Source: Candidatus Omnitrophota bacterium | Lineage (GTDB): Bacteria; Omnitrophota; Gorgyraeia; JAHJTE01 | Assembly: GCA_018830005.1 (NCBI GenBank) | Contig: JAHJTE010000001.1 | Coordinates: forward strand, 257,332 to 321,331 | Direction of reading: 5' to 3' | Length of the DNA: 64,000 nucleotides | Shown here: positions 1 to 64,000 of the stretch, one piece after another | Layout of the letters: every line of letters starts with the position of its first letter | Position numbering within the stretch: the stretch's first letter is position 1 | The notes under the pieces: model-generated | The model's database searches: none | Told to the model about the DNA's origin: nothing | Seen by the model: only the letters and a program-made list of their open reading frames with translations | Position numbers and translations under genes: made by a program

Positions 1-1020
1 TTGTTGCTTTTTATTGGAGCTTGCGTTATTTCGACTTCTTTGGCCTTATTAGCAGATGAAATTTCACTACAGGAGAGTTATTTTTATATCTTGAAATATT
101 TTGAGTATTTTTTGTTATATTTTATGGTCGTGAATAATATAAATAGCTTTAAACAGATTAAGATATTTACTGCTTTTCTTTTTCTTGTCTGCATTATAGT
201 TAGCTTTTATACTTATCCCCAAATTGCCGCACTGGAGAAGACCACAGCGCCATTTGAAGGACCAGGAGGTGGTGAACCAAATACCTTAGGCGGCTATCAA
301 ATATTATTGTTGGCTATTAGCGCAGGTGTACTTTTATATACTAAATCGCCATTCTGGAGATTTTCTAGCATTGGGCTTATTGTATCTACATTCCCTTCAT
401 TTTTATATACCCAGTCAAGAGGAAGTTATTTGGGATTTATATTTATGTATGCAGCCTTCATATTATTAAGTAGAAAGACCAGGATATTGTTTATTGTGCT
501 ATTAGTAATCGCTATACTTATTTTTCCTTTCGTTATTCCGCGAGTAGTTACAGATCGCATAGCTTACACATTTAAGTCTGGAGAAAAGTTCGATGTTTTT
601 GGCGAAACTGTAATCTTAGAGGATGCAGCAGCAGCACGCGTTAAGAATTTAAGATTAGTTTTCCGAGAATGGAAGAAGCGCCCGGTTTTTGGTTACGGGG
701 TTACCGGAGTAAGATTAGTAGATACTCAATATGCCCGTGTATTAGGGGAGACGGGAATTGTTGGCTCTTGGATATTTGTCTGGATGCTAGTAGCTATTTT
801 TAAGATTTGTTTTAGAGCCTTTAAGGCCACTGATGATAATTGGTCGAAAGGCCTAATAATAGGTTTTCAGGCTGGATTTATCGGGTTATTATTTCACTCC
901 TTCTCTGCCGAGACTTTTATTATTGTGCGGATTATGGAGCCGTTTTGGTTTTTTTTAGCGATGATTAATTTCATATCAAATAAAGCTAACGCAGAAGCTA
1001 ATGCTGAAAAATCAGCATAA
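1..1020 (+). CDS. O-antigen ligase/polymerase-like polytopic membrane protein (Wzy_C-like), 5'-partial at window edge
   Basis: Many predicted TM helices with a central larger loop; position at the head of a glycan locus; the ORF runs from base 1 so its N-terminus is missing. Confidence 0.45.
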   Translation: MLLFIGACVISTSLALLADEISLQESYFYILKYFEYFLLYFMVVNNINSFKQIKIFTAFLFLVCIIVSFYTYPQIAALEKTTAPFEGPGGGEPNTLGGYQILLLAISAGVLLYTKSPFWRFSSIGLIVSTFPSFLYTQSRGSYLGFIFMYAAFILLSRKTRILFIVLLVIAILIFPFVIPRVVTDRIAYTFKSGEKFDVFGETVILEDAAAARVKNLRLVFREWKKRPVFGYGVTGVRLVDTQYARVLGETGIVGSWIFVWMLVAIFKICFRAFKATDDNWSKGLIIGFQAGFIGLLFHSFSAETFIIVRIMEPFWFFLAMINFISNKANAEANAEKSA

Positions 1021-1039
1021 GTCAAGAGCCCAAGAGGAT

Positions 1040-2083
1040 ATGGGCAGTAATCTGGTAAGATTTCTAAAGAATATACTTAAAACCCTGTTTTATTATTTAG
1101 GAATTTTTAAGATTTTTGCTTTTATTTCTAAAAGCCAGAAGAGGATGCCCATTCTTCTTTATCATCGCGTTATACAGGATAGCTCTAGGAAAACGCACAC
1201 TTGCGCATTCGCCTTAAGGGGATTAGCGATTTCAAAGGAGGGGTTTCGAAGACAGATTGAGTATCTAGTTAGAAATTACAAAGTTATCAGTTTAGGAGAG
1301 TACATAAAAAAGAGGCAACTCAGGCAATCTCTTCGTGGTTGCGCTGTTATTACTTTCGATGACGGATTCAGGGATTTTAGAGAAACAGCATTAGGAGTGC
1401 TTAGAAAAAATAATTGTCCGGCAACAGTTTTTATTATTGGGAATAGCCAAAGGCAAGTTTACTGGCGGCATAAACTTTATGCGATTCTTGATCATTCAGA
1501 GAAAAAGCAGTGTAAATTTATGCTGGATTCCCGTACCCCTGTTTCTATATCCTTAATAAATGAAAATGATAAATATGCGACCTTACTTTTATTAATAGAT
1601 ATTTTAGAAAAATTATCAGACGAGAAGAGAGAGAATATTATTACTAGATTAAGAGAGGAATTGGCTGTTTCTAAAGGTGTCAATATTGACGATCTTTATC
1701 TTAGTCCGGGAGACTTAAAGAACTTGCTTAAGGCGAATCTGGAAATAGGCGCACATTCCCTGTCACATCGCGACTTAACAACGTTGGATAAGCAGAGTTT
1801 CAAGAGAGAAATAGATGATTCTTTAGAATATGTAAAAGAGATCACTGGGAAAAATGATGTATCTTTTTCTGTGCCCTTTGGTGTGATTAATGAGGAAATT
1901 GTTGAATATCTAAAGTTAAACAACGTCAAGGCTAACGTGACTGGCAAGGAAGGATTAAATAGGCACGATGAAGACATTTTTCTTTTAAAGAGATTATTTA
2001 TTGCAGAAGATAATCTGGCGCAATTTGTGTATAAAATCTCTGGGACGCAGATGTTTTTAAGAGACGTTTGGAAAAATTCATGA
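1040..2083 (+). CDS. polysaccharide deacetylase (NodB/CE4 family), N-terminal membrane anchor
   Basis: Carries ILLYHRV, ITFDDGFRDF and GAHSLSHRDL, which match the CE4 TFDDG and H-x-x-x-H motifs. The start is moved to ATG 1040, which follows an AAGAGGA ribosome-binding site; the track start at 1001 overlaps the upstream gene. Confidence 0.8.
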   Translation: MGSNLVRFLKNILKTLFYYLGIFKIFAFISKSQKRMPILLYHRVIQDSSRKTHTCAFALRGLAISKEGFRRQIEYLVRNYKVISLGEYIKKRQLRQSLRGCAVITFDDGFRDFRETALGVLRKNNCPATVFIIGNSQRQVYWRHKLYAILDHSEKKQCKFMLDSRTPVSISLINENDKYATLLLLIDILEKLSDEKRENIITRLREELAVSKGVNIDDLYLSPGDLKNLLKANLEIGAHSLSHRDLTTLDKQSFKREIDDSLEYVKEITGKNDVSFSVPFGVINEEIVEYLKLNNVKANVTGKEGLNRHDEDIFLLKRLFIAEDNLAQFVYKISGTQMFLRDVWKNS

Positions 2084-2108
2084 GGCATTAATTCCGACAA
2101 AAATAAAG

Positions 2109-3581
2109 ATGAATAAGCCATTCAATTTAAGAACTCATATGCTTAGCGGACTCAGGTGGGTTGGTCTTTCTCGATTATTTCGTTGCGGATTACAGATTGT
2201 CTTTATTGCTATTTTAGCCCGTCTGTTGTCTCCGGAAGATTTTGGTATTATGGCTATAGTGATGACGTTTATGGCCGCCTCTTTAATATTTGGAGATTTG
2301 GGTTTAAGTTCAGCTATTGTGCAGAAGAGGCAGATTAGAGAAATAACACTTTCCACATCATTATGGTTATGTATTTTAGCTGGTTTTATATTATTTATAA
2401 TAATGCTTAATTGTGCGCAATTGATATCGAGATTTTTCCGTAAAGAAATTATTGCTCCGCTTATTATGACTATATCCATAAAATTTATAATAGATTCTTT
2501 TGGCATCGTGCATGAGACATTGCTGCGAAAAGACCTGCTTTTTAAAAGGATAGCCTTTGTTGAAATCTCTGAAACTGTATTTTATGGCGCTTCTTCAGTA
2601 ATCTTTGCCTTAAATGGCTTTGGTGTTTGGAGTTTAGTTTTTGGATATCTCCTAGGCAGTCTAATCAGGACTATTTGTTTATGGGGGGCCTGCTCCTGGC
2701 GGCCGGCCTTAAGATTTAACTTAAGTAGCTTTGGGGAAATTTTTTATTTTGCCAGAAATGTGCTCGGCTTTAAGATAGTTAACTATTTAACTACCAACCT
2801 AGATCGTCTCATAATCGGCAGAATACTGGGAAGCGTTGCTTTAGGCTATTATTCCATGGCTTATAATATTTCTAATCTTCCCAGAGAAAAACTCTCTTCA
2901 ATAGTAAACAGAGTTGGTTTTCCTGCCTTTTCTAAGATACAGAATGATAAGATCCAGCTAAGGAATGCCTATTTAAAAATCATAACTTATGCAGCAATAA
3001 TAGTTTTTCCTTTGCTTTCTGGCTTAATTATTCTCTGCCCTGAATTTGTGAGGGTTGTATTTACGCAGAAATGGAGCGCAATGGTTGTCCCGCTTCAATA
3101 TTTATGCTTAGGGGCAATGTTTTTTTCTATAACCTCTTTTGTGGGGATAGTGTTTCTTGCTACAGGGCATGCGGAATTTGAATTACGTCTTTCTATTATT
3201 TCTTTGTTTTCAATTGTAATCGCTCTAATTTTTGGTGTTAGATTTGGTGTTGTCGGCATAGCCAGAGGAATTTGTATATATGCAGTAGTTATAAATATTA
3301 TTGGGCAGCTATTTATCAGGCAGCTGATTAAAATGGGTTTGAGGAGTTATTTAAAAGCATTGTATCCGGCGATAATTCCTTCGGCGATTATGTGTTTGGT
3401 CCTTAAATTGTTTTTAATATGGCAGAATTTGAATTTAGGATTAGGGGATATCTTGTTGCTTGTTAGTTCTGTGGCCTTAGGGCTGTTTATTTATCTTTTG
3501 AGCCTTTTTGTTGTAAGCCCTTCCTTAGCTAAAGAGATCAGAGAAATGTTCATTATCAAAAACCATGAGAGCCTCACTTAA
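2109..3581 (+). CDS. Wzx-like polysaccharide flippase (MOP/polysaccharide biosynthesis protein family)
   Basis: 490 aa with about 12-14 TM segments; N-terminal region (LSRLFRCGLQIVFIAILARLLSPEDFGIMAI) typical of Wzx/RfbX proteins. Confidence 0.75.
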   Translation: MNKPFNLRTHMLSGLRWVGLSRLFRCGLQIVFIAILARLLSPEDFGIMAIVMTFMAASLIFGDLGLSSAIVQKRQIREITLSTSLWLCILAGFILFIIMLNCAQLISRFFRKEIIAPLIMTISIKFIIDSFGIVHETLLRKDLLFKRIAFVEISETVFYGASSVIFALNGFGVWSLVFGYLLGSLIRTICLWGACSWRPALRFNLSSFGEIFYFARNVLGFKIVNYLTTNLDRLIIGRILGSVALGYYSMAYNISNLPREKLSSIVNRVGFPAFSKIQNDKIQLRNAYLKIITYAAIIVFPLLSGLIILCPEFVRVVFTQKWSAMVVPLQYLCLGAMFFSITSFVGIVFLATGHAEFELRLSIISLFSIVIALIFGVRFGVVGIARGICIYAVVINIIGQLFIRQLIKMGLRSYLKALYPAIIPSAIMCLVLKLFLIWQNLNLGLGDILLLVSSVALGLFIYLLSLFVVSPSLAKEIREMFIIKNHESLT

Positions 3582-4230
3582 AATTCTCTATCACAAAATT
3601 GTTTCTAAAGTTAAGTCATTGGATAAGGCTACGTCCTATAAACTTGGAGATATCCTGAGGAACTTGACGGACGTCAATACGAGAAGGTACTGGGATCGCA
3701 TATTTTCAAAAACAGATGAGTTCTTGCGCGATTTTCCTTATGAACCTTTAAAGGATATCTTGCCTAAAGACAGGTCATTTTCTCTTCTGGATATAGGTTG
3801 CGCCATGGGGGATGGCTTAAATATTTTAAAAACATATTTTCCTAAGGCGCATTTTGAGGGGGCAGATATAAGTGCAGTTGGTATAGAAAAGGCCAAGGTT
3901 AAAACTAAAGATATTAATTATTTTGTTTTAGATTTAAAGACTCAGGAGCCACCCAGGAAATATGACTTTATCACATTAATCCACACTTTGGAACACTTCA
4001 ATGATCCCTTCGCTATTGTAGATAAATGTTTAAAGTTTACTAATGAAGCGCTGATTGTGCGCACACCTTATATAGAGCAGTTTGATAATCCCCGGCTTTA
4101 TTTAAGCGGTGAGCATCGGCATCTTTTTAATAAACATACATTCGAAAAGTATAATTGCGAAGTCTTACATATTAGTGACCATATCGAGGCGGGCGGGTAC
4201 AAATATATTTTGTATAGAATAGAACCATAA
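3565..4230 (+). CDS. class I SAM-dependent methyltransferase
   Basis: Motif I LDIGCAMGDG and a post-I acidic residue; size about 220 aa. Confidence 0.7.
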   Translation: MRASLKILYHKIVSKVKSLDKATSYKLGDILRNLTDVNTRRYWDRIFSKTDEFLRDFPYEPLKDILPKDRSFSLLDIGCAMGDGLNILKTYFPKAHFEGADISAVGIEKAKVKTKDINYFVLDLKTQEPPRKYDFITLIHTLEHFNDPFAIVDKCLKFTNEALIVRTPYIEQFDNPRLYLSGEHRHLFNKHTFEKYNCEVLHISDHIEAGGYKYILYRIEP

Positions 4231-4242
4231 TTTCTTTAATTA

Positions 4243-5058
4243 ATGGTGCTTAATATATTACTTAGATTAAGGGATAAGATTTCAAAGATTTTGATGTTTT
4301 CTGAAATTTACTGGCTTCCTCGCTACTATTCATTACTTAAAATAGCTAAATTTAAGAAAGGTGGATTGATATTAGATGCTGGTTGCGCACAGGGATTAAT
4401 TGCGATAGCGCTGGCCAAAAAGGGATTAAGGGTTATTGGCATTGATAAGTCAATTGAGGAAATTGCTCAAGCAAGAAAGCTTGTCTTTGATAAGGGTCTT
4501 AACAGCAAAATTCATTTTGTTGTTTGCGATCTATGTAACTTGCCTTTTAGCGGGAATCATTTTGATCATGTCATATCTCTAGATACCTTGGAATATATTG
4601 AAGATGATTTAACGGCTTTAAGAGAATGCGCCAGAGTGCTGAAGGCGCAAGGGAAATTAAGACTCGCCTTACCGCTAGGTTATGCCTGTAGCGCTAATCT
4701 TTTTTCCGTTCAACGAATATTGAGGAGATTGATACCTCATTCTTTCTTTAGCAGAGATTTGCCGCAAGGCAAAGCCTGGTTAGAGGCCGACGATGATTAT
4801 ATGATGAGAAAGCTCGGTGATGTGCGTAAGTATTCCTTGCAAGAAATAAAGAAAAAAACAGAGCCTCTTTTTAGGCTTTTGCGTAGTGTTTATTTCTTGA
4901 AGATATTTAGCTCTTTAGCTACGGATATAACTTATGGGATAAGAGGTCTAAGTAGATTTAAGTTCATTTTCTTTTTTCCTGCGGTACGAATTGATTATTA
5001 TGCCCAGAATAAGCAGCCCGGCTATGGTTTATTTTTAGAGTTAGTCAAGAAGGGATAG
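4243..5058 (+). CDS. class I SAM-dependent methyltransferase
   Basis: Motif I LDAGCAQGLIAIALA, acidic loop GIDKS, and a Methyltransf_11-like motif ISLDTLEYIED. Confidence 0.65.
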   Translation: MVLNILLRLRDKISKILMFSEIYWLPRYYSLLKIAKFKKGGLILDAGCAQGLIAIALAKKGLRVIGIDKSIEEIAQARKLVFDKGLNSKIHFVVCDLCNLPFSGNHFDHVISLDTLEYIEDDLTALRECARVLKAQGKLRLALPLGYACSANLFSVQRILRRLIPHSFFSRDLPQGKAWLEADDDYMMRKLGDVRKYSLQEIKKKTEPLFRLLRSVYFLKIFSSLATDITYGIRGLSRFKFIFFFPAVRIDYYAQNKQPGYGLFLELVKKG

Positions 5059-5072
5059 TATAACTTAAAGAA

Positions 5073-6311
5073 ATGAAAATATTAAGCATTTCTAATCTGG
5101 ATATCTGGCCAGCAGGAGAGAATAAGGGCATACCTTCAATATTTTTTTCACAAAAAGGATTTGTCCAAAGAGGCCATGAGGTATTTTTTTTATCTCCAGC
5201 TAAGATGGGAAAAAGAGGTCAGGAGCTTTATCAGGGAATTAAAATTTTCAGATTTAAATTTCCCTTTTTGCGTTTATTCAGTTCTATTTCTTCTTTACGC
5301 TTAGATAGGTTTTGCTCTCATATAAAAAGCACCTTTCTTTCAAATTTAGAATTGTTATTTTTTCAGCTTCTTTCTTTATTTTGGGCGATTAAGATTGGCT
5401 GCAAGTTAAGGCCAGATCTTATTTATGTCCATAGCCTCACCCCTAGTTTTGTGGGGTGGTTAGCAAGTAAGTTACTAAGAACTAGGCTTGTGTTTAGAAT
5501 ATACGGAACCATAGACCTTTATTGGAAATTTAGGCGTCCCTTAGCCAGGATAAAAGAATTTAGGAGCTATCTTGTTTTTAAGTTAAGGCCAGATTATTTT
5601 GTAATTACTAGAGACGGCACTCAAGGTGCACGCTTAGCTAAGAAGTTAGGGGTAAGAGAGGAGAAAATAATAGATTACCGCAATGGTGTAGATTTTTCTA
5701 TGTATGCCCCAAACCTATATACCAAAGAAAAACTCTGCCAAGAATTAGGGATAGGGACGGATTCTAAGATTATACTTTCTCTTTCAAAGTTAATTCCTTT
5801 CTACGCAGTGGAGCGACTTATATTCTCTCTTGTAGAGCTTTTCAAAGTCGATCCCCATATCGTTTGTATCGTAGCCAGGGATGGTCCAGAAATGGCCAAA
5901 TTAAAGGAGTTTGTTAGCAATAATAATATTGAGAATAGAGTTATTTTTGTTGGCTACGTTGATCGGGAATTTGTTAAGAAATTGCTCAATGTCTGTGATG
6001 TTTTTGTCTCTGTATCAGAATACAGCAATACCAATAATGCCTTATTTGAGGCGATGGTCTGTGCCAGATGTATTGTAACCTTAAAGGATGAAACTATAGA
6101 GGAGACCCTTACTCATAAGAAGAATGCAATTCTAGTTCCTTTAGAAGAATTAAATAGCTTATCTAATATATTAGGAAAAGTTTTATCTGACGACTCAATG
6201 CGAGAGAGGCTAGGTAGGCAAGCCCAGAGCAGGGCTAGAGAAATTCTAGAGAGCTGGCCCGAGAGAATTGATAGGGAGGCGCAGTTACTCGAAGCTTTAA
6301 TAAAATCATAG
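5073..6311 (+). CDS. glycosyltransferase, GT4-like (GT-B fold)
   Basis: C-terminal glycos_transf_1-like region (SEYSNTNNALFEAMVCARCIVT, matching the E-x-FG-x-x-x-EAMA-x-G pattern); about 410 aa. Confidence 0.6.
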   Translation: MKILSISNLDIWPAGENKGIPSIFFSQKGFVQRGHEVFFLSPAKMGKRGQELYQGIKIFRFKFPFLRLFSSISSLRLDRFCSHIKSTFLSNLELLFFQLLSLFWAIKIGCKLRPDLIYVHSLTPSFVGWLASKLLRTRLVFRIYGTIDLYWKFRRPLARIKEFRSYLVFKLRPDYFVITRDGTQGARLAKKLGVREEKIIDYRNGVDFSMYAPNLYTKEKLCQELGIGTDSKIILSLSKLIPFYAVERLIFSLVELFKVDPHIVCIVARDGPEMAKLKEFVSNNNIENRVIFVGYVDREFVKKLLNVCDVFVSVSEYSNTNNALFEAMVCARCIVTLKDETIEETLTHKKNAILVPLEELNSLSNILGKVLSDDSMRERLGRQAQSRAREILESWPERIDREAQLLEALIKS

Positions 6312-6392
6312 CAAGATTAAATAAGCAATAAAGGAGGCTAAAAACAGGGATTGGGGGACACATTTTATCTTAGCAGCAGGATTACTAGAGAG

Positions 6393-6418
6393 TTGTGGCT
6401 ATAATAAGTCAGCCACAA
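6393..6418 (+). terminator. hairpin (8-bp stem ttgtggct / agccacaa, 10-nt loop) about 80 nt downstream of the GT4 gene; possible terminator
   Basis: Perfect inverted repeat read directly from the sequence; the following tract (gctactctgttttgtcgg) is only moderately T-rich. Confidence 0.3.
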
Positions 6419-6594
6419 GCTACTCTGTTTTGTCGGTTATTGATAGAATTCCGGCGTACTTTCATCGCGTCTATGCCCATATCTTAGTGGATTAGCCAAA
6501 GATATTAGATGCAGCCATAGAGATATTTACAGGAATAAAGACCGGCGTAAATGAGGACTCTTATGAATACAAGAGGATCAAGGAAGATGAGTCT

Positions 6595-7016
6595 ATGTTA
6601 AGAGGTTATCTAAAAGATGCCAGAAAAATAATTATAGAGAACGAAAATTTAATAAGAGGAACAAATCCAGATCTGCGTCAGCGTCTTAGAGAGGCTGGCT
6701 ATAGGATAGCCCTGGTACCAGAAACCTGGGCATATCATCCTGCGCCAGGTAACTTCCTTGAGTTGATAAGTGTTTTTTTAAGAAAGGCATATGTTCAGCT
6801 TGGGTTTTCAAGAATTATCCAGAGTTGGTTTATGAGGCGCCTATCCATGAGCAGTCTCAATTTGTGGGTGAGGTGAGTCTGCGATATAGACTACAGCGAC
6901 ATCTTAAGATCATGTTTAAATCTTTTTTTTCTTTAAAATTAATACTTTTAGCCGTTGAATTAAGTTATAGCACAGGTTATGTCATTGGTTTATTGAGACC
7001 TCGGAGGCTGCAATAG
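6595..7016 (+). pseudogene. GT2 glycosyltransferase remnant (C-terminal third only, frameshifted)
   Basis: The 93-aa ORF (NLIRGTNPDLRQRLREAGYRIALVPETWAYHP) matches the GT2 C-terminal block (ED-x-DLCLRLRKAGYKIVYVPEA-x-VYH) but has lost the ED dyad. The hydrophobic tail continues in another frame (6825-7016). No N-terminal GT2 domain is present in the upstream 280 bp. Confidence 0.5.
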
Positions 7017-7027
7017 ATAAACTTAAT

Positions 7028-7798
7028 ATGAAAGCAATTATTATTGCCGCAGGCATGGGGAGTCGTTTGAGTCCATTAACACGTAGTCTGCCTAAATGTA
7101 TGTTGCAGTTTAAGGGTAAGTCACTTCTAGAGCGCCAGCTTGAAGTCTTTAAAGCAGTTAATATAAAGAACATCATCTTGATTAAGGGGTATAGAAAAGA
7201 AAAAATAGATTATCCTAAAATTAAATATTATATCAACGATGACTATGAGAATAATAATATATTGAATTCTTTATTCTATGCAGAGCAAGAGATAGTAGGG
7301 GATGTTATTGTTTCCTATTCAGATATTCTCTTTAAAAGAAGCGTATTAGAAAAACTGCTTACCTCAAAAAATGACATTTCAATCGTAGTGGATAGAGACT
7401 GGAAAGAGAGTTATAAAGGGCGTAAATATCACCCTCAGGAAGAGGCGGAAAAGGTCATACTGGATGCTAATAATAATGTTTTGGAGATAGGGAAGGTCCT
7501 ATCAAAAAATCATGCTGTTTCTGGAGAATTTATTGGTTTGATGAAACTTAGCTCAAGCGGCTCAGGAATATTCAGAGAACATTTTAAAAGAGTGAAAAAG
7601 ATTTATTGGGGAAAGCCTTTTCAGAAAGCCGCTATCTTTCAAAAGGCCTATTTAACCGACATGATTCAAGAGATGTTGGATTGCGGTGCAAAGATTAACT
7701 CTGTAGTCATTGAGGGTGGTTGGAGAGAAATCGATACGATTGAAGATTACGAGAAGGCCTTAAAGGAATTGGGGCAATGTAGTGAATCCCATGATTAA
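7028..7798 (+). CDS. LicC-like sugar/alcohol-phosphate cytidylyltransferase (NTP_transferase fold)
   Basis: Begins MKAIIIAAGMGSRLSPLT (the G-x-G-t-R-L nucleotide loop). The C-terminal region GGWREIDTIEDYEKAL resembles the W-x-E-I/D-D-x-x-DY region of the LicC, phosphocholine and inositol-phosphate cytidylyltransferase group; about 256 aa. Confidence 0.75.
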   Translation: MKAIIIAAGMGSRLSPLTRSLPKCMLQFKGKSLLERQLEVFKAVNIKNIILIKGYRKEKIDYPKIKYYINDDYENNNILNSLFYAEQEIVGDVIVSYSDILFKRSVLEKLLTSKNDISIVVDRDWKESYKGRKYHPQEEAEKVILDANNNVLEIGKVLSKNHAVSGEFIGLMKLSSSGSGIFREHFKRVKKIYWGKPFQKAAIFQKAYLTDMIQEMLDCGAKINSVVIEGGWREIDTIEDYEKALKELGQCSESHD

Positions 7799-9092
7799 AA
7801 ATTTTTCTAACGACAATGATGTAAAGAAGAAGCTTAAATATTGGCGCAGAAGAGTTTTTATTTCTCTTTGGATAACCTATGCCTCATTTTATTTATGTCG
7901 AGTGAATATCTCTATTGCAATCCCTGGGATGTTAGAAGAGTATGCTCTGACAAAGACAGCTATGGGCGTAATACTCAGTGCTCTATTTTCTGCCTATGCT
8001 CTGGGACAATTTATAAATGGACAGTTAGGAGATAAATTTGGAGCCAGAAAATTAATCGCTTTGGGAGCAGTTGTTTCTTCGATATTGAATTTGATCTTTC
8101 CTGTCCTTCCGGGAATTGTATCAGTTTTAGCAATAGTTTGGGGCTTAAATGGATATTTTCAATCCATGGGATGGGCACCCAGTACCAAGACGATAGCTAA
8201 TTGGTTTCCAAGAAGTAGCCGGGGTAAGATTACCGGTATCTTCGGCTCTTGCTATCAAGTTGGTAATGCTTTTAGCTGGGCCTTAGCTGGATTTGTGGTA
8301 GGGTTGTTCGGGTGGCGATTTGCCTTTTGGATTCCCGCGGTTATTCTTATGTTTATTGCAATACAATGGTTTATTAACGGTCGCAATGCTCCCGAAGAAT
8401 TGGGTTTGCCTACAGTTGAGGATTGCCGAAATGGGACCTTTGATGTCAGAGAGAAAGCAAAAGATGAACATTTAGGGTTTAAGTTTACAATGCGTACTGT
8501 GTTGAGTAATCCTCAGATTTGGATGACCGGATTTGCTTTATTCGGTTTAAATATTGTAAGATATGGTTTTATGAGTTGGGCTCCTACTTATATGTTTGAG
8601 ATGGAGAATGTATCTGTGTCAGTCGCAGCTTACAAGGCGATAGCTATACCACTTGTTGGTTCCTTGGGTGCTTTTTTTGCTGGGTGGATTTCGGATAAAT
8701 TCTTTCAATCTCGTAGAGCCCCGATAGTAGTCTTTATGCTCATAGGTCTTATGTTTTTTACTATAATCTATCCTCATCTAAAGCATTTGCATTGGATCTT
8801 TAGTCTAATTTGTCTTATGGCTATAGGATTTACGATATATGGTCCGCATGTAATGATCTGTGCTACAATCCCTATGGATTATGCTTCTCGTAAGGCAACT
8901 GCCTCGGCAGCGGGGTTTATCGATGGCTTAGGATATATTGGCGCCGCATTGACCGGAGTTATTTCAGGATTTTTAGTTGATAATTATGGATGGAATGCAG
9001 CGTTTTATTTTTGGGTGACAGCAGTCTTTTTAGCTGTAATTTTGATGTCTTTGCAGTGGAGATACATTCCTAAAAGTGGTAAATATGAATAA
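7782..9092 (+). CDS. MFS transporter, organophosphate:Pi antiporter (OPA; GlpT/UhpT-like) family
   Basis: 12 TM segments. The N-terminal region WRRRVFISLWITYASFYLCRVNISIA resembles the GlpT/UhpT signature (R-x-x-I/F-x-x-x-F-x-G-Y-x-x-x-Y-L-x-R-K-N-F); about 436 aa. Confidence 0.7.
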   Translation: MNPMIKNFSNDNDVKKKLKYWRRRVFISLWITYASFYLCRVNISIAIPGMLEEYALTKTAMGVILSALFSAYALGQFINGQLGDKFGARKLIALGAVVSSILNLIFPVLPGIVSVLAIVWGLNGYFQSMGWAPSTKTIANWFPRSSRGKITGIFGSCYQVGNAFSWALAGFVVGLFGWRFAFWIPAVILMFIAIQWFINGRNAPEELGLPTVEDCRNGTFDVREKAKDEHLGFKFTMRTVLSNPQIWMTGFALFGLNIVRYGFMSWAPTYMFEMENVSVSVAAYKAIAIPLVGSLGAFFAGWISDKFFQSRRAPIVVFMLIGLMFFTIIYPHLKHLHWIFSLICLMAIGFTIYGPHVMICATIPMDYASRKATASAAGFIDGLGYIGAALTGVISGFLVDNYGWNAAFYFWVTAVFLAVILMSLQWRYIPKSGKYE

Positions 9093-9101
9093 GAACTAGA
9101 G

Positions 9102-9818
9102 GTGGATATGTTTGAGAATTTAGGTGAGATAAAAAAGACACAGAAATCTATGGAATGGTGGACAGAGCTTGTTATATATAAGTTCTCAACCCCCTTAGTC
9201 TCGTTGCTTAAGGATACTTCCATAACTGCAAATCAACTCACTTTAATTTCGCTAAGTGTTGTGATAATCGCATCTTTCATAATAGCCTTGGGTAATTATG
9301 CAGGTTTAATAATAGCAGCAATCTTATTACAGATTAGTTTTATACTAGATAATGCGGATGGACAGCTGGCTCGATATAGGAAGCAGGCCTCTGCATTTGG
9401 TCACTGGCTAGATTCTACATGCGATAGACTCTGTGAACTTTTCATACTTATGGCTCTGACTTATAGATTTTCTTTTGCCAACGACAAGGCATTATTTTTC
9501 GGTTTTTTTAGCCTTTTTCTTATTTATTATTATAACGGATTAGAGTTAAGAAATCCTGCTTATGTTGATCCTAAAGAGAAAAACAAGATAGAGGCTAAAG
9601 AAGGTGCTTTTTTTAGTCAGCTTAGAGTAGTTAAGAATAGACTTAAATGGATACCCTTTAATACGGGAGAGCAATATTTTTTATTCTCGTTATTTTTGGT
9701 TTTGAATCGAATAGATCTCTTCTTTTACTTCTTTATATGTTACGGCAGCCTATTTATAATTTTTCTTAGCGCTTATAAATATTATCAATATAGATTGTTG
9801 ATGAGAGAAGGCCGTTGA
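9102..9818 (+). CDS. CDP-alcohol phosphatidyltransferase family protein
   Basis: Contains LDNADGQLARYRKQASAFGHWLDSTCDRLCE, which fits the family signature D-G-x2-A-R-x8-G-x3-D-x3-D exactly; polytopic membrane protein; the start follows a GAGGTGG ribosome-binding site. Confidence 0.8.
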   Translation: MDMFENLGEIKKTQKSMEWWTELVIYKFSTPLVSLLKDTSITANQLTLISLSVVIIASFIIALGNYAGLIIAAILLQISFILDNADGQLARYRKQASAFGHWLDSTCDRLCELFILMALTYRFSFANDKALFFGFFSLFLIYYYNGLELRNPAYVDPKEKNKIEAKEGAFFSQLRVVKNRLKWIPFNTGEQYFLFSLFLVLNRIDLFFYFFICYGSLFIIFLSAYKYYQYRLLMREGR

Positions 9819-9875
9819 TAGAAAAGGTTGTTAGCTTAAAGTAATCTTAAGTCTTTTTAGGCCAGATAAATTAAT

Positions 9876-10697
9876 ATGCTAATAATTCCTGCACTTTCCA
9901 TAATTATTCCTTCCCGAAACAGTTCTCGTAAAGAAATGAGCGATAAATTACTTTCTGATATCTCGAGGCAAAAAATAGATACCACAATAGAAATTCACCA
10001 GATTAAAGGGATTAGTACTGCCGGAAAAGCAAGGAATATAGGAGCGCAAAGGGCCAAAGGAGAGATCCTTATTTTCATTGATGATGATATTAGTATAGGA
10101 GACGATAAGGCGCTAACTAAACTAATAGAGCCTCTCATTGAGGATAAATCCATAGGCGCTACCTTTTCTGCTTTGCTTATTCCGTCAGATTCGTCGAGTT
10201 TCCAAAGGTCTTATGCAGATCAGATACCACGCTGTGAAATTCCGCCCGTAGATAAGACCACAGATGCCGGGGCAATGTCTACTCATTTTTGCGCAATAAG
10301 AAAAGATGTATTCTTTGGGGTAGGGCGATTTAATGAGAATTTAAAACGCGGCGAGGATCCGGAATTTTCCTTCCGCGCCAAAGGAAGAGAGCTTCGTTTG
10401 GTTCAGGTGGCAAACTTGATTTGTTTTCATGCTGTACCTAATAATTTAAGAGAAGTTGCGAGGCTGCACTTTAGAAACGGCGTCGCTTGTGCCTTTACCG
10501 ATAAGTACTATCCGCATCTAAATATTGATGTAGATCCGCAAAGCATACTAAATCCCGTAGGAAGGCAGATTCGGCTCTTTAGGGTGGGCAGATTCGTTTG
10601 TACTTTTTTTAGGTCAATTTTTAAAGGGCAATTTTTGCTCCTCCTTGCCAAGATAAGTTATATTGCAGGTTATTTTTTAGGCTGGATAAAGAAATGA
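9876..10697 (+). CDS. GT2-like glycosyltransferase (GT-A fold)
   Basis: Begins LSIIIPSRN; contains DDD and GED acidic motifs; C-terminal hydrophobic segment. Confidence 0.55.
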   Translation: MLIIPALSIIIPSRNSSRKEMSDKLLSDISRQKIDTTIEIHQIKGISTAGKARNIGAQRAKGEILIFIDDDISIGDDKALTKLIEPLIEDKSIGATFSALLIPSDSSSFQRSYADQIPRCEIPPVDKTTDAGAMSTHFCAIRKDVFFGVGRFNENLKRGEDPEFSFRAKGRELRLVQVANLICFHAVPNNLREVARLHFRNGVACAFTDKYYPHLNIDVDPQSILNPVGRQIRLFRVGRFVCTFFRSIFKGQFLLLLAKISYIAGYFLGWIKK

Positions 10698-12406
10698 AAG
10701 TTATCTTAATTCGTCCGCCATTTCCAGAACAAAATATGGCCATTCCCGCTGAGCCCTTAGGTTTAGCTTATCTAGCTGCATATCTTAAGAAGAATTTGCA
10801 AGATATAGATCTAGCTATAATTGATGCGAATACTCTTAATTTGTCAATTGAAGAAATTTTAGCTCAAATAAGAGATGTTGATGCTGTGGGTATCTCTTAC
10901 TTAACTGTGCAGGCGGACTTTGCTTATAGTTTATCTAAGAAAATTCGAGATAAGTTTCCTAAAGTTGCTATTATCCACGGTGGAGTGCATCCGACCTGTG
11001 TCTGGCAAGAGACTATGGATTTTTGCGATTATTGCGTATTAGGGGAAGGGGAGGTTACGTTAAGTGAACTCTTGCGTTGTTTAAGAGATAAAACTGATGC
11101 CAGAGAGGTTGAGGGAATCTGTTTTAAAAAAAATGGAAAAATTGTTAATACGCCAAGGCGTGAATTTATTTCCGATATAAATACAATACCTCATCCGGCA
11201 TGGGATTTGCTGGATATAGATAGATATAAGAATCACTCCATTCACGTAATGGCTGGCCAGGCGGTTGGTATTATGGCCTCTCGCGGCTGTCCGTTTAACT
11301 GTTCTTTTTGCGCATCTGCTCTTTTGTGGAAAAATAGAGTACGTTTTAGAGATCCACAGGATATAATCTTTGAAATAGAGCAAATTGTCAATAATTACAG
11401 GATAGATAAATTTCATTTCTACGATGATAATTTTCTCTTAAAAAAAGATTTTGTTTTCTCTCTGTGCGAAGAAATTCTAAAAAAAAAGTTACAAATTTTT
11501 TGGGTTTGCTTAGGGAGAATTTCTTCGATAGAGAGTTACCCGGATTTGTTGGACATAATGTATAAGGCCGGCTGCCGGGGGATAGAGTTAGGTATTGAGA
11601 GCTATGATGATGAGGTTCTAGAAAAAATCAGAAAAAAAGAGTCAACTGAACATATACCGCGAGTTTTTAATCTGCTTAAAGAAAAAAATATAAGCCCCCT
11701 GATGCTTCTAATGACATTTAATCCGGGTGAGACCATAACCGGATGGTATTATCAAGCGCTTAAACTTCGCCAAATTAATCCAGGGGCCGCAACATTTCTG
11801 GGACAATTTGCAACACCATATCCGGGTACAGAATTTGATAACACTTGCGCCAGAGATGGCTTAAAGCTCGTTACCGAATGGAAGGATTATTCTACAAGCC
11901 AGATAAACTTTTTGCCTTTTTCGCTTTTGAAAGACTCACCTAAGAAAACAACTGAGCGACTACAGCCTAAATTTTTGCTCAGAATAATCTACACTAGTTT
12001 AAATCATAATTTTTATTGGAAGAAGGCGAGTCTTTTTAAAAGACTAGAAGGTGCAGTTGTTTGGGCTAACTTTGTAATTTTTTTCTATCAAAAGTGCGGG
12101 CAAGGACCCTCTATTGAACAAATCGCCGGCCTGATGGGAGAGGAATTTAATCTGGATTTGAGATTAAGCCTAAAGGCAACGAGCTTTCTGACTGTGCTCA
12201 TGGCTCAGTTAGGCTTGATCCGCTCTGGAGGTTCAGAGAGGCAAGTCTCGCCATACGAAGAGGTCTTTAGTAAATTCAGAGTGTTTAAATATTTCTTTAA
12301 TCTGATTGCTATTATTCTATATTCGTTATCTGTAATTTCGCATAATGCCGTTAGAAGGGAAACCTTAGAGAGCAGAGATTTAATAATTTCACTTTTTGGA
12401 AAATAA
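10694..12406 (+). CDS. B12-binding-domain radical SAM protein
   Basis: N-terminal Rossmann-like cobalamin-binding domain (DAVGISYLT..., IIHGGVHPT) followed by the radical-SAM cluster motif C-P-F-N-C-S-F-C (C-x3-C-x2-C). 570 aa with a long C-terminal extension ending in a hydrophobic segment. Confidence 0.8.
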   Translation: MKVILIRPPFPEQNMAIPAEPLGLAYLAAYLKKNLQDIDLAIIDANTLNLSIEEILAQIRDVDAVGISYLTVQADFAYSLSKKIRDKFPKVAIIHGGVHPTCVWQETMDFCDYCVLGEGEVTLSELLRCLRDKTDAREVEGICFKKNGKIVNTPRREFISDINTIPHPAWDLLDIDRYKNHSIHVMAGQAVGIMASRGCPFNCSFCASALLWKNRVRFRDPQDIIFEIEQIVNNYRIDKFHFYDDNFLLKKDFVFSLCEEILKKKLQIFWVCLGRISSIESYPDLLDIMYKAGCRGIELGIESYDDEVLEKIRKKESTEHIPRVFNLLKEKNISPLMLLMTFNPGETITGWYYQALKLRQINPGAATFLGQFATPYPGTEFDNTCARDGLKLVTEWKDYSTSQINFLPFSLLKDSPKKTTERLQPKFLLRIIYTSLNHNFYWKKASLFKRLEGAVVWANFVIFFYQKCGQGPSIEQIAGLMGEEFNLDLRLSLKATSFLTVLMAQLGLIRSGGSERQVSPYEEVFSKFRVFKYFFNLIAIILYSLSVISHNAVRRETLESRDLIISLFGK

Positions 12407-12410
12407 GTTT

Positions 12411-13571
12411 ATGAAAAAAACGGACATTTTGTTTCTTACATTTGATTTTCCGCCTCAAGATGGGGGCATCTCTGTAATTATGAGCAGAATCTTCCGTTGT
12501 TTAGGAGAGAGAGCGCTAGTTTTAACTACAAATGTTTTTGGCGATAATGAAAGTAAGGGTTGCGAAACCAAGGCAAAAATTGTAAGGGAAAATTTTAATA
12601 TAAATGTGAATAATTTCAAATTATTGTTTGTAATATTTAAGGTTTTATTTAAGTCTTTAAGACTTCATGGAAAATTCAAGTTCAGGACCATATTAGTGGG
12701 GGAGGTATTCCCTTTAGGGCTTGTGGGGTTGTTTTTTAAATATTTTCTTAGAACTAATTTAGTTACATTTAGTCATGGCTCAGATTCGTTGTTTTCAAAA
12801 AATAAAATTAGAAATTATTTGGTAGGCATAGCCTATCGTAGTGCAGAGTATGTATTATGCTTCTCTGATTACACTAAAAATAACCTCTTAAAATGGAAGG
12901 TTAAAGAAGGAAGGATTAAAAAGATTTCTGCTGGGGTGGATACTGATCTTTTCAATCCTGAAGTAGACACCGCGCCAATAGAAAAAAGGTTTAATTTGAA
13001 AGACAAAAGAGTTATCTTGAGTGTGAATAGGCTGATAATTAGGAAAGGTATAGACACAGCAATAAAGTGTATGCCTCGTTTAATTAAAGAAGTCCCTTCA
13101 GTTTTCTATTTGATAGTAGGGGATGGCTCGGATAAAAAGCGCTTGGAAGATTTGGCCAAAGATCTTCATGTAGAAAATCATTGTTTGTTTGCCGGTAGCG
13201 TCAAGCAAGAGGATTTAGCCGTTTATTACTGCCTAAGCGAATTATTTTTAAATCTAGTGAGGGAAATAAAGAATCCTCTGGATCCCCAGACAGAAGGATT
13301 CGGCTTAATTAATATTGAGGCCGGCGCTTGTTCTAAGGCAGTAATTGCTGGGAAAACCGGTGGCGTAGTCGATGCGATAGAAGATAAAAGGACAGGTTTA
13401 CTTATCGACCCGTTAGATTTAGAGCAAATTACTAATGCCATTTTGCGGTTACTCAGAGACAGGCATTTTGCAAAAGAACTGGGAAAGAACGCTAGAGAGA
13501 AGGTTTTAAATGAGTTTAGGCTAGAGAATTTAAATCAGGATTTAGATAAAATATTACAAAATCTAAAATGA
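12411..13571 (+). CDS. glycosyltransferase GT4
   Basis: C-terminal EGFGLINIEAGACSKAVIAG (E-x-FG-x-x-x-EA motif). Paralog of the CDS at 20458-21606; both begin ..TFDFPP... The track start at 12396 is also possible. Confidence 0.8.
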   Translation: MKKTDILFLTFDFPPQDGGISVIMSRIFRCLGERALVLTTNVFGDNESKGCETKAKIVRENFNINVNNFKLLFVIFKVLFKSLRLHGKFKFRTILVGEVFPLGLVGLFFKYFLRTNLVTFSHGSDSLFSKNKIRNYLVGIAYRSAEYVLCFSDYTKNNLLKWKVKEGRIKKISAGVDTDLFNPEVDTAPIEKRFNLKDKRVILSVNRLIIRKGIDTAIKCMPRLIKEVPSVFYLIVGDGSDKKRLEDLAKDLHVENHCLFAGSVKQEDLAVYYCLSELFLNLVREIKNPLDPQTEGFGLINIEAGACSKAVIAGKTGGVVDAIEDKRTGLLIDPLDLEQITNAILRLLRDRHFAKELGKNAREKVLNEFRLENLNQDLDKILQNLK

Positions 13572-14512
13572 ATATTTCTATTGGCATAGTTAGCTGTAAT
13601 AATAGAGAAATACTTAGAAGATGTATAAAATCAATTTATGCTACTTGTCAAGATACTGATTTTGAAGTAATAGTTGTTGATAATAATTCTTCCGATAGAA
13701 GTCAAGAGATGCTTGTTGATGAATTTCCTGAAGTAAGAATAATAGAAAATAAACAAAATCTGGGTTTTGCCAAGTCAGTTAACCAAGCGATAAGGCAGGC
13801 GCGAGGAAAATTCCTATTTTTAGGAAATGAAGACATAATTTTTAGCCCCGACTGCCTCAGAAGCATGACTGAATATATGAAAGCTAACCCCAAGGTTGGG
13901 ATATTAGGACCAAAAATCATAAATGAAAAAGGCACAACGGAGATGTCTTTTAATAAAAAGTGTTCTAATATTATCCGCTGTATTTTGGATAATCTGTTTT
14001 TTTATTCTTATTTGCGCGCACATTTAGTTGAAAAATATCTTATAAAGAAATTTTCTCCTTTAGTTAAAAAAGGATTACAGGAGATCAAGCAGGTAGCCTG
14101 GGTTTCTGGTGCAGCTTTTCTCCTGCGTAAATCTGCAACAGAAAAAGTAGGTCTTATGGATGAAAGCTTTTTTATGTACTGTGAAGATGAGGATTTTGGT
14201 TGTCGGATGACAAACGCTGGTTGGCAAGTGCATTTCTTCCCCCGGGGAGTTATTACTCATTCGCGAGGAAGCAGCACTCAAAAAAGTCCGGTTAATTTTA
14301 CATTCGAAGCTACAAAGAGCCAGGTAATTTTTTACAGGAAAAGATATAATCGAATTGCTCTAGTCCTAGTAAAGGCGTTACTTTTTTATAGACTAACAGT
14401 GGAATTGGTATTTTTGTGCATTTACAGCTTATTTTCAAAAAACTTAAGGAAGTTAATAAGCAGAAAGCAAAAAAATTATATTTTTACTATTCATAAACTT
14501 TTTTTTATTTAA
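13568..14512 (+). CDS. glycosyltransferase GT2
   Basis: Begins ISIGIVSCNN with FEVIVVDNNSSD (D-x-D region) and a conserved C-terminal GT-A region. Confidence 0.8.
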   Translation: MNISIGIVSCNNREILRRCIKSIYATCQDTDFEVIVVDNNSSDRSQEMLVDEFPEVRIIENKQNLGFAKSVNQAIRQARGKFLFLGNEDIIFSPDCLRSMTEYMKANPKVGILGPKIINEKGTTEMSFNKKCSNIIRCILDNLFFYSYLRAHLVEKYLIKKFSPLVKKGLQEIKQVAWVSGAAFLLRKSATEKVGLMDESFFMYCEDEDFGCRMTNAGWQVHFFPRGVITHSRGSSTQKSPVNFTFEATKSQVIFYRKRYNRIALVLVKALLFYRLTVELVFLCIYSLFSKNLRKLISRKQKNYIFTIHKLFFI

Positions 14513-14525
14513 GGACTTAGAGTAA

Positions 14526-15476
14526 ATGGAAGAAGTTAAGTGTCTGATTTGTGATAGGAAAGAGACTAAGCATTATAGAAATATTAAGTGTTCTAAGCCT
14601 AGGCAGGTGAGTTTTACTCTCCTTCAGTGTAATGTTTGCGGATTGATATATTTAAATCCCCGGCCAGATAAGCGCGAGATGCAGGAATTCTATCCTTTTT
14701 GGCCAGAGGGCGGGGGCAGGCAAGAAGGAATTAAACTAGATTGGAAGTCAAAAAGAAAAAAAGTTAATTTACTAAGAAATATTTTAGCAAAAAGAGGCAA
14801 TGTGCTGGATATTGGAGCAGGCGCAGGTGAGTTTTTAAGCATTATGCAGGGGCTGGGTTGGCAGGCCTACGGCATAGAGTTTGCTAAAGTGACTTCCAAT
14901 TATGCCAGAGAAAAGCTTGCTTTAAACGTATTAAGCAAAGATCTTCTAGGGGCAAATTTTGAATCAGATTTTTTTGATTTAATTACTTTTTGGGATGTGA
15001 TTGAGCATCTACATAAGCCTAAAGAGACCTTGCTTGAGATTAATAGAATTTTAAAAAAGGAGGGGCTGTTGGTAATATCAGCTCCAAACATCGATAATCT
15101 ATGGGCTTATATTTTTAAAGATTATTGGTACACAAATTCGCCCCGGCATCTTTATCAGTTTAGCCCAAGGACTATCTTAAGGTTATTAGAGGGTGCCGAT
15201 TTTAAAGTAGTTAATATTATTCAGCGTGCCGGATTTTTTGAACCAGTAGGCTTTGTGGTAACTTTTAAGAATTGGCTCTTAGCTAGTTTAAGAGGGGATA
15301 GCCGTAACTTAAATTCAAGTTCGGCATTTGCTCAAGATGCTAGATTAAATAAACTCGCAAGCCCAATAAAGCAATTCATGCGTTTAATTTTGGAGGCAGC
15401 ATTTTTTCCATTTTCGCTAATAAGCGTATTGCTTGAGAAAGCTCCAAACATGATTATTTTTGCAAGAAAATGCTAG
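14526..15476 (+). CDS. class I SAM-dependent methyltransferase with N-terminal C4 zinc-ribbon
   Basis: Begins CLICDRKET...CNVCGLIYLNP (a Cys4 ribbon), followed by methyltransferase motif I LDIGAGAGEF and motif II LITFWDVIEHL. Confidence 0.7.
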   Translation: MEEVKCLICDRKETKHYRNIKCSKPRQVSFTLLQCNVCGLIYLNPRPDKREMQEFYPFWPEGGGRQEGIKLDWKSKRKKVNLLRNILAKRGNVLDIGAGAGEFLSIMQGLGWQAYGIEFAKVTSNYAREKLALNVLSKDLLGANFESDFFDLITFWDVIEHLHKPKETLLEINRILKKEGLLVISAPNIDNLWAYIFKDYWYTNSPRHLYQFSPRTILRLLEGADFKVVNIIQRAGFFEPVGFVVTFKNWLLASLRGDSRNLNSSSAFAQDARLNKLASPIKQFMRLILEAAFFPFSLISVLLEKAPNMIIFARKC

Positions 15477-16606
15477 ATAAACAGAATATCTTATACATAA
15501 CCGAATCTGCAGTGTTAGGTGGGGCTGAAATTAGCCTCTTTGAATTAATTACTAATCTTGATAGGGAAAGATTTAATCCCTTTATCATCTGTTCCGAAGA
15601 AGGTCCGTTAATAGAGAAATTCAATCAATGGCAGATTCCGAACGCAGTAATCCCTTTATATCGGGTACGCCAAATTAGCTTTTGGAGGTTTTTAAAGTCT
15701 GTAAAGGAGCTAGTCAAATTTTTAAAGACCAATGAGATTAAGCTTGTGCATACAAATAGTACTAGAGCAAATTTCCTTGGTGCCTTAGCTGCGAGGATAG
15801 TAAGAGTTCCTGTAGTTTGGCACGTGAGAAACCTAGTAGCCCCGAGCCTTTTTATAGATTTAGAAAAATATTTCACTTTTTTGCCTGCGGCGATTATTAC
15901 GAATTCGCATGCTACAGCAAAGAGGTTTCCTCATGCACAAAAGAAGGTAACCGTGATTTATAATGGCCTAGATCTTAGAGTCTTTAATCCCGGAATTAGT
16001 AAGGATACTTTACACAAGGAATTTAATATAAGCCTAAAGACAAAAATTGTCGCTGTTGTAGGAAGGTTGGGGCCGGGTAAAGGTCAAGAGGTATTTTTGC
16101 AGGCCGTATCTTTACTTAAAGAAAAGGTGCAAGATGTGAAGTTTTTTATTGTTGGGAGTGCTGGTTATGAAAAAGATGTCCCAATAGAGGAATCCCTAAA
16201 GACTCAGATAAAATCCTTGGGCCTTGAAAAAGATGTTATTTTTACTGGATTTCGTAAAGACAGATCCGAGGTTATGGCCTCAATTGATATATTGGTTAGC
16301 CCTGAGTCTATTACCGGTCAGGCATTTGGTAAGGTTTTGGCCGAGGCACAGGCAACAGGCGTGCCAGTTATCGTCACAGATGCTGGGGCAGCGTCGGAGG
16401 TAGTAGAGAAAGATGCAACTGGGATATTAGTTCCAATGAGGGATGCGACATCGCTTGCTGAGGCAATAAAATTTCTGTTGGATAATGAGGAATTATCTAA
16501 TAAGATGGGTCAAGCGGGTCGTGCTAGAGCAGAAAAATTATTCAATATTAAAGAAACGACCAAAGAGATTGAGCAAATTTATATTGATTTATTAAATAAG
16601 GCATAA
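15470..16606 (+). CDS. glycosyltransferase GT4
   Basis: Glycos_transf_1 C-terminal domain (SPESITGQAFGKVLAEAQATGVPVIVTD). Confidence 0.8.
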   Translation: MLDKQNILYITESAVLGGAEISLFELITNLDRERFNPFIICSEEGPLIEKFNQWQIPNAVIPLYRVRQISFWRFLKSVKELVKFLKTNEIKLVHTNSTRANFLGALAARIVRVPVVWHVRNLVAPSLFIDLEKYFTFLPAAIITNSHATAKRFPHAQKKVTVIYNGLDLRVFNPGISKDTLHKEFNISLKTKIVAVVGRLGPGKGQEVFLQAVSLLKEKVQDVKFFIVGSAGYEKDVPIEESLKTQIKSLGLEKDVIFTGFRKDRSEVMASIDILVSPESITGQAFGKVLAEAQATGVPVIVTDAGAASEVVEKDATGILVPMRDATSLAEAIKFLLDNEELSNKMGQAGRARAEKLFNIKETTKEIEQIYIDLLNKA

Positions 16607-16610
16607 CTTA

Positions 16611-18065
16611 ATGAACAGACTAAGGTTAATTATTAAAAATACCGCAGGTTTCCTTGGTTCGCTTATCTTTAATAGGTTTTTAAATTTTTTAGTAACAATT
16701 ATTCTAGTTCGTTATCTGGGCCCCAAAAACTTAGGTCAATATACTTTCGTCTTGACCTTTGCCGGTCTGTTTGCTCTGTTTTGCGATTTGGGTATTGGTC
16801 AGTTAGTAACCCGAGAGGTTAGCCAAGATAGGACGCGTGCAGGAAGTTTTCTAGGAAATTACCTTTCTCTACAACTGCTACTTTCTTCAGTTGTTGTGGT
16901 TGTAATGGTCATTGTTATAAACCATTTTCAATATCCACATATAATAAGGTTGGCACTTTATATCACTGGTCTGAATTTATTGGTTGTTTCTCTCGCGCAA
17001 CCTTTTTTCAATATTGCGATAGCCTTTGAGAAATTACGCTTCACAGCTATTGCGAGTATTATCGGCAATATTTTTTATTGTTTGAGTTTGCTGGCTGCCG
17101 TTTTCTTCCGCAAAGGTCTATTAATTTTAGTCTCGGTCAGCTTAGTAACCAGTATCTTAGAGTTTTTTTTGGTAGCATTTATATGTTCAAGATTCTGCGT
17201 CAAACCAATTTTTAAATTTAATAAACTTCTTTGGCTTACTGTGGCACGGTTTTTTCTTCCCTTTGCATTATATATTGTCTTTACTGGTCTTTACAGGCGC
17301 ATTGATATCGTAATGTTATCGAGAATGAAGACAGATATAGCTGTGGGTTTCTATGGCGCCGCCTATAAGATTATTTATTTATTTATTTTAATTCCCACAA
17401 GTTTTTCCAGGGCAGTATTTCCACTCTTAAGCCAGCAGGCAGCTGAGGATAGGATTAAACTTTCCCAGACTGTTTCCTGGTCCATGAAATATTTACTCGC
17501 TCTAGGCTTTCCTATAGCTATCATTGGAAGTTTTTTCTGCCGAGAGATAATATTGCTTCTTTTTGGCCCTGAGTTCCTGAATTCAGCCGTAGTTTTAAAT
17601 ATACTTATTTGGGTACTCGTTTTAGTCTTCTGGCATTCAATTTTAAGCCAGGCCCTAATTGCTATTAAAAATATGCTTGCAGTAGTCTCTGGTACAATAA
17701 TTGCTTTTATACTTAACGTAGGATTAAATTTCTTATTGATTCCTAAATATAGCTATGTGGGCGCAGCCGCCACTACCGTTTTTTCTGAACTTTTTATAGG
17801 GCTTTGGTTCTATTTATCTTTAAGAAAAATATTGCCTTTAAAGTATTCTTTATATGATTTCTTAAAGATTGTTATAGCTAGTTTAATTATGATTTTATTA
17901 TTTCAGCTTACGTATCAGTTTTATTTTTTAATTGTCATTACACTAGGGATTGTTTTCTATATAATTGCACTTTACCTGCTGCATTTTATAGGGCGAGGAG
18001 AGAGAGTACTTCTGAAGGAGGCGTTTGCTAGAAAAGATGGTTTGTTCAAAAGGGATGCGATTTAG
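16611..18065 (+). CDS. Wzx-like polysaccharide flippase (second copy, MOP family)
   Basis: 484 aa, about 12-14 TM segments; N-terminal LVRYLGPKNLGQYTFVLTFAGLFALFCDLGIGQ typical of the polysaccharide biosynthesis protein family. Confidence 0.7.
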   Translation: MNRLRLIIKNTAGFLGSLIFNRFLNFLVTIILVRYLGPKNLGQYTFVLTFAGLFALFCDLGIGQLVTREVSQDRTRAGSFLGNYLSLQLLLSSVVVVVMVIVINHFQYPHIIRLALYITGLNLLVVSLAQPFFNIAIAFEKLRFTAIASIIGNIFYCLSLLAAVFFRKGLLILVSVSLVTSILEFFLVAFICSRFCVKPIFKFNKLLWLTVARFFLPFALYIVFTGLYRRIDIVMLSRMKTDIAVGFYGAAYKIIYLFILIPTSFSRAVFPLLSQQAAEDRIKLSQTVSWSMKYLLALGFPIAIIGSFFCREIILLLFGPEFLNSAVVLNILIWVLVLVFWHSILSQALIAIKNMLAVVSGTIIAFILNVGLNFLLIPKYSYVGAAATTVFSELFIGLWFYLSLRKILPLKYSLYDFLKIVIASLIMILLFQLTYQFYFLIVITLGIVFYIIALYLLHFIGRGERVLLKEAFARKDGLFKRDAI

Positions 18066-19209
18066 AAGCATAGCTCGTAATATAAAGAAACTCTATTATA
18101 TAGTTTTGGGCCTTTTTGGCGATATGCTATTTTTCTTAATGCGTATTTTAAGGATAATTTCTAAGCCGAAACCTTTTTTGTCTGAAAATATTAAGAGAAT
18201 TTTAGTAATTCGTCTAGATCGAATTGGAGATGTGGCTTTAACTACCCCGGCACTCAGGGCCTTACGTGAAAGTTTTACTCATGCAAAAATTTATCTTTTG
18301 ACACGTTCCTATGCTAAGGATTTAGTCGTAGGAAACACTGATATTGATGAGCTTTTAATTTTTGATGATAAGACGTCATTTTTTATTGAGATAATGAAAA
18401 AGGCAAAGGTCTTGAAAGGTAAAAAATTTGATTTGGCCATAGTCCTAAACCCTAATTTTTGGTCAAATTTTCTTAGTTTTGCGGGTGGAGCTATACACAG
18501 AGTAGGTTATGATGTAGCAGGATCAGGCTTTTTTTTGACGAAGAAAATCCAGGATAGGCGAGCGCAATATCCACGTCATGAAGTCGAAGTAAATCTTGAG
18601 GTAGTAGGTTCGATAGGTGCACATACCAATGATAAGAGTTTGGTAATATCTATAAGCAAAGAGGGGGAAAGTTTTGCTCAAGACTTTTTAAAGAATAATA
18701 ATATAAGTTATGGTGATGCATTAGTTGCCATACATGCAGGCGGCTTTTATCATTATACGCGTTGGCCAGCAGAGAACTTTGCTAAAGTTTGCGATTATCT
18801 AATTGAAAGATATAATGCAAAGCCGATTTTAGTAGGGAGTGCTTCTGAGCGATTTTTGTCAGAAAAAATCGTATCGCTTATGAAGAATCCCCCTATTGTT
18901 GCTGTGGGCAATACTAATCTAACCGGGCTTATTAGTTTGACTAAAAGATGTAAGTTATTTATTGGCAATTCTTCTGGGCCGATGCACATCGCCGCAGCCT
19001 TAAGGATTCCCGTTGTGGGTATTTTTGGAAATATAAGTCCTGTAGATAGCTTCAAGAATTGGGGACCCTGGGGAGAGGGCCACGTGATAGTTAGCAAGAA
19101 CTTAGACTGCACAAATTGCCAACCGGCTGATTGTTTAAGCCTTGATTGTATGCAATTAATAACGGTAGAGGATGTGCTAAAGGCAGTTGAGGAGCAGCTT
19201 GGGAAATAA
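18037..19209 (+). CDS. glycosyltransferase family 9 (heptosyltransferase-like)
   Basis: Contains ILVIRLDRIGDVALTTPALRALRE (the GT9 N-terminal signature) and C-terminal GNSSGPMHIAAAL. The start is uncertain: candidates are ATG 18037, TTG 18025 and ATG 18055, and there is an unusual N-terminal extension of about 50 aa. Confidence 0.75.
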   Translation: MVCSKGMRFRSIARNIKKLYYIVLGLFGDMLFFLMRILRIISKPKPFLSENIKRILVIRLDRIGDVALTTPALRALRESFTHAKIYLLTRSYAKDLVVGNTDIDELLIFDDKTSFFIEIMKKAKVLKGKKFDLAIVLNPNFWSNFLSFAGGAIHRVGYDVAGSGFFLTKKIQDRRAQYPRHEVEVNLEVVGSIGAHTNDKSLVISISKEGESFAQDFLKNNNISYGDALVAIHAGGFYHYTRWPAENFAKVCDYLIERYNAKPILVGSASERFLSEKIVSLMKNPPIVAVGNTNLTGLISLTKRCKLFIGNSSGPMHIAAALRIPVVGIFGNISPVDSFKNWGPWGEGHVIVSKNLDCTNCQPADCLSLDCMQLITVEDVLKAVEEQLGK

Positions 19210-20242
19210 ATTGAAGAAAATCACGGACATAAACAGTATCCTATTAGTAAATCTTGGTGGCATTGGCGATATACTTTTATCCATACCTGCGCTTAGGGCA
19301 CTGCGTGGCTTTTATAAAAAATCCACCATAACATTATTAACAACACCACGCTCTGTGGATTTGATGAAAGATTATCCCTACATAGATAAGATTATCCTTT
19401 TTAATCCAGGATTATGGCAAAAATTAAAACTGGTTTTTATTTTAAGCAGACTTCATTTTGACCTAGCAATAAATATGAGATCCTTAACTTCTTACTTAAG
19501 CAGTCTTAAGATGGCATCTTTATTTTTATTAGCTGGTGCAACTTACCGTGTTGGCCGAGATACCAATGCAAGGGGTTTCTTCTTAAATGAAAAAATTCCA
19601 GAGGACGATATTGCACAAATGCACGATATAGATTATTATTTCGAAATATTCAAGGTTTTGGGAGTAGAAGGTGAAGGTAGAAATATAGACTTAAAAGTTA
19701 ATCATGAAGATGCTAAATTTATTGATAGATTTCTGCTAGATAACGATGTTGGCCAAAATGATATTTTGATTGGCATAAATCCGGGTGGTACTTGGCCAAC
19801 GCGGCGTTGGCCAATAGAGAATTTTGTTAAACTAATTGAGTTATTGAGAAAAGAAAAAGACTTTAAAATAATAATTACCGGAGGCAAAAAAGAGCTAGAT
19901 TTGGCAATAAAATTAGTGAGCCTATCTAAGGTTGGTATCATTAATGCCACTAATAAGACGAATGTTGGCCAGCTTATGGCATTAATTAAAAGATGCAATG
20001 TCTTTATTTCCAATGACGCTGGCCCGATGCATTTAGCTGCTGCCTTAGCTACTCCTTTAATTGCTTTGTTTGGCCCCGGGGATATTACTCGCTATGACCC
20101 GCGTCGAATATCAGAAAAGGCAGTTGTATTTTATAATAAAGTCGATTGTGCGCCTTGTTTTAAGGTTAGATGCAGTTCTATGAATTGTTTTTCATCCCTG
20201 AGGCCTGAGGAAATATCTAAGGCGGCTTTAAAATTAGTATGA
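19187..20242 (+). CDS. glycosyltransferase family 9 (heptosyltransferase-like), tandem paralog
   Basis: Contains ILLVNLGGIGDILLSIPALRALR and C-terminal SNDAGPMHLAAAL. There is no in-frame ATG before the conserved motif, so a TTG start is required (19187, 19199 or 19211). Confidence 0.75.
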   Translation: MRSSLGNKLKKITDINSILLVNLGGIGDILLSIPALRALRGFYKKSTITLLTTPRSVDLMKDYPYIDKIILFNPGLWQKLKLVFILSRLHFDLAINMRSLTSYLSSLKMASLFLLAGATYRVGRDTNARGFFLNEKIPEDDIAQMHDIDYYFEIFKVLGVEGEGRNIDLKVNHEDAKFIDRFLLDNDVGQNDILIGINPGGTWPTRRWPIENFVKLIELLRKEKDFKIIITGGKKELDLAIKLVSLSKVGIINATNKTNVGQLMALIKRCNVFISNDAGPMHLAAALATPLIALFGPGDITRYDPRRISEKAVVFYNKVDCAPCFKVRCSSMNCFSSLRPEEISKAALKLV

Positions 20243-20256
20243 AAATAATATTTAAT

Positions 20257-20389
20257 ATTTACAAAAGATTTCGAATCCTCCTAGCATGCAAGGGCGAAGA
20301 AGGACAATATTTTTCAGGATATCTGCCCTCTAAGGTAAGGGATGAGTTCTTAAGCATATGTAAGAGGAAATCAGGTAGGATCCTAGAGA
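20257..20389 (+). repeat. duplicated 5' fragment of a SAM-methyltransferase gene (copy A)
   Basis: Bases 20301-20389 match 21691-21780 at about 94% identity (5 mismatches in 90 nt). The translated fragment IYKRFRILLACKGEEGQYFSGYLPSKVRDEFLSICKRKSGRILE matches the N-terminus of the methyltransferase at 21630 and ends exactly before motif I. Confidence 0.85.
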
Positions 20390-20457
20390 GGCAGTAGAGA
20401 CACTGCTATATAAGAGATAAATTAAAAAAAGCGTCTTTAAAAAACAAAAACAATATA

Positions 20458-21606
20458 TTGATTGTGAAATCATTACTTGTTACTTTTGATTTTCCCCCTA
20501 TAGTCAGTGGAATTGGCACTGTTTTTTATAATATCTGGAGGCTAATGTCTCCAGAAAATAACTTTATTTTAGCCCCCAAGGTAAAAGGGTATAAAATAAT
20601 AGACAGTAGCAGCGGATTGAGTATATTCCGTTACTTTAGTTTTTGTCGCTCTGCTTTTTTGAGAGCAGTCATTTTATTTTTTTATACCTTTTGGATAGTT
20701 CGAAAAAAAAGGATAGATATTATAGTTTGTGGCGTTCCTGTCAGCATAGGTTTAATCGGATTAGTATTTAAAAAGATAGCCAGATTACCTTATTGCGTAT
20801 TTTATTATGGTGGAGAATTAGAGAAATATAAAAGACGCAAAATCATTTTAAGGCTATTAGAGAGGGTCCTTAAGAACGCTTGTTTTGTCATTGTCAATAG
20901 CGAGTTTACGAGTAAAGAAGTGAAGAAATTTGGCATAGAGGAAGATAAAGTTATAAAGGTTACGCCTGGTGTAGATGTGCAGATTTTTAAGCCAGATTTG
21001 GATTGTTCTGATTTAAAAAAGCGTTTAGGCCTTGAGAACAAAAAAGTATTATTAACTGTATCGCGCTTGGTAGAACGCAAAGGGATTGATGTGGTTATTA
21101 AGGCGTTAGCGAGGCTTAGTGAGAAATTTCCTAGTTTAGTATATTTAATTGTAGGCAGTGGCGAACAAGAGGGTTATCTTAAAGCCCTTGTTGAGAAAAA
21201 TTCACTGAACAAGAACGTTATCTTTATCGGTAAGGTTACGAATGAAGACCTGCCAAAATATTATAATCTTTGCGATATTTACGTTATGCCCAATAGGAAG
21301 ACCCTTGGTGAAGAGATTATAGAAGGTTTTGGTATTTCTTTTATTGAGGCTTCGGCATGCGCTAAGCCTGTTATTGGTGGTAATTCCGGAGGCGCAGGAG
21401 AAGCTGTTTGGGATAAGCGTACTGGGTTTTTAATTGACTCTGAAGATATAGATGCACTTGTGCAAAGTATTACTTGTTTATTAGAGGATGAGAAGCAAGC
21501 GGGTGAACTGGGTAATACTGGGCGCAGATTGATGCAAGAAGAGTTCAGGTGGCAATATCGCGCAGATAGCCTCAAAAAGATATTAAGCTGTTGTCTTCAA
21601 AAATAG
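20458..21606 (+). CDS. glycosyltransferase GT4
   Basis: Contains EGFGISFIEASACAKPVIGG. Paralog of the CDS at 12411; TTG start with no Shine-Dalgarno sequence. Confidence 0.8.
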   Translation: MIVKSLLVTFDFPPIVSGIGTVFYNIWRLMSPENNFILAPKVKGYKIIDSSSGLSIFRYFSFCRSAFLRAVILFFYTFWIVRKKRIDIIVCGVPVSIGLIGLVFKKIARLPYCVFYYGGELEKYKRRKIILRLLERVLKNACFVIVNSEFTSKEVKKFGIEEDKVIKVTPGVDVQIFKPDLDCSDLKKRLGLENKKVLLTVSRLVERKGIDVVIKALARLSEKFPSLVYLIVGSGEQEGYLKALVEKNSLNKNVIFIGKVTNEDLPKYYNLCDIYVMPNRKTLGEEIIEGFGISFIEASACAKPVIGGNSGGAGEAVWDKRTGFLIDSEDIDALVQSITCLLEDEKQAGELGNTGRRLMQEEFRWQYRADSLKKILSCCLQK

Positions 21607-21629
21607 CAAAAAACAAATTTTGATTCAGT

Positions 21630-22295
21630 ATGAGTATATTAAGCCGTATATATGAGAAGCTTAGATTTTTAATTGCGCGTAAAGGCGAAAAAGGAGAGTA
21701 TTCTTCAGGATATCTGCCTTCTAAGGTAAGGGATGAATTCTTAAGCATATGTAAGAGGAAATCAGGTAGGATCCTAGAGATTGGTTGCGGCGAGGGACTG
21801 TTTATTATAAATTTATTAAAGAAAGCTAAGGGATTGAAGATATTTGGCGTTGATATTTTACGAGAAGGCCTACTAAATGCCAAAGAGAAATTAAAGGCCC
21901 AAGATGCTAAAGCAGTAAACTTAATTGAATCTAACGGTAACGAGCTTTGTTTTAAGGATAACACCTTTGATTATGTAGTATGTTTAAATACGCTTTTTAA
22001 TTTGCCTTCTTTTGAAAATGTAAAAGGAATTATTGCTGAATCTGTGCGCGTGGCTAAAAAAGGCGCAGAGATTATAGTAGATATTAGAAATAAGAATGAT
22101 CTAGTTACGTCTTTACGTTATAGATTTGTTAAGCTTTATGATTCAAAATGCGCTGTAGCGTTAAGACAATATGACCCACAAGAGATTATTGAAATTTTTG
22201 AGCAAAATAACGCCGAGGTTCTAGAGGTTTTACCTATTAGAGCTTTTTTTAACTTAACTGTCCCTATAACAATTATTAAGGCCAAGAAAAGATAA
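21630..22295 (+). CDS. class I SAM-dependent methyltransferase
   Basis: Motif I LEIGCGEGLF and acidic loop GVDIL. The bases 21645-21780 of this gene are copy B of the duplicated fragment. Confidence 0.7.
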   Translation: MSILSRIYEKLRFLIARKGEKGEYSSGYLPSKVRDEFLSICKRKSGRILEIGCGEGLFIINLLKKAKGLKIFGVDILREGLLNAKEKLKAQDAKAVNLIESNGNELCFKDNTFDYVVCLNTLFNLPSFENVKGIIAESVRVAKKGAEIIVDIRNKNDLVTSLRYRFVKLYDSKCAVALRQYDPQEIIEIFEQNNAEVLEVLPIRAFFNLTVPITIIKAKKR

Positions 22296-23482
22296 TGATT
22301 TTAAAAAAAGTTCCTATAGTTGCTACAGACTTTAATATCCCTGATATCTTTTCAGTCTTTAGGGGTTTTAAGGCCAAGGAAAGATTCGAGAAAGAATTAG
22401 CCGCCTCTCTAGGTTTAAAATATGTTTTTACTGTTGATTCTGGCACTAGCGCTTTTTATCTTATATTAAAGGCGCTATCTTCAACTTATCCGGATAAAAA
22501 AGAAGTTGTTTTGCCTGCCTATACTGCTGCCTCATTGGTTTTACCTATAAAAAGATTGGGCTTAAAAATAGTTCTCTGTGATATTTCCTTGGATACTTTT
22601 AACCTAGATATAGAAGGTCTTAATAATTTGATCTCAAAAAATACTCTCTGTGTAACTGTAGTGCATCTATTTGGCTTGGTCTTTGATTTAGAGGCTTTTA
22701 GTAGTATTATCAAACGAAAAGGGATAGATACTATTATCGTTGAAGATTGCGCTCAAGCTTTAGGCTCTTTCATAAACAAACGATCTGTTGGTTCTGGAAG
22801 CGATGTGAGCCTTTTTAGTTTTAATCGAGGTAAAAATATGTCTACTGCTTCGGGTGGTGCAATAGGCGCAAATGATGATAGGTTGGCCGATTTGATTAGA
22901 AAAGAGATAAACATCTTAAGGGGCCCGTCAATTTTTAATAAGTTTATGATTATTGTAAAACTTATTTTGCTTTCTTTGGTTGTAAGGCCACTTATATATA
23001 ATTGTCTTTATCACGTATTAAAGACCTTTAGAAGCACAAAGACACCTATGGATTTTTCTGTCTCAAATTATACAGATGTACAATCTAGGGTCGGATTATC
23101 TTTATTAAAGAGATTGCATCTTTTTAGTAAAGCAAGACATTCAAACGGCTCGTTTCTTTATGATTTATTAAGTAATAAGCAGGATCTTATTATTCCTCAT
23201 ATTCTTAATCTCAGCATACCAGCCTATAATCGTTTTCCTGTTATATTCAGAGATATCCAGGTAAAAAAGAGGATTAGGACAATTCTTTCTGAAGCAGGCA
23301 TAGATAGTTCAGAGATGTATGAGCAGCCTTTGCATTTTAAATTCAATCTCGGATATAAAAAAGGAGATTTCCCTAATGCAGAATTTATTGCTGAAAGGCT
23401 TCTTACGTTGCCGAGCCATCCTTTAGTAAATAAGGCTATGTTGAATTTAATGCGGAAAATTTTTGATGAAAATTTGCAATGA
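22295..23482 (+). CDS. DegT/DnrJ/EryC1/StrS-family PLP-dependent sugar aminotransferase
   Basis: Contains SFNRGKNMSTASGGAI (the family's S-F-H-x-x-K-x-l-x-x-G-E-GG-A Schiff-base lysine region) and DCAQALGS. TAATG stop/start overlap with the upstream methyltransferase. Confidence 0.8.
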   Translation: MILKKVPIVATDFNIPDIFSVFRGFKAKERFEKELAASLGLKYVFTVDSGTSAFYLILKALSSTYPDKKEVVLPAYTAASLVLPIKRLGLKIVLCDISLDTFNLDIEGLNNLISKNTLCVTVVHLFGLVFDLEAFSSIIKRKGIDTIIVEDCAQALGSFINKRSVGSGSDVSLFSFNRGKNMSTASGGAIGANDDRLADLIRKEINILRGPSIFNKFMIIVKLILLSLVVRPLIYNCLYHVLKTFRSTKTPMDFSVSNYTDVQSRVGLSLLKRLHLFSKARHSNGSFLYDLLSNKQDLIIPHILNLSIPAYNRFPVIFRDIQVKKRIRTILSEAGIDSSEMYEQPLHFKFNLGYKKGDFPNAEFIAERLLTLPSHPLVNKAMLNLMRKIFDENLQ

Positions 23483-24642
23483 GTCTGATTAAAAGCTTAA
23501 AAAGAAAGATTTATAAGGCTGCCAGAGAGCCGGCTTACGCCTTGGCTGTTTTAATAAAGAGATTCGCCTCCTTATTTAGTTATTATGTTTTTCAAGGTAG
23601 AAGCAGTTGGCCCGAGACGGTTTCTTTGTTTTTGACTTACCGTTGCAATTTGGCTTGTTCGATGTGCGGCTATTGGGGAAAGTGCGGCTCTTTGAAAGAT
23701 AAAAAGGAGGATTGCCTTAGAGAAGATTTGAATCTTCAAGATTTAGAAAAGATTATCGATGATATAGCAGGCCTTGCGCCGAATATTACTCTTTTTGGCG
23801 GAGAACCGTTTCTCTATCCAGACTGGCCGGTGCTTGTAAAATATATAAAAAATAAAGGATTGCGTTGTAATGTCGTTACTAATGGTACGCTCCTTGCCGC
23901 AAGAGAGCAGGAGGTAATCGATTCTGGTCTTGATGAAATTATTTTTTCCTTAGAGGGCACACAGGAAATTCATGATAAGATTACCAATACCTTAGGTTCA
24001 TTTGATAAGGCCTTTAATGCACTTAGTAAGATTGCAAAGTTAAAGAAAATGAATAATCTGAGGTTACCCAAGATTAATGTTGCCACTACAATTTCGGAAG
24101 ATAATTTCTCTAATCTTTATGAAATATTTAAGACAGCAGAAAAACTCTCACCCGATACTATAACCTTTCATCATCTCTCTTTTGTGGATAGAGAAAGCGT
24201 TGCCAAAACCAATCGGATACTTAAAGATAATTTTGGCATACTAAGCCGAGATTGGGAAGGTTTCATCAGGAATGAACTGCCAAAGATTGATACCGCTGTC
24301 TTAATTGAAGAGATTAAAAAGATAGAGAGTTACCCGAAGGCTTGCGGTGTGTTTTTCTACCCTGATTTTAGACAAAAAGAAATAATAGAATACTACAAAG
24401 ATTTTAATTTTAAATCAAAACAATTTGCCAATCGTTGCTTAAGTCCCTGGATGACTGTTTACATATTCCCTGATGGAAAGGTGGGCCCTTGCGAGGAGTT
24501 GAATATTTATTTTGGCAATATAAAGAAAGAAAGTTTTAAGGACATTTGGAATAATCAGCAGTTTTGCAAATTCAGAAAGATTTTAAAGAGAGAGAGAATT
24601 TTTCCAGTTTGTACTCGCTGTACTGAGTTGTATCGATTCTGA
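23479..24642 (+). CDS. radical SAM protein with C-terminal Cys-rich SPASM/twitch-like auxiliary-cluster domain
   Basis: Radical-SAM cluster motif C-N-L-A-C-S-M-C (C-x3-C-x2-C) with a following GGEP motif. The C-terminal region carries additional cysteines (C..PW...C at about 321, C at about 340, C-x2-C-x5+ in FPVCTRCTELY). Confidence 0.75.
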   Translation: MSLIKSLKRKIYKAAREPAYALAVLIKRFASLFSYYVFQGRSSWPETVSLFLTYRCNLACSMCGYWGKCGSLKDKKEDCLREDLNLQDLEKIIDDIAGLAPNITLFGGEPFLYPDWPVLVKYIKNKGLRCNVVTNGTLLAAREQEVIDSGLDEIIFSLEGTQEIHDKITNTLGSFDKAFNALSKIAKLKKMNNLRLPKINVATTISEDNFSNLYEIFKTAEKLSPDTITFHHLSFVDRESVAKTNRILKDNFGILSRDWEGFIRNELPKIDTAVLIEEIKKIESYPKACGVFFYPDFRQKEIIEYYKDFNFKSKQFANRCLSPWMTVYIFPDGKVGPCEELNIYFGNIKKESFKDIWNNQQFCKFRKILKRERIFPVCTRCTELYRF

Positions 24643-24644
24643 AG

Positions 24645-25811
24645 ATGAAGAAAATAAAAATTATCCACATCATTACCCGCTTGGACAGGGGCGGTTCTTC
24701 AAGGATAGTACTGGATATTACAAAGTCCTTAAATAAGGATGATTTTAGTCAAAAGATTATCAGTGGGTTGACTAAAGATCCGGAGCAGGATTTGAATGAA
24801 TTTAGTAAACAGAGCGGGGTTCAAATTATATTCCTAGATTGCCTACGCAGAGATATTAATATCTTTTTAGATTTTTTTAGCTTGTTTAAATTGTATCGGT
24901 TGATTAAGAGAGAAAAGCCAGACATTATTCATACCCATACTTCCAAGGCAGGTTTTTTGGGTCGCTTAGCAGCAAGGATGGCTAAGGTAGAGGTTATTAT
25001 TTATATGCCACACGGCAATATTTTTTATGGCTACGCCGGAGCGTTATTATCTAGATTATTCGAAATACTTGAGCGATTTTGTGCTAATTTTACCGATATA
25101 ATCGTTACGCTTACTGATATTGGAAAGAAAGAGTTTCTTTCTAGGGGCATTGGGGGGCAAGAAAAGTTTGTCACGATTCATAATGGAATAGATTTTAAAG
25201 AATATGAACAAATTAATCTTAGAAGAGTAGAACAGTTAAAACAGGAGTTTAAGATAGCGAAAGATTGTGCTGTAGTCACTACTGTATCCAGGCTTGAGTC
25301 AGTTAAGGGGATAGAATTTTTTATTAAGGCTTTAAAACAGTTGGATAAAACCGGTGCTAATTTTAAGGCATTAATAGTGGGGGAAGGTTCCCTAAAGACT
25401 AAATTAGTAAAGTTTGCTAGGGTATTAGATTTGGAAGACAAAATTATTTTTTTAGGTTTCAGAGAAGATATAAAAGAGATTATTGCTTTATCTGATTGCG
25501 TAGTGAATCCAGCCTTAAATGAGGGCTTTGGCTTGGTTATTTTAGAGGCGTTTGCCTTAGCTAAGCCAGTCATCGCTACCCGGGTAGGAGGGGTGAGGGA
25601 GATTGTGGAAGATAATAATACAGGTATCCTTGTTCAGCCAGCAAATCCCGATGAGCTGACAGAGGCAATTGTCGAGGTTTTACAAAATAAAGAGAAGACA
25701 AAAGCATTAACATCTCAGGCGAAAACTAAATTAGAAAAAGAGTTTACAAAAGAAAAAATGTTAGCAAGCTTTAGAGACCTATACTTAAATCTTGCAAAGG
25801 GTAAAAAATAG
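24645..25811 (+). CDS. glycosyltransferase GT4
   Basis: Contains EGFGLVILEAFALAKPVIATRVGG, the classic GT4 motif. Confidence 0.85.
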   Translation: MKKIKIIHIITRLDRGGSSRIVLDITKSLNKDDFSQKIISGLTKDPEQDLNEFSKQSGVQIIFLDCLRRDINIFLDFFSLFKLYRLIKREKPDIIHTHTSKAGFLGRLAARMAKVEVIIYMPHGNIFYGYAGALLSRLFEILERFCANFTDIIVTLTDIGKKEFLSRGIGGQEKFVTIHNGIDFKEYEQINLRRVEQLKQEFKIAKDCAVVTTVSRLESVKGIEFFIKALKQLDKTGANFKALIVGEGSLKTKLVKFARVLDLEDKIIFLGFREDIKEIIALSDCVVNPALNEGFGLVILEAFALAKPVIATRVGGVREIVEDNNTGILVQPANPDELTEAIVEVLQNKEKTKALTSQAKTKLEKEFTKEKMLASFRDLYLNLAKGKK

Positions 25812-26501
25812 ATGATTATTTCAGTGCATCAACCACAATATTTACCCTGGTTAGGGTTTTTTGATAAGATTGACAGAAGCGATTGCTTTGTATTTTTAGA
25901 TAATGTCCAATATAAAAAACGCGAATTCCAAAACAGAAACAAAATCCGTACCAAAGATAGCTGGATATGGTTGACCGTACCCGTAATTACCAAAGGTTTA
26001 TATACTCAAAAGATTAACGAGGTAGAAATTGACAATGACCTTGATTGGTCTAATGATCATCTAAAAAGCATTAAATTTAACTATAGCCGTGCCCAGTTTT
26101 TTAAAGTTTATTTTGAATTTTTCCAAAAGCTCTATTCAAAGAAATGGCAAAGATTAGCTGATTTGAATGTGTTCATAATAAAGGAGATGCTTCTTTCTCT
26201 GGGAATCAGAAAAGATATTTATTTTGAGTCAGAGTTAGGTATAATCTCTGAAAAGTCTTGCCGGATAATAGATATCTGCAAAAGATTGAATGCTGATACA
26301 TATTTTTCTGGTGAGGGCGGCAGGGATTACCTTGATGAAAAACAATTTGAAAAGAATTCTATCAAATTAGTTTATCAGGATTTTGCGCATCCAGAATATG
26401 GGCAGTGCTATGGTTCATTCGTCAGCAATATGTCAATAATTGACCTTTTATTTAATCAGGGAAAAAATTCCTTGGAGATTTTAAGAGGCAAATTAGTTTA
26501 A
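25812..26501 (+). CDS. WbqC-like family protein
   Basis: Begins MIISVHQPQYLPWLGFFDKI, the hallmark N-terminus of the WbqC family (IHQPNYLPWLGYF); 229 aa; the ATG immediately follows the upstream stop. Confidence 0.75.
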   Translation: MIISVHQPQYLPWLGFFDKIDRSDCFVFLDNVQYKKREFQNRNKIRTKDSWIWLTVPVITKGLYTQKINEVEIDNDLDWSNDHLKSIKFNYSRAQFFKVYFEFFQKLYSKKWQRLADLNVFIIKEMLLSLGIRKDIYFESELGIISEKSCRIIDICKRLNADTYFSGEGGRDYLDEKQFEKNSIKLVYQDFAHPEYGQCYGSFVSNMSIIDLLFNQGKNSLEILRGKLV

Positions 26502-26504
26502 GCT

Positions 26505-27069
26505 ATGAATCGAGTAAAAAAGACAATATCCAATGTTGTATTGATTCTTGGTTCATTTTTATTTGTCCTGTTTATACTTGAGGCTGGCGTAAGGATATTT
26601 ATTCCGGTTGTAAAGCCTGCGATGATTGTAAAAAAGGCCTCGCCGAAAAATCTGGAGAAACCCTTAGCATTTCTAGAGTCGTTCTTTGAAGGGACCTTTT
26701 TGCGCAAAGGCTTAGTCCGATTTAGGCAGGGACAGAACTGTCTGGAATTAGAGAGGTTGGGATATTACAAAAGAGGAACTCAAGAAAATAAATACCCTTG
26801 CTAAAGGCACCGACGTATCTTTTGTAGTAATACGTATACATTTTTTGTATGATGTTTATAATCGCGGCGAAGATCAAGTGAGTAAAATTTTAGCTGAATT
26901 TGCTAAAAAGAATAACATTAACGTATGTGATCTATTAACAGCTCTCAGAGAGAACAGGGGCAGCGATTTATATTATCCGGCAGATGGACACTGGAAGCCT
27001 CTGGCTCATAAATTGGCAGCGGAAGGGATTTATAATTACTTAGTTGATAAGAGCTTATTAAATAAATAA
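26505..27069 (+). pseudogene. SGNH/GDSL-like hydrolase paralog, internally deleted
   Basis: The 99-aa N-terminal piece (TM segment plus VRFRQGQ) and the 74-aa C-terminal piece (LYYPADGHWKP) align to the two ends of the intact 351-aa paralog at 28717-29772 (LGFRGQE and IDEIHMSPKG), but they lie in different frames and the central catalytic region of about 180 aa is absent. Confidence 0.55.
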
Positions 27070-27083
27070 AGAGGTATTAGATT

Positions 27084-27758
27084 ATGTGTGATACTGCTGG
27101 TATTATTTTTGGAGTTAAAAATTTCTCTAAAGAAGAAATTGAAGGAAAGAGGATAATTGAGGTTGGTTCTTTTGATGAGAATGGAAGTTTGCGCCCTTTC
27201 ATTGAGTCGCTTAATCCTCGTGAATATATAGGAATAGACATTAAGGAAGGTCCGGGTGTAGACATGATTTGTAGCGTAGAGGAGATGGTAGAAAAATTTG
27301 GACGCGAGAGCTTTGACATTATTATTTCTACAGAGCTTTTAGAGCACGTAAGAGACTACAAGAGAGGTATTGCAAACATTAAAAATATCTGTAAACTAGG
27401 TGGCACAGTATTCATAACTACCCGTTCCTATGGTTTCCTTTATCATGGTTTCCCTAGTGATTACTGGAGATTTGAAGCCTCTGACCTGGAGTACATATTT
27501 TCAGATTGTCTTATTGAAAAAATTGAAAAGGATAAATACTCCCCGGGAGTTTTTATTAAGGTTAGAAAACCAAAAGACTTTAAGGAGAACGATTTAGCTA
27601 GTTTAGAACTATATTCCATTATTTTAGATAAAAGGACAAAAGAAATAAAACCTAAAGATATAAATATTTTTCAGAAGAGGAAAAATAGAAATCAGCGTGT
27701 TAAAAAAATAATAAATGATATAGGAAAATTATTTTATAGGATAGTAGAGAGATTTTAG
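27084..27758 (+). CDS. SAM-dependent methyltransferase (Methyltransf_11-like)
   Basis: Contains IEVGSFDENG and DIIISTELLEHV motifs; 224 aa. Confidence 0.6.
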   Translation: MCDTAGIIFGVKNFSKEEIEGKRIIEVGSFDENGSLRPFIESLNPREYIGIDIKEGPGVDMICSVEEMVEKFGRESFDIIISTELLEHVRDYKRGIANIKNICKLGGTVFITTRSYGFLYHGFPSDYWRFEASDLEYIFSDCLIEKIEKDKYSPGVFIKVRKPKDFKENDLASLELYSIILDKRTKEIKPKDINIFQKRKNRNQRVKKIINDIGKLFYRIVERF

Positions 27759-27848
27759 TCAATCCTTTTAAAATTAATCCAAGGCCGCAGTAGAGATTAA
27801 AAATTATTTTATGCAGATAGTTCCTTTGCAGCTAAATAAGAATCGACA

Positions 27849-28720
27849 ATGAAATCAAGATTATTAATTTACTTCAAGAGATCAGCTTTATTATTTATCG
27901 CTTTCAGTACAGTTGTTGCAATTTTATTCTTTATCTTTATCGCACCGCATAGAACCTTACCAATTTTAATGTACCATTCTATTTCAGCCGTTGAAGAGAA
28001 AAATAATCTGAGCCTGCCAAAGAATATTTTTGATAAGCAGATGCAATATTTGTCGAAAAATAATTATAAAATAATTTCTTTAAGCGAAGCTGCTAATTTG
28101 ATTAAACAAGGCTCGAGTATTCCAAATAATTTGTTGGTGTTAAACTTTGATGATGGCTATAGAGATTTCTATGGTCGGGCCTATACCATACTTAAAAAAT
28201 ATCAATTTAAGGCAACGGTTTTTGTAATTATTGATTCTCTCGGAGAAAAAAATAATCTAAGCTGGGAACAGGCGCAGGATTTAGCAAAAGACGATTTAAT
28301 AGATATTGGCGCCCATTCCTTAAGCCACAGAATTTTGCCTTTATTATCCCGCGAAGAAGCCAGGAAAGAAATTTTTCTTTCAAAATTGATTTTAGAGACA
28401 AGATTAAACAAAACTATAGAATCTTTTTGTTATCCTTATGGTGTGCTAGATGATTCCATAAAAGAGTTGGTTAAGGAGGCTGGTTTTGACCCGCTGTAGG
28501 TACTGCTTATCAGAAGGAGGAGTTTAAAGACGATGATATCTACACATTAAAAAGGGTATTTGTTTCCAAATTTTCTAAGTACCCACTTGTTTTTAGATTT
28601 ATGATTTCTGGTTATTATGTTCCTATAAGAGGATTCCTCCTAAGGCTATTAAATATAAAAACTCCGCGCGATTTTTACGCTGCAAAAAGACAAAAATCTT
28701 ATTTACTGATACAGAAATGA
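27849..28720 (+). pseudogene. polysaccharide deacetylase (NodB/CE4) with a -1 frameshift near 28496 (or an assembly error)
   Basis: The track ORF stops at 28499 after AGFDPL. The -1 frame continues as VGTAYQKEEFKDDDIYTLKRVFVSKFSKYPLVFRFMISGYY..., which aligns with the C-terminus of the paralog at 1040-2083 (NRHDEDIFLLKRLFIAEDNLAQFVYKISG). It ends with TGA at 28718-28720, forming an ATGA overlap with the next gene's ATG at 28717. Motifs LNFDDGYRDFY and IGAHSLSHRIL are present. Confidence 0.7.
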
Positions 28721-29772
28721 AAAGATTTACCAGTAGAAAAAAAGCCCTTTCGTATATATTAATAATCTTGTTATTTTTTCTTGTAGCAGAGGTAATGTTA
28801 CGCATACGCGAAAGAGTTAAAGCAAAAGAGACCCAGGTTTATGGACAAATTAATTTTTTTTCGTCCCATCCTTTTCTTAATTATGTGCTGAATCCAAAGA
28901 TAGCGAAGCATAATTCATTAGGTTTTAGGGGTCAAGAGATAGATATTTCTAAAGAGGAAAATATTTATAGAATATTTTGCCTAGGTGCATCTAGTGTCTA
29001 TGGTTCAAGGGTTTCCCCGGAAGAGTCCTATCCTTATTTTCTTAATCAGCTTCTAAAGAATACCGTTAAAAAGAAAGTACCCGATGTGATTAACGCCGGC
29101 GTGCCGGGATACACATCAGCTAATATTTTTTTATTATTTCAATTTCGCATTCTTCCTCTATCACCTGATATGATAATAATTTATTCTGGATTTAACGACA
29201 TATTTCCCAGGATTATGGGTAAGGGTGCCTTTGATTATTCAGATTTTAATATTGTTTGGAGGCCGATACCAGCTTTAAAAAGGGCTCTATTTAAAAGTAT
29301 ATTAGCTCAAAAGATTATTGGCCGAGTGGGAGAAAGATTAGGGATTGCTTTTTTAACCTGGCCGCCGCATATTCATGAAATTGTTCAGAAATGGCCATAT
29401 CAATATGTTACTGGTGATTATAAAAGGAATTTAGCGAATACGTCTGCGCAGATTTTCCAACGAAATATTTTGTCCTTGATTCAGCTTGCCAGGGCTAATG
29501 ATGTCGATGTTGTTTTAGTGGCTCAAGTTTTAGGTCCTGTAAAAGAGAGCAAATCAATATATGCTGAATTGGCTAAAGGAATTATGGAACATAACAATGT
29601 TATTCGTAATTTAACCCGCCAGACTGGTGTTTATTTAATAGATTTAGAAAGCATATTTCCAAGGCGTTCGGAGATGTTTATCGATGAAATCCATATGAGT
29701 CCAAAGGGAAATAAAATACGCGCTGAAATTATTTCAGAAACTATAGCAAAAATTATACAAGAGGATAATTAG
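28717..29772 (+). CDS. SGNH/GDSL-like hydrolase family protein, N-terminal membrane anchor
   Basis: Contains N-terminal GASSVYG (a GDS-like block I Ser), GFNDI, and a C-terminal D-x-x-H catalytic dyad (IDEIHMSP); 351 aa. Confidence 0.55.
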   Translation: MKRFTSRKKALSYILIILLFFLVAEVMLRIRERVKAKETQVYGQINFFSSHPFLNYVLNPKIAKHNSLGFRGQEIDISKEENIYRIFCLGASSVYGSRVSPEESYPYFLNQLLKNTVKKKVPDVINAGVPGYTSANIFLLFQFRILPLSPDMIIIYSGFNDIFPRIMGKGAFDYSDFNIVWRPIPALKRALFKSILAQKIIGRVGERLGIAFLTWPPHIHEIVQKWPYQYVTGDYKRNLANTSAQIFQRNILSLIQLARANDVDVVLVAQVLGPVKESKSIYAELAKGIMEHNNVIRNLTRQTGVYLIDLESIFPRRSEMFIDEIHMSPKGNKIRAEIISETIAKIIQEDN

Positions 29773-29811
29773 AAAAAAATAAAGGCAAAAGTTTTTAAAA
29801 ATTTAAATCCG

Positions 29812-29820
29812 TGATATAAT
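29812..29820 (+). promoter_or_regulatory. extended -10 promoter element TGaTATAAT upstream of the PIG-L/WecA/ATPase operon
   Basis: Read as gtGATATAAT in the sequence, with the ribosome-binding site AGAGGTGA and ATG 29837 placed 17 nt downstream. The -35 region is A/T-rich but weak. Confidence 0.4.
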
Positions 29821-29836
29821 CAATAGAGGTGATATT

Positions 29837-30451
29837 ATGAACATATTGGCAATCGGTGCGCATCCGGATGATATTGAATTTGGCTGCGGTGGGACATTAT
29901 TGAAATATACTAAGGCCAAAAATAATGTTTATCTTTTAATTTTAACTAAAGGAGAAATCGGAGCCTCTGGCGCTAGGCGATGTCAAGAGCAGAAAGAATC
30001 CGCTAAATTCTTAAAAGCAAAACGCGTTTTTTGGGGGAATTATAAGGACACTAAAATATGTTTAACCAAAGAGTTGATTGGAAAGATCGAGGCAATATTG
30101 AATAAGGTTAAGCCAGAGATTGTCTTATTTAATGCTCCTTCTGATATCCATCAAGATCACAGGGTGGTTGCAGAGGCCGCTATTTCAGCTACAAGATATA
30201 TAAAGAAGGTCTTATTTTATGAGGTCCCGACTACTATTGGCTTTGAGCCGGATATATTTGTTGATATTGGTGATATTATCTTTGAAAAACTCCAACTCCT
30301 AAAGTTGCATCGTTCTCAAGTGCATAAGACAAGAGTCCCAGGCTTAAGTATAATGGATAGTGCGACCTCTTGTGCAAATTTCAGGGGTTTTCAGGGGCGA
30401 GTGAAGTATGCTGAGGGATTCAAGGCCTTAAGGTTTATGTTAGAGTCATGA
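29837..30451 (+). CDS. PIG-L/LmbE-family N-acetylglucosaminyl deacetylase
   Basis: Begins MNILAIGAHPDDIEFGCGGTL (the AHPDDE zinc-binding signature), with later HQDH. Confidence 0.8.
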   Translation: MNILAIGAHPDDIEFGCGGTLLKYTKAKNNVYLLILTKGEIGASGARRCQEQKESAKFLKAKRVFWGNYKDTKICLTKELIGKIEAILNKVKPEIVLFNAPSDIHQDHRVVAEAAISATRYIKKVLFYEVPTTIGFEPDIFVDIGDIIFEKLQLLKLHRSQVHKTRVPGLSIMDSATSCANFRGFQGRVKYAEGFKALRFMLES

Positions 30452-31503
30452 AATTATTCTATATTTTCATCTTTTCAGTAGTGAGCACATTTATTTTCAC
30501 GCAGATTGCGATAAGGATCGGTTTTAAATTCAATGTCCTTGACCGCCCCGAGAAGAGGAAGATACACGTTCAGCCGGTTCCTCTATTGGGAGGTCTTGCC
30601 CTTGCTATTCCATATCTGTTAATCCTTTTTGTAATTAGAAATGAATTTGATATTGTAATTCTCAGTGTATTGTTTGGAGGCCTTATTATACTTATTGTAG
30701 GTTTTTTGGATGATCTTAATAAGCTTTCAGCCAGGTTACGCCTAGGTATTCAGATACTTGTAGTTTTAATGCTTATTACAAATTCAGCCACATTGACTAT
30801 TTTTCCTAATACAGCTTGGGGTATTATCTTAAGATGTCTTATAACCATCCTCTGGATTGTAGGAATAACGAATGCTATGAATTTCCTCGATGGAATGGAT
30901 GCGCTCTGCGCAGGTCTAGTCTGTATTAGTAGCCTTTGTTTTGCTGTAATTGCTTTTTTCACAAATCAGAATCAGATTTTATTTTTGAGTATTATTCTTT
31001 TCGGCTGCTGTTTGGGTTTTCTGCCGCATAACCTTAAGCCAGCAAAGGTTTTCTTAGGTGATTCTGGCAGCACATTTTTGGGATTTATGCTGGCAAGTAT
31101 TGCTGTTGTTGGCGTGTGGGCACAAGACCGTATTGTAGGGATAAGCATCCCAATTTTAATTCTCGGGGTTCCTATTTTTGATATGGTTTTTACTACGGTT
31201 ATGCGTGTTAAAGAGGGGAAAGTGAAGAATGTTAAACAGTGGTTAGAATATGCTGGTAAAGATCATTTTCATCATAGGCTAGTAGATTTAGGTCTGCAGC
31301 CTCAAGGAGCGGTTATTTTCATTTATCTAGTCAGCATATGTTTAGGTATTAGTGCTATGGTACTACTTAGAGCTACTTGGAAGATTGCTATTATTTTATT
31401 GATTCAGGCAGCCGCGATTTTTCTAATGATAGCCGTACTTATGATTATTGGCAAACGTCGCCGCAGCGGCTGGAATATAGATAAACTAAAAGCTAAGGAT
31501 TAA
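30448..31503 (+). CDS. polyprenyl-phosphate N-acetylhexosamine-1-phosphate transferase (WecA/MraY family)
   Basis: Contains VLDRPEKRKIHVQPVPLLGG and NAMNFLDGMDAL (the family's N-A-x-N-x-x-DG-x-D motif), 10-11 TM segments, and an ATGA overlap with the upstream PIG-L gene. Confidence 0.85.
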   Translation: MKLFYIFIFSVVSTFIFTQIAIRIGFKFNVLDRPEKRKIHVQPVPLLGGLALAIPYLLILFVIRNEFDIVILSVLFGGLIILIVGFLDDLNKLSARLRLGIQILVVLMLITNSATLTIFPNTAWGIILRCLITILWIVGITNAMNFLDGMDALCAGLVCISSLCFAVIAFFTNQNQILFLSIILFGCCLGFLPHNLKPAKVFLGDSGSTFLGFMLASIAVVGVWAQDRIVGISIPILILGVPIFDMVFTTVMRVKEGKVKNVKQWLEYAGKDHFHHRLVDLGLQPQGAVIFIYLVSICLGISAMVLLRATWKIAIILLIQAAAIFLMIAVLMIIGKRRRSGWNIDKLKAKD

Positions 31504-31505
31504 AT

Positions 31506-32324
31506 ATGTATGAGAAATATTGGAAGTTAAAAGAAAAACCTTTTGAGAATACGCCCGATCCTAAATTTATCTATTATTCGGATCAGCATAGAGAAGGCCT
31601 CTCGCGTCTGCTATACGCTGTGAGAGAACAAAAGGGCGCAGGAGTTCTTACAGGTGTATTTGGTTGCGGCAAAACACTTTTAGGCAGGACCTTATTAAAG
31701 GAGCTAAGTAGAGAAGTTTACAAGACGGCATTCATTGCAAATCCTAAGCTTGAATACGTAGAATTATTAATGACTATTGCTAGTCGCCTCGGCGCAAAGG
31801 AGCTGCCGAAAAAGCGTACAGAGGTATTGACGAATGTTGTTTTGGATGCCTTAAGCGAAATCCTAGAAAATAATGCCAGGGACGGCAAGAAGACAGTGCT
31901 TATTATTGATGAGGCGCATGTAATCGAAGATAAAAATGTCTGGGAGGAATTGCGCCTTCTACTTAATTTCCAGACTGAAAGAAATTTCCTTATAAATGTG
32001 CTCTTTCTCGGTCAGCCGGAATTAAAAGATGCTATTGAGCGTAACAGGCAATTGTCACAGCGCATTGCTATACACTGTCACCTTTGCCAGCTAAGCGAGG
32101 AGGATACAACTAAATATATTAAGCATCGTTTTAAAGTTGCTGGAGGCGATGAGGGGGTTTTTGCTGATTCGGCAATTCATTTAATTTATGAATATTCGGG
32201 AGGTATTCCGCGCAGAATTAATCACCTTTGCGACTTGGCCCTATTGACGGCATTTAGTCATAAGGTTAGAAATATTGAGGGCGAGATGGTTAAGGAGGCC
32301 TTTTCAGATTTGGAGGTCGAATAG
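31506..32324 (+). CDS. ExeA/GspA-like AAA ATPase (AAA_22 family)
   Basis: N-terminal PFENTPDPKFIYYSDQHREGL, Walker A GVFGCGKT and Walker B LIIDEAHV, an architecture typical of ExeA-type and EPS-locus-associated ATPases. Confidence 0.7.
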   Translation: MYEKYWKLKEKPFENTPDPKFIYYSDQHREGLSRLLYAVREQKGAGVLTGVFGCGKTLLGRTLLKELSREVYKTAFIANPKLEYVELLMTIASRLGAKELPKKRTEVLTNVVLDALSEILENNARDGKKTVLIIDEAHVIEDKNVWEELRLLLNFQTERNFLINVLFLGQPELKDAIERNRQLSQRIAIHCHLCQLSEEDTTKYIKHRFKVAGGDEGVFADSAIHLIYEYSGGIPRRINHLCDLALLTAFSHKVRNIEGEMVKEAFSDLEVE

Positions 32325-32340
32325 AGAATATAAAAATAGT

Positions 32341-32368
32341 TTGACACTTTTTTTTGAGGTTGTACAAT
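32341..32368 (+). promoter_or_regulatory. sigma70-like promoter TTGACA-N16-TACAAT
   Basis: Near-consensus hexamers read directly, about 45 nt upstream of the small-ORF ribosome-binding site AAGGAGGGGGAGG. Confidence 0.5.
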
Positions 32369-32411
32369 TAAAGTAGGGCGTAAGTTATGTGCTCACTAAA
32401 GGAGGGGGAGG

Positions 32412-32585
32412 ATGAAAAAACTGGCTGATGTTTGTATACCCATAGCTATTGCTTCTATTGTGTTAGGAATAATTTCTCGGATAATGTTTAGGCCATTATT
32501 TGAAGTAGGAGCCAGAGGATTTTTAGGTTTTGCCACTGTAATGCTTCTTTTAGCTATTGCTATTACATTGAAAGAGAAGGCTTAA
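32412..32585 (+). CDS. small (57 aa) two-TM membrane protein, unknown function
   Basis: Strong Shine-Dalgarno sequence (AAGGAGGGGGAGG) 1 nt before the ATG, a consensus promoter upstream and a hairpin downstream; the sequence MKKLADVCIPIAIASIVLGIISRIMFRPLFEVGARGFLGFATVMLLLAIAITLKEKA is too short to appear in the ORF track. Confidence 0.4.
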   Translation: MKKLADVCIPIAIASIVLGIISRIMFRPLFEVGARGFLGFATVMLLLAIAITLKEKA

Positions 32586-32629
32586 TTAAGGCAACTGTTG
32601 TTAACTCACTTTTCGGTTAGTTAGCATGA

Positions 32630-32660
32630 TGCCCGCTTTTTTATCCAAAAAAAGCGGGCA
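32630..32660 (+). terminator. stable hairpin GCCCGC-U6-AUCC-A7-GCGGGC, possible terminator
   Basis: Perfect inverted repeat tgcccgctttttt / aaaaaagcgggca. The U-tract lies inside rather than after the stem, so its function is uncertain. Confidence 0.45.
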
Positions 32661-32702
32661 TACTGTTATTTGCAAAGATGGGTACAGATAAAATACCACA
32701 AA

Positions 32703-32724
32703 TGATCGCAGATATCTGCGATCA
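32703..32724 (+). promoter_or_regulatory. 22-bp perfect palindrome tgatcgcagatATCTGCGATCA, candidate operator
   Basis: Exact dyad symmetry read from the sequence; it ends 12 nt before the ribosome-binding site of the Lrp/AsnC gene. Confidence 0.5.
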
Positions 32725-32747
32725 TCTGATTTAACGGAGGTTAAGCT

Positions 32748-33233
32748 ATGGACGAAATACTCGAGGTTTTAGAAAAAGATGCACGTATCAGGCCGGAAGA
32801 AATTGCTAAGATGCTAGGCAAATCAACAAAATTTGTTAAGTCAGCAATAAAAAAATATGAAAAACAAGGCATTATTGTAAAATATAAGACATTAATCAAT
32901 AAGGAATTGTTAAAGGAGGACCGTAGAAGAGTGAGGGCCTTGATTGAAGTAAGCGTAATACCTCAGAAAAATCTCGGTTTTGATTATTTAGCAGAGCGCA
33001 TATATAAGTTTCCAGAAGTCCAAAGCTCTTATCTGGTTAGCGGTACTTATGATTTACTGCTTGTGGTTGAAGGAGACGATATTCACACAGTTGCTAATTT
33101 TGTTGCAGAGAAACTCGCACCCATGGAGAATGTGCGTGCTACAGTCACGCATTTTTTACTTAAAAAATATAAAGAGGACGGGGATATTTTAAAATTCAGG
33201 AAAGAAAACAGAAGAATAGCTATAAGTTACTAG
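32748..33233 (+). CDS. Lrp/AsnC-family transcriptional regulator
   Basis: N-terminal HTH (LDEIDRKILEVL-like, here DEILEVLEKDARIRPEEIAKMLGKS) and a C-terminal RAM domain; 161 aa. Confidence 0.85.
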   Translation: MDEILEVLEKDARIRPEEIAKMLGKSTKFVKSAIKKYEKQGIIVKYKTLINKELLKEDRRRVRALIEVSVIPQKNLGFDYLAERIYKFPEVQSSYLVSGTYDLLLVVEGDDIHTVANFVAEKLAPMENVRATVTHFLLKKYKEDGDILKFRKENRRIAISY

Positions 33234-33243
33234 GTTGCTGATA

Positions 33244-34416
33244 ATGAAAAGTAGAGATTTGAGAATTTCAAAGATTGCAAACGACTTGCCACCTTCAGGT
33301 ATACGTGAGTTTTTCGATCTTGTCTTAGGGATGAAGGATGTTATATCTCTAGGGGTTGGTGAACCAGATTTTGTTACTCCTTGGAACATCCGCGAAGCAG
33401 GAATTTTTTCTATAGAAGGAGGCCAGACAAGTTATACCTCTAATAAAGGAATGATGAAGTTGCGCCTTTGTATCAAGAGGCACGTTAAGAATCTATGCGA
33501 TATTAGATATGATGCAAATAACCAGATTCTAATAACCACAGGTGTATCTGAAGGTCTTGATTTAGCTTTCAGGGCTATACTAAATAGAGGAGATAATGTT
33601 CTAATTCCAACTCCAAGTTACGTTGCCTATGCTCCTTTAGTATATTTATGTGGGGCAAAAGCAAAGATTATCCGCACGGATTTTCACGACGGGTTTAAAT
33701 TAAAACCGGAAATGATTGAAAATTTCGCCGATTCAAAAACAAAGGCAATAGTCTTGAATTATCCAAATAACCCCACCGGCACCTCTTACACAAAAAATGA
33801 ATTGCAGGCATTGGCTAGAGTAATCAAAAAAAGAGCTATGATAGTAATTAGCGATGAAGTCTATTCGCAGCTTAGCTTTGACTTTAAGCATACTCCTTTT
33901 GCGAGCTTACCTGCGATGAAGGAGCGCACCATTTATTTAAACGGATTCTCTAAAGGGTATGCTATGACCGGCTGGAGAGTGGGCTATGCTTGTGGCCCTG
34001 TGGATATAATCGGGGCAATGACCAAGATTCACCAGTATAGTATGCTATGTGCTCCGATTATGAGTCAATTGGCAGCTGTTGAGGCCTTGGAGAATTCAAA
34101 AAATTCCCTTGATGAAATGTGCAGGGAGTATAGACGGCGTAGAGAATTTGTATTTAAAGGCCTTAATGAATTAGGTCTTTCCTGTCATCGTCCCCAGGGT
34201 GCATTCTACATATTCGCTTCGGTTAAAAAGACGCATCTTTCCTGTACTGAGTTTGCAAAACGCCTCCTAAAGGAGGAAAAAGTAGCAGTAGTGCCTGGTA
34301 TTGCCTTTGGTAATGGCCTTGATAGTTTCATCCGCATTGCCTATGCTGCTAAATTCTCTGATTTGAAAGAGGCGCTTTCCCGCATCGCACACTTCCTGAA
34401 AAAGCACAGAAGATAA
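33244..34416 (+). CDS. class I/II PLP-dependent aminotransferase (aspartate/alanine aminotransferase-like)
   Basis: Contains NPTG, the FSKGYAMTGWRVGY Lys-pocket motif, and N-terminal DLPPSGIREF. ATG 33244 is preferred over TTG 33235. Confidence 0.85.
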   Translation: MKSRDLRISKIANDLPPSGIREFFDLVLGMKDVISLGVGEPDFVTPWNIREAGIFSIEGGQTSYTSNKGMMKLRLCIKRHVKNLCDIRYDANNQILITTGVSEGLDLAFRAILNRGDNVLIPTPSYVAYAPLVYLCGAKAKIIRTDFHDGFKLKPEMIENFADSKTKAIVLNYPNNPTGTSYTKNELQALARVIKKRAMIVISDEVYSQLSFDFKHTPFASLPAMKERTIYLNGFSKGYAMTGWRVGYACGPVDIIGAMTKIHQYSMLCAPIMSQLAAVEALENSKNSLDEMCREYRRRREFVFKGLNELGLSCHRPQGAFYIFASVKKTHLSCTEFAKRLLKEEKVAVVPGIAFGNGLDSFIRIAYAAKFSDLKEALSRIAHFLKKHRR

Positions 34417-34462
34417 TTCAATAAAAGTTTATCTACTAGAAAAGCTTAGTTTTTGAGGTTTA

Positions 34463-35602
34463 TTAGATTAGCTTTGCGATGATTTCTGCGGCAGATTTAC
34501 TTGCCCCGACTTTACCTAATCTTTTTTTAAGGCTATCGAGTTTCAATTTTATCTCTTGATATTTTCCCTTATCCGAAAGCAGCTCTAGACAAGCCCTTCC
34601 GATAAGCCGAGGCTGCGCTTTAAACTGGATTAATTCAGGCACTACTTTTTCTCCTGCCACGACATTTACTAATCCGATATAAGGGATTTTAACCAAGAGT
34701 CTTGCAAGCATCCAGGAAAGTAAATTAAGCTTATAGATAATAACCATTGGCGTTGAGGTAAGTGCGGTCTCCAACGTGGCAGTACCAGAGGCTACTATAG
34801 CCAAATCAGAGGCAGATAAGCAATCGTATATTTCATCTTCACTGACTTTAATCAGATCCAAATCTTTAAAGCCTTCTAGAAGAGGGGTAAGGCTTGAGTC
34901 ATTATTTAGGGTGTTAGATTGTATGAATATAAACTGCGTGTTGCGTTGGTTATTTTTATCGATAATCCTGGCAGATTCAAGCATTATGGGAAGGAGTTTC
35001 TGAATTTCCTTTTTTCGCGAACCCGGCAGGAGTGCAATAGTCGTTTTCTCTTTTTTTAAATTATATTTTTTTATTAACTGGTTAGAGTCTTTTTTTATTT
35101 CTACAGCGTCTAGGAGAGGATGACCTACGAATTCTGCCTCAATACCAAATCGCCTGTAAAATTCCTTTTCGAATTCAAAGACGACAATCATTTTATCCAC
35201 ATATTTTTTAATTAATTTAACCCTGCTTCTGTGCCAGGCCCAGACTTGAGGCGAGATATAATAGATAACAGGGATATGCATTTTTTTTAATTCGCGTGCC
35301 AGACGCAGATTAAATCCCGGATAGTCAATTAATATGCAACAGGCAGGTTTAATTCTCTTTATTTCATTTAGGGTTTTAACGAATATGCTTCTAAATTTAG
35401 CCAGATTGTGCAAGACCTCAAAGAAACCGACTACTGCCAAGTCTGTAATATTAAATAATAGCTTTACCCCGGCCTCTTGCAGATATTTTCCGCCTAGGCC
35501 AAAGAATTTGATCTCAAGATGCTTATCTTGTAGGGCTTTGACCAGACTGGCTCCATGGCGGTCACCTGATGTTTCGCCAGCAACAATAAAGATAGTTTTC
35601 AT
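34463..35602 (-). CDS. lpxB: lipid-A-disaccharide synthase
   Basis: Begins MKTIFIVAGETSGDRHGA (the LpxB N-terminal signature); about 379 aa, GT19. Confidence 0.85.
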   Translation of the reverse strand: MKTIFIVAGETSGDRHGASLVKALQDKHLEIKFFGLGGKYLQEAGVKLLFNITDLAVVGFFEVLHNLAKFRSIFVKTLNEIKRIKPACCILIDYPGFNLRLARELKKMHIPVIYYISPQVWAWHRSRVKLIKKYVDKMIVVFEFEKEFYRRFGIEAEFVGHPLLDAVEIKKDSNQLIKKYNLKKEKTTIALLPGSRKKEIQKLLPIMLESARIIDKNNQRNTQFIFIQSNTLNNDSSLTPLLEGFKDLDLIKVSEDEIYDCLSASDLAIVASGTATLETALTSTPMVIIYKLNLLSWMLARLLVKIPYIGLVNVVAGEKVVPELIQFKAQPRLIGRACLELLSDKGKYQEIKLKLDSLKKRLGKVGASKSAAEIIAKLI

Positions 35603-36531
35603 GTGTAATGCTTGATATATTCGTTAATCTTTTTTTGGATTTTTATTGCTAATGAGAGGGCCTCTTTTCCTTCCCAGCCTGAAACTACAGGATCTTTTCC
35701 GTATAAGATACAGTCAAGGAAGGACTCTAGTTCATTCTGGAGGGGGTCAGCTTTATCGATTGGAACCTCATGTTTGTAGATATTCTTATTCTCTTTTTTG
35801 TATACGCTTGCTTGATTATGCATATAATCAAGAGATATATAGGAATCTTTTAAAAATATTCTGAATTTACGCATTGCCTTAGCGCTAATTCTGCTAGCAG
35901 TCAAATTAGCGACACAACCGTTTTTAAAGCGCAGGCGTACATTTGCGATATCTTCAAGATTAGTTAAGACATTAACGCCTACTGCGTCTATGGATACAAC
36001 ATCTGATTTTACAAGCTCTAGGATAAGGTCAATATCGTGGATCATAAGGTCAGATACTACCCCAATATCTAGAGAACGAGCTGGGAATGGGCTTAGGCGA
36101 TGGCATTCTATGAATTTTGGCTTTTTAACTATATCGCAGACTGTCCGGAAGGCATTGTTAAATCTTTCAATGTGTCCTACAGCAAGTATAAGTTTTTTCT
36201 TTTTGGCTAAATTTATTAATTTTCCCGCTTCAGCCACTGTGGGAGTGATAGGCTTTTCAATCAAGGCATGCGCGCCTTGTTTGAGGCTATCATAGCCAAC
36301 TCGGAAGTGATGCTTGGTGGGGACAGAGACTATAACTGCTTGGACCTGCTTCAGGAGGTCTGAATAGTCTGCATAGTAGGTTGTTTTTATGGTGCGCGCC
36401 AGCTCTTTGCCTTTATTCTTATCAATGTCGCAAATGCCTACAAGCTGGACCTTTTTTATTTTGCTTAGGACATGGGCATGTCTTTGTCCCAAATGCCCTA
36501 CGCCAATAACGCCTATATTAATTTTTTTCAT
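35599..36531 (-). CDS. Gfo/Idh/MocA-family NAD(P)-dependent oxidoreductase
   Basis: N-terminal Rossmann fold IGVIGVGHLGQRH and a conserved EKP motif (LIEKPI). Its TGA stop overlaps the lpxB ATG (ATGA), indicating translational coupling. Confidence 0.85.
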   Translation of the reverse strand: MKKINIGVIGVGHLGQRHAHVLSKIKKVQLVGICDIDKNKGKELARTIKTTYYADYSDLLKQVQAVIVSVPTKHHFRVGYDSLKQGAHALIEKPITPTVAEAGKLINLAKKKKLILAVGHIERFNNAFRTVCDIVKKPKFIECHRLSPFPARSLDIGVVSDLMIHDIDLILELVKSDVVSIDAVGVNVLTNLEDIANVRLRFKNGCVANLTASRISAKAMRKFRIFLKDSYISLDYMHNQASVYKKENKNIYKHEVPIDKADPLQNELESFLDCILYGKDPVVSGWEGKEALSLAIKIQKKINEYIKHYT

Positions 36532-36618
36532 GTTAGAGAAAATCTAATTTTAGTATCTGTCTGATCATTGAATAGTATCAAATCTCCTAGCAAAAGTCAA
36601 GAGAAGGCTTTATGAGTC

Positions 36619-36647
36619 TTGACGCATGATAATAGCTATGGTAGAAT
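36619..36647 (+). promoter_or_regulatory. sigma70-like promoter TTGACG-N17-TAGAAT upstream of the msbA-like gene
   Basis: Hexamers read directly, about 50 nt upstream of ATG 36698 in the divergent intergenic region. Confidence 0.45.
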
Positions 36648-36697
36648 TACAGACAGTTTGCAGCCAGAAACATTAACGTGTTATAAATAATAAAGTT

Positions 36698-38503
36698 ATG
36701 AAAAGTTATTTGCGTCTATTACGATTTATCCGTCCTTATCGGCTGATGCTGGGCCTGGCTGTAGTATGCATGATAGCTTCAGCCCTTTTTGATGTAGCCC
36801 AGTTGTCCATGGTTGTGCCTCTTGCAGACAAGGTCTTAACAGACAAAAAAATCGTTGTTCCCAAACAATTACCAAAAGGTTTAGCCGGCTTCGTTGACTC
36901 TATAAATAATACTGAGCCTTTAAGGTTGTTGTATCTTATGGCCGTTGTTGTAGTTGTGCTTTTTATATTAAAGGGAGTATTTAATTTTATCCAATCTTAT
37001 TTAATGAGCGATATCGGTCAACGCGTGGTAAGGGATGTGCGTTCGAAGCTATATAGAAAATTGCAAGATTTATCCCTGGATTATTTTACGAGAAAAAGAA
37101 GCGGAGAGTTGATCTCCCGCATTACTAATGATGTTAAGCTGATTGAAAATGCAGCAAGTTATGGATTTACTGATTTAGTATATCAGTCGTTTCAGGTAGC
37201 AATGTTTACCTTTTTAATTTTCTATATACATTGGAAACTGGCCTTGGTCTCTTTGGTTATTTTACCTCTGGTGAGTATTCCTATTATTTTAGTCGGAAAA
37301 GTACTTAAAAGATTAAGCATACGTTCCCAGGAAAAGATGGCAGACATTAATTCCTTATTAGTTGAGACAATCTCCGGAGTACGCATTGTTAAGGCATTTT
37401 CCATGGAAGAGGCTGAGACCAATAAGTTTATGACTCATAATCAAGGTTATTATAGAATTACGATGAAGTCAATCAAGCGTATGCTGGTTCTTTCTCCTTT
37501 AACGGAGATTATCGGTGTATTTGGTGGAATCTTTGTATTTGTTTGGGCTGGTAAAGAGGTAATTGCAGGAGAATTGTCCTTTGGTGTATTTAGTCTGTTT
37601 TTAGGTTCCTTGCTCTCCATGATTCGCCCTTTTAAGAAGCTTTCGGGCGTGCATTCTTTAAACCAACAGGCAATCGCAGCCAGTAACCGCGTCTATGAGG
37701 TCTTTGATACCAAGGCCACTGTGAGTGAGAAAGAAGGAGCAATTACACTCCCACCAGTTAAAAAGAACATCATATTCGACTCCGTAAGTTTTAAATATGA
37801 GGATAATGATGTATTAAATAATATAAATCTTGAAGTTAATGTAGGTGAGGTCTTGGCCATAGTTGGGCCAAGCGGTGTTGGCAAAAGCAGTTTAGTCGAT
37901 TTAATACCAAGATTCTATGACCCGGTTAAAGGAACCATTCTAATTGATGGTGTGGATATTAAAGAAGCGACCTTAAGCTCCTTAAGGGGGCAGATGGGAC
38001 TCGTAACTCAAGAGACAATTCTATTTAACGATTCTGTGAAGGCAAATATTGCCTATGGAAACACTAATGCGGCATTCGAAGCAATAGTTAAGGCTGCAAA
38101 AAAAGCAGGGGCACACGATTTTATTATGAATATGCCTTCTGGTTATGATACATTTATCGGAGATAGAGGTTATAGATTATCTGGAGGTGAACGGCAGCGT
38201 CTGGCAATAGCCAGGGCAATATTGAAAAACCCGCCCATATTAATTCTGGATGAGGCAACTTCGCAACTTGACAGCGCTTCAGAGAAAGTGGTTCAAGAAG
38301 CGATTAACGAACTTATCGCTGGCAGAACCGTATTTGTTGTTGCTCATCGCCTTTCAACTATAAGAGGCGCTGATAAGATTATTGTTTTGGAAAAGGGTCG
38401 CATTGAAGAGATGGGCACACATCAGCAGTTAATTGCAAAGGGCGGCCTATACAAGCTATTACACGATATGCAGCAGACATTGCCAGAAGAAGGCATAGGT
38501 TAG
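36698..38503 (+). CDS. msbA: ABC transporter permease/ATPase, MsbA-like lipid A/lipid exporter
   Basis: Six-TM domain plus nucleotide-binding domain with Walker A GPSGVGKS, ABC signature LSGGERQR and Walker B ILILDEATS. Confidence 0.8.
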   Translation: MKSYLRLLRFIRPYRLMLGLAVVCMIASALFDVAQLSMVVPLADKVLTDKKIVVPKQLPKGLAGFVDSINNTEPLRLLYLMAVVVVVLFILKGVFNFIQSYLMSDIGQRVVRDVRSKLYRKLQDLSLDYFTRKRSGELISRITNDVKLIENAASYGFTDLVYQSFQVAMFTFLIFYIHWKLALVSLVILPLVSIPIILVGKVLKRLSIRSQEKMADINSLLVETISGVRIVKAFSMEEAETNKFMTHNQGYYRITMKSIKRMLVLSPLTEIIGVFGGIFVFVWAGKEVIAGELSFGVFSLFLGSLLSMIRPFKKLSGVHSLNQQAIAASNRVYEVFDTKATVSEKEGAITLPPVKKNIIFDSVSFKYEDNDVLNNINLEVNVGEVLAIVGPSGVGKSSLVDLIPRFYDPVKGTILIDGVDIKEATLSSLRGQMGLVTQETILFNDSVKANIAYGNTNAAFEAIVKAAKKAGAHDFIMNMPSGYDTFIGDRGYRLSGGERQRLAIARAILKNPPILILDEATSQLDSASEKVVQEAINELIAGRTVFVVAHRLSTIRGADKIIVLEKGRIEEMGTHQQLIAKGGLYKLLHDMQQTLPEEGIG

Positions 38504-38679
38504 CCGCATAAATCCGTCCGCTATTTGGCACCTACCAATTCTTTTTAAGGGGTCAAAACAGCTCAAAATTCGCAAAAAGATCTAATTTTTGGCTGATTTT
38601 TTTACATTTTTTGTCAATTTTTTCCAATTTTACGCTAATTTTTTGCGATTTTGCGGTAAAAAAAAAGCTTAAAAATTAC

Positions 38680-38708
38680 TTGCCACAAGTATAAATTTAA
38701 GGTATATT
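38680..38708 (+). promoter_or_regulatory. sigma70 promoter TTGCCA-N17-TATATT with an upstream A/T-rich (UP-like) tract, for the rpsB-tsf-pyrH-frr operon
   Basis: Near-consensus hexamers at optimal spacing, preceded by about 90 nt of poly-A/T. A 5' leader of about 130 nt follows and contains the hairpin gtccgtc-ttga-gacgggc at 38787-38804. Confidence 0.6.
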
Positions 38709-38841
38709 ATTGAAATTGTCTAATAATAAGGGCAGTAAGGCCCTAATTTAGCGTAAGTTAAGTTTAGTTTGACCTATAATTTATGTTGTCCGTCTTGAGA
38801 CGGGCTTCATGAGTCACGCGCGCATTAAAGGAGGAGTTAAT

Positions 38842-39708
38842 TTGGCTACAGAGTTTATGAGACAACTTTTAGAGGCAGGAGTTCATTTTGGACATCAAAC
38901 AAAGCGTTGGAATCCTAAAATGGTGAAGTTCATTTTCGCTAAACGTAACAGTATCTATGTTATAGACTTGGAGAAAACTGTTGTTTGTCTTGAAGAGGCC
39001 AAGGCCTATCTTAAAGAATTGACATCCAAAGGGGGAAGTGTTTTGTTTGTTGGTACAAAGAAGCAGGCGCAAGCAGTTATGAAGAGTGAGGCAGAGAGAA
39101 TTGGCGTTTTCTATATCACAGAACGTTGGGTTGGTGGTATGCTTACAAATTTCCATACAGTGAGAAAGTCTGTTAAGCATCTGAAGGAATTAGAAAAGAT
39201 GCAGGAAGAAGGCATTATGGCAAAGTTTTCTAAAAAAGAGATTTCTCGCTTGAGTAAAGAGATGCATAAGATGAGAAAGAATTTTTCCGGCATCATGGAT
39301 ATGAAGGAATTGCCAAAGGCCTTATTTGTCGTCGACCCTAAAAAAGAAGATACAGCTGTCAGGGAGGCTAAGCGTTTAGGAATACCGATTGTGGCAATTA
39401 TCGATACAAATGGCGACCCTGATTTTATTGATTTTCCCATTCCAGGAAATGATGATGCAATAAGATCAATAAAATTGATTGTAACCTGTATTGCCGATGC
39501 TGTTTTAGAAGGCAAGCAGGAATTCCTGGATACAAAGAAAGAAGAAGATGTTAAGGCAACCTCTGGCAAAGAAACAGAAGAGGATAGGCCGCAGGAGAAT
39601 GCGTTGATTGAAGAGGTGCCTCAGATACAGGAAGAATCTGATGAAAAGACTCCTATAAAGACTCCCAAGAGGGCAGTTAAAAAGAGTAAATCTAAGGATG
39701 TTGAATAA
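38842..39708 (+). CDS. rpsB: 30S ribosomal protein S2 (TTG start), C-terminal acidic/basic extension
   Basis: The TTG at 38842, placed 7 nt after AAAGGAGG, gives (M)[26 protein letters not shown], which matches E. coli [27 protein letters not shown]. The track's upstream extension is unlikely to be real. Confidence 0.9.
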
Positions 39709-39734
39709 ATTAAGTTAAGGAGAGCTAGCTAGCG

Positions 39735-40262
39735 ATGGCAAACAAAGTCAATATTATAAAAGAATTAAGAGAGATCACTGCAGCTGGAATGACTGATTGT
39801 AAGAAGGCGCTTGAGAAGGCAGGCGGCAATAAAGATAAGGCATTGGATATCCTACGGCGACAGGGTTTAGATATTGCCAAGAAGAAGGCAGGCCGGACAG
39901 CAGGAGAAGGTCGAGTCGAGTCTTATGTGCATACTGGTTCTAAATTAGGCGTTTTGGTAGAAGTAAACTGTGAAACTGATTTCGTAGCAAGGAATGAAGA
40001 GTTTATTCGCTTTACTAAAGATATAGCGATGCAAATAGCAGCAACAGCCCCTACTTATGTTGATTTTGAATCTGTGTCTAGCGATTTGAAAAAGGAGATT
40101 AAAAAAGAAGAAGAAGCCGAATATCGTAAAGTCCATTGTTTACTTGAGCAGCCTTTTATCAAAGAGGCCTCAAAGACAGCCGGCGATTGTCTGGTTTCCT
40201 TGATTGCTAAGATGGGCGAGAATATTATCATAAAAAGATTTGTTCGATTTTCTATAGGTTAA
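39735..40262 (+). CDS. tsf: elongation factor Ts (short 175-aa form)
   Basis: N-terminal UBA-like [20 protein letters not shown] and a single core domain. Confidence 0.85.
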
Positions 40263-40264
40263 TA

Positions 40265-40984
40265 ATGAAAAAACCAGCGTTTAAACGTATAGTTTTAAAA
40301 TTAAGCGGAGAGGCATTATTAGGTCGCAGTAAGGAGCATGGTATTGATATGCATACCTGCAAGGTTATCGCTCATCAAGTAAAAGAGATTGTTCAGATGA
40401 ATGTTCAGGTAAGCCTTGTTGTGGGTGGTGGCAATATATTTCGCGGCCAGGAGAACGAAAAGTCTTTCGGCATCGAAAGAACTGTCGGGGATTATATGGG
40501 GATGTTAGCAACCTTGATTAATGGGCTGGCACTTCAGGACATATTAGAAGGTATGTCTGTTCCGACAAGAGTAATGACAGCCATAGAAATGCATCAGATT
40601 GCCGAGCCTTACATTAGACGCAGGGCTATCAGGCATCTGGAGAAGGGACGTGTGGTTATATTTGCTGCTGGAACAGGCAACCCCTATTTTACAACCGATA
40701 CAACGAGCGCTTTGCGCGCCATGGAGATAAAGGCTGACGTAATTTTGAAAGCGACGCGAGTCGATGGCGTATATTCTGCTGATCCGCTCAAAGATAAGTC
40801 TGCTAAAAAATTTTTCCGGCTTTCCTACCTTAGCCTTTTAAAGAAAGGATTAAAGATTATGGATGCTACAGCAATAAGTCTGTGTATGGATAACGGCTTG
40901 CCTATAATCATTTTTAATCTTTTAAAATCCGGCAATATAAAGAAAGCGGTCTTAGGAGAAAAGATCGGCACTATAATCCACTAA
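40265..40984 (+). CDS. pyrH: UMP kinase
   Basis: Contains [11 protein letters not shown] and [10 protein letters not shown] motifs. Confidence 0.9.
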
Positions 40985-41033
40985 AAGACTGCTCGCTAAA
41001 ATATCTTAATTTTAAGCTAAGAGGGTATTTGCG

Positions 41034-41594
41034 ATGGAAGTAAAAACTATTTTACGTGAAACCGAAGACAAAATGAAGAAGACAATTGAGTCTGTGCAGC
41101 GAGAGTTTGCTCATATAAGGACAGGAAGGGCGCATTCTAGTATAGTTGAGGGGATACATGTAGATTATTATGGAGCCCCGACTCTGATAAAGCAGATCGC
41201 CTCTATTTCCGTTCCTGATGCAAGGCTTCTGGTAATACAGCCCTGGGATGTTTCTGCTATTGCTGAGATTGAAAAGGCAATTATTAAGGCAAATTTAGGA
41301 CTCAACCCTACTAATGACGGAAAGATTATCCGTTTGAGCATTCCTCAGTTGTCCAGGGAAAGAAGAGATGAACTGGCCAAGATGGTAAAAGATATGGCAG
41401 AGGACGGAAGAGTATCTTTACGTACGATTAGACGCGATGCAGTTGAGATAGTTAGACACTTGGAAAAAGACTCCAAGATTACTGAGGATGAGCGCTTTAG
41501 GACCCAAGATAATATTCAGAAGATCACCGATAGATGTATTAGTAAGGTTGATGAAATTCTCAAGAACAAAGAGAAGGAGCTAGTAGAGTTTTAA
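41034..41594 (+). CDS. frr: ribosome recycling factor
   Basis: 186 aa; conserved RRF sequence (IRTGRA..., LSIPQLSRERR). Confidence 0.9.
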   Translation: MEVKTILRETEDKMKKTIESVQREFAHIRTGRAHSSIVEGIHVDYYGAPTLIKQIASISVPDARLLVIQPWDVSAIAEIEKAIIKANLGLNPTNDGKIIRLSIPQLSRERRDELAKMVKDMAEDGRVSLRTIRRDAVEIVRHLEKDSKITEDERFRTQDNIQKITDRCISKVDEILKNKEKELVEF

Positions 41595-41792
41595 ATTAGA
41601 AAAGTATTATTAGGTAACAGTCCTGCAGAGTCTTTCCTGTAAGATAACATAACGATTTTATAGGGCAGGTCGCGTGGGACTGTTTCTTATGTTTGGACTA
41701 TTAGAAATCATAATACTGATTTTTGTTGAATTAATATAAAAAATAGTGAGATCTTAATTTCGTTCGTTGATAATAAAATAAAGAATAACTAT

Positions 41793-41865
41793 GGGCCACT
41801 AGCTCATCCGGTAGAGCACCGCTCTTTTAAGGCGGGTGTGCCGCGTTCAAGTCGCGGGTGGCCCA
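41793..41865 (+). tRNA. tRNA-Lys (anticodon TTT)
   Basis: Cloverleaf folded by hand: acceptor gggccac/gtggccc, anticodon loop cuUUUaa, T-loop ttcaagt; 73 nt; CCA not encoded. Confidence 0.85.
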
Positions 41866-41872
41866 AGTTTGC

Positions 41873-41954
41873 GCGGATGTGGTGGAATTGGCAGACACGT
41901 ATGGCTTAGGACCATATGGGGTAACCCATGGGGGTTCAAGTCCCTCCATCCGCA
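41873..41954 (+). tRNA. tRNA-Leu (anticodon TAG), long variable arm
   Basis: Acceptor gcggatg/catccgc, anticodon loop cuUAGga, variable arm about 14 nt, T-loop ttcaagt; 82 nt. Confidence 0.8.
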
Positions 41955-41971
41955 TAAATTGCGAGCGACAT

Positions 41972-42047
41972 GCGAGGGTAGCTCAGCTGGTAGAGCTTCT
42001 CGTTGCCAACGAGAAGGTCGCGGGTTCAAACCCCGTCCCTCGCTCCA
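41972..42047 (+). tRNA. tRNA-Gly (anticodon GCC), CCA encoded
   Basis: Acceptor gcgaggg/ccctcgc, anticodon loop uuGCCaa, T-loop ttcaaac, discriminator U followed by genomic CCA. Confidence 0.85.
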
Positions 42048-42105
42048 AGATTTTCCTAATAATAATTTGTAACTAAATTAATACTTAATTAGACGGAGGC
42101 TTTTG

Positions 42106-42576
42106 ATGAAAGTGATGGATTTTTTACCCAAGAAGGCAATCAGTTCAAATCTCAAAGGAAGTAATAAAGACGAGGTTATTTCAGAGCTACTTGATTTATT
42201 GATTTCTGCAGGAGAGGTCGATAAAAAAAACAAGGCTAAAATAATTAATATACTTCTTGCGCGGGAGTCGCTTGGTTCTACTGCCATCGGACAGGGCATA
42301 GGAATTCCTCATGGAAAAAGCGATTGCGTAACAAAATTAGTTGCTGCATTTGGCCTATCAAGGAGCGGCGTTGATTTCGATTCATTAGACGCAGAGCCGG
42401 TGTATCTGTTTTTCCTATTGCTTGCGCCTCAAGATTCAGCTGGTCCACATCTAAAGGCCTTAGCAAGAATCTCTCGTCTTTTAAAAGACAGCTATTTTCG
42501 TGAAAAGCTGAAAGAGGCAAAGGATGAGGCTACTATATTAAAGATCATCTCTCAAGAAGACGAAAGAAAGGCCTAA
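42106..42576 (+). CDS. ptsN: PTS EIIA, fructose/nitrogen-regulatory (PtsN-like) type
   Basis: Contains GIGIPHGKSD (the active-site His of EIIA-Ntr/Fru). ATG 42106 lies 6 nt after the ribosome-binding site GACGGAGG; the track's TTG at 42103 is less likely. Confidence 0.75.
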   Translation: MKVMDFLPKKAISSNLKGSNKDEVISELLDLLISAGEVDKKNKAKIINILLARESLGSTAIGQGIGIPHGKSDCVTKLVAAFGLSRSGVDFDSLDAEPVYLFFLLLAPQDSAGPHLKALARISRLLKDSYFREKLKEAKDEATILKIISQEDERKA

Positions 42577-42577
42577 C

Positions 42578-43819
42578 ATGCTTACTAAAATAAAAAGAAT
42601 TATAAAATGGCTCTATCCTGGAATGAAGGTAAAACGCTGGATCCTCTTAACAGGAGGCGGCCTGCTTCTTTTTGGTTATGGTTGGGCAAGATTAATATTT
42701 GATGAATTCCTGGTTATCAAGTTCTTCGATGCATTTATCATCTTGGTGGGAATAGGTATGATTATTGCCGGCATTAAGAAATTGATGAAATCCTTTATTA
42801 CGGTTTTCTTGCCGGAGAGAGAAAGGGAATTGGTAGATATTATGTATCGCAAGCGGCAACTCGAGAAGGGTACTAAGATTATTGCCATCGGCGGTGGAAC
42901 CGGACTGTCAACGTTGCTGCAAGGTTTAAAAAGTTTTACTAATAATATTACTGCTATTGTTACTGTGGCTGATGATGGTGGTTCTTCTGGTCGCTTGAGA
43001 GAACAATTCGATGTATTGCCACCCGGAGATATCCGCAATTGCCTTGTTGCCTTAGCTGATGCTGAGCCTCTAATGCAGAATCTGTTTCAGTTTCGCTTTG
43101 AAGGTGACACGGAGTTTAAAGGTCACAGCTTTGGCAATATCTTTCTGACTGCTATGACTAAACTTACTGGCGGAGATTTTGAAAAGGCCATTGAGCAGTC
43201 AAGTAAGGTATTGGCTATCCGGGGTCGGGTTGTACCTGCGACTTTAGAAAGAGTGACTTTAGAAGCTAGCTACTTTGATGGCAGCAAGACTCTTGGTGAG
43301 GCAAAGATTCCCAGTAAGGGTGAGCCTATTAAACGTATTTCTTTAAGGCCTGCAATGATTAGGGCCTCAAGTAGTGCCTTAAAGGCAATTGAAGAAGCAG
43401 AGCTAATTATATTAGGTCCGGGTAGCCTCTATACAAGTGTTATACCAAATTTATTAATTCAGGATATAGTTGATAATATAATAAAGTCACACGCATTTAA
43501 GATCTATACCTGTAATGTTATGACTCAAGGAGGCGAGACAGACGGATATACTGCCTTTGACCATTTAAAGGCATTAATTAATCATACAAATAAAAAGATC
43601 GTTGATGCTTGCGTAGTGAACAATGCTAAGATCCCAGAACATTTTTTGAATAAATATAGAGAAAAGCAATCATTTCCTGTTATTGCTGATAGTCAAAAGA
43701 TTCGCGAGGCAGGATACTTGGTTGTGGAGGAAGACCTAGTTAATTTCACAGATTTTGTAAGACATGATAGTAAAAAATTGGCTAAAACCATAGTGAATAT
43801 AATTGCGAATTATGTCTAA
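42578..43819 (+). CDS. yvcK: YvcK/CofD-like gluconeogenesis-factor family protein with about 95-aa N-terminal two-TM extension
   Basis: Contains IIAIGGGTGLSTLLQGLK (the hallmark YvcK/UPF0052 motif). It is preceded by two hydrophobic helices that canonical cytoplasmic YvcK lacks. Confidence 0.8.
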   Translation: MLTKIKRIIKWLYPGMKVKRWILLTGGGLLLFGYGWARLIFDEFLVIKFFDAFIILVGIGMIIAGIKKLMKSFITVFLPERERELVDIMYRKRQLEKGTKIIAIGGGTGLSTLLQGLKSFTNNITAIVTVADDGGSSGRLREQFDVLPPGDIRNCLVALADAEPLMQNLFQFRFEGDTEFKGHSFGNIFLTAMTKLTGGDFEKAIEQSSKVLAIRGRVVPATLERVTLEASYFDGSKTLGEAKIPSKGEPIKRISLRPAMIRASSSALKAIEEAELIILGPGSLYTSVIPNLLIQDIVDNIIKSHAFKIYTCNVMTQGGETDGYTAFDHLKALINHTNKKIVDACVVNNAKIPEHFLNKYREKQSFPVIADSQKIREAGYLVVEEDLVNFTDFVRHDSKKLAKTIVNIIANYV

Positions 43820-43830
43820 AAGATAAAGCC

Positions 43831-44094
43831 ATGCACATTATCGAAAAAGAAGTCGTTATCCAGAATAAACAGGGCTTACATGCTCGGCCAGCAGCATTAT
43901 TTGTACAGCTTGCCAATAAGTTTGATTCAAATATTACTATTAAGAAGGGTGCTCAAGAGGTTAATGGAAAGTCGATCATGGGGATTCTAATGCTTGCTGC
44001 TGAAAAAGGTTCGCGTGTAGCGATAGTCGCTGAAGGTGATGATGCCGCTGAGGCAATAGAACAATTAATCGCATTGGTTAGTAAAGATGAGTAA
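43831..44094 (+). CDS. ptsH: phosphocarrier protein HPr
   Basis: Contains GLHARPAA (His15) and GKSIMGI (Ser46 region); 87 aa. Confidence 0.85.
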   Translation: MHIIEKEVVIQNKQGLHARPAALFVQLANKFDSNITIKKGAQEVNGKSIMGILMLAAEKGSRVAIVAEGDDAAEAIEQLIALVSKDE

Positions 44095-45832
44095 TTATAT
44101 TGAATTAAAAGGAATACCCGCCGCACCAGGCGTAGCAATCGGTAGAGCTTATATATTTGGTAAGCAGGAGCTCAGGGTTCTAAAGAAACCAATTGAGGCC
44201 CCGGAGGTTCCCTTAGAGATTGCCCGTTTTGAAGAGGCGTTGATTAAGACTCGAAAAGAGATTATAGATATCCAAAAGAGGATATCCAAAGATATGGGCG
44301 CTGAAGGTAGTGAGATCTTTGACGCCCATCTACTTGTTCTGGAAGATAGAATGTTGATTGACGAGGTGATTACCAGATTAAAGAAAGAGAAGGTTTGCAT
44401 TGAATATATCTTCTCCCAGGCGCTCAAAAAATACATGGATGTCTTTTCAAAGATCGAGGATGAGTATTTACGAGAGAGGATATCTGATATCAATGATGTA
44501 GGTAGACGCGTTATCCATAATCTAATGGGCAAGAAACAGAAGAGCCTAACCGATTTAGAGGAACCGGTGGTTGTTGTTGCCCACGAACTTTCTCCTTCTG
44601 ATACTGCAACAATGAACAAAAAGCACGTCATTGCCTTAATTACTGATATAGGAGGCAGGACCTCTCACACTGCTATTTTAGCTAAGAGTTTAGAGATACC
44701 TGCTGTTGTGGGATTGGAACAGGCTACTCTTGCTATAAGAGGCGATGACAGGCTTATTGTAGACGGTCGCCAAGGCGTTGTTATTGTTAATCCTACTCAG
44801 GAACATATCAGTAAATATGCCAAGGTAAAAGAAGATAACCTAAGTCGTGTTGCAACGGTGCAGGAGTTTAAGGACTTATCGCCTGTGACTCTTGATGGCA
44901 GAAAAATTATATTGGCTGCTAATATTGAGTTGCCGGAGGAGGTAGATTCTGTACTCGCTCATGGCGCTGAAGGAATAGGGCTTTATCGCACAGAGTTCTT
45001 CTATATGAATAGAAGGGACCTTCCTTCTGAAGAAGAGCATTACAACAGATATAAGGTAGTTGCCGAGAAGGTAGCCCCAAATGCAGTAATTGTTCGCACC
45101 CTTGATTTAGGAGGGGATAAATTTATATCAACATTAAAAGTTCCTCATGACATGGCGCCATTTTTAGGCTGGCGCGCAATACGTTTCTGTTTGGCTAAGC
45201 CTGAATTTTTTAAGGTACAGTTGCGCGCAGTGTTACGTGCATCTAGCCACGGTAATTTAAAATTGATGTATCCGATGATTTCCGGGGTAGAAGAATTAAA
45301 ACAGGCTAATGAACTCTTGGAAGAGTGCAAACAAGAGCTAAGAAAGGAGGAGGTCTCCTTTGATGAAGATATTGAGGTCGGGGCAATGATAGAGGTTCCT
45401 TCCGCTGCCTTAACCTGCGATATCTTGGCTAAGGAGGTAGACTTCTTTAGTATTGGGACGAATGATTTAATTCAGTATTCTCTCGCTGTAGATAGAAGCA
45501 ACGAAAAGGTCGCTTATCTTTATGAGCCTGCACATCCGGCTGTGTTACGTTTAATCAAGAGTATAATAGATGCCGGACATAAGGAAAATATCTGGGTTGG
45601 TATGTGCGGTGAGATGGCGGGTGAGCCAGCATTTGTTATTTTACTCTTGGGTTTGGGTCTTGATGAGTTTAGTGTTTCCACTGTTGCTATTCCGGAGATT
45701 AAGCGTATTATTCGTGCGGTTAGTTACAACCAGGCAAAAGAAATAGCTGATAAAGCATTAACGCTGTCTGATTCCAAAGCAGTAGAAGAATTTACTAGCA
45801 GAAAATTGAACGAGATTGTTAAATTATATTAG
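44087..45832 (+). CDS. ptsI: PTS enzyme I (phosphoenolpyruvate-protein phosphotransferase)
   Basis: Contains GGRTSHTAILA (phosphohistidine) and a PEP-utilising domain with GTNDL and CGE motifs; 581 aa. Confidence 0.9.
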   Translation: MSNYIELKGIPAAPGVAIGRAYIFGKQELRVLKKPIEAPEVPLEIARFEEALIKTRKEIIDIQKRISKDMGAEGSEIFDAHLLVLEDRMLIDEVITRLKKEKVCIEYIFSQALKKYMDVFSKIEDEYLRERISDINDVGRRVIHNLMGKKQKSLTDLEEPVVVVAHELSPSDTATMNKKHVIALITDIGGRTSHTAILAKSLEIPAVVGLEQATLAIRGDDRLIVDGRQGVVIVNPTQEHISKYAKVKEDNLSRVATVQEFKDLSPVTLDGRKIILAANIELPEEVDSVLAHGAEGIGLYRTEFFYMNRRDLPSEEEHYNRYKVVAEKVAPNAVIVRTLDLGGDKFISTLKVPHDMAPFLGWRAIRFCLAKPEFFKVQLRAVLRASSHGNLKLMYPMISGVEELKQANELLEECKQELRKEEVSFDEDIEVGAMIEVPSAALTCDILAKEVDFFSIGTNDLIQYSLAVDRSNEKVAYLYEPAHPAVLRLIKSIIDAGHKENIWVGMCGEMAGEPAFVILLLGLGLDEFSVSTVAIPEIKRIIRAVSYNQAKEIADKALTLSDSKAVEEFTSRKLNEIVKLY

Positions 45833-45844
45833 GAAAGGAGAAAA

Positions 45845-46600
45845 ATGAAGGCAATATTACTTGCAGCCGGTTATGCTACCAGGCTTTATCCTTTGACCTT
45901 AAATTTTCCCAAGGCATTGCTGCCTATTAATTGCGTGCCGGTTATTAATATTATTATCCATAAATTGGAATTGATCCCTGATATAAATGAGATTATAGTT
46001 GTGACGAATAATCGTTTTCATACTGATTTTAAGAATTGGGCTAAAGAATATCATTTCAAAAAGAAGGTAACTATCCTCAATGATAAGACAGCCTCAGATG
46101 AGGATAAATTAGGAGCCATCGCCGATCTAGGTTTTGTAATTGATAAAAAGAATATAAAAGAGGATATTGTCATTATTGGCGCTGATAATCTTTTTGATGC
46201 AAAGTTAGGAAATTTCATAAAATGGGGCAGGGAATCAAAAAAGATTTGCGTTGGACTTTTTGACTTTAAGAAAAAAACTGAGGTAACAAAATACGGTGTT
46301 GTTCGGATTGGCCGCAATAGAAAGATTACAAATTTTCAAGAGAAGCCAAGACAACCTAAGTCGACCCTGGTGGCAATGTGTCTATATTATTTTCCCAAGG
46401 GAAAGGGAAAGATTATTGATAGGTATTTGCGCTTGAGTCAGAAAAAAGATGCAGTTGGACACTATATTAGCTGGCTTGTTAAGAAGGGTTACGCCTATGG
46501 TTGGGTTTTTAACGGCAGATGGTTTGACATCGGAGATAAAAAACAGTACTTTAAAGCAAACAAGACATTCCAGACGGTAATACACCCTGATTTAATATAA
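45845..46600 (+). CDS. sugar-phosphate nucleotidyltransferase family protein
   Basis: Begins MKAILLAAGYATRLYPLT (G-x-G-t-R-L loop); 251 aa; substrate cannot be called from sequence. Confidence 0.6.
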   Translation: MKAILLAAGYATRLYPLTLNFPKALLPINCVPVINIIIHKLELIPDINEIIVVTNNRFHTDFKNWAKEYHFKKKVTILNDKTASDEDKLGAIADLGFVIDKKNIKEDIVIIGADNLFDAKLGNFIKWGRESKKICVGLFDFKKKTEVTKYGVVRIGRNRKITNFQEKPRQPKSTLVAMCLYYFPKGKGKIIDRYLRLSQKKDAVGHYISWLVKKGYAYGWVFNGRWFDIGDKKQYFKANKTFQTVIHPDLI

Positions 46601-46654
46601 TATTTACACAGATACTTACTTATATCTGTGTTGAAAAGAAAGGAAGGAAAAAGT

Positions 46655-47821
46655 ATGCACAAAGAAAAAATATTTTTTACATCTGAATCAGTAACAGAAG
46701 GTCATCCCGATAAGTTGTGTGATCAGGTTTCTGATTCTATTCTTGATGAGGTATTGAAACAAGATCCTGCTGGACGCGTCGCCTGTGAGACATATGTAAC
46801 TATGGGTTTGATTATTGTCGGTGGAGAAATCACAACCTCTAGTTATATTGATGTTCATGGCGTTACCAGAAATACTATTCGTGAGATTGGCTATGACTCG
46901 CCTAAGTACGGATTTGATTATAAAACCTGTGCCATACTTAATGCGATACATGCACAGTCTCCCGATATTGCCCAGGGTGTTGATCGTGGCGGAGCAGGCG
47001 ACCAAGGCATGATGATTGGTTATGCCTGCGATGAGACCGATGAGCTTATGCCTCTGTCCATAGTCCTGGCCCATAAATTGGTGTCTAGGTTAACGCATGT
47101 GCGAAAAAATAATATTTTAAAATTCTTAGGGCCTGATGGTAAATCCCAAGTTACAGTTCAATATGAGGCAGGCAGACCGGTTCGAGTAGATTCGATAGTT
47201 CTGGCAACGCAACATACAGAAACTGTTCTTGATAAGACAGGTACAAAAATGAAACCTTCTGCCAAGGCTGTAATTATTGACAAGGTTGCTAGGCCTGTTT
47301 TAGGCAGATGGATAGATAAGAAGACTAAGTTTTTTATTAATGAAACGGGTAAGTTCCTTGTTGGTGGTCCCCAGAGTGATACGGGTATGACTGGCAGAAA
47401 GATTATTGTGGATACTTATGGTGGTGTTGTTGCTCATGGTGGCGGTGCCTTTTCAGGTAAAGACCCATCAAAGGTAGATAGATCAGCAGCATATATGGCA
47501 CGCTATATAGCAAAGAATATTGTTGCGGCAAAATTGGCCAAGAGATGCTTAATTCAGCTTTCCTATTGTATTGGGAGGGCTGATCCATTATCGATAATGG
47601 TTGACACTTATCAAACATCTAAAATCTCCGATAGTAAATTAGTAAGCTTAGTGAGAAAGGTCTTTCCGTTAACGCCGCGGGGAATAATCAATTGTCTGGA
47701 TCTTTTAAGACCCATTTATAAGCAGACGGCTGCTTATGGCCATTTTGGCCGTAGCGCTAGTTTTGGTTTTAACTGGGAAAGAACAGATAAAGTAAAGGAG
47801 CTATTAAAGGAACTAAAATGA
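46655..47821 (+). CDS. metK: S-adenosylmethionine synthetase
   Basis: Begins [20 protein letters not shown] and contains [12 protein letters not shown] 46655 follows the ribosome-binding site AAAGGAAGG. Confidence 0.9.
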
Positions 47822-49089
47822 AAAAAAATTACGATATAAAAGATATACGCCTTTCTAAAAAGGGTCGCGCAAGAATCGAGTGGGCAGAAAGGGACATGAA
47901 GGTTACCTCCGGAATTCGCGAGAGATTCAAAAAGGAGAGGCCTTTAGCCGGAGTAAGAATTACTGCTTGTTTGCATGTGACGACTGAAACAGCAAATTTA
48001 ATGCGGGTTTTAAAAGCAGGCGGCGCCAAGGTTAATTTATGTGCTTCAAATCCCTTAAGTACTCAGGATGATGTGGCTGCTTCGCTCGTGCATGATTTTA
48101 ACATTAGTGTCTTTGCCATTAAAGGTGAAGATAAACGCACATACTATAAGCACATTGTTAATGCACTTGCTATAAGGCCTCAGATTACTATGGATGACGG
48201 AGCAGATTTAGTATCCACCTTACATAAAGAGCCTTTAAGATTTGGTATAGATTCATGCATAGGAGGAACAGAGGAGACTACAACTGGAGTTATTAGATTG
48301 CGGGCGATGCAGGAAGATAACGCCTTATCTTATCCCATAATTGCTGTTAATGATGCCCAGACAAAATATATGTTTGACAATCGCTATGGCACTGGTCAGT
48401 CAACTATTGACGGAATAATTCGCTCCACCAATAGATTACTGGCTGGATCGAATTTTGTTGTCTGCGGTTATGGTTGGTGCGGTAGGGGCGTTGCTATGCG
48501 CGCCAAAGGCATGGGCGCTAAGGTTATAATTGTCGAGGTAGATGCCTTGAGGGCCTTGGAAGCGACTATGGATGGTTTTAGGGTAATGCCGCTATCCCAT
48601 GCAGCAAAGATTGGTGACATATTTTTAACTACCACAGGCGATATAAATGTAATTGATGAAAAAGACTTCCACCTCATGAAAGACGGCGCTATAGTTGCCA
48701 ATTCCGGACATTTTAATGTAGAAATAAATATTGTTGCTTTAAAGAAGATGAGTAAAAGCGTAAGGCCGATTAGGGACTTTGTGCTTGAGTATACATTAAA
48801 GAAAAATAACAAAAAGATTTACATCCTAAGCGAGGGAAGATTAGTTAATCTTGCTGCTGCTGAAGGCCATCCGGCGCAAGTTATGGATATGAGCTTTGCT
48901 AATCAGGCGTTGTGCGCTGAATATATTTTTAAGAATAGTAAAAGTTTAGAAAACAAGGTTTATCCTGTGCCTTTAGATATTGATAAAGGGATCGCCAAAT
49001 TAAAGCTGGATTCTATGGGAATAAAGATAGATACCTTAAGTCCAGAGCAACGGAAATATTTATCGAGCTGGCAGCAGGGAACACTCTAA
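47818..49089 (+). CDS. ahcY: adenosylhomocysteinase
   Basis: Contains an NAD-binding GYGWCGRG motif and conserved AhcY N- and C-terminal regions. Confidence 0.9.
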
Positions 49090-49102
49090 TTTCGTATATC
49101 GC

Positions 49103-50059
49103 ATGAAAAGGATCGCAGTACTTACCTCAGGCGGTGATTCGCCGGGAATGAATGCAGCAATTCGGGCTGTTGTTCGCTACGCTGATTTTAAAAAAATAGA
49201 AACGCTGGGAGTAATTGCAGGTTACAAAGGTTTGGTTGAGGGGAACATTATCTCTTTAAATCGGCGTTCAGTTTCAAATATAATCAATCGCGGCGGCACA
49301 ATTTTAAAAACAGCGCGTTGCGAGGAATTTAAGACAAAACAAGGTCAAAAAAAAGCAGTTGAGGTTATAAGAAAAAATAAAATTGATGGTGTGGTTGTAA
49401 TCGGTGGCGATGGTTCTTACCGAGGAGCGCACGCACTTTCTTCCTGGGGGGTCCCAACAATAGGCGTTCCGGGTACGATTGATAATGATATCCGCGGTAC
49501 AGATAAGACCATTGGTTGTGATACTGCAGTAGATACAGCACTAGAGGCTATTGATAAAATTCGTGATACTGCTACAAGCCTAGAGCGCATATATGTTATT
49601 GAGGTAATGGGTAGGCTTTCAGGATATATCGCTATTCAGGTTGCCTTGGGTGCTGGAGCTGAGGATTGTATAATTCCCGAAATAAAATTTGACATCAACA
49701 AGATGTGTAAGGATATCAAAGAGGGGAATAGAAAAGGAAAGGCGAGTTGGATTATAATTGTTGCCGAAGGAGCAGCCAATGCCGTTGATGTTGGAAAAAA
49801 GATTAGCAAGATAACGGGTTTAGAAAATCGCGTAGCAGTGTTAGGGTATATACAAAGAGGCGGTGTGCCCACTGCACCTGACCGAATTTTAGCAATTCGC
49901 CTCGGTGCCGCTGCCGTGGATTTATTAACTAAGGATAAGACTGATAAGGCCGTAGGTATTTTAGGAGGAAGGATAAACGTAGTTGATTTAGAAGAGGCCT
50001 CTAAGAAGCGAGATATCGAAGTGGACGCTTTGTATCGACTCATACGCATAGTCACCTAA
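49103..50059 (+). CDS. pfkA: ATP-dependent 6-phosphofructokinase
   Basis: Contains RIAVLTSGGDSPGMNAAIRAVV and GGDGS motifs. Confidence 0.85.
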   Translation: MKRIAVLTSGGDSPGMNAAIRAVVRYADFKKIETLGVIAGYKGLVEGNIISLNRRSVSNIINRGGTILKTARCEEFKTKQGQKKAVEVIRKNKIDGVVVIGGDGSYRGAHALSSWGVPTIGVPGTIDNDIRGTDKTIGCDTAVDTALEAIDKIRDTATSLERIYVIEVMGRLSGYIAIQVALGAGAEDCIIPEIKFDINKMCKDIKEGNRKGKASWIIIVAEGAANAVDVGKKISKITGLENRVAVLGYIQRGGVPTAPDRILAIRLGAAAVDLLTKDKTDKAVGILGGRINVVDLEEASKKRDIEVDALYRLIRIVT

Positions 50060-50075
50060 GAAGAAGGAGGAAACA

Positions 50076-51401
50076 TTGGCAAACTTAAATATTGATAATA
50101 TGGTTTATGAGCTCGTAACCTCTAAAGATATAAGTCAAAAACATGAGATAGCTGTTAAAATCAGAAAACAGGCTCAGAAACAAGGAATATACCTAGCCTC
50201 TATTTATAACCTATATAAGGCACGTAGCCAGAATAAATTTAGCGGTTTTACGGTTCCGGCCATAAATTTACGTGCCCTCACTTATGATTTGGCAAGGGCA
50301 ATATTTCGCGTAGGCAATAGGCTCGCTAGCAGCGCCTTTATCTTAGAAATTGCCCGTTCAGAAATGGGTTACACTGATCAATCGCCAACAGAATACGCAG
50401 CCGTGTGTTTAGCAGCAGCTTTAAAGGAGAATTTTAAAGGTCCTGTATTTGTACAAGGCGATCATTTCCAGGTTAATGCCAAGAAATTTGCCAATAATGA
50501 CAAGAAAGAGACTGAGGCACTTAAAGATGTAATTTTTGACTCAATAAATGCAGGCTTTTTTAATATTGATATTGATAGTTCAACACTTGTTGATTTAGAT
50601 AAGTCTGATAAGCTAGAAGAGCAACGTCTGAATTTTGAAATTTGTGCCCAGATGAGTGCCTTTATTAGAGAGATAGAGCCAAAAGGCATAACTGTTTCTA
50701 TCGGCGGCGAGATTGGCGAGGTAGGAAAGGCTAATAGCACTCCTGAGGAGCTGGATGCCTTCATGCAAGGATATAATGAGGCAATATCAAAGACGAATAA
50801 GCTAGAGGGCCTGGCTAAAATAAGCGTTCAGACCGGCACAAGCCATGGAGGTGTTGTGCTGGCTGATGGAACAGTTGCCAAGGTAAAGCTTGACTTTGAT
50901 ACCTTAAAGATATTATCTAGAAATGCCCGCCAGAAGTATGGTATGGCAGGGGCAGTTCAGCATGGCGCTTCGACTTTGCCTGAGGATGCATTTGGAAAAT
51001 TCCCTGAAGTCGAAACAGCCGAAGTCCATCTTGCAACTCAGTTTCAGAATATGATTTATGAACATGAGGCCTTTGGGCAAGGTTTACGAGCTAAAATGTA
51101 TGATTGGATCGGAAAAAATTGTGCTGCAGAAAAAAAACCGGAGGAGACCGACGATCAATTTATCTACAAATTACGTAAAAAGGCCTTAGGTCCGTTTAAA
51201 AAAGAACTTATGGATTTGCCAGTTGCTACTAGAGAAACAATAGCCTCCTCTATTCAAGAGAAATTTGAATTTCTTTTTAAGCAATTAAAAATAGATAATA
51301 CGCGTGATTTAGTTGCTGCGTTTGTTTTGCCGGTTAATATTGGAATTAGTAAAGAATTAAAACGGCCAGCAGAAGTTAGGCACTTTGAAGGAGATGATTA
51401 A
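50076..51401 (+). CDS. class II fructose-bisphosphate aldolase-family protein (long form)
   Basis: Blockwise similarity to E. coli FbaA: PVFVQGDHF (compare PVILHTDHC), FEICAQMS...[10 protein letters not shown] (compare IEICSKY...ELGCTGGEEDG), [15 protein letters not shown]. Its 441-aa size and extensions are unusual. Confidence 0.6.
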
Positions 51402-51511
51402 ATATGCCTAAGAGGCGAAAAAAAGTTAGAAGGAAATCTAGAAAAGTAACTAGAAAGCCAAAGAAAAAACCAGCTCTGAAAGTCAAAGAAAAAGAGAAAA
51501 AGGAATTGTCT

Positions 51512-53167
51512 TTGCGTTCAGATATTACAAAGAAAGGCGTTGAGCGTATTCCGCACCGCGCCCTGCTTTATGCTACGGGCTTAACACCTCAGGATATTGA
51601 TAAGCCATTTATTGGGATAGCCTCTTCTTTTTCTGATTTAGTTCCGGGTCATATAAATATGCGTTCTCAGGAACGGGCAATTGAGGCTGGGATACATTCT
51701 GCAGGAGGTAGGCCATTTATCTTTGGCGTGCCAGCTGTTTGTGACGGAATTGCAATGGGTCATTCTGGAATGCGCTATTCATTGCCATTGCGGGAAATAG
51801 TTGCTGATTCAGTTGAGACAGTGGCGAATGCGCATCAGTTGGATGGTTTAGTTTTGTTAACGAATTGCGATAAGATTACCCCTGGTATGCTTATGGCAGC
51901 AGCGCGGCTTAACATCCCTGCGATTGTGGTTACTGCAGGACCAATGTTAACGGGTAGGATGCGTGGTAAGCGCTTATCCTTAGTGCGCGACACATTTGAA
52001 GCAGTTACTAAGGCTAAAAAAGGTGAGATAAAACCCGATGAGTTAGAGAAGTTAGAAACCTGTACCTGTCCAGGAGCAGGTTCTTGTCAAGGGCTTTATA
52101 CTGCAAATACCATGTCCTGCCTTACTGAAACATTAGGCATGTCACTTTCAGGTTGCGCTACAGCTGGCGCAGTTAGTTCCAAAAAGGCACGTATTGCCTT
52201 TGAATCAGGCAGGAGAATTATTGATTTAGTGAAGAAGGACATCAGGCCAAGAAGCATTTTAACGCGCACAGCCTTTGAGAATGCAATAACCGTTGATATG
52301 GCCTTAGGCGGTTCAACTAATACTGTTTTGCATCTATTGGCAATTAGCTTTGAAGCAAATATTCATTTGCCATTGAAATTATTTGATTTGATTTCACGCA
52401 AGACTCCTAATATCTGTTCACTTGAGCCTGCGGGAGATTTTTATATGGAGGATTTAGAGGCTGCGGGTGGAATAGGAGCTGTTCTGAAGCAGCTAAGACC
52501 AAAGCTGAACAATACTCAGACATTGAGCGGTAAATCAATCTATCAATTAGCTGCTGAAGCAAATATCGAGGATGAAGAGGTTATCCGTTCCCTAAATCAG
52601 CCTTATAATAAACAAGGGGGCATTGCTATTCTTTTTGGTAATCTTGCTCCAGAAGGTGCAGTAGTAAAACAAAGTGCTGTAAGTAAACAGATGCACCACT
52701 TCACAGGAAGGGCTGTTGTCTTTGAATCCGAGGAAGAGGCAATGTCTGCGATTTTAGCTCTCAAGATTAAGAAGGGTCAAGTTATTGTAATTCGCAACGA
52801 AGGCCCTAAAGGAGGCCCGGGAATGAGAGAGATGCTTTCGCCTACTTCTGCTATTGTAGGTATGGGCCTTTCCGATAGTGTTGCTCTAATTACCGACGGA
52901 AGATTTTCCGGAGGTACACGCGGACCTTGCATTGGTCACATAAGCCCGGAAAGTATTGCAGGTGGTGTAATTTCAATTGTCGAGAATGATGATCGAATTG
53001 AAATAGATATCTCAAAGAGAAAAATAGAGCTACTTGTTTCTAAGAAAAAGATTATAGAGAGACTAAATCAAAAAAAGGCTATAGTAAAGCCAAAAGAACT
53101 GAGTGGCTATCTGGCAAGGTATGCTAAATTGGTAAGCTCTGCTAATTTAGGCGCTATACTTCGTTAA
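51512..53167 (+). CDS. ilvD: dihydroxy-acid dehydratase (likely TTG start)
   Basis: The TTG at 51512 gives (M)[22 protein letters not shown], matching the canonical IlvD N-terminus MRSDxIKKGxERAPHRSLL. The track ORF from 51404 adds a 36-aa Lys/Arg-rich extension that is probably not translated. Contains the CDKITPG Fe-S motif. Confidence 0.85.
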
Positions 53168-53227
53168 CAAGGGATAGACAGAAAATCTTGATCAGTCCGG
53201 AATTGATTACTAGGGAGTACTGTTGAA

Positions 53228-54907
53228 ATGACAGACAAAAAGATGACAGGCGCACAGATTTTAATAGAGGCTCTTAAAAAAGAGAATGTTGAGGTAATCT
53301 TTGGTTATCCTGGTGGTTCTGTACTGCCTTTATTTGATGTATTATATGATGCGCCAATCAAGTTCATATTAACACGCCACGAACAGGCTGCTGCGCATGC
53401 TGCTGATGGTTATGCTCGCGCAACTGGAAAGGTTGGTGTTTGTATCGTAACCAGTGGTCCAGGTGCGACTAATCTAACTACGGGTTTGGCAACCGCCTTT
53501 ATGGACTCTGTTCCTGTTGTTGCTATTACCGGCCAGGTAAAGACACATCTCATCGGAAATGATGCCTTTCAGGAGGCAGATATTACAGGCATAACACGGC
53601 CGATAACAAAGCATAATTATCTTATAAAAGATGTCACTCATCTTTCGCGTACTGTAAGAGAGGCTTTTTATATTGCATCTAGTGGCAGGCCGGGTCCTGT
53701 AGTTATTGATATGCCTTCAGATGTTCAAACTGCTAAAGGAGAATTTAGCTGGAAACCACAGGCGGATATTCGCGGATATAAGCCAACTTATGTTGGTCAT
53801 CGGGGTCAAATCAAGAAGGCTGCAAGGCTTATTGAGAAGTCAAAAAGGCCTGTGCTCTATGTAGGTGGTGGAGTTATAATTTCTGGGGCATCTGATGCTT
53901 TAGGGGAATTGGCTGAGAGGTTACAGATTCCAGTTACTACCACACTTATGGGCATGGGAGCATTTGATATGAATCATGAGCTGTCTTTAGGTATGCTGGG
54001 TATGCATGGCACAGCCTATGCTAATCATGCGATAATGGAGTCAGATTTGATTATTGCTGTTGGTGCCCGTTTTGATGATCGTGTTACAGGTAGGATTGAT
54101 ATGTTTGCTCCGCATGCAAAGGTTATTCATATAGATATAGATCCAACCTCTATTAGTAAAAATATCAATGTAGATATTCCAATCGTCGGCGATGCAAAGA
54201 ATAACCTGGGCCAATTATTGGAGGTTATAAAGAATGCGGATACCAAAGATTGGCTCAAAAAAATAAAAGAGTGGAAAAAGAAGTATCCGCTTACCTATAA
54301 GAAGGATGACGATAAATTACGGCCACAATATGTTATTGAAGAGATTTACAGAGCTACCAAAGGTAAAGCAATTATTACTACAGAGGTGGGTCAGAATCAG
54401 ATGTGGGCTGCACAGTGGTATAAATATTCCCAACCCAGGACGTTTATTTCCAGCGGTGGTTTAGGAACTATGGGTTATGGATTTCCTGCAGCTATTGGCG
54501 CTAAAATTGGTTGTCCTGGAAAAACAGTTTTTGACATTGCTGGTGATGGCTCAATACAGATGAATATTCAGGAACTTGCAACAGCAGTGGAAAACAAGGT
54601 CGCAGTTAAGGTAGCTATTTTAAATAATGGTTTTTTAGGCATGGTGCGACAATGGCAGGAGCTTTTCTTCAAGAAGAGGTACTCTTATACGCATATGGTT
54701 AATCCTGATTTTGTAAAACTAGCAGAGAGTTATGGTGCCTTAGGAATCTGTATTAAGAAGAAGGCCCAGGTGCGTCCAGCTATCAAGAAGGCGATTGCAA
54801 CCAAAGGTGTTGTATTTTTGGATTTTCAGATCGAGAAAGAAGAGAATGTTTTTCCCATGGTTCCAGCGGGTGAGGCCATTAATCGCATGATAGGCGGCAT
54901 GGCCTAG
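53228..54907 (+). CDS. ilvB: acetolactate synthase large subunit
   Basis: ThDP enzyme motifs GYPGGSVLP and GDG...NN; 559 aa. Confidence 0.9.
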
Positions 54908-54935
54908 ATAGGTAGGGAGTCAAGAGGAGTAAGAT

Positions 54936-55415
54936 ATGAAGCATACTATTTCAGTTTTAGTTGAAAATAGACCGGGTGTCTTAGCAAGAATCTCCGGGCT
55001 TTTTAGCGCTAGGGCATTTAATATTGATTCTTTGGCTGTGGGGGAAACACATGATCCTTCCATATCGCGCATGACTATCATCGTCGATGCTAAAGATGAA
55101 AGAGTCCTAGAGCAGATTAAGAAACAGCTGAATAAATTGATTGATACTATTTCTGTCACTGATTTAACAAACAGGGAATTTATTGAGAGGGAATTAATCC
55201 TTATAAAAATAGTATTCGCCCAGAAGAACAAAAAACAACTTGAGTCATTGTCCGAGAAGTTTCGTGCCCACATCCTTTTTATCAAAGGCCCTATGGCTAT
55301 TATTGAGATTTCTGATGAAAAGGAGAGAATCGATCAGTTTTTGAAAGAACTAGAGAGGTTTGAGATTAAGGAATTAGTTAGAACTGGAAGGATAGCAATA
55401 GACAAACATATTTGA
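54936..55415 (+). CDS. ilvN: acetolactate synthase small (regulatory) subunit
   Basis: ACT domain ISVLVENRPGVLARISGLFSARAFNIDSL. Confidence 0.85.
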   Translation: MKHTISVLVENRPGVLARISGLFSARAFNIDSLAVGETHDPSISRMTIIVDAKDERVLEQIKKQLNKLIDTISVTDLTNREFIERELILIKIVFAQKNKKQLESLSEKFRAHILFIKGPMAIIEISDEKERIDQFLKELERFEIKELVRTGRIAIDKHI

Positions 55416-55476
55416 TTAACCCCTGTTGGTTTTGCCTATAGCAAGATCAAGTCGTTGGGATGAATAGGAGGTTTTA

Positions 55477-56469
55477 ATGGCAAAGATTTATTATGATAAT
55501 GATGCGGACTTAGAGGTAATAAAACACAAGCAAATTGCTATTATAGGTTATGGTATTCAGGGTCGCGGCCAGGCATTGTGTCTGCGTGATTCTGGTTGTA
55601 ATGTAATTATTTCTGAGTTAGAAGGAACAGATAATTTCCAACAGGCGAAGAAGGACGGATTTAATCCTGTCTTGGCCCAAGAAGCAGCAAAGAGTGCTGA
55701 TATTATTCAAATCTTGACCCAGGATCATGTTCAGGCCAAGGTCTATAAAGAAAGCATAAAGCCGAACTTAAAAAAGGGAAAAGCGCTTTGTTTTTCGCAC
55801 GGATTTAATATTAGGTTTAAGCAGATAAAGCCGCCAAAGAAAATCGATGTATTTATGGTTGCACCAAAAGGACCCGGAGCTTTGGTGAGGAGGATGTTTG
55901 AGCAGGGAAAAGGCGTGCCTTGTCTTTTAGCGGTTTTTCAGGATTCAACAGGTGGCGCAAAACAGCTGGCCTTAGCTTATGCCAAGGCAATTGGCGCAAC
56001 GCGTGCTGGCGTAATTGAGACTACGTTTGAAGAAGAGACTGAAACTGATTTATTCGGTGAGCAAGCTGTACTCTGCGGTGGTGCTACCGAGTTAATAAAG
56101 GCAGGATTCGATACATTAGTTGAGGCAGGATATCAGCCGGAGATTGCCTATTTTGAGGTATTACACGAGTTAAAACTTATTACAGATTTGGTTCAGGAGT
56201 TTGGAATTAGCGGTATGCGACGCAGGGTTTCAAATACTGCCTGCTACGGGGATTTAACACGCGGCCCTGTTATTATTGATGCGAAGACGCGAAAGAAGAT
56301 GCAAAAGATTTTAAAAGATGTAAAGAGCGGCAAATTTGCGCGTGAGTGGATTAAAGAAAACGAAACAGGTAGACCTGTTTTTAATAAATTATTAAAAGAA
56401 GGCGATGAGCATCCAATAGAGGAAGTCGGCAAGCAGTTACGCGAAATGATGCCTTGGATGAAAGAGTAG
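55477..56469 (+). CDS. ilvC: ketol-acid reductoisomerase
   Basis: Contains [21 protein letters not shown]; 330-aa class I KARI. Confidence 0.9.
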
Positions 56470-56492
56470 TTCCCGCAAAAGTTTTTGCTGGA

Positions 56493-56532
56493 TCAAGCAA
56501 AAAATAGACGCCAGATGGCATTTTTTGCTTGA
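56493..56532 (+). promoter_or_regulatory. 13-bp perfect inverted repeat (tcaagcaaaaaat / attttttgcttga, 14-nt loop) in the ilvC-leuA intergenic region
   Basis: Read directly from the sequence. It is flanked by a second tight hairpin (gcaaaa-gt-ttttgc, 56475-56488) and by a 29-nt degenerate copy of the ilvC 3' end (56532-56560). Confidence 0.4.
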
Positions 56533-56569
56533 GATGCCTTGGATGCGGGATGAAAGTAAGGGATAAGAA

Positions 56570-58075
56570 GTGAAAAAACTAATAATTTTCGACACAACTT
56601 TAAGAGATGGGGAACAGGCGCCAGGCGCAAGTCTTACCTTAAAAGAGAAGATTGAGATCGCCAGGCAACTCGTGCGCTTAGGGGTGAATGTTATTGAGGC
56701 AGGTTTTCCTGTATCTTCAAAGGGTGACTTTGAATCAGTAAGGACGATAGCAAAAGAAGTTAGGGGTACTACTATCTGCGGTTTAGCCAGGGCGCTTAAG
56801 AAAGACATGGACACAGCTTTAGGGGCAATAGAGCCTGCTAAGATGAAACTTTTGCATGTATTTCTTGCTACGTCTAAGATCCATATGAAGTACAAGTTAA
56901 GAAAGGCCAAAGAGGAGATATTGCGTATTGCAGTTGAGTCTGTGAGATATGCGAGAAAGAGAATTGAGGATATAGAGTTTTCTCCTGAAGATGCCAGCCG
57001 TACAGATCCTGAATTTTTGTTTCAGGTTATTGAAGCGGTTATTGATGCGGGTGCGTCTATAGTTAATATTCCAGATACAGTTGGTTTTTCCGATCCAGTT
57101 GAGTTCGGGCAGCTAATCCGTAAGATAAAAGAGAACGTGCCCAATATAGATAAGGCGATAATTTCAGTTCATTGCCATAATGATCTGGGCCTTGCAGTAG
57201 CCAATTCCTTATCTGCAATAAAAAATGGTGCACGGCAAGTTGAGTGTACGGTAAACGGCATAGGCGAACGTGCAGGCAATGCCTCAATGGAAGAGATTGT
57301 CATGGCAATAAAGACGCGGCCAGAGATTTTCTCAAATTTAAAAACAGATATTAATACTAAGGAAATTTATAAGTCATCTCGGCTGGTAAGCAAGCTTACT
57401 GGGTTTGTGGTTGCTCCTAATAAAGCGATTGTTGGCCTGAATGCCTTTCGTCATGAATCCGGAATACATCAAGATGGTGTTATTAAAAAGCCGATTACCT
57501 ATGAGATTATTAAACCTGAGGACGTTGGCTATACCGGTATAGGATTAGTTTTAGGCAAACATTCCGGCCGGCATGCCTTAAAGGAAAGATTGCAGTTATT
57601 CGGATTACATCTAAATGATTCTGAATTGGATAAGGTGTTTAAAGAGTTCAAGGACCTTGCAGATAAAAAGAAAGAGGTATTCGATGAGGACTTGATTGCT
57701 TTAGTAGAGGAGGAGATTGGAAAGGCCTCACATTTTTGGAAGTTGGAGGATTTAGAGGTAAATTCCGGATTACACATCACTCCTGCTGTTAAGATAACTT
57801 TAAAATTAAAAGGAAAGATTAAAAAGAGTATATCTAGTGGCGATGGGCCTATTGACGCCTGTTACAAGGCTATAGATAAGATTACAGGTATAAAGGGAGA
57901 ATTGCTGGATTATTCCATTCAATCAGTTACTGCAGGCAAGGATGCCTTAGGAGAAGTTAGCGTGCGGATTAAAGCCCGCAATAGAGAATCCCTGGGAAAA
58001 GGCAGAAGCACAGACATTATCGAGGCTTCAGTCAAGGCATATCTTAATGCGATTAGTAAAATTGCTAATAGATAA
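56570..58075 (+). CDS. leuA: 2-isopropylmalate synthase / citramalate synthase family
   Basis: Begins [17 protein letters not shown] and contains [16 protein letters not shown], with a C-terminal LeuA dimerisation and regulatory domain. LeuA and CimA cannot be distinguished by eye. Confidence 0.8.
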
Positions 58076-58081
58076 TAAATA

Positions 58082-58567
58082 ATGCTGATTCATTCAAGAA
58101 GAAGGAACATCCTGGGAATCTTTATAATTATAGTTGTGGCTGTGTTTGGCCTGTTGGCTTTTAAGCTAGTGAGATCAGGTGGCTTAGATGGGTTGAGAAC
58201 AAATATAGCTAGTGATCGCCAGGATTTAAAAACGCAGTTTGAGATAGTTAGAGCTAATACCCGAGATTTAATTTCCCCGTTGAGAAAACCGCCTTATTCA
58301 ACCTTGGCTCCTCAAGCGACTTTGGCTCAGATGCTGCCTCAGGCATTTGCTGAATTCCAAGAAGATGACTGGAGATATTTTTGGGAATTAATCTATGGTG
58401 TTCATGAGACAGATGATTATGGGAGCAATTATACCCCAAAGAGAAAAAGACAATTAAGCATCGAGGAAATAAAGGAAACCCTTAGCTATGATTACCCTGA
58501 AGTCTTTGGCAGGTTCAATGGACAAATGTGGGAAGAGTTCTGGAAGGTAGTATTTAAAAAATATTAA
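58082..58567 (+). CDS. hypothetical protein, N-terminal TM anchor
   Basis: 161-aa ORF wedged between leuA and aroE with no recognisable family motif. Confidence 0.4.
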   Translation: MLIHSRRRNILGIFIIIVVAVFGLLAFKLVRSGGLDGLRTNIASDRQDLKTQFEIVRANTRDLISPLRKPPYSTLAPQATLAQMLPQAFAEFQEDDWRYFWELIYGVHETDDYGSNYTPKRKRQLSIEEIKETLSYDYPEVFGRFNGQMWEEFWKVVFKKY

Positions 58568-58572
58568 AGAGC

Positions 58573-59469
58573 ATGGCACAGAGTATCTTTGGTTTAATCG
58601 GTACATCATTAAAGCATAGCTTTTCGCCTGATATCCACAATGCAGTATTTAAAAAATTAGCAATAAATGCTCGCTATAGAATCTTCGAGCTGGAAGAGGA
58701 GCAGCTTAAGTCATTTTTATCCAGCGCCTTTGCAAAATCAATAAGAGGCCTTAACGTCACAATTCCCTATAAAGAGAAGGTAATACCTTTTTTGACTAGA
58801 TTAGATGCTGACACTCCCAGCGCTTTTACAATCGGAGCTGTCAATACGATTAAGGTAGAAGAGAGAGGGCTTACCGGCTATAATACTGATGGTGGTGGAT
58901 TTATTGATGCCCTTAACAGAATAGAACGGAGAGAAAATCATAGGCCCTTTGATTTTAAGAGTAAACTTTGTGTTATTCTCGGAGCAGGAGGAGCAGCTAA
59001 GGCAGTTGCTTTTGCTCTCGCCGCACAGAATGTAGGTGGTTTATATATTTACGATATCGACCACCCTAAGTCGAAAAAATTAGCGGCAGAGATAGGGTCG
59101 AAATTTCCTAAATCCTTTCCGCAAGCCTTAGAGAGTAAGGAGCAATTAGAGGCAATTGAGGACAGTCAGATTCTGGTAAATGCTACTCCTATAGGCATGA
59201 AGGCTACTGATGCGCCAGTAGTAAATGAGGATTTTTTGCATAAGGATTTATTTGTTTTTGATTGTGTATATAACCCCAAAGGCCGGCAAAGGACTATTTT
59301 GGTTGAGGAGGCAAGAAAAAAAGGACTGCGTGCCTTTGATGGCTTATGGATGCTAATATGTCAGGCTATCCGCTCGCAAAAGATATGGCTTGGCAGGAAA
59401 ATTCTGGAAGATGAAATTTTTAGAATTATGGCTGGGGCACTAGAAGAGAGGGGGCATCCTTTATGTTAG
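58573..59469 (+). CDS. aroE: shikimate dehydrogenase
   Basis: Contains SFSPDIHNAVF (S-x-S-P-x-x-H-N) and the NADP-binding GAGGAAKAV motif. Confidence 0.8.
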   Translation: MAQSIFGLIGTSLKHSFSPDIHNAVFKKLAINARYRIFELEEEQLKSFLSSAFAKSIRGLNVTIPYKEKVIPFLTRLDADTPSAFTIGAVNTIKVEERGLTGYNTDGGGFIDALNRIERRENHRPFDFKSKLCVILGAGGAAKAVAFALAAQNVGGLYIYDIDHPKSKKLAAEIGSKFPKSFPQALESKEQLEAIEDSQILVNATPIGMKATDAPVVNEDFLHKDLFVFDCVYNPKGRQRTILVEEARKKGLRAFDGLWMLICQAIRSQKIWLGRKILEDEIFRIMAGALEERGHPLC

Positions 59470-60236
59470 AGTATATTTTAGTATTTATAATCGCAAGTGC
59501 AGTAGGAAGTTTTCTTAATGTTTGTATTTATCGCATGCCGAAGAATGAATCAGTTATTATGCCTGGTTCGCATTGTCCGCATTGTGATAAGGAAATTAGT
59601 TGGTGTGATAATATTCCCATTTTGAGCTTTTTGATTTTAGGTGCAAGATGCAGAAAATGTAAAAAGAAGATAAGTATACGTTATTTTATCGTGGAACTTT
59701 TAACTGCATCTTTACTTTTGTTTTTGTACGTACAATTCGGTTTCACATTGAAATTTTTCATCTATGCAATCATTTTTTCAGGATTAATTGTTGCTTCCTT
59801 TATAGATTTGGAGCATCAAATTATTCCGGATGAGATTTCCGTTGGCGCTATTGTGTTGGGATTGATTGTTAATGTCGCCTTTCCCGGCCTGCATGGTTTT
59901 TCCAATTTAAAACAATCTCTTATTTTTTCAAGTCTAGGAATACTGATAGGTGGAGGCAGTCTTTATATTACAGGCATGATTGGAGACTTTATATTTAAAA
60001 AGGAATCAATGGGTGGTGGAGATATTAAACTACTTGCAGGTATCGGGGCTTTCCTGGGATGGAAAATAGCACTTTTAGTTTTTTTTGTTGCTCCCTTATT
60101 TGGGGCGATTATGGGATTGATAGTAAAGATAAGAAAGAAGATAAACGTTATACCTTATGGTCCATTTATTTCTTTGAGTACGTTTGTTGCGGTATTTTGG
60201 GGAGATAAAATAATTAATTGGATATTTAAGTATTGA
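59463..60236 (+). CDS. pilD: prepilin peptidase (A24 family, PilD/GspO-like)
   Basis: N-terminal Zn tetracysteine C-P-H-C...C-R-K-C and polytopic membrane peptidase domains. Confidence 0.85.
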   Translation: MLEYILVFIIASAVGSFLNVCIYRMPKNESVIMPGSHCPHCDKEISWCDNIPILSFLILGARCRKCKKKISIRYFIVELLTASLLLFLYVQFGFTLKFFIYAIIFSGLIVASFIDLEHQIIPDEISVGAIVLGLIVNVAFPGLHGFSNLKQSLIFSSLGILIGGGSLYITGMIGDFIFKKESMGGGDIKLLAGIGAFLGWKIALLVFFVAPLFGAIMGLIVKIRKKINVIPYGPFISLSTFVAVFWGDKIINWIFKY

Positions 60237-60275
60237 TGCCGCTTTTGGCGGAGTTTATTTATAGGAGGACATAAA

Positions 60276-61316
60276 ATGTTGCGCTTTCTGACAGCTGGTG
60301 AGTCACATGGAAAATTCCTCGTGGCTATTTTAGAAGGCATGCCTGCCGGCCTGAGACTTGATATCAAAGAGATTAATGAAGAATTAAGGAGGCGTCAGCA
60401 GGGAGTAGGACGCGGAGCGAGAATGCGCTTAGAGCGAGATAAAGTTTTTGCTATTACTGGCCTGGCAAAAGGAAAAACTATCGGCGCTCCCATCGGGATT
60501 ATTATCAAAAATTGCGACTCCAGCATTGATAGGTTGCCTTTGGTTTTGGTTCCCCGGCCAGGACATGCTGATCTGGCTGGTGTTTTAAAGTACGGATTCA
60601 ATGATGCACGCTGCGTTCTAGAGAGGGCATCTGCCAGAGAGACGGCAGCACGCGTTGCAGTGGGTGCAGTATGTAAAATTCTCCTAGAACAGTTCAAGAT
60701 AAAGATAAAATCTCGTATTTTAAGTATAGGCGGATTGAGAGGAATCTCTGAAATAAAAAAACTCATAGCCGCAGCAAAGAGAAATAAGGATACCTTAGGT
60801 GGAATATTCCAGGTCCAAGTAAAGAATTGTCTTTGCGGGTTAGGAAGTTACGTTCATTATGAACGTAGGCTCGATGGCATATTAGCTGGAGCGATTATGT
60901 CCATACCAGCTATTAAAGCAGTTGAGATAGGTATGGGTTTAGCCTGCAGTGAGAAGTTTGGCTCAGAGGTTCAGGACGTGATTCATTTTGCTAATGGTAA
61001 ATTCCTTCGTTTGACTAATAATGCGGGTGGCCTAGAAGGTGGGGTTACTAATGGCCAGGATTTAGTCATCAGGGCAGCTATGAAGCCCATTTCGACGTTA
61101 GGTGATCCTTTAGATTCAGTTAATATTAGAACTAAGAAAAAAGCAAAGGCCTCTGTTCAGCGTTATGATACCTGTGCTGTTGAGGCAGCAAGCGTTATTG
61201 CCGAAAATATGGTTGCTTTTTGTCTATCGCAAGCTTTCTTAGAGAAGTTTGGCAATGACAATATGGAAGATATTAAGGTAAGTTTAGCACATTACAGAAA
61301 GCGAACGCGAAGCTAA
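60276..61316 (+). CDS. aroC: chorismate synthase
   Basis: Begins MLRFLTAGESHGKFLVAILEGMPAGL. Confidence 0.9.
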   Translation: MLRFLTAGESHGKFLVAILEGMPAGLRLDIKEINEELRRRQQGVGRGARMRLERDKVFAITGLAKGKTIGAPIGIIIKNCDSSIDRLPLVLVPRPGHADLAGVLKYGFNDARCVLERASARETAARVAVGAVCKILLEQFKIKIKSRILSIGGLRGISEIKKLIAAAKRNKDTLGGIFQVQVKNCLCGLGSYVHYERRLDGILAGAIMSIPAIKAVEIGMGLACSEKFGSEVQDVIHFANGKFLRLTNNAGGLEGGVTNGQDLVIRAAMKPISTLGDPLDSVNIRTKKKAKASVQRYDTCAVEAASVIAENMVAFCLSQAFLEKFGNDNMEDIKVSLAHYRKRTRS

Positions 61317-61345
61317 TCTATTTGAACAAGTTTCAAGTTCTAAGA

Positions 61346-61370
61346 CCCCACATTATGCTGTGGGGTTTTG
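61346..61370 (+). terminator. rho-independent terminator (ccccaca-ttatgc-tgtgggg followed by TTTT)
   Basis: 7-bp GC-rich stem, 6-nt loop and a T-run, 30 nt after the aroC stop. Confidence 0.7.
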
Positions 61371-61405
61371 ACTTTTTAACTTATGTGACTAAGCTAGAGG
61401 TTAAG

Positions 61406-61434
61406 TTGACACATTCCTAAGGCGGTGTTAAAAT
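61406..61434 (+). promoter_or_regulatory. sigma70 promoter TTGACA-N17-TAAAAT upstream of aroK-dprA
   Basis: Consensus -35 and good -10 hexamers at 17-nt spacing, about 55 nt upstream of aroK. Confidence 0.5.
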
Positions 61435-61491
61435 TCAGGATATGATAAATAAGATTGCTGGATTGCATAACTTACTTTTTTTCAAGCTATT

Positions 61492-61998
61492 ATGAAAAAT
61501 ATCTATCTTGTAGGATTTATGGGCACAGGGAAATCTGCCGTAGGTAGGAAGCTGGCAAATAAGATAGAATCAAAGTTCGTTGACCTAGATCATTTTATTG
61601 AGAAAGAACAAGGCAGAACAATTAAAGATATATTTTCCCGAAACGGTGAGTTTTATTTCCGGACTCTTGAGAAAGAGGCAGTTAAAGAGGTCTGTGGACT
61701 TGAGTCTGTTGTTATTGCCTGCGGAGGGGGAGTTGTACTTGATGATGAAAATATGCAGAATCTAAAAGGGAGCGGGATTGTTATTTGTTTGAATTCGCGT
61801 CCAGAGGTGATATTAAAACGTTGTAAGGGACACGCTCATCGACCACTTTTAAACGTTGATAATCCGCTTTTGCGGATTAAAGAATTGTTAAGCTTTCGCG
61901 CACCCTTTTATGCAAAGGCGCAATTTTCTATAGATACCTCTGATTTAACTGTTGAAGAGAGCGTTGAGGAGATTTATAAACAGATCAATAAACTATGA
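61492..61998 (+). CDS. aroK: shikimate kinase
   Basis: Walker A GFMGTGKSAVG; 168 aa. Confidence 0.85.
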   Translation: MKNIYLVGFMGTGKSAVGRKLANKIESKFVDLDHFIEKEQGRTIKDIFSRNGEFYFRTLEKEAVKEVCGLESVVIACGGGVVLDDENMQNLKGSGIVICLNSRPEVILKRCKGHAHRPLLNVDNPLLRIKELLSFRAPFYAKAQFSIDTSDLTVEESVEEIYKQINKL

Positions 61999-62921
61999 CT
62001 GAGTTAGAGGCAAAGATTGCCCTTAATATGCTACCGGAAATTGGTAGTATACGGATAAAAAAATTATTAGATTACTATAAAAGCGCTAAGGCAGTTATTG
62101 AGGCTTCCCCTTTGGAATTAAATCGAATCTGCTCCCTGCCAAAAAATAAGACATTTAATTTTAGCTCATCCTTTAAGAGCGTTAATTTAAAGAGAGAATT
62201 AGAACTTATTGAAAAACTTAAAGTTAATGTAATTTCAATTGATAACCCCGAATATCCCGAGCTTCTTAAGAATGTCTATGATCCGCCGCCAATACTATAT
62301 GCTAAGGGTAAATTGCCACAAAAATCTATTAATATTGCTATAGTAGGTTCACGCCGTGCCTCTGGCTACGGGTTAAAGATGGCTAAAAAATTATCCTATG
62401 AATTGGCTTCTTGTTCGATTACTATTGTTTCAGGAATGGCGCGCGGAATTGATACTGCAGCTCATAATGGCTCATTGCAGGCCAGGGGCCAGACCATTGC
62501 TGTTTTAGGAAGCGGCCTTTCATATATATATCCTCCGGAAAATAAAAACCTATTTGCCCAGATTGCTGAATCTGGCGCAGTTATCTCAGAGTTTCCAATG
62601 CAGACGAGGCCTAATCCAGGTAATTTTCCTCGCAGAAACAGAATTATCAGCGGTCTATCATTAGGGGTTTTAGTGGTTGAGGCAGCCAAACGCAGTGGGG
62701 CCTTAATAACTGCCCGTTGTGCGTTGGAGGAGGGAAGAGATGTCTTTGCTATTCCAGGAGAAGCAGATTCAGAAACCTCCTTGGGTACGAATCAGCTGAT
62801 TAAAGATGGGGCTAAGCTGGTTGATAGTTTTGAGGAAATCATTTCAGAACTTAATATTGATATCCGTACCTCTTTGTTAAAGGATAAAAAAGAAGCTGAA
62901 ACCAAGGCAGATATACCTTGA
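61995..62921 (+). CDS. dprA: DNA-processing protein DprA
   Basis: Rossmann-like DprA domain (IAIVGSRRASGYG, SGMARGIDTAAH). Confidence 0.85.
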   Translation: MTELEAKIALNMLPEIGSIRIKKLLDYYKSAKAVIEASPLELNRICSLPKNKTFNFSSSFKSVNLKRELELIEKLKVNVISIDNPEYPELLKNVYDPPPILYAKGKLPQKSINIAIVGSRRASGYGLKMAKKLSYELASCSITIVSGMARGIDTAAHNGSLQARGQTIAVLGSGLSYIYPPENKNLFAQIAESGAVISEFPMQTRPNPGNFPRRNRIISGLSLGVLVVEAAKRSGALITARCALEEGRDVFAIPGEADSETSLGTNQLIKDGAKLVDSFEEIISELNIDIRTSLLKDKKEAETKADIP

Positions 62922-62948
62922 GTTTAGGATGAACCTACGAGGAGTCAG

Positions 62949-64000
62949 ATGGTTAAAAGAGAAAAGTCGTTAGTTATCGTTGAGTCGCCGACAAAGGCCA
63001 GGACAATATCTGCTATATTGGGCAATGATTTTGAGGTTGTTTCTTCAATGGGCCATGTTGTTGATTTGCCGCAGAAGAGCCTAGGTATAGATATAAAGGA
63101 TAATTTCAGACCTGATTTTGTAGTTATTCCGGGAAAAAATAAATTGTTAATGCAGTTAAAGAAAGAGGCCAAAACTAAAAAACATATCTATCTAGCCACA
63201 GATCCTGATCGCGAAGGTGAGGCAATAGGCTGGCATATAAAGTCCAAAATTGCAAACGCAAAAGATCCCAAGGATAAATTTTTAAGGGTGGTATTTCATG
63301 AGATTACTAAAGAGGCGGTCAGTGAATCGTTTTTACATCCTCAAAAACTAGATCGGGCAAAATTTGATGCCCAGCTTGCCCGCAGGATTTTAGACAGGAT
63401 TGTCGGTTATTTTTTAAGTCCGTTTCTCTGGCGAAAACTTGCCAGGGGCCTAAGTGCTGGTCGAGTCCAATCAGTTGCCCTACGTATTATTGTAGAGCGA
63501 GAGAGAGAGATTGCTAAGTTTACGCCGCAAGAATATTGGGAGATTGAGGCGAGATTAAGCAAGGAGGGAAAGGAAGATTTAGAAGGCCTTAATAAAGATG
63601 GTATTTTTAGCGCTAAGCTGGTTAAGATAGGCAAAGAGGTCCCAAAGATAACAGGCCATCTTCAGGCTGAATCAATAGCAGATGAAATTAAAAAAGAGGA
63701 GTTTAAAGTTTGCGATATAAAGGAGAATGAAAGAAAAAGATCAGCACTGGCTCCTTTTACTACTAGTTCCCTGCAGCAGGATGCATTTAATAGCCTGCGT
63801 TTCACAGCGCGCAAAACTATGATTATTGCTCAGCATCTTTATGAAGGAAAGGAGCTAGGTAAACTCGGGCCCACGGGTTTGATTACTTACATGCGAACTG
63901 ATTCTGTTAATGTTTCCCAGCAGGCCCTGTTTCAAGTAAGGGATTTTATAGTTAGTAACTTTGGTAGGGACTACCTTCCCCATAAACCAAATGCTTATAA
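62949..64000 (+). CDS. topA: DNA topoisomerase I, 3'-partial (runs off window)
   Basis: The ATG at 62949 follows the ribosome-binding site GGAG. The N-terminus SLVIVESPTKARTISAILG and the TOPRIM motifs DPDREGE match TopA. It is absent from the ORF track because no stop codon falls inside the window. Confidence 0.85.
   Translation, partial: MVKREKSLVIVESPTKARTISAILGNDFEVVSSMGHVVDLPQKSLGIDIKDNFRPDFVVIPGKNKLLMQLKKEAKTKKHIYLATDPDREGEAIGWHIKSKIANAKDPKDKFLRVVFHEITKEAVSESFLHPQKLDRAKFDAQLARRILDRIVGYFLSPFLWRKLARGLSAGRVQSVALRIIVEREREIAKFTPQEYWEIEARLSKEGKEDLEGLNKDGIFSAKLVKIGKEVPKITGHLQAESIADEIKKEEFKVCDIKENERKRSALAPFTTSSLQQDAFNSLRFTARKTMIIAQHLYEGKELGKLGPTGLITYMRTDSVNVSQQALFQVRDFIVSNFGRDYLPHKPNAY

Follow-up and report, generated by a model that had tools for sequence, protein, structure and literature searches.

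A putative import-fed, PEP-mutase-less phosphonyl-tailoring module in a glycan locus of an Omnitrophota bacterium

Three adjacent genes in a 64-kb stretch of Omnitrophota DNA (hereafter the window) encode a LicC/PntC-fold cytidylyltransferase (NT), an OPA-type MFS transporter (MFS) and a CDP-alcohol phosphotransferase (CAPT). We consider it likely that they share an import-activate-transfer architecture and, given that architecture, we moderately favour a phosphonate as the head group that is handled. The window may hold a salvage-fed version of phosphonyl tailoring that is supplied by import and lacks PEP mutase, a proposal in which belief and doubt weigh about equally for us and whose substrate, acceptor and direction of transport we infer. 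The same modular design is met across many phyla, SAR11 included.

The gene trio and its locus

The earlier note on this DNA had described three co-directional genes that overlap or nearly abut at 7028-9818, and the open reading frames (ORFs) are found there, all on the + strand: NT at 7028..7798 (256 aa, ATG start), MFS at 7782..9092 (436 aa, GTG start) and CAPT at 9102..9818 (238 aa, GTG start). By ORF coordinates, the NT and MFS genes overlap by 17 nt and a gap of 9 nt separates MFS from CAPT. An alternative CAPT start, an ATG at 9108, gives the annotated protein of 236 aa. The note had also placed the module between glycosyltransferases, and these are a GT4 upstream (5073..6311, +; Pfam Glycos_transf_1 and Glyco_transf_4), a GT2 that begins 57 nt 3' of CAPT (9876..10697, +; Pfam Glycos_transf_2) and a second GT4 (12396..13571, +; Pfam Glycos_transf_1, E 6.4e-36). 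The whole is embedded in a Wza/Wzc/Wzy/Wzx locus that extends to a WecA-like gene at 30448-31503. By Pfam annotation, neither LicA nor LicD is among the window genes, and PepM had no match within the 64-kb window, to which the search was confined.

Glycosyltransferases also accompany the trio in related loci, which are labelled Lnnn after the neighbourhood comparison. A decayed GT2 remnant, frameshifted and N-terminally truncated, was recovered by tblastn at 6625..7004 (+), and its intact counterpart is either fused to NT or placed directly 5' of NT in related loci. In L007, where GT2 is fused to NT, residues 148-202 of the fusion match 6625-6789 (tblastn, frame 1, 62%), while its residues 199-274 align in frame 3 with 6777-7004 (59%), after which the fusion continues into NT; the ORF at 6595-6876 had no Pfam match in the profile scan. 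The GT2 at 9876-10697 is a paralogue of the decayed gene, sharing 40% identity with the GT2 portion of the fusion in L007 and 35% with the GT2 of L003. Similarly, the GT4 at 12396-13571 is 31-36% identical to the GT4 that follows CAPT in L003-L007, and in the closest related loci this counterpart stands directly 3' of CAPT. A B12-binding radical SAM enzyme (B12-rSAM; 10694..12406, +; Pfam B12-binding and Radical_SAM), whose gene overlaps the GT2 stop, is possibly part of the module as well. Its NCBIfam matches (BchE 4.6e-57, Sden_1168 P-methyltransferase 2.2e-33, PhpK 4.8e-30) are all far under the cut-offs, and homologues lie near NT, MFS or CAPT in L008, L012, L018, L020, L065, L075, L080, L096, L108 and L120.

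Family assignment of the three proteins

Judged from its structural model, NT is a cytidylyltransferase of the LicC/PntC/IPCT kind, with a presumptive substrate that is discussed below. This agrees with the earlier assignment to the LicC type rather than to the sugar-1-phosphate nucleotidyltransferases. The protein is above the Pfam cut-offs for PF00483 NTP_transferase (43.8 bits, cut-off 21.2) and PF12804 NTP_transf_3 (42, cut-off 27), its closest relative by sequence is LicC (1jyk, E 1.3e-18 across the N-terminal 115 aa), and Foldseek with the AF2 model (pLDDT 90.6) returned PntC as the best match (6pd2, E 4.7e-18, TM 0.79), followed by LicC (1jyl, 8.3e-17), IPCT (4jd0, 3.9e-16) and, by a modest margin, RmlA and GlmU (~2e-14). 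A sugar-1-phosphate enzyme was rejected because Foldseek puts PntC, LicC and IPCT ahead of RmlA and GlmU. The N-terminal G-x-G-x-R...P-K nucleotide-binding signature is present as G9, G11, R13 and K23, all invariant in 23 family members. The family is tight (45-74% identity), and its members lie beside MPnS/PepM, PhnDCE or OPA-type MFS genes. It has a conserved C-terminal half of its own, sequence similarity to PntC and LicC being confined to the N-terminal ~115 residues, and in residue mapping the counterparts of PntC E104/E196 and LicC D105/D192 in the window NT are ambiguous. The window protein is without the N-terminal XRE helix-turn-helix domain that most members have.

The transporter had been ascribed to the OPA family and not to nitrate or sugar porters, and the comparisons bear this out. 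It matches Pfam MFS_1 (E 1.9e-56), its best NCBIfam models are all OPA (TIGR00881 267.8 bits, GlpT 258, UhpC 239; UhpT 160), and GlpT is the closest solved structure (1pw4, E 1e-57). The non-OPA models score 46 bits (NarK) and 155 bits (galactonate family), and a nitrate or sugar porter was rejected because the protein groups with the OPA family, NarK reaching just 46 bits. It remains under the curated cut-offs (TIGR00881 267.8 vs 407.75; glpT 258 vs 632), and on sequence grounds it is a divergent OPA subfamily. R40 and R260, invariant in 18 family members, align with the Pi-binding R45 and R269 of GlpT. GlpT K80 and H165, which are reported to be the glycerol-contacting residues (Law et al. 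2009), correspond to Q76 and Y158, both invariant in the family, and a GlpT orthologue was rejected on this replacement. We infer that the protein imports the head group as an organophosphorus compound, probably by exchange with Pi. Taken alone, the transporter is most GlpT-like and compatible with glycerol-3-P.

CAPT passes PF01066 CDP-OH_P_transf (54.3 bits, cut-off 22), and the full catalytic motif that the earlier note had read in it is intact as D83-x2-D86-G-x2-A-R-x8-G100-x3-D104-x3-D108 (residues 83-108, DNADGQLARYRKQASAFGHWLDSTCD), with the four motif Asp, G87, A90, R91 and G100 invariant in alignment A3. The solved structures matched are AF2299 (4o6m, E 1.9e-18) and IPCT-DIPPS (4mnd, E 8.9e-8). 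Foldseek with the AF2 model (pLDDT 83.7) ranks AF2299 (TM 0.68-0.71, E 2.8e-7) and DIPPS (TM 0.63) above the CDP-DAG enzymes, and the model has the membrane-domain fold of AF2299, which we take to comprise 6 TM helices. AF2299 and DIPPS use or bind small soluble CDP-alcohols, and with these as the best structural relatives and the CDP-DAG enzymes lower, a soluble CMP/CDP donor would be expected for CAPT. From that CMP conjugate the enzyme would pass a phosphonyl group, or phospho-X, on to an acceptor bound to the membrane. Its best NCBIfam matches are inositol-phosphate-using synthases and DIPPS, but none of the named equivalogs compared (archaetidylinositol-P synthase, PIP synthase, DIPPS, PgsA, PssA, ClsA) is above cut-off, with scores of 71.9 vs 180, 54 vs 170, 56.4 vs 580 and 27 vs 109. 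Indeed, all three proteins of the trio are under every NCBIfam equivalog cut-off.

Genomic company of the related genes

That the trio is kept as a unit elsewhere was confirmed by the neighbourhood search, which retrieved the ordered NT-MFS-CAPT string in independent contigs, with GT2 before and GT4 after it in L003, L004, L005 and L007 and, as far as its contig reaches, in L006. Identities in these closest trio loci are 58-59% for CAPT and 57-74% for MFS. More divergent NT/MFS/CAPT combinations occur in Aminicenantes-type bacteria (L013, L015, L017), Tritonobacter (L045), a nanoarchaeon (L075) and the metagenome loci L095, L096, L102, L108, L116, L128, L149 and L167. Since the same ordered trio is present in other contigs and its pairings are kept across phyla, the adjacency of the three genes is not due to chance.

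Neighbourhoods were sampled as the best 80 matches, a set dominated by SAR11 single-cell genomes, which means that the counts are not independent. A PF12974 Phosphonate-bd protein, an ATPase and a permease lie directly downstream of NT in 45 of the best 80 genome loci, while PepM, Ppd or MPnS is present in 15 of the best 80 NT loci, and only 2 of those 15 biosynthetic loci have a transporter (ABC or MFS) as well (Fisher p 1e-6, uncorrected for phylogeny). NT relatives adjoin or are fused with PEP mutase in L031, L065, L077, L078, L082, L083, L087 and L091, and the cupin genes adjoining NT are MPnS-like (6b9s, E 7e-81 and 1.7e-108). In the NJ tree, NTs beside MPnS/PepM are interleaved with NTs beside ABC/MFS transporters; at the same chromosomal locus in two SAR11 genomes, the NTs of L031 (PepM-Ppd-ADH-NT-MPnS) and L042 (NT-PhnDCE) are 92% identical. 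The Omnitrophota loci L065 and L078 have PepM:NT-Ppd and, within a few genes, a CAPT of the window's homology cluster (L065 has two CDP-OH_P_transf genes by Pfam, the first directly after Ppd), as well as an EamA-type transporter after NT, in the position equivalent to MFS. The binding protein beside NT matches the PtxB/PhnD1 phosphite/MPn binders (5o2j 2e-27, 5lv1, 5jvb) more closely than it does E. coli PhnD (9e-19). The substrates listed in the earlier note (glycerol-3-P, phosphocholine, phosphoethanolamine, inositol-P) are less likely than a phosphonate in view of the intermingling of the NT family with PEP-mutase/MPnS clusters; the PF12974 partner, the CAPTs in PEP-mutase clusters and the replaced glycerol-contacting residues of GlpT also count against phosphate esters.

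On the transporter side, a cytidylyltransferase lies three or fewer genes upstream in 52 of the 56 MFS-family loci with room upstream (NT only in 23, a PF01467 enzyme only in 21, both in 8). The PF01467 partner is about equally like 5x9q ('putative cytidylyltransferase'), the Fom1 HEP-cytidylyltransferase domain (5x3d) and NCBIfam RfaE domain II, and it also resembles TagD (E 2.5e-8); being similar to several families, it does not discriminate between substrates. Genes for phosphate-selective porins (Porin_O_P) follow MFS in L013, L015, L016, L017 and L093, Aminicenantes-type loci among them. The earlier suggestion that the importer replaces a kinase gains support from the 52 of 56 loci with an upstream cytidylyltransferase, from the PhnD-type ABC importers that follow the same NT family in other lineages and from the pairing of Porin_O_P with MFS, and comparative genomics likewise supports the import, activate and transfer logic as a whole. 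Since MFS also lies near PepM in L091, L112 and L133 (PepM fusions) and alongside an ABC importer in L017 and L155, it may not simply replace biosynthesis. LicD-like genes occupy the place of the transferase in the distant MFS loci L132, L135 and L145. The conserved neighbours showed neither MIPS nor a choline kinase nor LicA.

Proposed pathway, rival readings and known systems

In the pathway that we propose, the OPA-type MFS would take up a small free organophosphorus anion, probably for Pi, most likely an alkylphosphonate (methyl-, hydroxymethyl- or 2-hydroxyethylphosphonate), with 2-aminoethylphosphonate as a further possibility. As its fold and context suggest, the PntC/LicC-type NT would join this anion with CTP into a CMP conjugate, and because its substrate would already bear phosphorus, a kinase would not be needed. 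The AF2299/DIPPS-like CAPT would then attack the beta-phosphorus at the cytoplasmic membrane face with release of CMP, so that the phosphonyl group ends up as an ester on a hydroxyl of an acceptor bound to the membrane. This acceptor could be either a (glyco)lipid or, for the surrounding Wzx/Wzy glycan, its repeat unit on undecaprenyl, and the GT2/GT4 neighbours would build or extend it.

One of the common phosphate esters (glycerol-3-P, phosphoethanolamine, phosphocholine or inositol-P) could instead be imported, activated to CDP-X and used to place phospho-X onto a glycan or lipid, a reading that we consider unlikely though deserving of weight, given that the solved transporter nearest to MFS is GlpT (E 1e-57), LicC the closest relative of NT by sequence, and inositol-phosphate-using synthases and DIPPS the best NCBIfam matches of CAPT. 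AF2299, its best structure, was reportedly crystallised with CDP-glycerol, and the PF01467 partner resembles TagD (E 2.5e-8). However, the NT family is found with MPnS, PepM and Phosphonate-bd importers, GlpT K80 and H165 are replaced by invariant Q and Y, MIPS, choline kinase and LicA are none of them seen among the conserved neighbours, and all phosphate-ester equivalog matches are far under cut-off; moreover, glycerol-3-P is made by cells, which makes an obligate coupling to an importer hard to explain. Hardly credible to us is a role of NT and CAPT in making a soluble osmolyte, a phosphodiester like di-myo-inositol-phosphate or diglycerol-phosphate, in the manner of IPCT/DIPPS: both proteins match 4mnd and score 53 bits (NT) and 56 bits (CAPT) against the bifunctional IPCT/DIPPS model, but these values are far under its 580-bit cut-off, inositol-phosphate synthase (MIPS) was not seen among the conserved neighbours, the NT family has its phosphonate context, and the genes are part of a Wzx/Wzy glycan locus and show synteny with it, GT2/GT4 partners and a GT2-NT fusion included.

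The MFS might not feed the pathway but export free phosphonate, swap it for Pi or flip a lipid-linked product like LtaA, the NT substrate being made elsewhere in the genome. This would suit the MFS genes beside PepM fusions in L091, L112 and L133, the coexistence of MFS and ABC importer in L017 and L155, the EamA-type transporter in the same post-NT position in L065 and L078, and an absence of pepM that covers the 64-kb window only; we nevertheless regard it as improbable, as the protein carries the OPA signature arginines and not a flippase-like pocket, the Porin_O_P gene that accompanies it in diderm relatives suggests uptake, transporter and PepM hardly ever occur together, and the ABC systems found at the corresponding position depend on a binding protein and are importers. 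Very improbable, in our estimate, is a PEP-mutase-independent C-P route in which imported phosphite is cytidylylated and P-methylated by the adjacent B12-rSAM, giving a CMP-methylphosphonate that CAPT would move. The NT-adjacent binding protein, closer to PtxB/PhnD1 than to E. coli PhnD, the matches of the window B12-rSAM to the Sden_1168 and PhpK P-methyltransferase families and the recurrence of B12-rSAM genes near the module would fit, whereas the enzyme is closer to BchE with every match far under cut-off, its homologues occur in just 2/26 and 6/65 longer loci (the 65 being NT-seeded), and none is in the SAR11 NT-ABC gene strings. We know of no precedent for the cytidylylation of phosphite.

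Among the known systems closest to the proposed module is the Pnt pathway (Rice et al. 2019, PMC6697681), in which the LicC-fold enzyme PntC converts a phosphonate to a CMP conjugate for surface glycans or lipids. By structure the window NT matches PntC best, and relatives of this NT occur in PepM clusters. PntC is, however, defined by proximity or fusion to Ppm (PMC6697681), and no PEP mutase adjoins or is fused to NT within the 64 kb of the window, which lacks PepM; the transferases of that paper are LicD-like, and a CDP-alcohol phosphotransferase, a transporter and salvage are unmentioned there, whereas the window has a CAPT as transferase and a transporter. Predicted phosphonolipid clusters of Nostoc and Burkholderia (pepM-ppd-AEPT-NTP transferase-CDP-alcohol phosphatidyltransferase; PMC5987646) share the pairing of NT with CAPT, for which formation and transfer of a CMP-phosphonate have been proposed, with L065 and L078 as Omnitrophota equivalents, but they make AEP de novo, whereas the window has an OPA importer instead, in a glycan locus, and its NT family context points to alkylphosphonates (MPnS, Fe-ADH) and not to an AEP transaminase. 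A PntC-like gene beside a CAPT was also noted in Borg elements (bioRxiv 10.1101/2024.11.05.622173). We found no published description of an import-fed, pepM-less NT-MFS-CAPT design. The earlier view that the operon type is undescribed therefore appears to hold for that form only, NT and CAPT beside pepM having already been drawn (PMC5987646).

The lic pathway of Streptococcus pneumoniae and Haemophilus (LicB/LicA/LicC/LicD), to which phosphonyl tailoring is itself analogous, resembles the module in import, LicC-fold activation and placement of a head group on a lipid-linked glycan precursor, but the window is without the LicA kinase and a LicB-type choline permease, has CAPT in place of LicD, and draws its importer from a family whose substrates are anions that bear a phosphate or phosphonate group from the start. 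AepP of Pseudomonas putida offers a precedent for phosphonate import. This GlpT-like OPA importer of 2-AEP, in which the Pi-binding residues persist and those that bind glycerol are gone, feeds catabolism, 2-AEP serving as N or P source (PMC8316502). By that description the window MFS has the same residue pattern, and its coupling to a cytidylyltransferase implies incorporation, unlike the catabolic AepP. Finally, among solved CAPT structures AF2299 and IPCT-DIPPS of Archaeoglobus fulgidus come closest and share both the motif and the membrane-domain fold, and IPCT is an NT with the fold of the window NT that is fused to its CAPT; the window CAPT, in contrast, is far under the DIPPS cut-off and belongs to a glycan locus and not to osmolyte synthesis.

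Families and setting of the three genes

The module consists of three co-directional genes on the forward strand, namely NT, a LicC/PntC-fold cytidylyltransferase gene (7028-7798, 256 aa), MFS, an OPA-type transporter gene (7782-9092, 436 aa) that overlaps NT by 17 nt, and CAPT, a CDP-alcohol phosphotransferase gene (9102-9818, 238 aa) that starts 9 nt past MFS. ORFs, Pfam matches, family models and folds together confirm the trio and the families that the earlier note had claimed. The NT protein scores above the Pfam cut-offs of both NTP_transferase and NTP_transf_3, and its closest solved relative by sequence is LicC (1jyk, E 1.3e-18, N-terminal 115 residues only), followed by weaker matches to PntC (6pd1) and T. 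maritima IPCT (4jd0). When its AlphaFold model (23 homologues as input, pLDDT 90.6) was searched with Foldseek, PntC (6pd2, E 4.7e-18, TM 0.79), LicC (1jyl) and two IPCTs ranked before RmlA/GlmU, an order that bears out a LicC-type cytidylyltransferase. A sugar-1-phosphate nucleotidyltransferase was rejected on this ranking together with the gene context. The loop register was ambiguous in the HMMER alignments of NT with the pocket residues LicC D105/D192 and PntC E104/E196. A second NTP_transferase gene (251 aa, 45845-46600), unrelated to NT, is found between PTS enzyme I and metK/ahcY.

For the transporter, the top family models are all OPA (scores under the curated cut-offs) and the best structure is GlpT (E 1e-57), in agreement with the OPA membership proposed before. 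In the alignment to GlpT, the phosphate-binding residues R45 and R269 correspond to R40 and R260, while Q76 and Y158 stand at K80 and H165, which we take to be the contacts to the glycerol moiety; all four residues of MFS are invariant across 18 relatives. The same pattern, with Pi residues retained and glycerol residues lost, is seen in AepP, a GlpT-like OPA permease for 2-aminoethylphosphonate (AEP) in P. putida (PMC8316502). CAPT passes PF01066 with its complete motif intact at residues 83-108, in line with the earlier note. It matches AF2299 (E 1.9e-18) and IPCT-DIPPS by sequence, and its model (pLDDT 83.7) superposes best on AF2299 (TM ~0.7) and DIPPS, with CDP-diacylglycerol enzymes clearly lower; it stays below the cut-off of every named CAPT equivalog.

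A long glycan locus, all on one strand, surrounds the trio, with Wza/Wzc/Wzy/deacetylase/Wzx/methyltransferase genes and a GT4 gene (5073-6311, +) upstream. Downstream, a GT2 gene (9876-10697, +) begins 57 nt after CAPT, its stop is overlapped by a B12-binding radical SAM gene (10694-12406, +), and a further GT4 gene follows (12396-13571, +). GT9 heptosyltransferase-like, DegT, rSAM-SPASM, WbqC and PIG-L genes then lead to a WecA-like initiating transferase (30448-31503) at the far end of the locus, after which come LpxB and an ABC_membrane/ABC_tran exporter that we read as MsbA-like. Promoter and terminator scans around the trio gave counts no better than those in shuffled sequence.

Close relatives of CAPT are few (22 matches in a word-indexed search; 49 representative clusters at E <= 1e-30 in an exhaustive search), the closest being 54-64% identical. 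Among those whose contexts were looked at (57-59% identity), the neighbourhoods L003/L004/L005, L006 and L007 carry NT, MFS and CAPT in the order of the window, with a GT2 before NT and a GT4 after CAPT, wherever the contig allows. The trio is thus a conserved unit, and since the genes downstream of it (GT4, GT9, methyltransferase, DegT, GDSL, rSAM-SPASM, GT4, WbqC, PIG-L, WecA-like) are those found at 18-31 kb in the window, the whole locus is syntenic with related trio loci. Compared with the syntenic L006 and L007, the window holds ~8 kb of extra genes (9876-18065: GT2, B12-rSAM, GT4, GT2, methyltransferase, GT4 and a second Wzx) between CAPT and the conserved GT9...WecA block. Remoter CAPT relatives (27-41% identity) are still found in glycan loci, one of which (L010) has NT without MFS. 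The top CAPT representatives were also searched for fusions of NT with CAPT; the long matches were uninformative, being tandem CAPTs, DUF5941 fusions, or proteins with N-terminal parts lacking a Pfam match.

A decayed GT2 domain is present just upstream of NT (6625-7004, +), overlapping an ORF at 6595-6876. It consists of two fragments in different frames and lacks the N-terminal 147 residues; the GT2 at 9876-10697 is its intact paralogue. In L007, GT2 and NT are joined in one 529-aa protein, and the decayed fragments are ~60% identical to residues 148-274 of this fusion, so that a GT2-NT fusion, or else a closely linked GT2/NT pair, seems to be the ancestor of the window NT.

Genome contexts of the three families

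NT has more than 5000 homologues, many of them at 60-74% identity. Most family members carry an XRE-type helix-turn-helix (HTH) domain of ~115 aa, and most of the best matches are 370-aa fusions with this domain at the N-terminus, whereas the window NT is without it. The fusion resembles NadR and BirA, enzymes that repress their own salvage or uptake genes as well, insofar as an enzyme is joined to a DNA-binding domain in each. We clustered the neighbours of NT in the best 80 genome loci, a SAR11-rich sample drawn from Pelagibacteraceae, Rhodospirillales, Aminicenantes, KSB1, Omnitrophota, Planctomycetia, Patescibacteria, and Nano-, Aenigm- and Promethearchaeota. In 45 of these, the genes immediately after NT encode a PF12974 Phosphonate-bd binding protein together with an ABC ATPase and a permease; the binding protein exceeds the TIGR01098 phosphate/phosphite/phosphonate cut-off and is closest to the phosphite/methylphosphonate binders PtxB and PhnD1. 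An OPA-type MFS follows NT in 11 loci, and 15 have PEP-mutase (PepM) fusions, a Ppd-kind TPP enzyme, Fe-ADH and a bicupin that matches methylphosphonate synthase (MPnS; 6b9s, E 7e-81 and 1.7e-108) well above its HepD score. Biosynthesis and a transporter occur together in only 2 of the 80 (Fisher p 1e-6, ignoring kinship in this SAR11-rich sample), and the three contexts interleave in an NJ tree of 124 NTs.

Between them, three SAR11 single-cell genomes present both arrangements at the same locus. L031 reads IlvD-ManC-TagF-like-x-CyT:PepM-Ppd-FeADH-HTH:NT-MPnS-SMR (colons mark fusions), and L044 and L042 read IlvD-ManC-(TagF-like)-HTH:NT-PhnD-PhnC-PhnE-SMR, so that either a synthesis or an importer cassette stands between ManC and the SMR gene, and both versions retain the TagF-like gene. 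L031 and L042 have NTs that share 92% identity, which, at the level of sequence, points to one enzyme that is served by either cassette. A few genes downstream come a histidine kinase gene and one of the PBP_like_2 (PstS-like) type.

A metagenome scan seeded with the MFS family (best 80 loci, 51-74% identity) placed a cytidylyltransferase within three genes upstream of MFS in 52 of the 56 loci with room upstream, namely NT in 23, a 138-aa PF01467 enzyme in 21, and both in 8. The PF01467 enzyme resembles 5x9q and the 2-hydroxyethylphosphonate (HEP)-cytidylyltransferase domain of Fom1 (5x3d) to about the same degree, with TagD less similar, and NCBIfam puts RfaE domain II first; these matches do not settle its substrate. 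This distribution shows a coupling of the MFS subfamily to cytidylyl activation that does not depend on the fold of the enzyme. CAPT is also present in 10 of the 26 longer MFS loci, and a few have LicD and NUDIX instead; such variants join the PF01467 enzyme to a LicD-family transferase (L132, L135, L145), a NUDIX hydrolase (L132, L151, L154, L170) and/or a weak Porin_O_P-like protein (L151, L154, L170). In Aminicenantes-type loci a gene for Porin_O_P, a phosphate-selective porin, directly follows MFS (L013 8658-9803, L015, L016, L017, L093), with CAPT as well in L013, L015, L017 and L093, which speaks for uptake through the outer as well as the inner membrane. In L025, L074 and L097-L100, DUF2490 proteins are placed much as this porin is.

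CAPT relatives are likewise found in phosphonate clusters. The Omnitrophota locus L065 (10001-20386) reads Wzx, NT, EamA, rSAM-SPASM, PepM:NT, Ppd, CAPT (269 aa), GT2, methyltransferase, CAPT (228 aa), PMT_2, and its 228-aa CAPT belongs to the homology cluster of the window CAPT; L078 is arranged similarly. This PepM cluster thus has two different CAPTs, an EamA transporter after NT and a PMT_2 GT-C enzyme; Fe-ADH or aminotransferase was not detected within it. In Nostoc and Burkholderia, an NT and a CDP-alcohol phosphatidyltransferase stand beside pepM-ppd-AEPT in what has been predicted to be a phosphonolipid cluster (PMC5987646), and in Borgs a PntC-like gene adjoins an AF2299-like CAPT (bioRxiv 10.1101/2024.11.05.622173).

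Proposed import-fed phosphonyl tailoring and its alternatives

The most economical reading of the trio, judged from sequence and gene context, would be an import-fed phosphonyl-tailoring module. The OPA transporter would take in a small phosphonate, NT would turn it into a CMP conjugate, and CAPT would esterify the phosphonyl group onto a membrane-bound acceptor, which would belong to the Wzx/Wzy glycan pathway encoded around the trio or be a glycolipid; PepM has no match within the 64-kb window. The comparative gene context favours the order of import, CTP activation and transfer set out in the earlier note, but favours a phosphonate over the phosphate esters listed there as substrates. Methylphosphonate (MPn), hydroxymethylphosphonate (HMP) or HEP would be preferred to AEP, given that NT occurs with MPnS and Fe-ADH and that the binding protein is PtxB-like, and this choice is the weakest link.

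GlpT orthology combined with CDP-glycerol, following TagD/TagF logic, would account for the close match of MFS to GlpT, and was rejected on three grounds: nothing TagF-like was matched in the window, MFS has other residues at the glycerol contacts of GlpT, and the resemblance of the PF01467 partner to TagD is not specific. An IPCT/DIPPS osmolyte pathway agrees with the structural neighbours of NT and CAPT, and was rejected because both score far below the equivalog cut-off and the gene context does not suit it. Some observations do not fit neatly with import-fed tailoring. MFS genes stand beside PepM in L091, L112 and L133, and single operons in L017 (4778-12423) and L155 combine MFS, a PhnD/PhnC/PhnDE ABC importer, NT and a porin-like gene (with CAPT in L017 and the PF01467 enzyme in L155), which simple redundancy would not predict. 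The B12-binding radical SAM neighbour (10694-12406) is a further poor fit; its NCBIfam matches to the P-methyltransferase families Sden_1168 and PhpK are weak and below cut-off, and BchE scores higher. This distant similarity would permit a speculative route in which phosphite is imported and a B12-radical-SAM P-methyltransferase forms the C-P bond on the CMP conjugate, yielding methylphosphonate. B12-binding radical SAM genes also occur near the module in L008, L012, L018, L020, L065, L075, L080, L096, L108 and L120.

Beyond the window, we tentatively propose, with some reserve, that many phyla scavenge environmental alkylphosphonates for wearing rather than eating, with dedicated importers (OPA MFS or PhnD-type ABC) feeding a cytidylyltransferase and a phosphotransferase. 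The latter (CAPT, LicD or TagF-like) may attach the phosphonate as an ester to glycans or lipids of the cell surface, and the "make" (PepM...MPnS) and "take" (importer) cassettes may be interchangeable at one locus. Such scavenging may extend to SAR11, Rhodospirillales, Omnitrophota, Aminicenantes, Patescibacteria, DPANN and Asgard archaea, both free-living and episymbiotic.

Significance and likeness to known head-group pathways

To our knowledge, current models confine phosphonate-decorated surfaces to PEP mutase carriers and regard phosphonate importers as nutritional. Aerobic methane production is thought to rest on methyl- and hydroxyethylphosphonate esters of polysaccharides. Phosphonates make up as much as 25% of marine dissolved organic phosphorus (PMC9381506). 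If scavenged phosphonates are installed on envelopes by importer-coupled cytidylyltransferase modules, far more taxa could add to the pool of polymer-bound phosphonate and take part in its recycling, the number of phosphonate-bearing cells would be underestimated from pepM counts, and phnD-like genes would be wrongly scored as catabolic markers. The analysis also proposes a function for an NT family that is very large and well conserved, has had no name so far and is usually HTH-fused, a putative role, not recognised before, for a small subfamily of CAPTs, and a predicted, clean "kinase-less" way to activate a head group.

The system in the window is a member of no named equivalog. An OPA- or ABC-coupled PntC/CAPT module is not described in Rice 2019, Li & Horsman 2022, Acker 2022 or Lockwood 2022; of what the earlier note took for an undescribed operon type, only the importer-fed, pepM-less form appears to be new, as the NT and CAPT pair next to pepM has been predicted before (PMC5987646). 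The window system would work in the manner of the lic and Pnt pathways and of the pepM-NT-CAPT phosphonolipid clusters predicted elsewhere, and what appears undescribed is that a dedicated importer of organophosph(on)ates takes the place of head-group synthesis (or of a kinase), and that importer (MFS/ABC), activator (NT/PF01467) and transferase (CAPT/LicD/TagF-like) are swapped as modules.

Follow-up and report, generated by a model that had tools for sequence, protein, structure and literature searches.

A stretch of 64,000 nucleotides from the MAG of an uncultured Omnitrophota bacterium (hereafter the window) carries, at 10694–12406 on the + strand, the gene of a class B radical SAM (rSAM) enzyme that is strongly coupled to glycosyltransferases (GTs) and lies within a cell-envelope glycan locus. 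Our preferred reading, which we put forward tentatively, is that of a functional tailoring enzyme working in a glycosyltransferase assembly line for a glycan of the LPS-core/O-antigen type, with methylation as the likeliest single outcome. The sugar is probably modified by radical chemistry; that the modification is C-methylation, as proposed in the initial annotation of this DNA, goes beyond what sequence can establish.

Domain architecture and predicted fold

The open reading frame encodes a protein of 570 aa in which a B12-binding domain is combined with a radical SAM core. Both domains, already named in the initial annotation together with the cluster motif, scored above cut-off in a Pfam scan. 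The N-terminal Rossmann-type B12-binding domain (PF02310, residues 20–126, nt 10751–11071, + strand) reached 66.6 bits against a cut-off of 32.1, and the radical SAM core (PF04055, residues 196–348, nt 11279–11737, + strand) 78.6 bits against 29.5. The motif CPFNCSFC (CX3CX2C) was confirmed at residues 199–206 (nt 11288–11311), and its cysteines C199, C203 and C206 were invariant across 114 homologues. The classical B12 motif, as read from the sequence, is partly kept as SxL (68–70) … GG (96–97), with G96 invariant and G97 and H99 nearly invariant in the same 114 sequences, while DxHxxG is missing from the B12-binding domain. Class B enzymes usually lack DxHxxG and bind cobalamin in the base-off/His-off form.

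A homology search returned one database protein with 99% identity and ~ 4000 homologues in total, which excludes a chance open reading frame. The AF2 model was of high quality (pLDDT 94.8, pTM 0.93), and the top 17 PDB matches obtained with Foldseek were all class B enzymes (E 2e-21 to 5e-18), CysS, TsrM, AprD4, TokK, OxsB and MgmA among them. By its CX3CX2C motif, its B12 domain and its fold, the protein is a member of class B.

Placement among class B families

None of the curated family cut-offs was reached by NCBIfam profile scores. The nearest profile was that of BchE (TIGR02026; 194 bits vs 481, E 5e-57), and scores were similarly distant from the cut-offs for the Sden_1168 P-methyltransferase (115.7 bits vs 575), HpnJ (TIGR03471; 108.9 bits vs 577.6), PhpK (104.4 bits vs 600), RiPP C-methyltransferases (81.5 bits vs 282), the AprD4 family (NF033070; 76 bits vs 500) and KedN5 (63.9 bits vs 700), as well as for the lipid-related ladderane (TIGR04072; 95.9 bits vs 360) and HpnR (TIGR04367; 86.9 bits vs 650) families. 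In a rough tree, whose references were taken from plasmid records and consisted of two sequences of BchE and one of HpnJ (other families being covered via the curated profiles), the protein fell into a ‘long’ clade of 520–715 aa with a common C-terminal helical domain, apart from BchE and HpnJ and separate from a short clade of ~ 470 aa. Profile scores and tree together set the enzyme apart as a member of an uncharacterised subfamily of class B rSAM enzymes; the kind of enzyme is already known, and the subfamily is new.

Several homologues are annotated as BchE, the anaerobic Mg-protoporphyrin IX monomethyl ester cyclase, a name given to them by JGI. The best NCBIfam match and the best annotated plasmid tblastn matches (bchE genes) agree with this name, but the profile score is less than half of the cut-off, identity to BchE from a photosynthesis gene cluster is 29% and extends over residues 1–333 only, both BchE sequences branch outside the target clade, and the window offers a glycan context with no chlorophyll genes. 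It is therefore exceedingly improbable that the enzyme is BchE, and orthology is effectively refuted by the sub-threshold score, the low identity, the separate branch and the wrong context. In the strict sense, the protein clusters neither with BchE nor with lipid-modifying clades, a placement by which the initial annotation would have been refuted.

Moderately close archaeal relatives (~ 30–33% identical), which adjoin ~ 500-aa rSAM/SPASM proteins, look like GDGT lipid-modifying enzymes.

The C-terminal region

Conservation and model helices (425–438, 447–467, 474–485 and 489–505) delineate a clade-specific C-terminal helical domain at residues ~ 415–515 (nt 11936–12238, + strand), which is kept in 31 full-length homologues, ends in a conserved Q505-x-G507-L-I motif and has no counterpart in the ~ 470-aa relatives. 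It is followed by a hydrophobic C-terminal helix, a putative membrane anchor, at residues 526–554 (nt 12269–12355, + strand), recognised both by hydropathy (Kyte-Doolittle mean of 1.92 over residues 530–548) and in the AF2 model. Comparable hydrophobic tails occurred in the alignment only in homologues P0002–P0004, i.e. in the Omnitrophota subclade. The initial annotation had called the C-terminal extension with its hydrophobic tail atypical for the family; the hydrophobic helix is real, but solved class B enzymes (417–731 aa) have C-terminal domains without exception. The region is thus ordinary for the class, its final hydrophobic helix being the one element peculiar to the Omnitrophota subclade.

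A search of 1.84 billion representatives with the last 157 aa alone, conducted with a single sequence where a profile would have been better suited, retrieved nothing beyond the orthologue P0004 and a pair of giant repeat proteins. The latter matches were dismissed as spurious (MBG-repeat proteins, 28% identity over 36 aa, summed over seven copies).

As read from the predicted model, the C-terminal helices may resemble a helix-turn-helix-like recognition module. A role in peptide or protein maturation (a RiPP-type C-methylase or a glycoprotein pathway), with the glycosyltransferase neighbourhood being coincidental, would accommodate this resemblance, the sub-threshold matches to the RiPP methylases ApyD and TIGR03975, and the location of one family member within an NRPS/PKS cluster. 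We nevertheless regard such a role as very unlikely: no conserved precursor-peptide-like small ORF adjoins the gene, the small conserved neighbour (170–300 aa) seen in a few other phyla is absent from the window, and the genomic contexts are dominated by GT adjacency and fusions.

A conserved gene block within an envelope glycan locus

A GT2-family glycosyltransferase gene (Pfam; 9876–10697, + strand) lies immediately upstream of the rSAM gene, with a 4-nt overlap (ATGA) at the start of the latter; the position directly 5′ of the rSAM is taken by a GT2 gene in 5/5 loci of the subclade. Directly downstream lies a GT4 glycosyltransferase gene (12411–13571, + strand; Glycos_transf_1, 123.9 bits), for which the ATG at 12411 given by the public gene call is a likelier start than the TTG at 12396 of the mechanical ORF, and whose orthologues follow the rSAM in three further loci (L001, L007 and L094). 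Next come a second GT2 gene (Pfam; 13568–14512, + strand) and, as the last gene of the block, a class I SAM methyltransferase gene (14526–15476, + strand; Methyltransf_23, 94.2 bits), found at the same block position in L001 and L094. The overlap with the upstream GT2 and the succession of GT4 and GT2 genes, both pointed out initially, were thereby confirmed. The whole block (GT2-rSAM-GT4-GT2-methyltransferase) is kept in four Omnitrophota genomes, with rSAM identity of only 52–56%, and the genes upstream of it differ among the four.

The surrounding 38 kb constitute a locus of the LPS-core/O-antigen type, containing a Wzy_C ligase, two Wzx, two GT9, WecA-like, LpxB and MsbA-like genes; it is a locus for a cell-envelope glycan. 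Three class I methyltransferases are found within 7 kb, and the window further includes a SPASM rSAM (23479–24642) and a PIG-L deacetylase (29837–30451). Hopanoid genes were found nowhere in the window, and no lipid-synthesis gene adjoins the rSAM.

Glycosyltransferase association across phyla

Same-strand adjacent GT4 genes were present in 17/27 long-clade loci vs 4/61 loci of the shorter relatives (Fisher p = 5e-8, relatedness ignored), and this adjacency was spread over at least 10 genomic settings, including stand-alone rSAM+GT4 pairs beside nusA-infB. Three independent rSAM-GT4 fusion proteins were identified, as was one relative fused to a class I methyltransferase. Genetic coupling of the rSAM to glycosyltransferases is strong. 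Conservation of the block, the enrichment of neighbouring GT4 genes in many phyla and the occurrence of rSAM-GT4 fusions support a functional tie to an extent exceeding what could be seen in the initial annotation. The combination of a long-clade rSAM with a GT occurs in phyla that are mostly uncultured, its hosts including Omnitrophota, Coatesbacteria, Riflebacteria/Ozemobacteraceae, Hydrogenedentes, Aminicenantes, Nitrospinota, Planctomycetes and Dependentiae.

Three more extensive patterns were considered and rejected. One group of orthologous GT4s (35–63% identity, fused in locus L020) accompanies the rSAM in other phyla but is a partial rather than a universal partner, and 0/5 window GT4s belong to it. 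SPASM rSAMs recur nearby, as if in a conserved trio with the B12-rSAM and GT4, and yet they are only 20–28% identical to one another and not orthologues. A third small gene (170–300 aa, no Pfam match) is confined to loci L005, L021, L022, L023 and L032. That the GT4 of the block is not orthologous to the group accompanying the rSAM elsewhere counts against the preferred reading.

Class B enzymes also take part in the synthesis of membrane lipids in archaea and bacteria (GrsA/B, Hgm, HpnP/R and ladderane-type enzymes), and the substrate could accordingly be a lipid, e.g. the hydrocarbon moiety of a polyprenyl carrier, a glycolipid or lipid A, with GT4 only supplying a head group. Stand-alone rSAM+GT4 pairs outside glycan loci would fit a glycolipid, partner GT4s show sub-threshold matches to glycolipid synthases (e.g. 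GlcNAc-phosphatidylglycerol synthase), the locus contains LpxB and an MsbA-like gene, and the hydrophobic tail helix and the profile matches to HpnR, HpnJ and the ladderane-lipid rSAM point the same way. The archaeal relatives may be added to this list, as an rSAM next to an rSAM/SPASM gene has also been reported from GDGT-modifying clusters of the hgm/grs-hbs type (bioRxiv 10.1101/2023.10.20.563219). The target clade, however, is distinct from the short clade that contains the archaeal relatives, and all lipid-family profile scores are far under their cut-offs. In the subclade, moreover, the genes most closely linked to the rSAM and best conserved beside it are a GT4, a methyltransferase and two GT2s amid a glycan assembly block, with no lipid-synthesis gene adjacent. 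We consider a lipid substrate unlikely.

Proposed reaction and its alternatives

Under the preferred reading of a sugar-tailoring enzyme, a [4Fe-4S] cluster held by C199, C203 and C206 would cleave SAM reductively, and the resulting 5′-deoxyadenosyl radical would take a hydrogen atom from a sugar residue at an unactivated carbon. The substrate would be a membrane-bound, lipid-linked intermediate built by the flanking GT2 and GT4 enzymes, and the hydrophobic C-terminal helix may keep the enzyme at the membrane. In the likeliest single outcome, a methyl group would then be passed on from methylcobalamin, carried by the N-terminal domain, to yield a C-methylated (branched) sugar.

Methylases make up the majority of the characterised class B enzymes, and several of them act on glycosides (GenK, GenD1 and MoeK5); the initial annotation had extended this precedent to a C-methylated or otherwise radically modified residue. 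Its assignment of a class B rSAM tied to glycosyltransferases in a glycan locus was borne out, while C-methylation itself is a prediction: Foldseek does not discriminate, as methylases (CysS, TsrM, TokK and MgmA) and non-methylases (AprD4 and OxsB) match the model equally well. The sub-threshold scores against all methylase profiles, and the fact that the nearest profile is that of BchE, a cyclase, count against a methylation reading. Moreover, with three class I methyltransferases within 7 kb and one methyltransferase-fused relative, a methyl group would not have to come from the rSAM.

Among the known class B enzymes with glycoside substrates are the methylase GenK, the dehydratase AprD4 and the ring-contracting HpnJ and Cds. 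In the same glycoside setting, the target could thus carry out ring contraction (HpnJ/Cds-like), 1,2-diol dehydration (AprD4-like) or oxidation/cyclisation (BchE-like), a possibility that we take seriously while holding it doubtful. Candidate products would be a carbocyclic cyclitol formed from a hexose or hexosamine by ring contraction, or a deoxy sugar formed by dehydration. BchE and HpnJ (109 bits) rank among the top curated profiles, although these scores are all far under the cut-offs. AprD4 was both the best PDB sequence match and the best match by target-normalised TM-score. The order hpnI(GT)-hpnJ-hpnK likewise places a GT directly 5′ of a class B rSAM, but HpnJ groups with the short clade instead of the target, and the upstream GT2, compared as a candidate HpnI homologue, showed no similarity to HpnI. 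PIG-L deacetylases adjoin family members in two loci (L002 and L088) and one is present in the window, which recalls the logic of GT, deacetylase and rSAM in HpnI/K/J and in aminoglycoside pathways, and class I methyltransferases are already plentiful in the block. Against all this stands the count of characterised class B enzymes, in which methylation is the commonest outcome. Ring contraction, oxidation and cyclisation are included among the reviewed reactions of Cbl-dependent rSAM enzymes, and dehydration or ring contraction is also known for glycoside-directed relatives (PMC13459092).

Significance

Radical SAM enzymes of class B perform some of the hardest known C-H functionalisations, the majority of their family being uncharacterised. 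To our knowledge, the characterised glycoside-directed members all belong to antibiotic or membrane-lipid pathways, and none to the biosynthesis of surface polysaccharide or LPS; no relevant report of a cobalamin-dependent rSAM in O-antigen, capsule or polysaccharide loci was found in the literature. We speculate that the long-clade rSAM and its adjacent or fused GT form a widespread, unrecognised module that puts a radically modified sugar (C-branched or ring-contracted/carbocyclic) into envelope glycans or glycolipids. If true, this would be the first radical SAM tailoring step of the cobalamin type in biosynthesis of LPS/O-antigen-type glycans. The conserved, sometimes fused rSAM-GT pair in many candidate phyla offers a concrete target in the search for unusual sugars displayed by these uncultured bacteria. 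Should the reaction be plain methylation, the gain would be the annotation of a new subfamily; with a carbocycle or a deoxygenation, the chemistry of envelope glycans would be extended by a new type.

Relation to characterised systems

With BchE the target shares the B12 domain and the radical SAM core, the profile TIGR02026 aligning over residues 3–381. Unlike in the target, the C-terminal domain of BchE belongs to an unrelated type, and BchE has a photosynthesis context that is missing here. The resemblance of the archaeal relatives to GDGT enzymes (GrsA/B and Hgm) is one of neighbourhood, through adjoining Hbs-like rSAM/SPASM genes, and these relatives differ from the target in having neither the C-terminal domain nor GT adjacency. 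Calditol synthase Cds, which converts a lipid-bound hexose into a cyclopentane polyol, can be set beside the target by description.

Methylases of the GenK/GenD1/MoeK5 type, which constitute the precedent for C-methylation of glycosides, and Fom3, PhpK, CysS and TokK have class and fold in common with the target, as compared via the structures of CysS, TokK and TsrM (E ~ 1e-21). They operate in secondary-metabolite pathways, in contrast to the cell-envelope glycan locus described here.

AprD4 (PDB 6fd2) was the closest PDB entry by sequence (E 5e-13) and by structure (TMt 0.74, rmsd 3.4 Å over 437 columns). It is a radical SAM 1,2-diol dehydratase acting on paromamine, a glycoside substrate that arises through the action of a GT4 and a PIG-L deacetylase, and is shorter than the target (454 aa), without the C-terminal domain. 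AprD4 makes no use of cobalamin, so that a B12-type domain can exist without it.

Like the target, HpnJ is a class B-type rSAM encoded right after a glycosyltransferase, and it acts on a lipid-bound amino sugar. Differences lie in its 26% identity, its position in the ~ 470-aa clade, and the relationship of the neighbouring genes, given that the window GT2 is unrelated to HpnI and hopanoid genes are lacking. In gene layout and logic, the HpnJ/HpnI/HpnK system of the hopanoid cyclitol-ether provides the closest analogy to the arrangement found here.

Gene neighbourhood of the radical SAM enzyme

From position 1 to ~38.5 kb of the window, nearly all genes lie on the + strand and are related to envelope glycans. 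Besides five GT4s, three GT2-family genes and two GT9 heptosyltransferase-like genes, they comprise a WecA/MraY-type initiating transferase, a Wzy_C-type O-antigen ligase and two Wzx-type flippases. Also encoded are two polysaccharide deacetylases and one PIG-L deacetylase, a DegT aminotransferase, WbqC, LpxB, an MsbA-like ABC transporter and a second radical SAM enzyme (SPASM type). This gene content bears out the initial annotation of a surface-glycan locus; the more exact description is a diderm LPS-core/O-antigen-type region. The target ORF (10694-12406, + strand, 570 aa) has its start codon overlapped as ATGA by the stop of the upstream GT2 (9876-10697) and is directly followed by a GT4 (likely start ATG 12411, in agreement with the public gene call); a second GT2 (13568-14512) comes next, then a class I methyltransferase (14526-15476). 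This confirmed both the overlap and the GT4-GT2 succession proposed initially. A 99% identical counterpart is present on a 140-kb contig of Candidatus Omnitrophota MAG GCA_043815545.1.

Upstream of this block, consecutive genes at 7028-9818 encode an NTP-transferase, an MFS organophosphate transporter (GlpT/PgtP-like) and a CDP-alcohol phosphatidyltransferase, where syntenic Omnitrophota loci have a methyltransferase and a choline-kinase-like gene instead. The two transferases match opposite halves of a bifunctional inositol-1-phosphate cytidylyltransferase/DIPP synthase model, with scores of 53 and 56 bits that fall far short of its 580-bit cut-off. This suggests a split CDP-alcohol activation/transfer module that has a dedicated importer and may decorate the glycan with a phospho-alcohol. 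At 23479-25811, the SPASM-type enzyme (387 aa) has the DegT aminotransferase before it and a GT4 immediately after it, so that the locus holds two different radical SAM enzymes beside GT4 genes. SPASM-type enzymes also occur near other family members and are not orthologous (20-28% identity). Adjoining metK (SAM synthetase) and ahcY (SAH hydrolase) genes at 46628-49089, ~35 kb downstream of this SAM-enzyme-rich locus, are probably there by coincidence.

Domain architecture and fold

Both expected Pfam domains scored above cut-off, B12-binding at residues 20-126 (66.6 bits, cut-off 32.1) and Radical_SAM at residues 196-348 (78.6 bits, cut-off 29.5), and the predicted CPFNCSFC cluster motif was located at residues 199-206 (nt 11288-11311), its three cysteines being invariant across 114 homologues. 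The classical B12 motif is kept in part, as SxL...GG (S68-x-L70, G96-G97, with G96 invariant), and DxHxxG is absent from the target sequence. Class B enzymes usually lack DxHxxG and bind cobalamin base-off/His-off; this motif pattern therefore makes cobalamin binding plausible without amounting to proof.

None of the curated NCBIfam models reached its cut-off with the target: BchE (194 bits, cut-off 481), Sden_1168 P-methylase (116, 575), ApyD (109, 750), HpnJ (109, 578), PhpK (104, 600), BzaD (100, 450), ladderane-lipid radical SAM (96, 360), HpnR (87, 650) and AprD4 (76, 500). The best solved structures by sequence were AprD4, CysS, TokK, MgmA (9ccb), OxsB and TsrM. An AlphaFold model built with 114 homologues as input was very confident (pLDDT 94.8, pTM 0.93), and its top Foldseek matches were exclusively class B (CysS, TsrM, AprD4, TokK, OxsB and MgmA; E 2e-21 to 5e-18), followed by MiaB-type enzymes (E 1e-11). 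The best target-normalised TM-score, 0.74, was to the dehydratase AprD4, and Foldseek with this model did not separate methylases from non-methylases.

Homologues and the C-terminal domain

Homologues split into a long group (520-715 aa, ~90% of the query aligned, 33-56% identity) from Omnitrophota, Aureabacteria, Coatesbacteria, Hydrogenedentes, Riflebacteria/Ozemobacteraceae, Aminicenantes, Nitrospinota, Planctomycetes, Dependentiae and others, and a short group (~450-500 aa), mostly archaeal and CPR, whose alignment ends at residue ~400-430. In a rough neighbour-joining tree (461 well-occupied columns, no bootstrap), the target, P0002-P0004 and P0009 formed one subclade within the long group.

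The initial description of the ~100-aa C-terminal extension as atypical is contradicted by the solved class B enzymes (417 to 731 residues), every one of which has a C-terminal domain. Residues ~415-515 are helical in the target model and kept throughout the long group, including a Q505-x-G507-L-I motif. The last helix (residues 526-554) is common only to four Omnitrophota orthologues. Strongly hydrophobic, with a Kyte-Doolittle mean of 1.92 for residues 530-548, and with basic residues on its flanks, it is a putative membrane anchor.

Single-sequence searches with the C-terminal 157 aa also returned two giant proteins with MBG/Listeria-Bacteroides-type repeats (P0121 and P0122; 3071 and 2772 aa; E 5e-17 and 1e-8). 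These were rejected as homologues, since a weak 36-residue match, summed over seven repeats, accounts for the whole score; they exemplify repeat-driven false positives in such searches.

Recurrent glycosyltransferase partnership

Linkage to glycosyltransferases is the strongest new evidence on the target. Four Omnitrophota genomes share the GT2-rSAM-GT4-GT2-methyltransferase block at a radical SAM protein identity of only 52-56%, the ATGA overlap is retained in loci L001 and L094, and the fifth subclade member, P0009, shows the order GT4-GT2-rSAM. ORFs were called in 80 species-representative-genome loci plus metagenome loci, and GT4s were detected by iterated HMM. A same-strand GT4 was directly adjacent or fused in 17 of 27 long-group loci versus 4 of 61 among the shorter relatives (Fisher's test, odds ratio 24, p = 5e-8, ignoring kinship among loci). 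Two subclade loci added later, with the GT4 adjacent in one and two genes off in the other, left this picture unchanged.

Adjacent pairs occupy no fewer than ten different genomic settings, with either gene first, and three independent fusions exist: GT4-B12-rSAM in P0107 (L003:10001-12553, 850 aa) and B12-rSAM-GT4 in L010:189-2759 (856 aa) and L020:11726-14452 (- strand, 908 aa). Partner GT4s of other phyla form their own orthologous group (35-63% identity), to which none of the window's GT4s belongs; the association is thus between a class B enzyme of the target family and a glycosyltransferase, not one fixed pair. In Coatesbacteria-like loci (L012, L013, L015 and L017; e.g. L013:9977-12981), the pair stands alone directly 3' of nusA-infB, outside glycan loci, an arrangement that may reflect a housekeeping role in glycolipid or envelope biology.

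Several other arrangements were observed. Additional fusions join the B12-rSAM unit to a class I methyltransferase (L079:9986-12352, 788 aa) or a second rSAM/SPASM unit (L010:2851-5868, 1005 aa). A PIG-L deacetylase abuts the family member in L002 and in L088, where the gene for P0054 (long group, 524 aa, no hydrophobic tail) overlaps the upstream PIG-L gene within an NRPS/PKS cluster (L088:7219-16161) whose downstream NRPS has a B12-binding domain match. In L089 the context is a set of sugar-nucleotide genes, among them SIS, epimerase and transketolase. A small protein (170-300 aa, no Pfam match, 25-57% identity) is kept beside the pair in several phyla (L005:13241-13756, L023:12929-13528, L022:7650-8171, L032:3776-4387, L021:1535-2419) and is absent from the window.

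Predicted reaction

The radical SAM site is complete, the fold is that of class B, and coupling to glycosyltransferases in a glycan locus is tight, both genetically and physically; from these features we infer that the target would abstract hydrogen from a sugar residue of a lipid-linked intermediate assembled by the neighbouring enzymes. To our knowledge, all characterised glycoside-directed relatives (GenK, GenD1, AprD4, HpnJ and Cds) act after glycosyl transfer and not on nucleotide sugars. HpnJ and Cds are summarised in PMC13459092.

The reaction outcome is not readable from sequence. C-methylation via methylcobalamin, as originally predicted, ranks first as a tentative assignment, mainly because methylases predominate among the characterised class B enzymes. 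A rearrangement, dehydration or oxidation without methylation ranks second and is a possible outcome, consistent with affinities to BchE, HpnJ and AprD4, an hpnI-hpnJ-like gene layout and the repeated occurrence of PIG-L neighbours. It would also suit the many class I methyltransferases in the block and the fusion of one relative to such an enzyme.

A lipid-directed role, ranked third, is improbable. It is suggested by short archaeal relatives (~470-490 aa; Desulfurococcales, Acidilobus, Thermoproteota) adjoining Hbs-like rSAM/SPASM genes for ~500-aa proteins (L030, L033, L034, L040, L041, L043, L052, L055, L058, L060, L064, L065, L074 and L085), a pattern described for GDGT-modifying hgm/grs-hbs clusters, where H-GDGT methylase or ring synthase genes were reported with the bridge synthase Hbs (bioRxiv 10.1101/2023.10.20.563219). 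By this analogy, the archaeal genes themselves are probably GDGT lipid-modifying. Peptide maturation by the target is very unlikely.

Comparison with known enzymes

A full-text literature search of incomplete coverage turned up no cobalamin-type radical SAM enzyme described for the biosynthesis of O-antigen, capsule or LPS. With the organism uncultured and uncharacterised class B enzymes very common, a specialist should find the target only moderately surprising; what raises it above routine annotation is a five-gene block open to testing and an rSAM-GT module seen across phyla.

BchE is the closest named profile, and several databases label homologues accordingly. Clustering with BchE, which would have spoken against a carbohydrate substrate, was not seen: two genuine BchE sequences, one from a puh-bch-hemN cluster, fell outside the long group in the rough tree. 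Orthology to BchE was rejected and is extremely improbable, given the profile score (194 vs 481 bits), this separation and a pairwise identity of 29% over residues 1-333 only. HpnJ shares 26% pairwise identity with the target and was placed inside the short group in the same rough tree. The target is a member of a known enzyme class, within a subfamily that lacks characterised members and is marked by a C-terminal domain of its own and by recurrent partnership with a glycosyltransferase.

Follow-up and report, generated by a model that had tools for sequence, protein, structure and literature searches.

The region between two glycosyltransferase genes, in a surface-polysaccharide gene cluster of an uncultivated Omnitrophota bacterium, holds a truncated copy of the start of a neighboring gene. 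To judge by its sequence, this copy is a non-functional pseudogene fragment of the adjacent class I SAM methyltransferase (MT), and our results moderately favor the hypothesis that a single illegitimate join, linking two diverged variants of this surface-polysaccharide locus, left it behind as a scar. The sequence-only reading of the window (the whole stretch of 64,000 nucleotides analysed here) had described a near-duplicate of the MT 5' end between a GT9 and a GT4 gene and had taken it as a mark of locus remodelling. The near-duplicate is real, and we agree that it is a true remnant of the MT 5' end that marks remodelling; the route by which it arose appears to be a different one.

The copy lies on the forward strand at 20239-20389 and aligns gap-free, in register from its ATG, to positions 21630-21780, the first 151 nt of the live MT gene, at an offset of 1391 nt. 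At 151 nt it is longer than the approximately 130 bp first ascribed to it. Over the whole gapless repeat 119 of 151 nt are identical, and the identity is unevenly distributed. Only 34 of the first 61 nt agree, whereas 20300-20389 matches 21691-21780 at 85 of 90 positions and the final 60 nt match at 59, which bears out the 94% identity reported earlier. Counted along the gene, mismatches amount to 25/51 at positions 1-51 against 2/76 at positions 76-151 (Fisher p = 2e-10), with a transitional stretch at positions 52-75 (5/24). Both mismatches in the near-identical tract (20314-20389, + strand) are synonymous, and the tract contains the longest exact run, 43 nt at 20347-20389, which is the sole repeat of at least 30 nt on either strand within the window. 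The divergent 5' part (20239-20298, + strand) is 57% identical to the resident MT gene and 67-70% identical to the MT genes of sister loci L004, L008 and L003. For comparison, MT orthologues from different MAGs share 55-82% identity over nt 1-60 and 58-78% over nt 61-150; the values for the remnant and the resident gene are 57% and 93%, and 98% over nt 91-150. Since the first 60 nt of the remnant stand at an orthologue-level distance from the resident gene, the repeat is a mosaic and not a simple recent duplication: uniform near-identity is expected of a recent tandem duplication, and only the tract of 76-90 nt shows it.

The remnant also occupies the ancestral position of the gene. It starts inside the second of two heptosyltransferase-family genes, GT9b (19187-20242, + strand; Pfam Glyco_transf_9, E = 4.5e-34), which probably initiates at TTG 19211, giving a protein of 343 aa that matches the length of its homologues. 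The TGA stop of GT9b sits within an ATGA at 20239-20242, and the ATG of the remnant (20239) overlaps it there. In four of five sister Omnitrophota loci (L003, L004, L005, L007) the same 4-bp overlap joins GT9b to a full-length MT gene. Retention of this overlap by the copy, as in the sister loci, identifies it as a 52-codon ORF at the ancestral MT position. The copy had been called untranslated, yet it has its own ATG and an open frame at 20239-20397 (+ strand) consisting of 50 MT codons, the dipeptide RQ and a stop, with MT homology at 20239-20389. By blastx over 48 aa it is 71% identical to the MT of L004 (E = 6e-20) and 69% identical to that of L003 (E = 1e-18). The break follows codon 50 (..RILE / IGCGEG), where the glycine-rich SAM motif begins, and the fragment is closed by TAG at 20395-20397, two codons (RQ) past the break; the earlier reading had likewise placed the boundary before SAM motif I and noted a stop.

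The live gene (21630-22295, + strand), which contains the second repeat copy (21630-21780), encodes a full-length class I SAM-dependent methyltransferase of 221 aa (Pfam Methyltransf_25/11, E about 1e-16). Among eight homologues at 58-69% identity, seven have 221 aa and one (P0008) has 208 aa. Because the Pfam MT domains in the full gene begin at about residue 48, the remnant is devoid of the entire Rossmann/SAM domain, and its 52-aa product had no Pfam match. The changes E23Q and S25F, at positions invariant in the nine closest homologues (P0001-P0009), fit relaxed constraint in a sequence too short for dN/dS. Translation of the ORF is probably coupled to that of GT9b, and its product would be inert, lacking the SAM-binding fold. 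NCBI annotates it as a hypothetical protein in two MAGs (MBU2540555.1 / MFH1492679.1), and our results flag this annotation as a pseudogene fragment. Upstream of the live MT, at 21607-21629, we considered a GT9b-tail remnant: 9 of 12 nt agree beside the ATG, falling to about 53% over 17 AT-rich nt with no protein similarity, and the match was not significant.

It could be proposed instead that the remnant is a functional element, either a selected 52-codon small protein or a selected repeat-mediated switch that deletes GT4 and restores a GT9b-coupled MT. The start codon has indeed been kept in a translationally coupled position and, from the geometry, recombination between the repeats would yield an in-frame hybrid MT of 666 nt. 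However, the ORF has no catalytic fold and is changed at two invariant residues, as a gene of its own it is a singleton and lacks homologues, no sister locus has it, and the 90% cluster of the MT includes no deletion variant. We therefore hold a functional role to be highly improbable.

The left junction of the repeat also bears on how the scar was formed. Between the last 60 nt of the repeat and the sequence just past 20389/21780, identity falls from 59/60 to a background level of 20/61, so that the junction at 20389|20390 is non-homologous. Immediately beyond it, the segment 20388-20420 (+ strand) reads EAVETLLYKR followed by TAA, in a frame that differs from that of the MT remnant. These codons are probably the final ten of a GT9a gene that belonged to a different variant of the locus, although the evidence is suggestive and not conclusive (p about 0.003-0.02). 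The putative tail resembles GT9a C-termini, such as KAAETLLNK.. in L004, and the family motif [DE]V..A[AV]E..L..K.. before the stop. Its ungapped BLOSUM score of 29 was reached by 5 of 400 random window segments and by 9 of 400 shuffles, and an HMM of GT9a tails matched it at the last 9 positions, ranking it 13th among 4152 six-frame peptides. From its end to the GT4 start there are 43 nt, and in L004, L007 and L008 GT9a and GT4 are separated by spacers of 14-40 nt. The first GT9 gene of the window, GT9a (18025-19209, + strand; Pfam Glyco_transf_9, E = 1e-33), has a C-terminus of its own, ..VLKAVEEQLGK before the stop, and is 54-61% identical to its sister-locus orthologues. The putative GT9a tail stands at an orthologue-level distance from the resident copy, and so does the 5' part of the remnant, in a setting where GC is uniform and relatives are few.

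The AT-rich spacer that follows (20421-20463, + strand) carried no promoter, terminator, Rfam or fold signal. Within the GT9b-GT4 gap as a whole, promoter and terminator searches gave nothing above shuffles, Rfam gave no match at E <= 1, and the RNA fold was not unusual (z = -1.5). Composition did not shift across the junction, GC being 0.35-0.37 throughout. In the search for signs of mobile elements, the region from 16.6 to 25.8 kb contained only biosynthetic genes, with no transposase or integrase, and no inverted repeat pair was found bracketing GT4. The direct repeat itself is coding sequence, 151 nt long, rather than a target-site duplication.

These observations weigh against the first proposal of the sequence-only reading, in which a cassette of GT4 (plus MT) entered a resident MT gene by homologous recombination. 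Such an entry, made purely by homologous recombination with the MT 5' end on the cassette, could be pictured as a Campbell-type circle integrating through the 90-nt homology. In-register direct repeats do stand on either side of GT4, a single circle crossover duplicates the homology, and the transition from divergent to identical sequence falls in the most conserved coding stretch, where a crossover is expected. However, 20389|20390 is not a homologous junction, and a GT9a-like tail lies beyond it. The circle must therefore already have carried the truncated MT|GT9a-tail join, which merely moves the illegitimate step to an earlier time. In or beside the segment there is also no integrase, transposase, IS end or att-like inverted repeat, and we regard this route as unlikely.

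Gene order was compared with that of related loci. The earlier names of the flanking genes stand: two Glyco_transf_9 genes, a GT4 gene (Glycos_transf_1/Glyco_transf_4) and a class I SAM methyltransferase. GT4 (labelled GT4x; 20464-21606, + strand; Pfam Glycos_transf_1, E = 6e-45) is intact. Its start is most likely GTG 20464, at a position occupied by ATG in homologues; the mechanical ORF begins at TTG 20458, and gene callers took ATG 20545, losing the conserved N-terminus, so that public records call the gene too short. Downstream of MT, genes for a DegT-family aminotransferase and a radical SAM/SPASM protein (22295-24642, + strand) form a conserved module that serves as a context anchor, since it lies 3' of MT in all related loci. 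Across six related loci the gene content between GT9a and MT is variable. The suggestion that GT4 might be variably present was well founded: it is absent from GT9a to MT in L005 and L003, and lies upstream of GT9b in L004 and L007. Among the compared sister loci the window alone has GT4 between GT9b and MT, and none of them has the remnant arrangement. GT9a is adjacent to GT4 in L004, L007, L008 and L013, and GT4 lies directly upstream of MT-DegT-radical SAM widely in more distant Omnitrophota (L014, L153, L154), with a fusion in L009. The exact order GT9a-GT4-MT was not found in the loci compared; its two adjacencies occur only in separate loci. The locus also contains further decayed genes.

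The GT4 of the window shares 56-57% identity with the GT4 found after GT9a in L004, L007 and L008, and other genes of the locus are 52-69% identical to their counterparts in sister loci. Being as diverged as the rest of the locus, GT4 has the profile of an orthologue rather than of a gene imported from elsewhere. This orthologue-level divergence, together with the wide occurrence of the GT4-MT adjacency in distant Omnitrophota, means that GT4, which had been supposed to be the incoming piece, is no better a candidate for that role than the DNA on the other side. GT9a and GT9b are 1 nt apart or overlapping, and GT4 and MT are separated by 23 nt; since both junctions are tight and natural-looking, a single scar suffices to explain the arrangement.

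The same comparison lends some plausibility to an in-situ tandem duplication followed by reciprocal loss. Here an ancestor of the L004 type, GT9a-GT4-GT9b-MT, would have doubled the stretch that begins in the GT9a tail and runs to MT nt 150; later deletions would have removed GT4 from the first copy and GT9b from the second. That order is the one present in the closest relatives L004 and L007, the GT4 of the window is orthologous to theirs with a divergence like that of the other genes, and the novel junction predicted, MT150|GT9a-tail, is the one seen. However, three events are needed, two of them precise deletions that leave tight, natural-looking junctions. Moreover, the copies of a duplication start out identical, yet nt 1-60 of the remnant match the resident gene at only 57% and are closer to L004, L008 and L003, and the remnant tail, AVETLLYKR before the stop, differs from the resident AVEEQLGK. 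Neutral decay neither shifts a copy towards other lineages nor leaves a 76-nt tract at 97% identity. A tandem duplication that was later trimmed, the second proposal made from the sequence, is accordingly disfavored, and we consider it rather improbable.

The illegitimate join of two locus variants at MT nt 150 and the GT9a tail, which we prefer, is suggested by the non-homologous left junction and the GT9a-like tail beyond it. According to this hypothesis, variant 1 would have had the order GT9a-GT9b-MT, in which the stop of GT9b and the start of MT share an ATGA, as they do in L005, and its MT would begin MKIIFNIYKRFRILLAC.. Variant 2 would have had the order GT9a-GT4-MT, with a GT9a ending in ..AVETLLYKR before the stop. 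A DNA end within the MT of variant 1, after nt 150, would have been joined about 30 nt before the end of the GT9a of variant 2, and at the opposite end ordinary homologous recombination in the flanks common to both variants would have completed the exchange. The product would be GT9a-GT9b-[MT codons 1-50]-[GT9a tail]-GT4-MT, in which the two transferases are newly arranged. The recipient could have been variant 1 or variant 2, and the mirror case, in which GT9a-GT9b-MT' was the incoming DNA, fits equally well.

Some points count against the two-variant join. The near-identical tract is explained only if a second event took place or a mosaic already existed. We suggest that these 76-90 nt may reflect a second homologous event, later or earlier than the join. 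The event could be gene conversion between the copies; alternatively, a crossover or an older breakpoint may lie in the conserved stretch that codes for GEYSSGYLPSKVRDEF, where the divergent-to-identical transition falls. A chimerism test that followed nearest-neighbour switching along the live MT gave no signal with six sequences at 54-77% identity. In addition, if the variants shared their MT sequence from about nt 55 on, a clean homologous replacement would be easier.

A search with the MT protein recovered no more than 12 relatives; none is a close strain, the nearest being 69% identical. A scan of JGI metagenomes gave nothing above 38%, and the Omnitrophota loci found when GTDB genomes were scanned with a GT4 profile did not exceed 57% identity. 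The 90% clusters of MT, GT4 and the fragment are all singletons. These searches yielded no close strain that was free of the scar or of parental type, and the scar is common to all available assemblies; because neither parental variant was found, the parents are hypothetical. The available assemblies also bear on whether the structure could be an artefact, either a chimeric join or a mis-resolved repeat. This is a metagenome short-read assembly, and repeats can produce misjoins. However, an ENA assembly identical to the window (552 kb contig) shows the same arrangement, as does a second NCBI MAG, 8 SNPs away from the window over 20.7 kb; so does another NCBI/JGI record, whose protein accessions are consecutive. 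The exact repeat, 43 nt long, is much shorter than the final k of 141 (contig name k141) and shorter than typical reads, and the repeat copies differ at diagnostic sites. The chance that the structure is artefactual is therefore very small.

Our results provide a base-pair record of the reshuffling of a glycosyltransferase set in a surface-polysaccharide locus of the uncultivated phylum Omnitrophota, in which GT9 and GT4 appear to have been brought together in an order absent from relatives while both broken gene ends were retained. A cell with this locus should make GT9b and GT4 together, and a change in its glycan would be expected. The stretch from GT9a to MT-DegT-radical SAM emerges as a variable hot spot of this locus family. 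One could further speculate that GT4 is a cassette prone to deletion through the in-frame repeats (43 nt exact, 90 nt at 94%), acting as a one-way glycan switch, and that the remnant is maintained for this reason. We think this very unlikely. If it were true, RecA-dependent or slippage excision of GT4 would restore a 221-aa hybrid MT coupled to GT9b and hence a locus of the L005 type; at an appreciable frequency, this would amount to built-in glycan variation in an uncultivated and possibly host-associated lineage of Omnitrophota, and the remnant would not be a neutral scar.

Several known systems leave comparable traces. Intragenomic gene conversion between a pseudogene and its live paralogue produces, as here, a sharp block of near-identity (2/76) in otherwise diverged homologues, in this case 1.4 kb apart and in direct orientation. 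However, a backbone already shared by the alleles would look alike, and one genome is compared here. Homology-facilitated illegitimate recombination was reportedly described by de Vries and Wackernagel in 2002 and by Prudhomme et al. in 2002. The window resembles its products in having one non-homologous junction, with the other side presumed to lie in homologous sequence, and a displaced leftover of a resident gene beside new DNA. It differs in that the near-identical repeat of 76-90 nt is non-standard and needs an extra conversion or crossover, and in that the process is deduced from sequence. The same model has been treated in a study of E. coli conjugation (PMC3240628) and put forward to explain orphan genes in T6SS effector-immunity arrays (PMC5361080). 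A further parallel is offered by the O-antigen loci of Salmonella, where group D2 arose from D1 x E recombination and wzy remnants persist in groups B1 and D1 (PMC3715488). Unlike those loci, the window has no IS or H-repeat at its junction and belongs to an uncultivated Omnitrophota MAG known from its genes alone. Like them, it is a surface-polysaccharide cluster with conserved flanks and a variable glycosyltransferase center, it holds a truncated, non-functional piece of a neighboring gene at the junction of blocks that may differ in ancestry, and it displays an identity gradient at the block edge. The type of scar is thus already known from O-antigen gene remnants, and it represents ordinary locus evolution with no new mechanism.

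The repeat finder returned one long direct repeat, at an offset of 1391 nt, which base-by-base alignment resolved into a gapless match between a fragment at 20239-20389 and the start of the resident methyltransferase gene, MT, at 21630-21780. The first 61 nt match at 34/61 positions, the last 90 nt at 85/90 and the last 60 nt at 59/60; the latter two values bear out the figures of the sequence-only reading, and just past 20389 identity is 20/61, the background level. The exact run within the repeat (20347-20389, 43 nt) is the only repeat of at least 30 nt in the entire window on both strands. The ATG is kept at the fragment start, where 20239 pairs with 21630 and overlaps the TGA of the upstream gene GT9b as ATGA, and the fragment forms a 52-codon ORF of 50 MT codons followed by RQ and a stop. 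The fragment is a genuine, clearly delimited gene remnant and preserves the trace of a rearrangement in the polysaccharide locus. A functional small ORF, or a deletion switch under selection, seems very improbable. Recombination between the repeats would indeed produce a hybrid MT of 666 nt, in frame and coupled to GT9b, but no deletion variant occurs in the 90% cluster of MT, and the small ORF is a singleton without a catalytic fold.

The same arrangement is found in other assemblies. An ENA contig (552 kb) with the MT protein matches the window without a difference over 20.7 kb and carries the fragment, as does NCBI GCA_043815545.1, which differs at 8 positions over 20.7 kb. By exact-sequence look-up, two NCBI Candidatus Omnitrophota MAGs list the fragment, the glycosyltransferase gene GT4 and MT under accessions that follow one another, and all three occur in JGI as well. 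Repeat-induced misassembly is very unlikely as the origin of the structure, since the maximal exact repeat is 43 nt and the contigs are named k141, and we give an assembly artefact almost no credence. Six of the eight differences from GCA_043815545.1 fall within 1.35 kb (15649-17000), in an upstream GT4 and the flippase, and their clustering might mark a short tract exchanged between strains by recombination; the remaining two are at 28906 and 29521.

The window is low in GC (38%), with nearly every gene on the + strand. A Wzx-like flippase (16611-18065) is followed by two Glyco_transf_9 genes, GT9a (18025-19209) and GT9b (from 19187 or 19211 to 20242), a gap of 215 nt, GT4 (from 20458 or 20464 to 21606) and MT, a class I SAM methyltransferase of 221 aa (21630-22295); downstream lie a DegT aminotransferase, a radical SAM/SPASM enzyme and a further GT4. 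Public gene calls start GT4 at ATG 20545 (353 aa; region 20458-20545), which drops the conserved N-terminus KSLL(V/I)TFDFPPIVSGIGT encoded from GTG 20464, a codon matched by ATG in GT4 homologues. The value for annotation is thus twofold: the fragment, which two NCBI MAGs list as a hypothetical protein, is a pseudogene, and the GT4 start in public records is miscalled.

Comparison with related Omnitrophota loci suggests what stood here before. The gene order is GT9a-GT9b-MT-DegT-rSAM in L005 and L006, GT9a-GT4-GT9b-MT in L004, GT9a-GT4-formyltransferase-GT9b-MT in L007, GT9a-DegT-GT87-GT2-MT paralogue-GT9b-MT in L003 and GT9a-GT4-GT4z-MT in L008; none of these (L003-L008) has GT4 between GT9b and MT. 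In every related locus with GT9b, its stop and the MT start overlap by 4 bp, and since the fragment start keeps the same relation to GT9b, the fragment occupies the former site of a full MT gene. The sequence-only reading had also proposed GT4 as an acquired part. It cannot be called so: GT4 is 56-57% identical to the GT4 after GT9a in L004, L007 and L008, the level of its neighbors (window against L004: flippase 54%, GT9a 56%, GT9b 52%, DegT 56%, rSAM 68%, MT 69%), and so behaves as an orthologue in another place and not as a distant import. Its adjacency to MT is natural, since GT4 lies directly upstream of MT-DegT-rSAM in the distant Omnitrophota loci L014, L153 and L154 and is fused to MT in L009. 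There (GCA_043817875.1, 1-1497), the 498-aa GT4 orthologue-methyltransferase ORF precedes DegT and radical SAM genes and may be a natural fusion protein. L003 carries a second, intact 221-aa methyltransferase directly upstream of GT9b (8302-8967) besides the downstream one, another sign of MT sequences joining rearrangements. L003 (13056-13445) and L004 (13053-13442) have a PDDEXK_3 nuclease-family gene of 129 aa that separates the radical SAM gene from the GT4 downstream; the window lacks it, with 2 nt between its radical SAM and GT4 genes.

The two copies of the MT start form a mosaic. Mismatches number 25 at gene positions 1-51, 5 at 52-75 and 2 at 76-151 (1-51 against 76-151, Fisher p = 2e-10). 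Compared with the resident MT, the fragment shows 57% identity across nt 1-60 and 93% across nt 61-150 (98% for nt 91-150), whereas orthologous MT genes show 55-82% over nt 1-60 and 58-78% over nt 61-150. The closest homologues of MT, eight in number, share 58-69% identity with it (221 aa in 7, 208 aa in P0008). Over its first 60 nt the fragment is closer to L004 (70%), L008 (68%) and L003 (67%) than to the resident MT. A uniform recent duplication, as earlier proposed, is incompatible with this contrast: a copy decaying in place would diverge evenly, without nearing other lineages. On these alignments, the 5' part would go back to another allele of MT, and a homologous event would have made the 3' tract identical to the resident MT. 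The transition zone (gene positions 52-75) encodes KGE.GEYSSG, the most conserved DNA in the MT 5' region and therefore the likeliest site of a crossover or conversion endpoint. Here the nine closest homologues (P0001-P0009) have E and S at residues 23 and 25, and the fragment has Q and F, which would be consistent with relaxed constraint; both residual differences in the identical tract are synonymous.

To the right of the breakpoint, the third frame of 20388-20420 reads EAVETLLYKR and then TAA. GT9a proteins end in VLKAVEEQLGK in the window, VIKAAETLLNKIQINKN in L004 and VLKAVDVQLNRIISK in L008, each before the stop, with ..VLEAAEGLLRKNN.. in L005; the family ending is [DE]V..A[AV]E..L..K plus a few residues (62 homologues). 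The DNA of this stretch aligns with GT9a 3' ends, AGGCAGTAGA being exactly common with L008. Among 400 random segments of the window, 5 attained the best ungapped BLOSUM score (29), as did 9 among 400 shuffles, and with a GT9a-tail HMM the peptide ranked 13th of 4152 six-frame peptides, matching the last nine model positions. Its stop lies 43 nt upstream of the GT4 start, and GT9a-GT4 spacers in L004, L007 and L008 measure 14-40 nt. The stretch is probably a GT9a tail remnant; if so, the breakpoint is followed on its right by [GT9a tail]-spacer-GT4, the order of the sister loci. No sigma-70-like promoter or intrinsic terminator rose above shuffles at 19.8-22.0 kb, nor did we find an Rfam match in the GT9b-GT4 gap, unusual RNA structure in the spacer or a GC shift across the junction.

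A single illegitimate join of two diverged locus variants would account for the structure most economically. Variant 1 (..GT9a-GT9b-MT, the L005 type) would have broken after MT nt 150 and variant 2 (..GT9a-GT4-MT..) about 30 nt before the GT9a end, the exchange's other end being homologous recombination within conserved flanks. In one direction, [GT9a tail-GT4-MT..] would have entered a chromosome of variant 1 and disrupted its MT; in the other, [..GT9a-GT9b-MT 1-150] would have entered one of variant 2 and displaced most of the GT9a there. One scar would be enough because the GT9a/GT9b and GT4/MT junctions look native. The near-identical tract could stem from gene conversion of one copy by the other at a later time, from a subsequent homologous replacement whose left crossover fell in the conserved stretch, or from alleles that already shared a backbone from about nt 55 on. 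The same junction would also result if an L004-like ancestor had duplicated [GT9a tail..MT 150] in tandem and in situ, but this requires two more precise deletions and leaves the divergence pattern unexplained; we consider it improbable. The cassette footprint earlier proposed survives as a remodelling footprint involving GT4, but not as the product of homologous recombination alone. A purely homologous or Campbell-type insertion is unlikely, being contradicted by the non-homologous left junction, and no integrase or IS features were found.

Further genes in the window appear decayed. A 50-aa piece at 6640-6789 is 52% identical to residues 152-201 (of 279) of the L153 GT2 glycosyltransferase, and since it lies in a gap (6312-7027) of 716 nt without a long ORF, it looks like a further glycosyltransferase remnant in the same cluster. 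At 26505-27060, a GDSL-lipase-like gene, intact in L004 (357 aa), is split among different frames into three pieces (residues 1-65, 230-251 and 251-353); an internal deletion of ~165 aa together with frameshifts has made it a pseudogene. Gene calls give the polysaccharide deacetylase at 27849-28690 a length of 216 or 176 aa, whereas its counterparts in L004 and L003 have 285-315 aa; it is probably frameshifted, since its C-terminal 63 aa (76% identity to L004) lie in another frame (28502-28690).

The fragment marks a variable hot spot of this Omnitrophota locus family, and the phenomenon is of a known kind. The outcome proposed for the join would be named homology-facilitated illegitimate recombination, a known outcome (PMC3240628) that has been used as a model for displaced orphan genes (PMC5361080). 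In Salmonella, hybrid O-antigen clusters and gene remnants parallel the arrangement in the window (PMC3715488).
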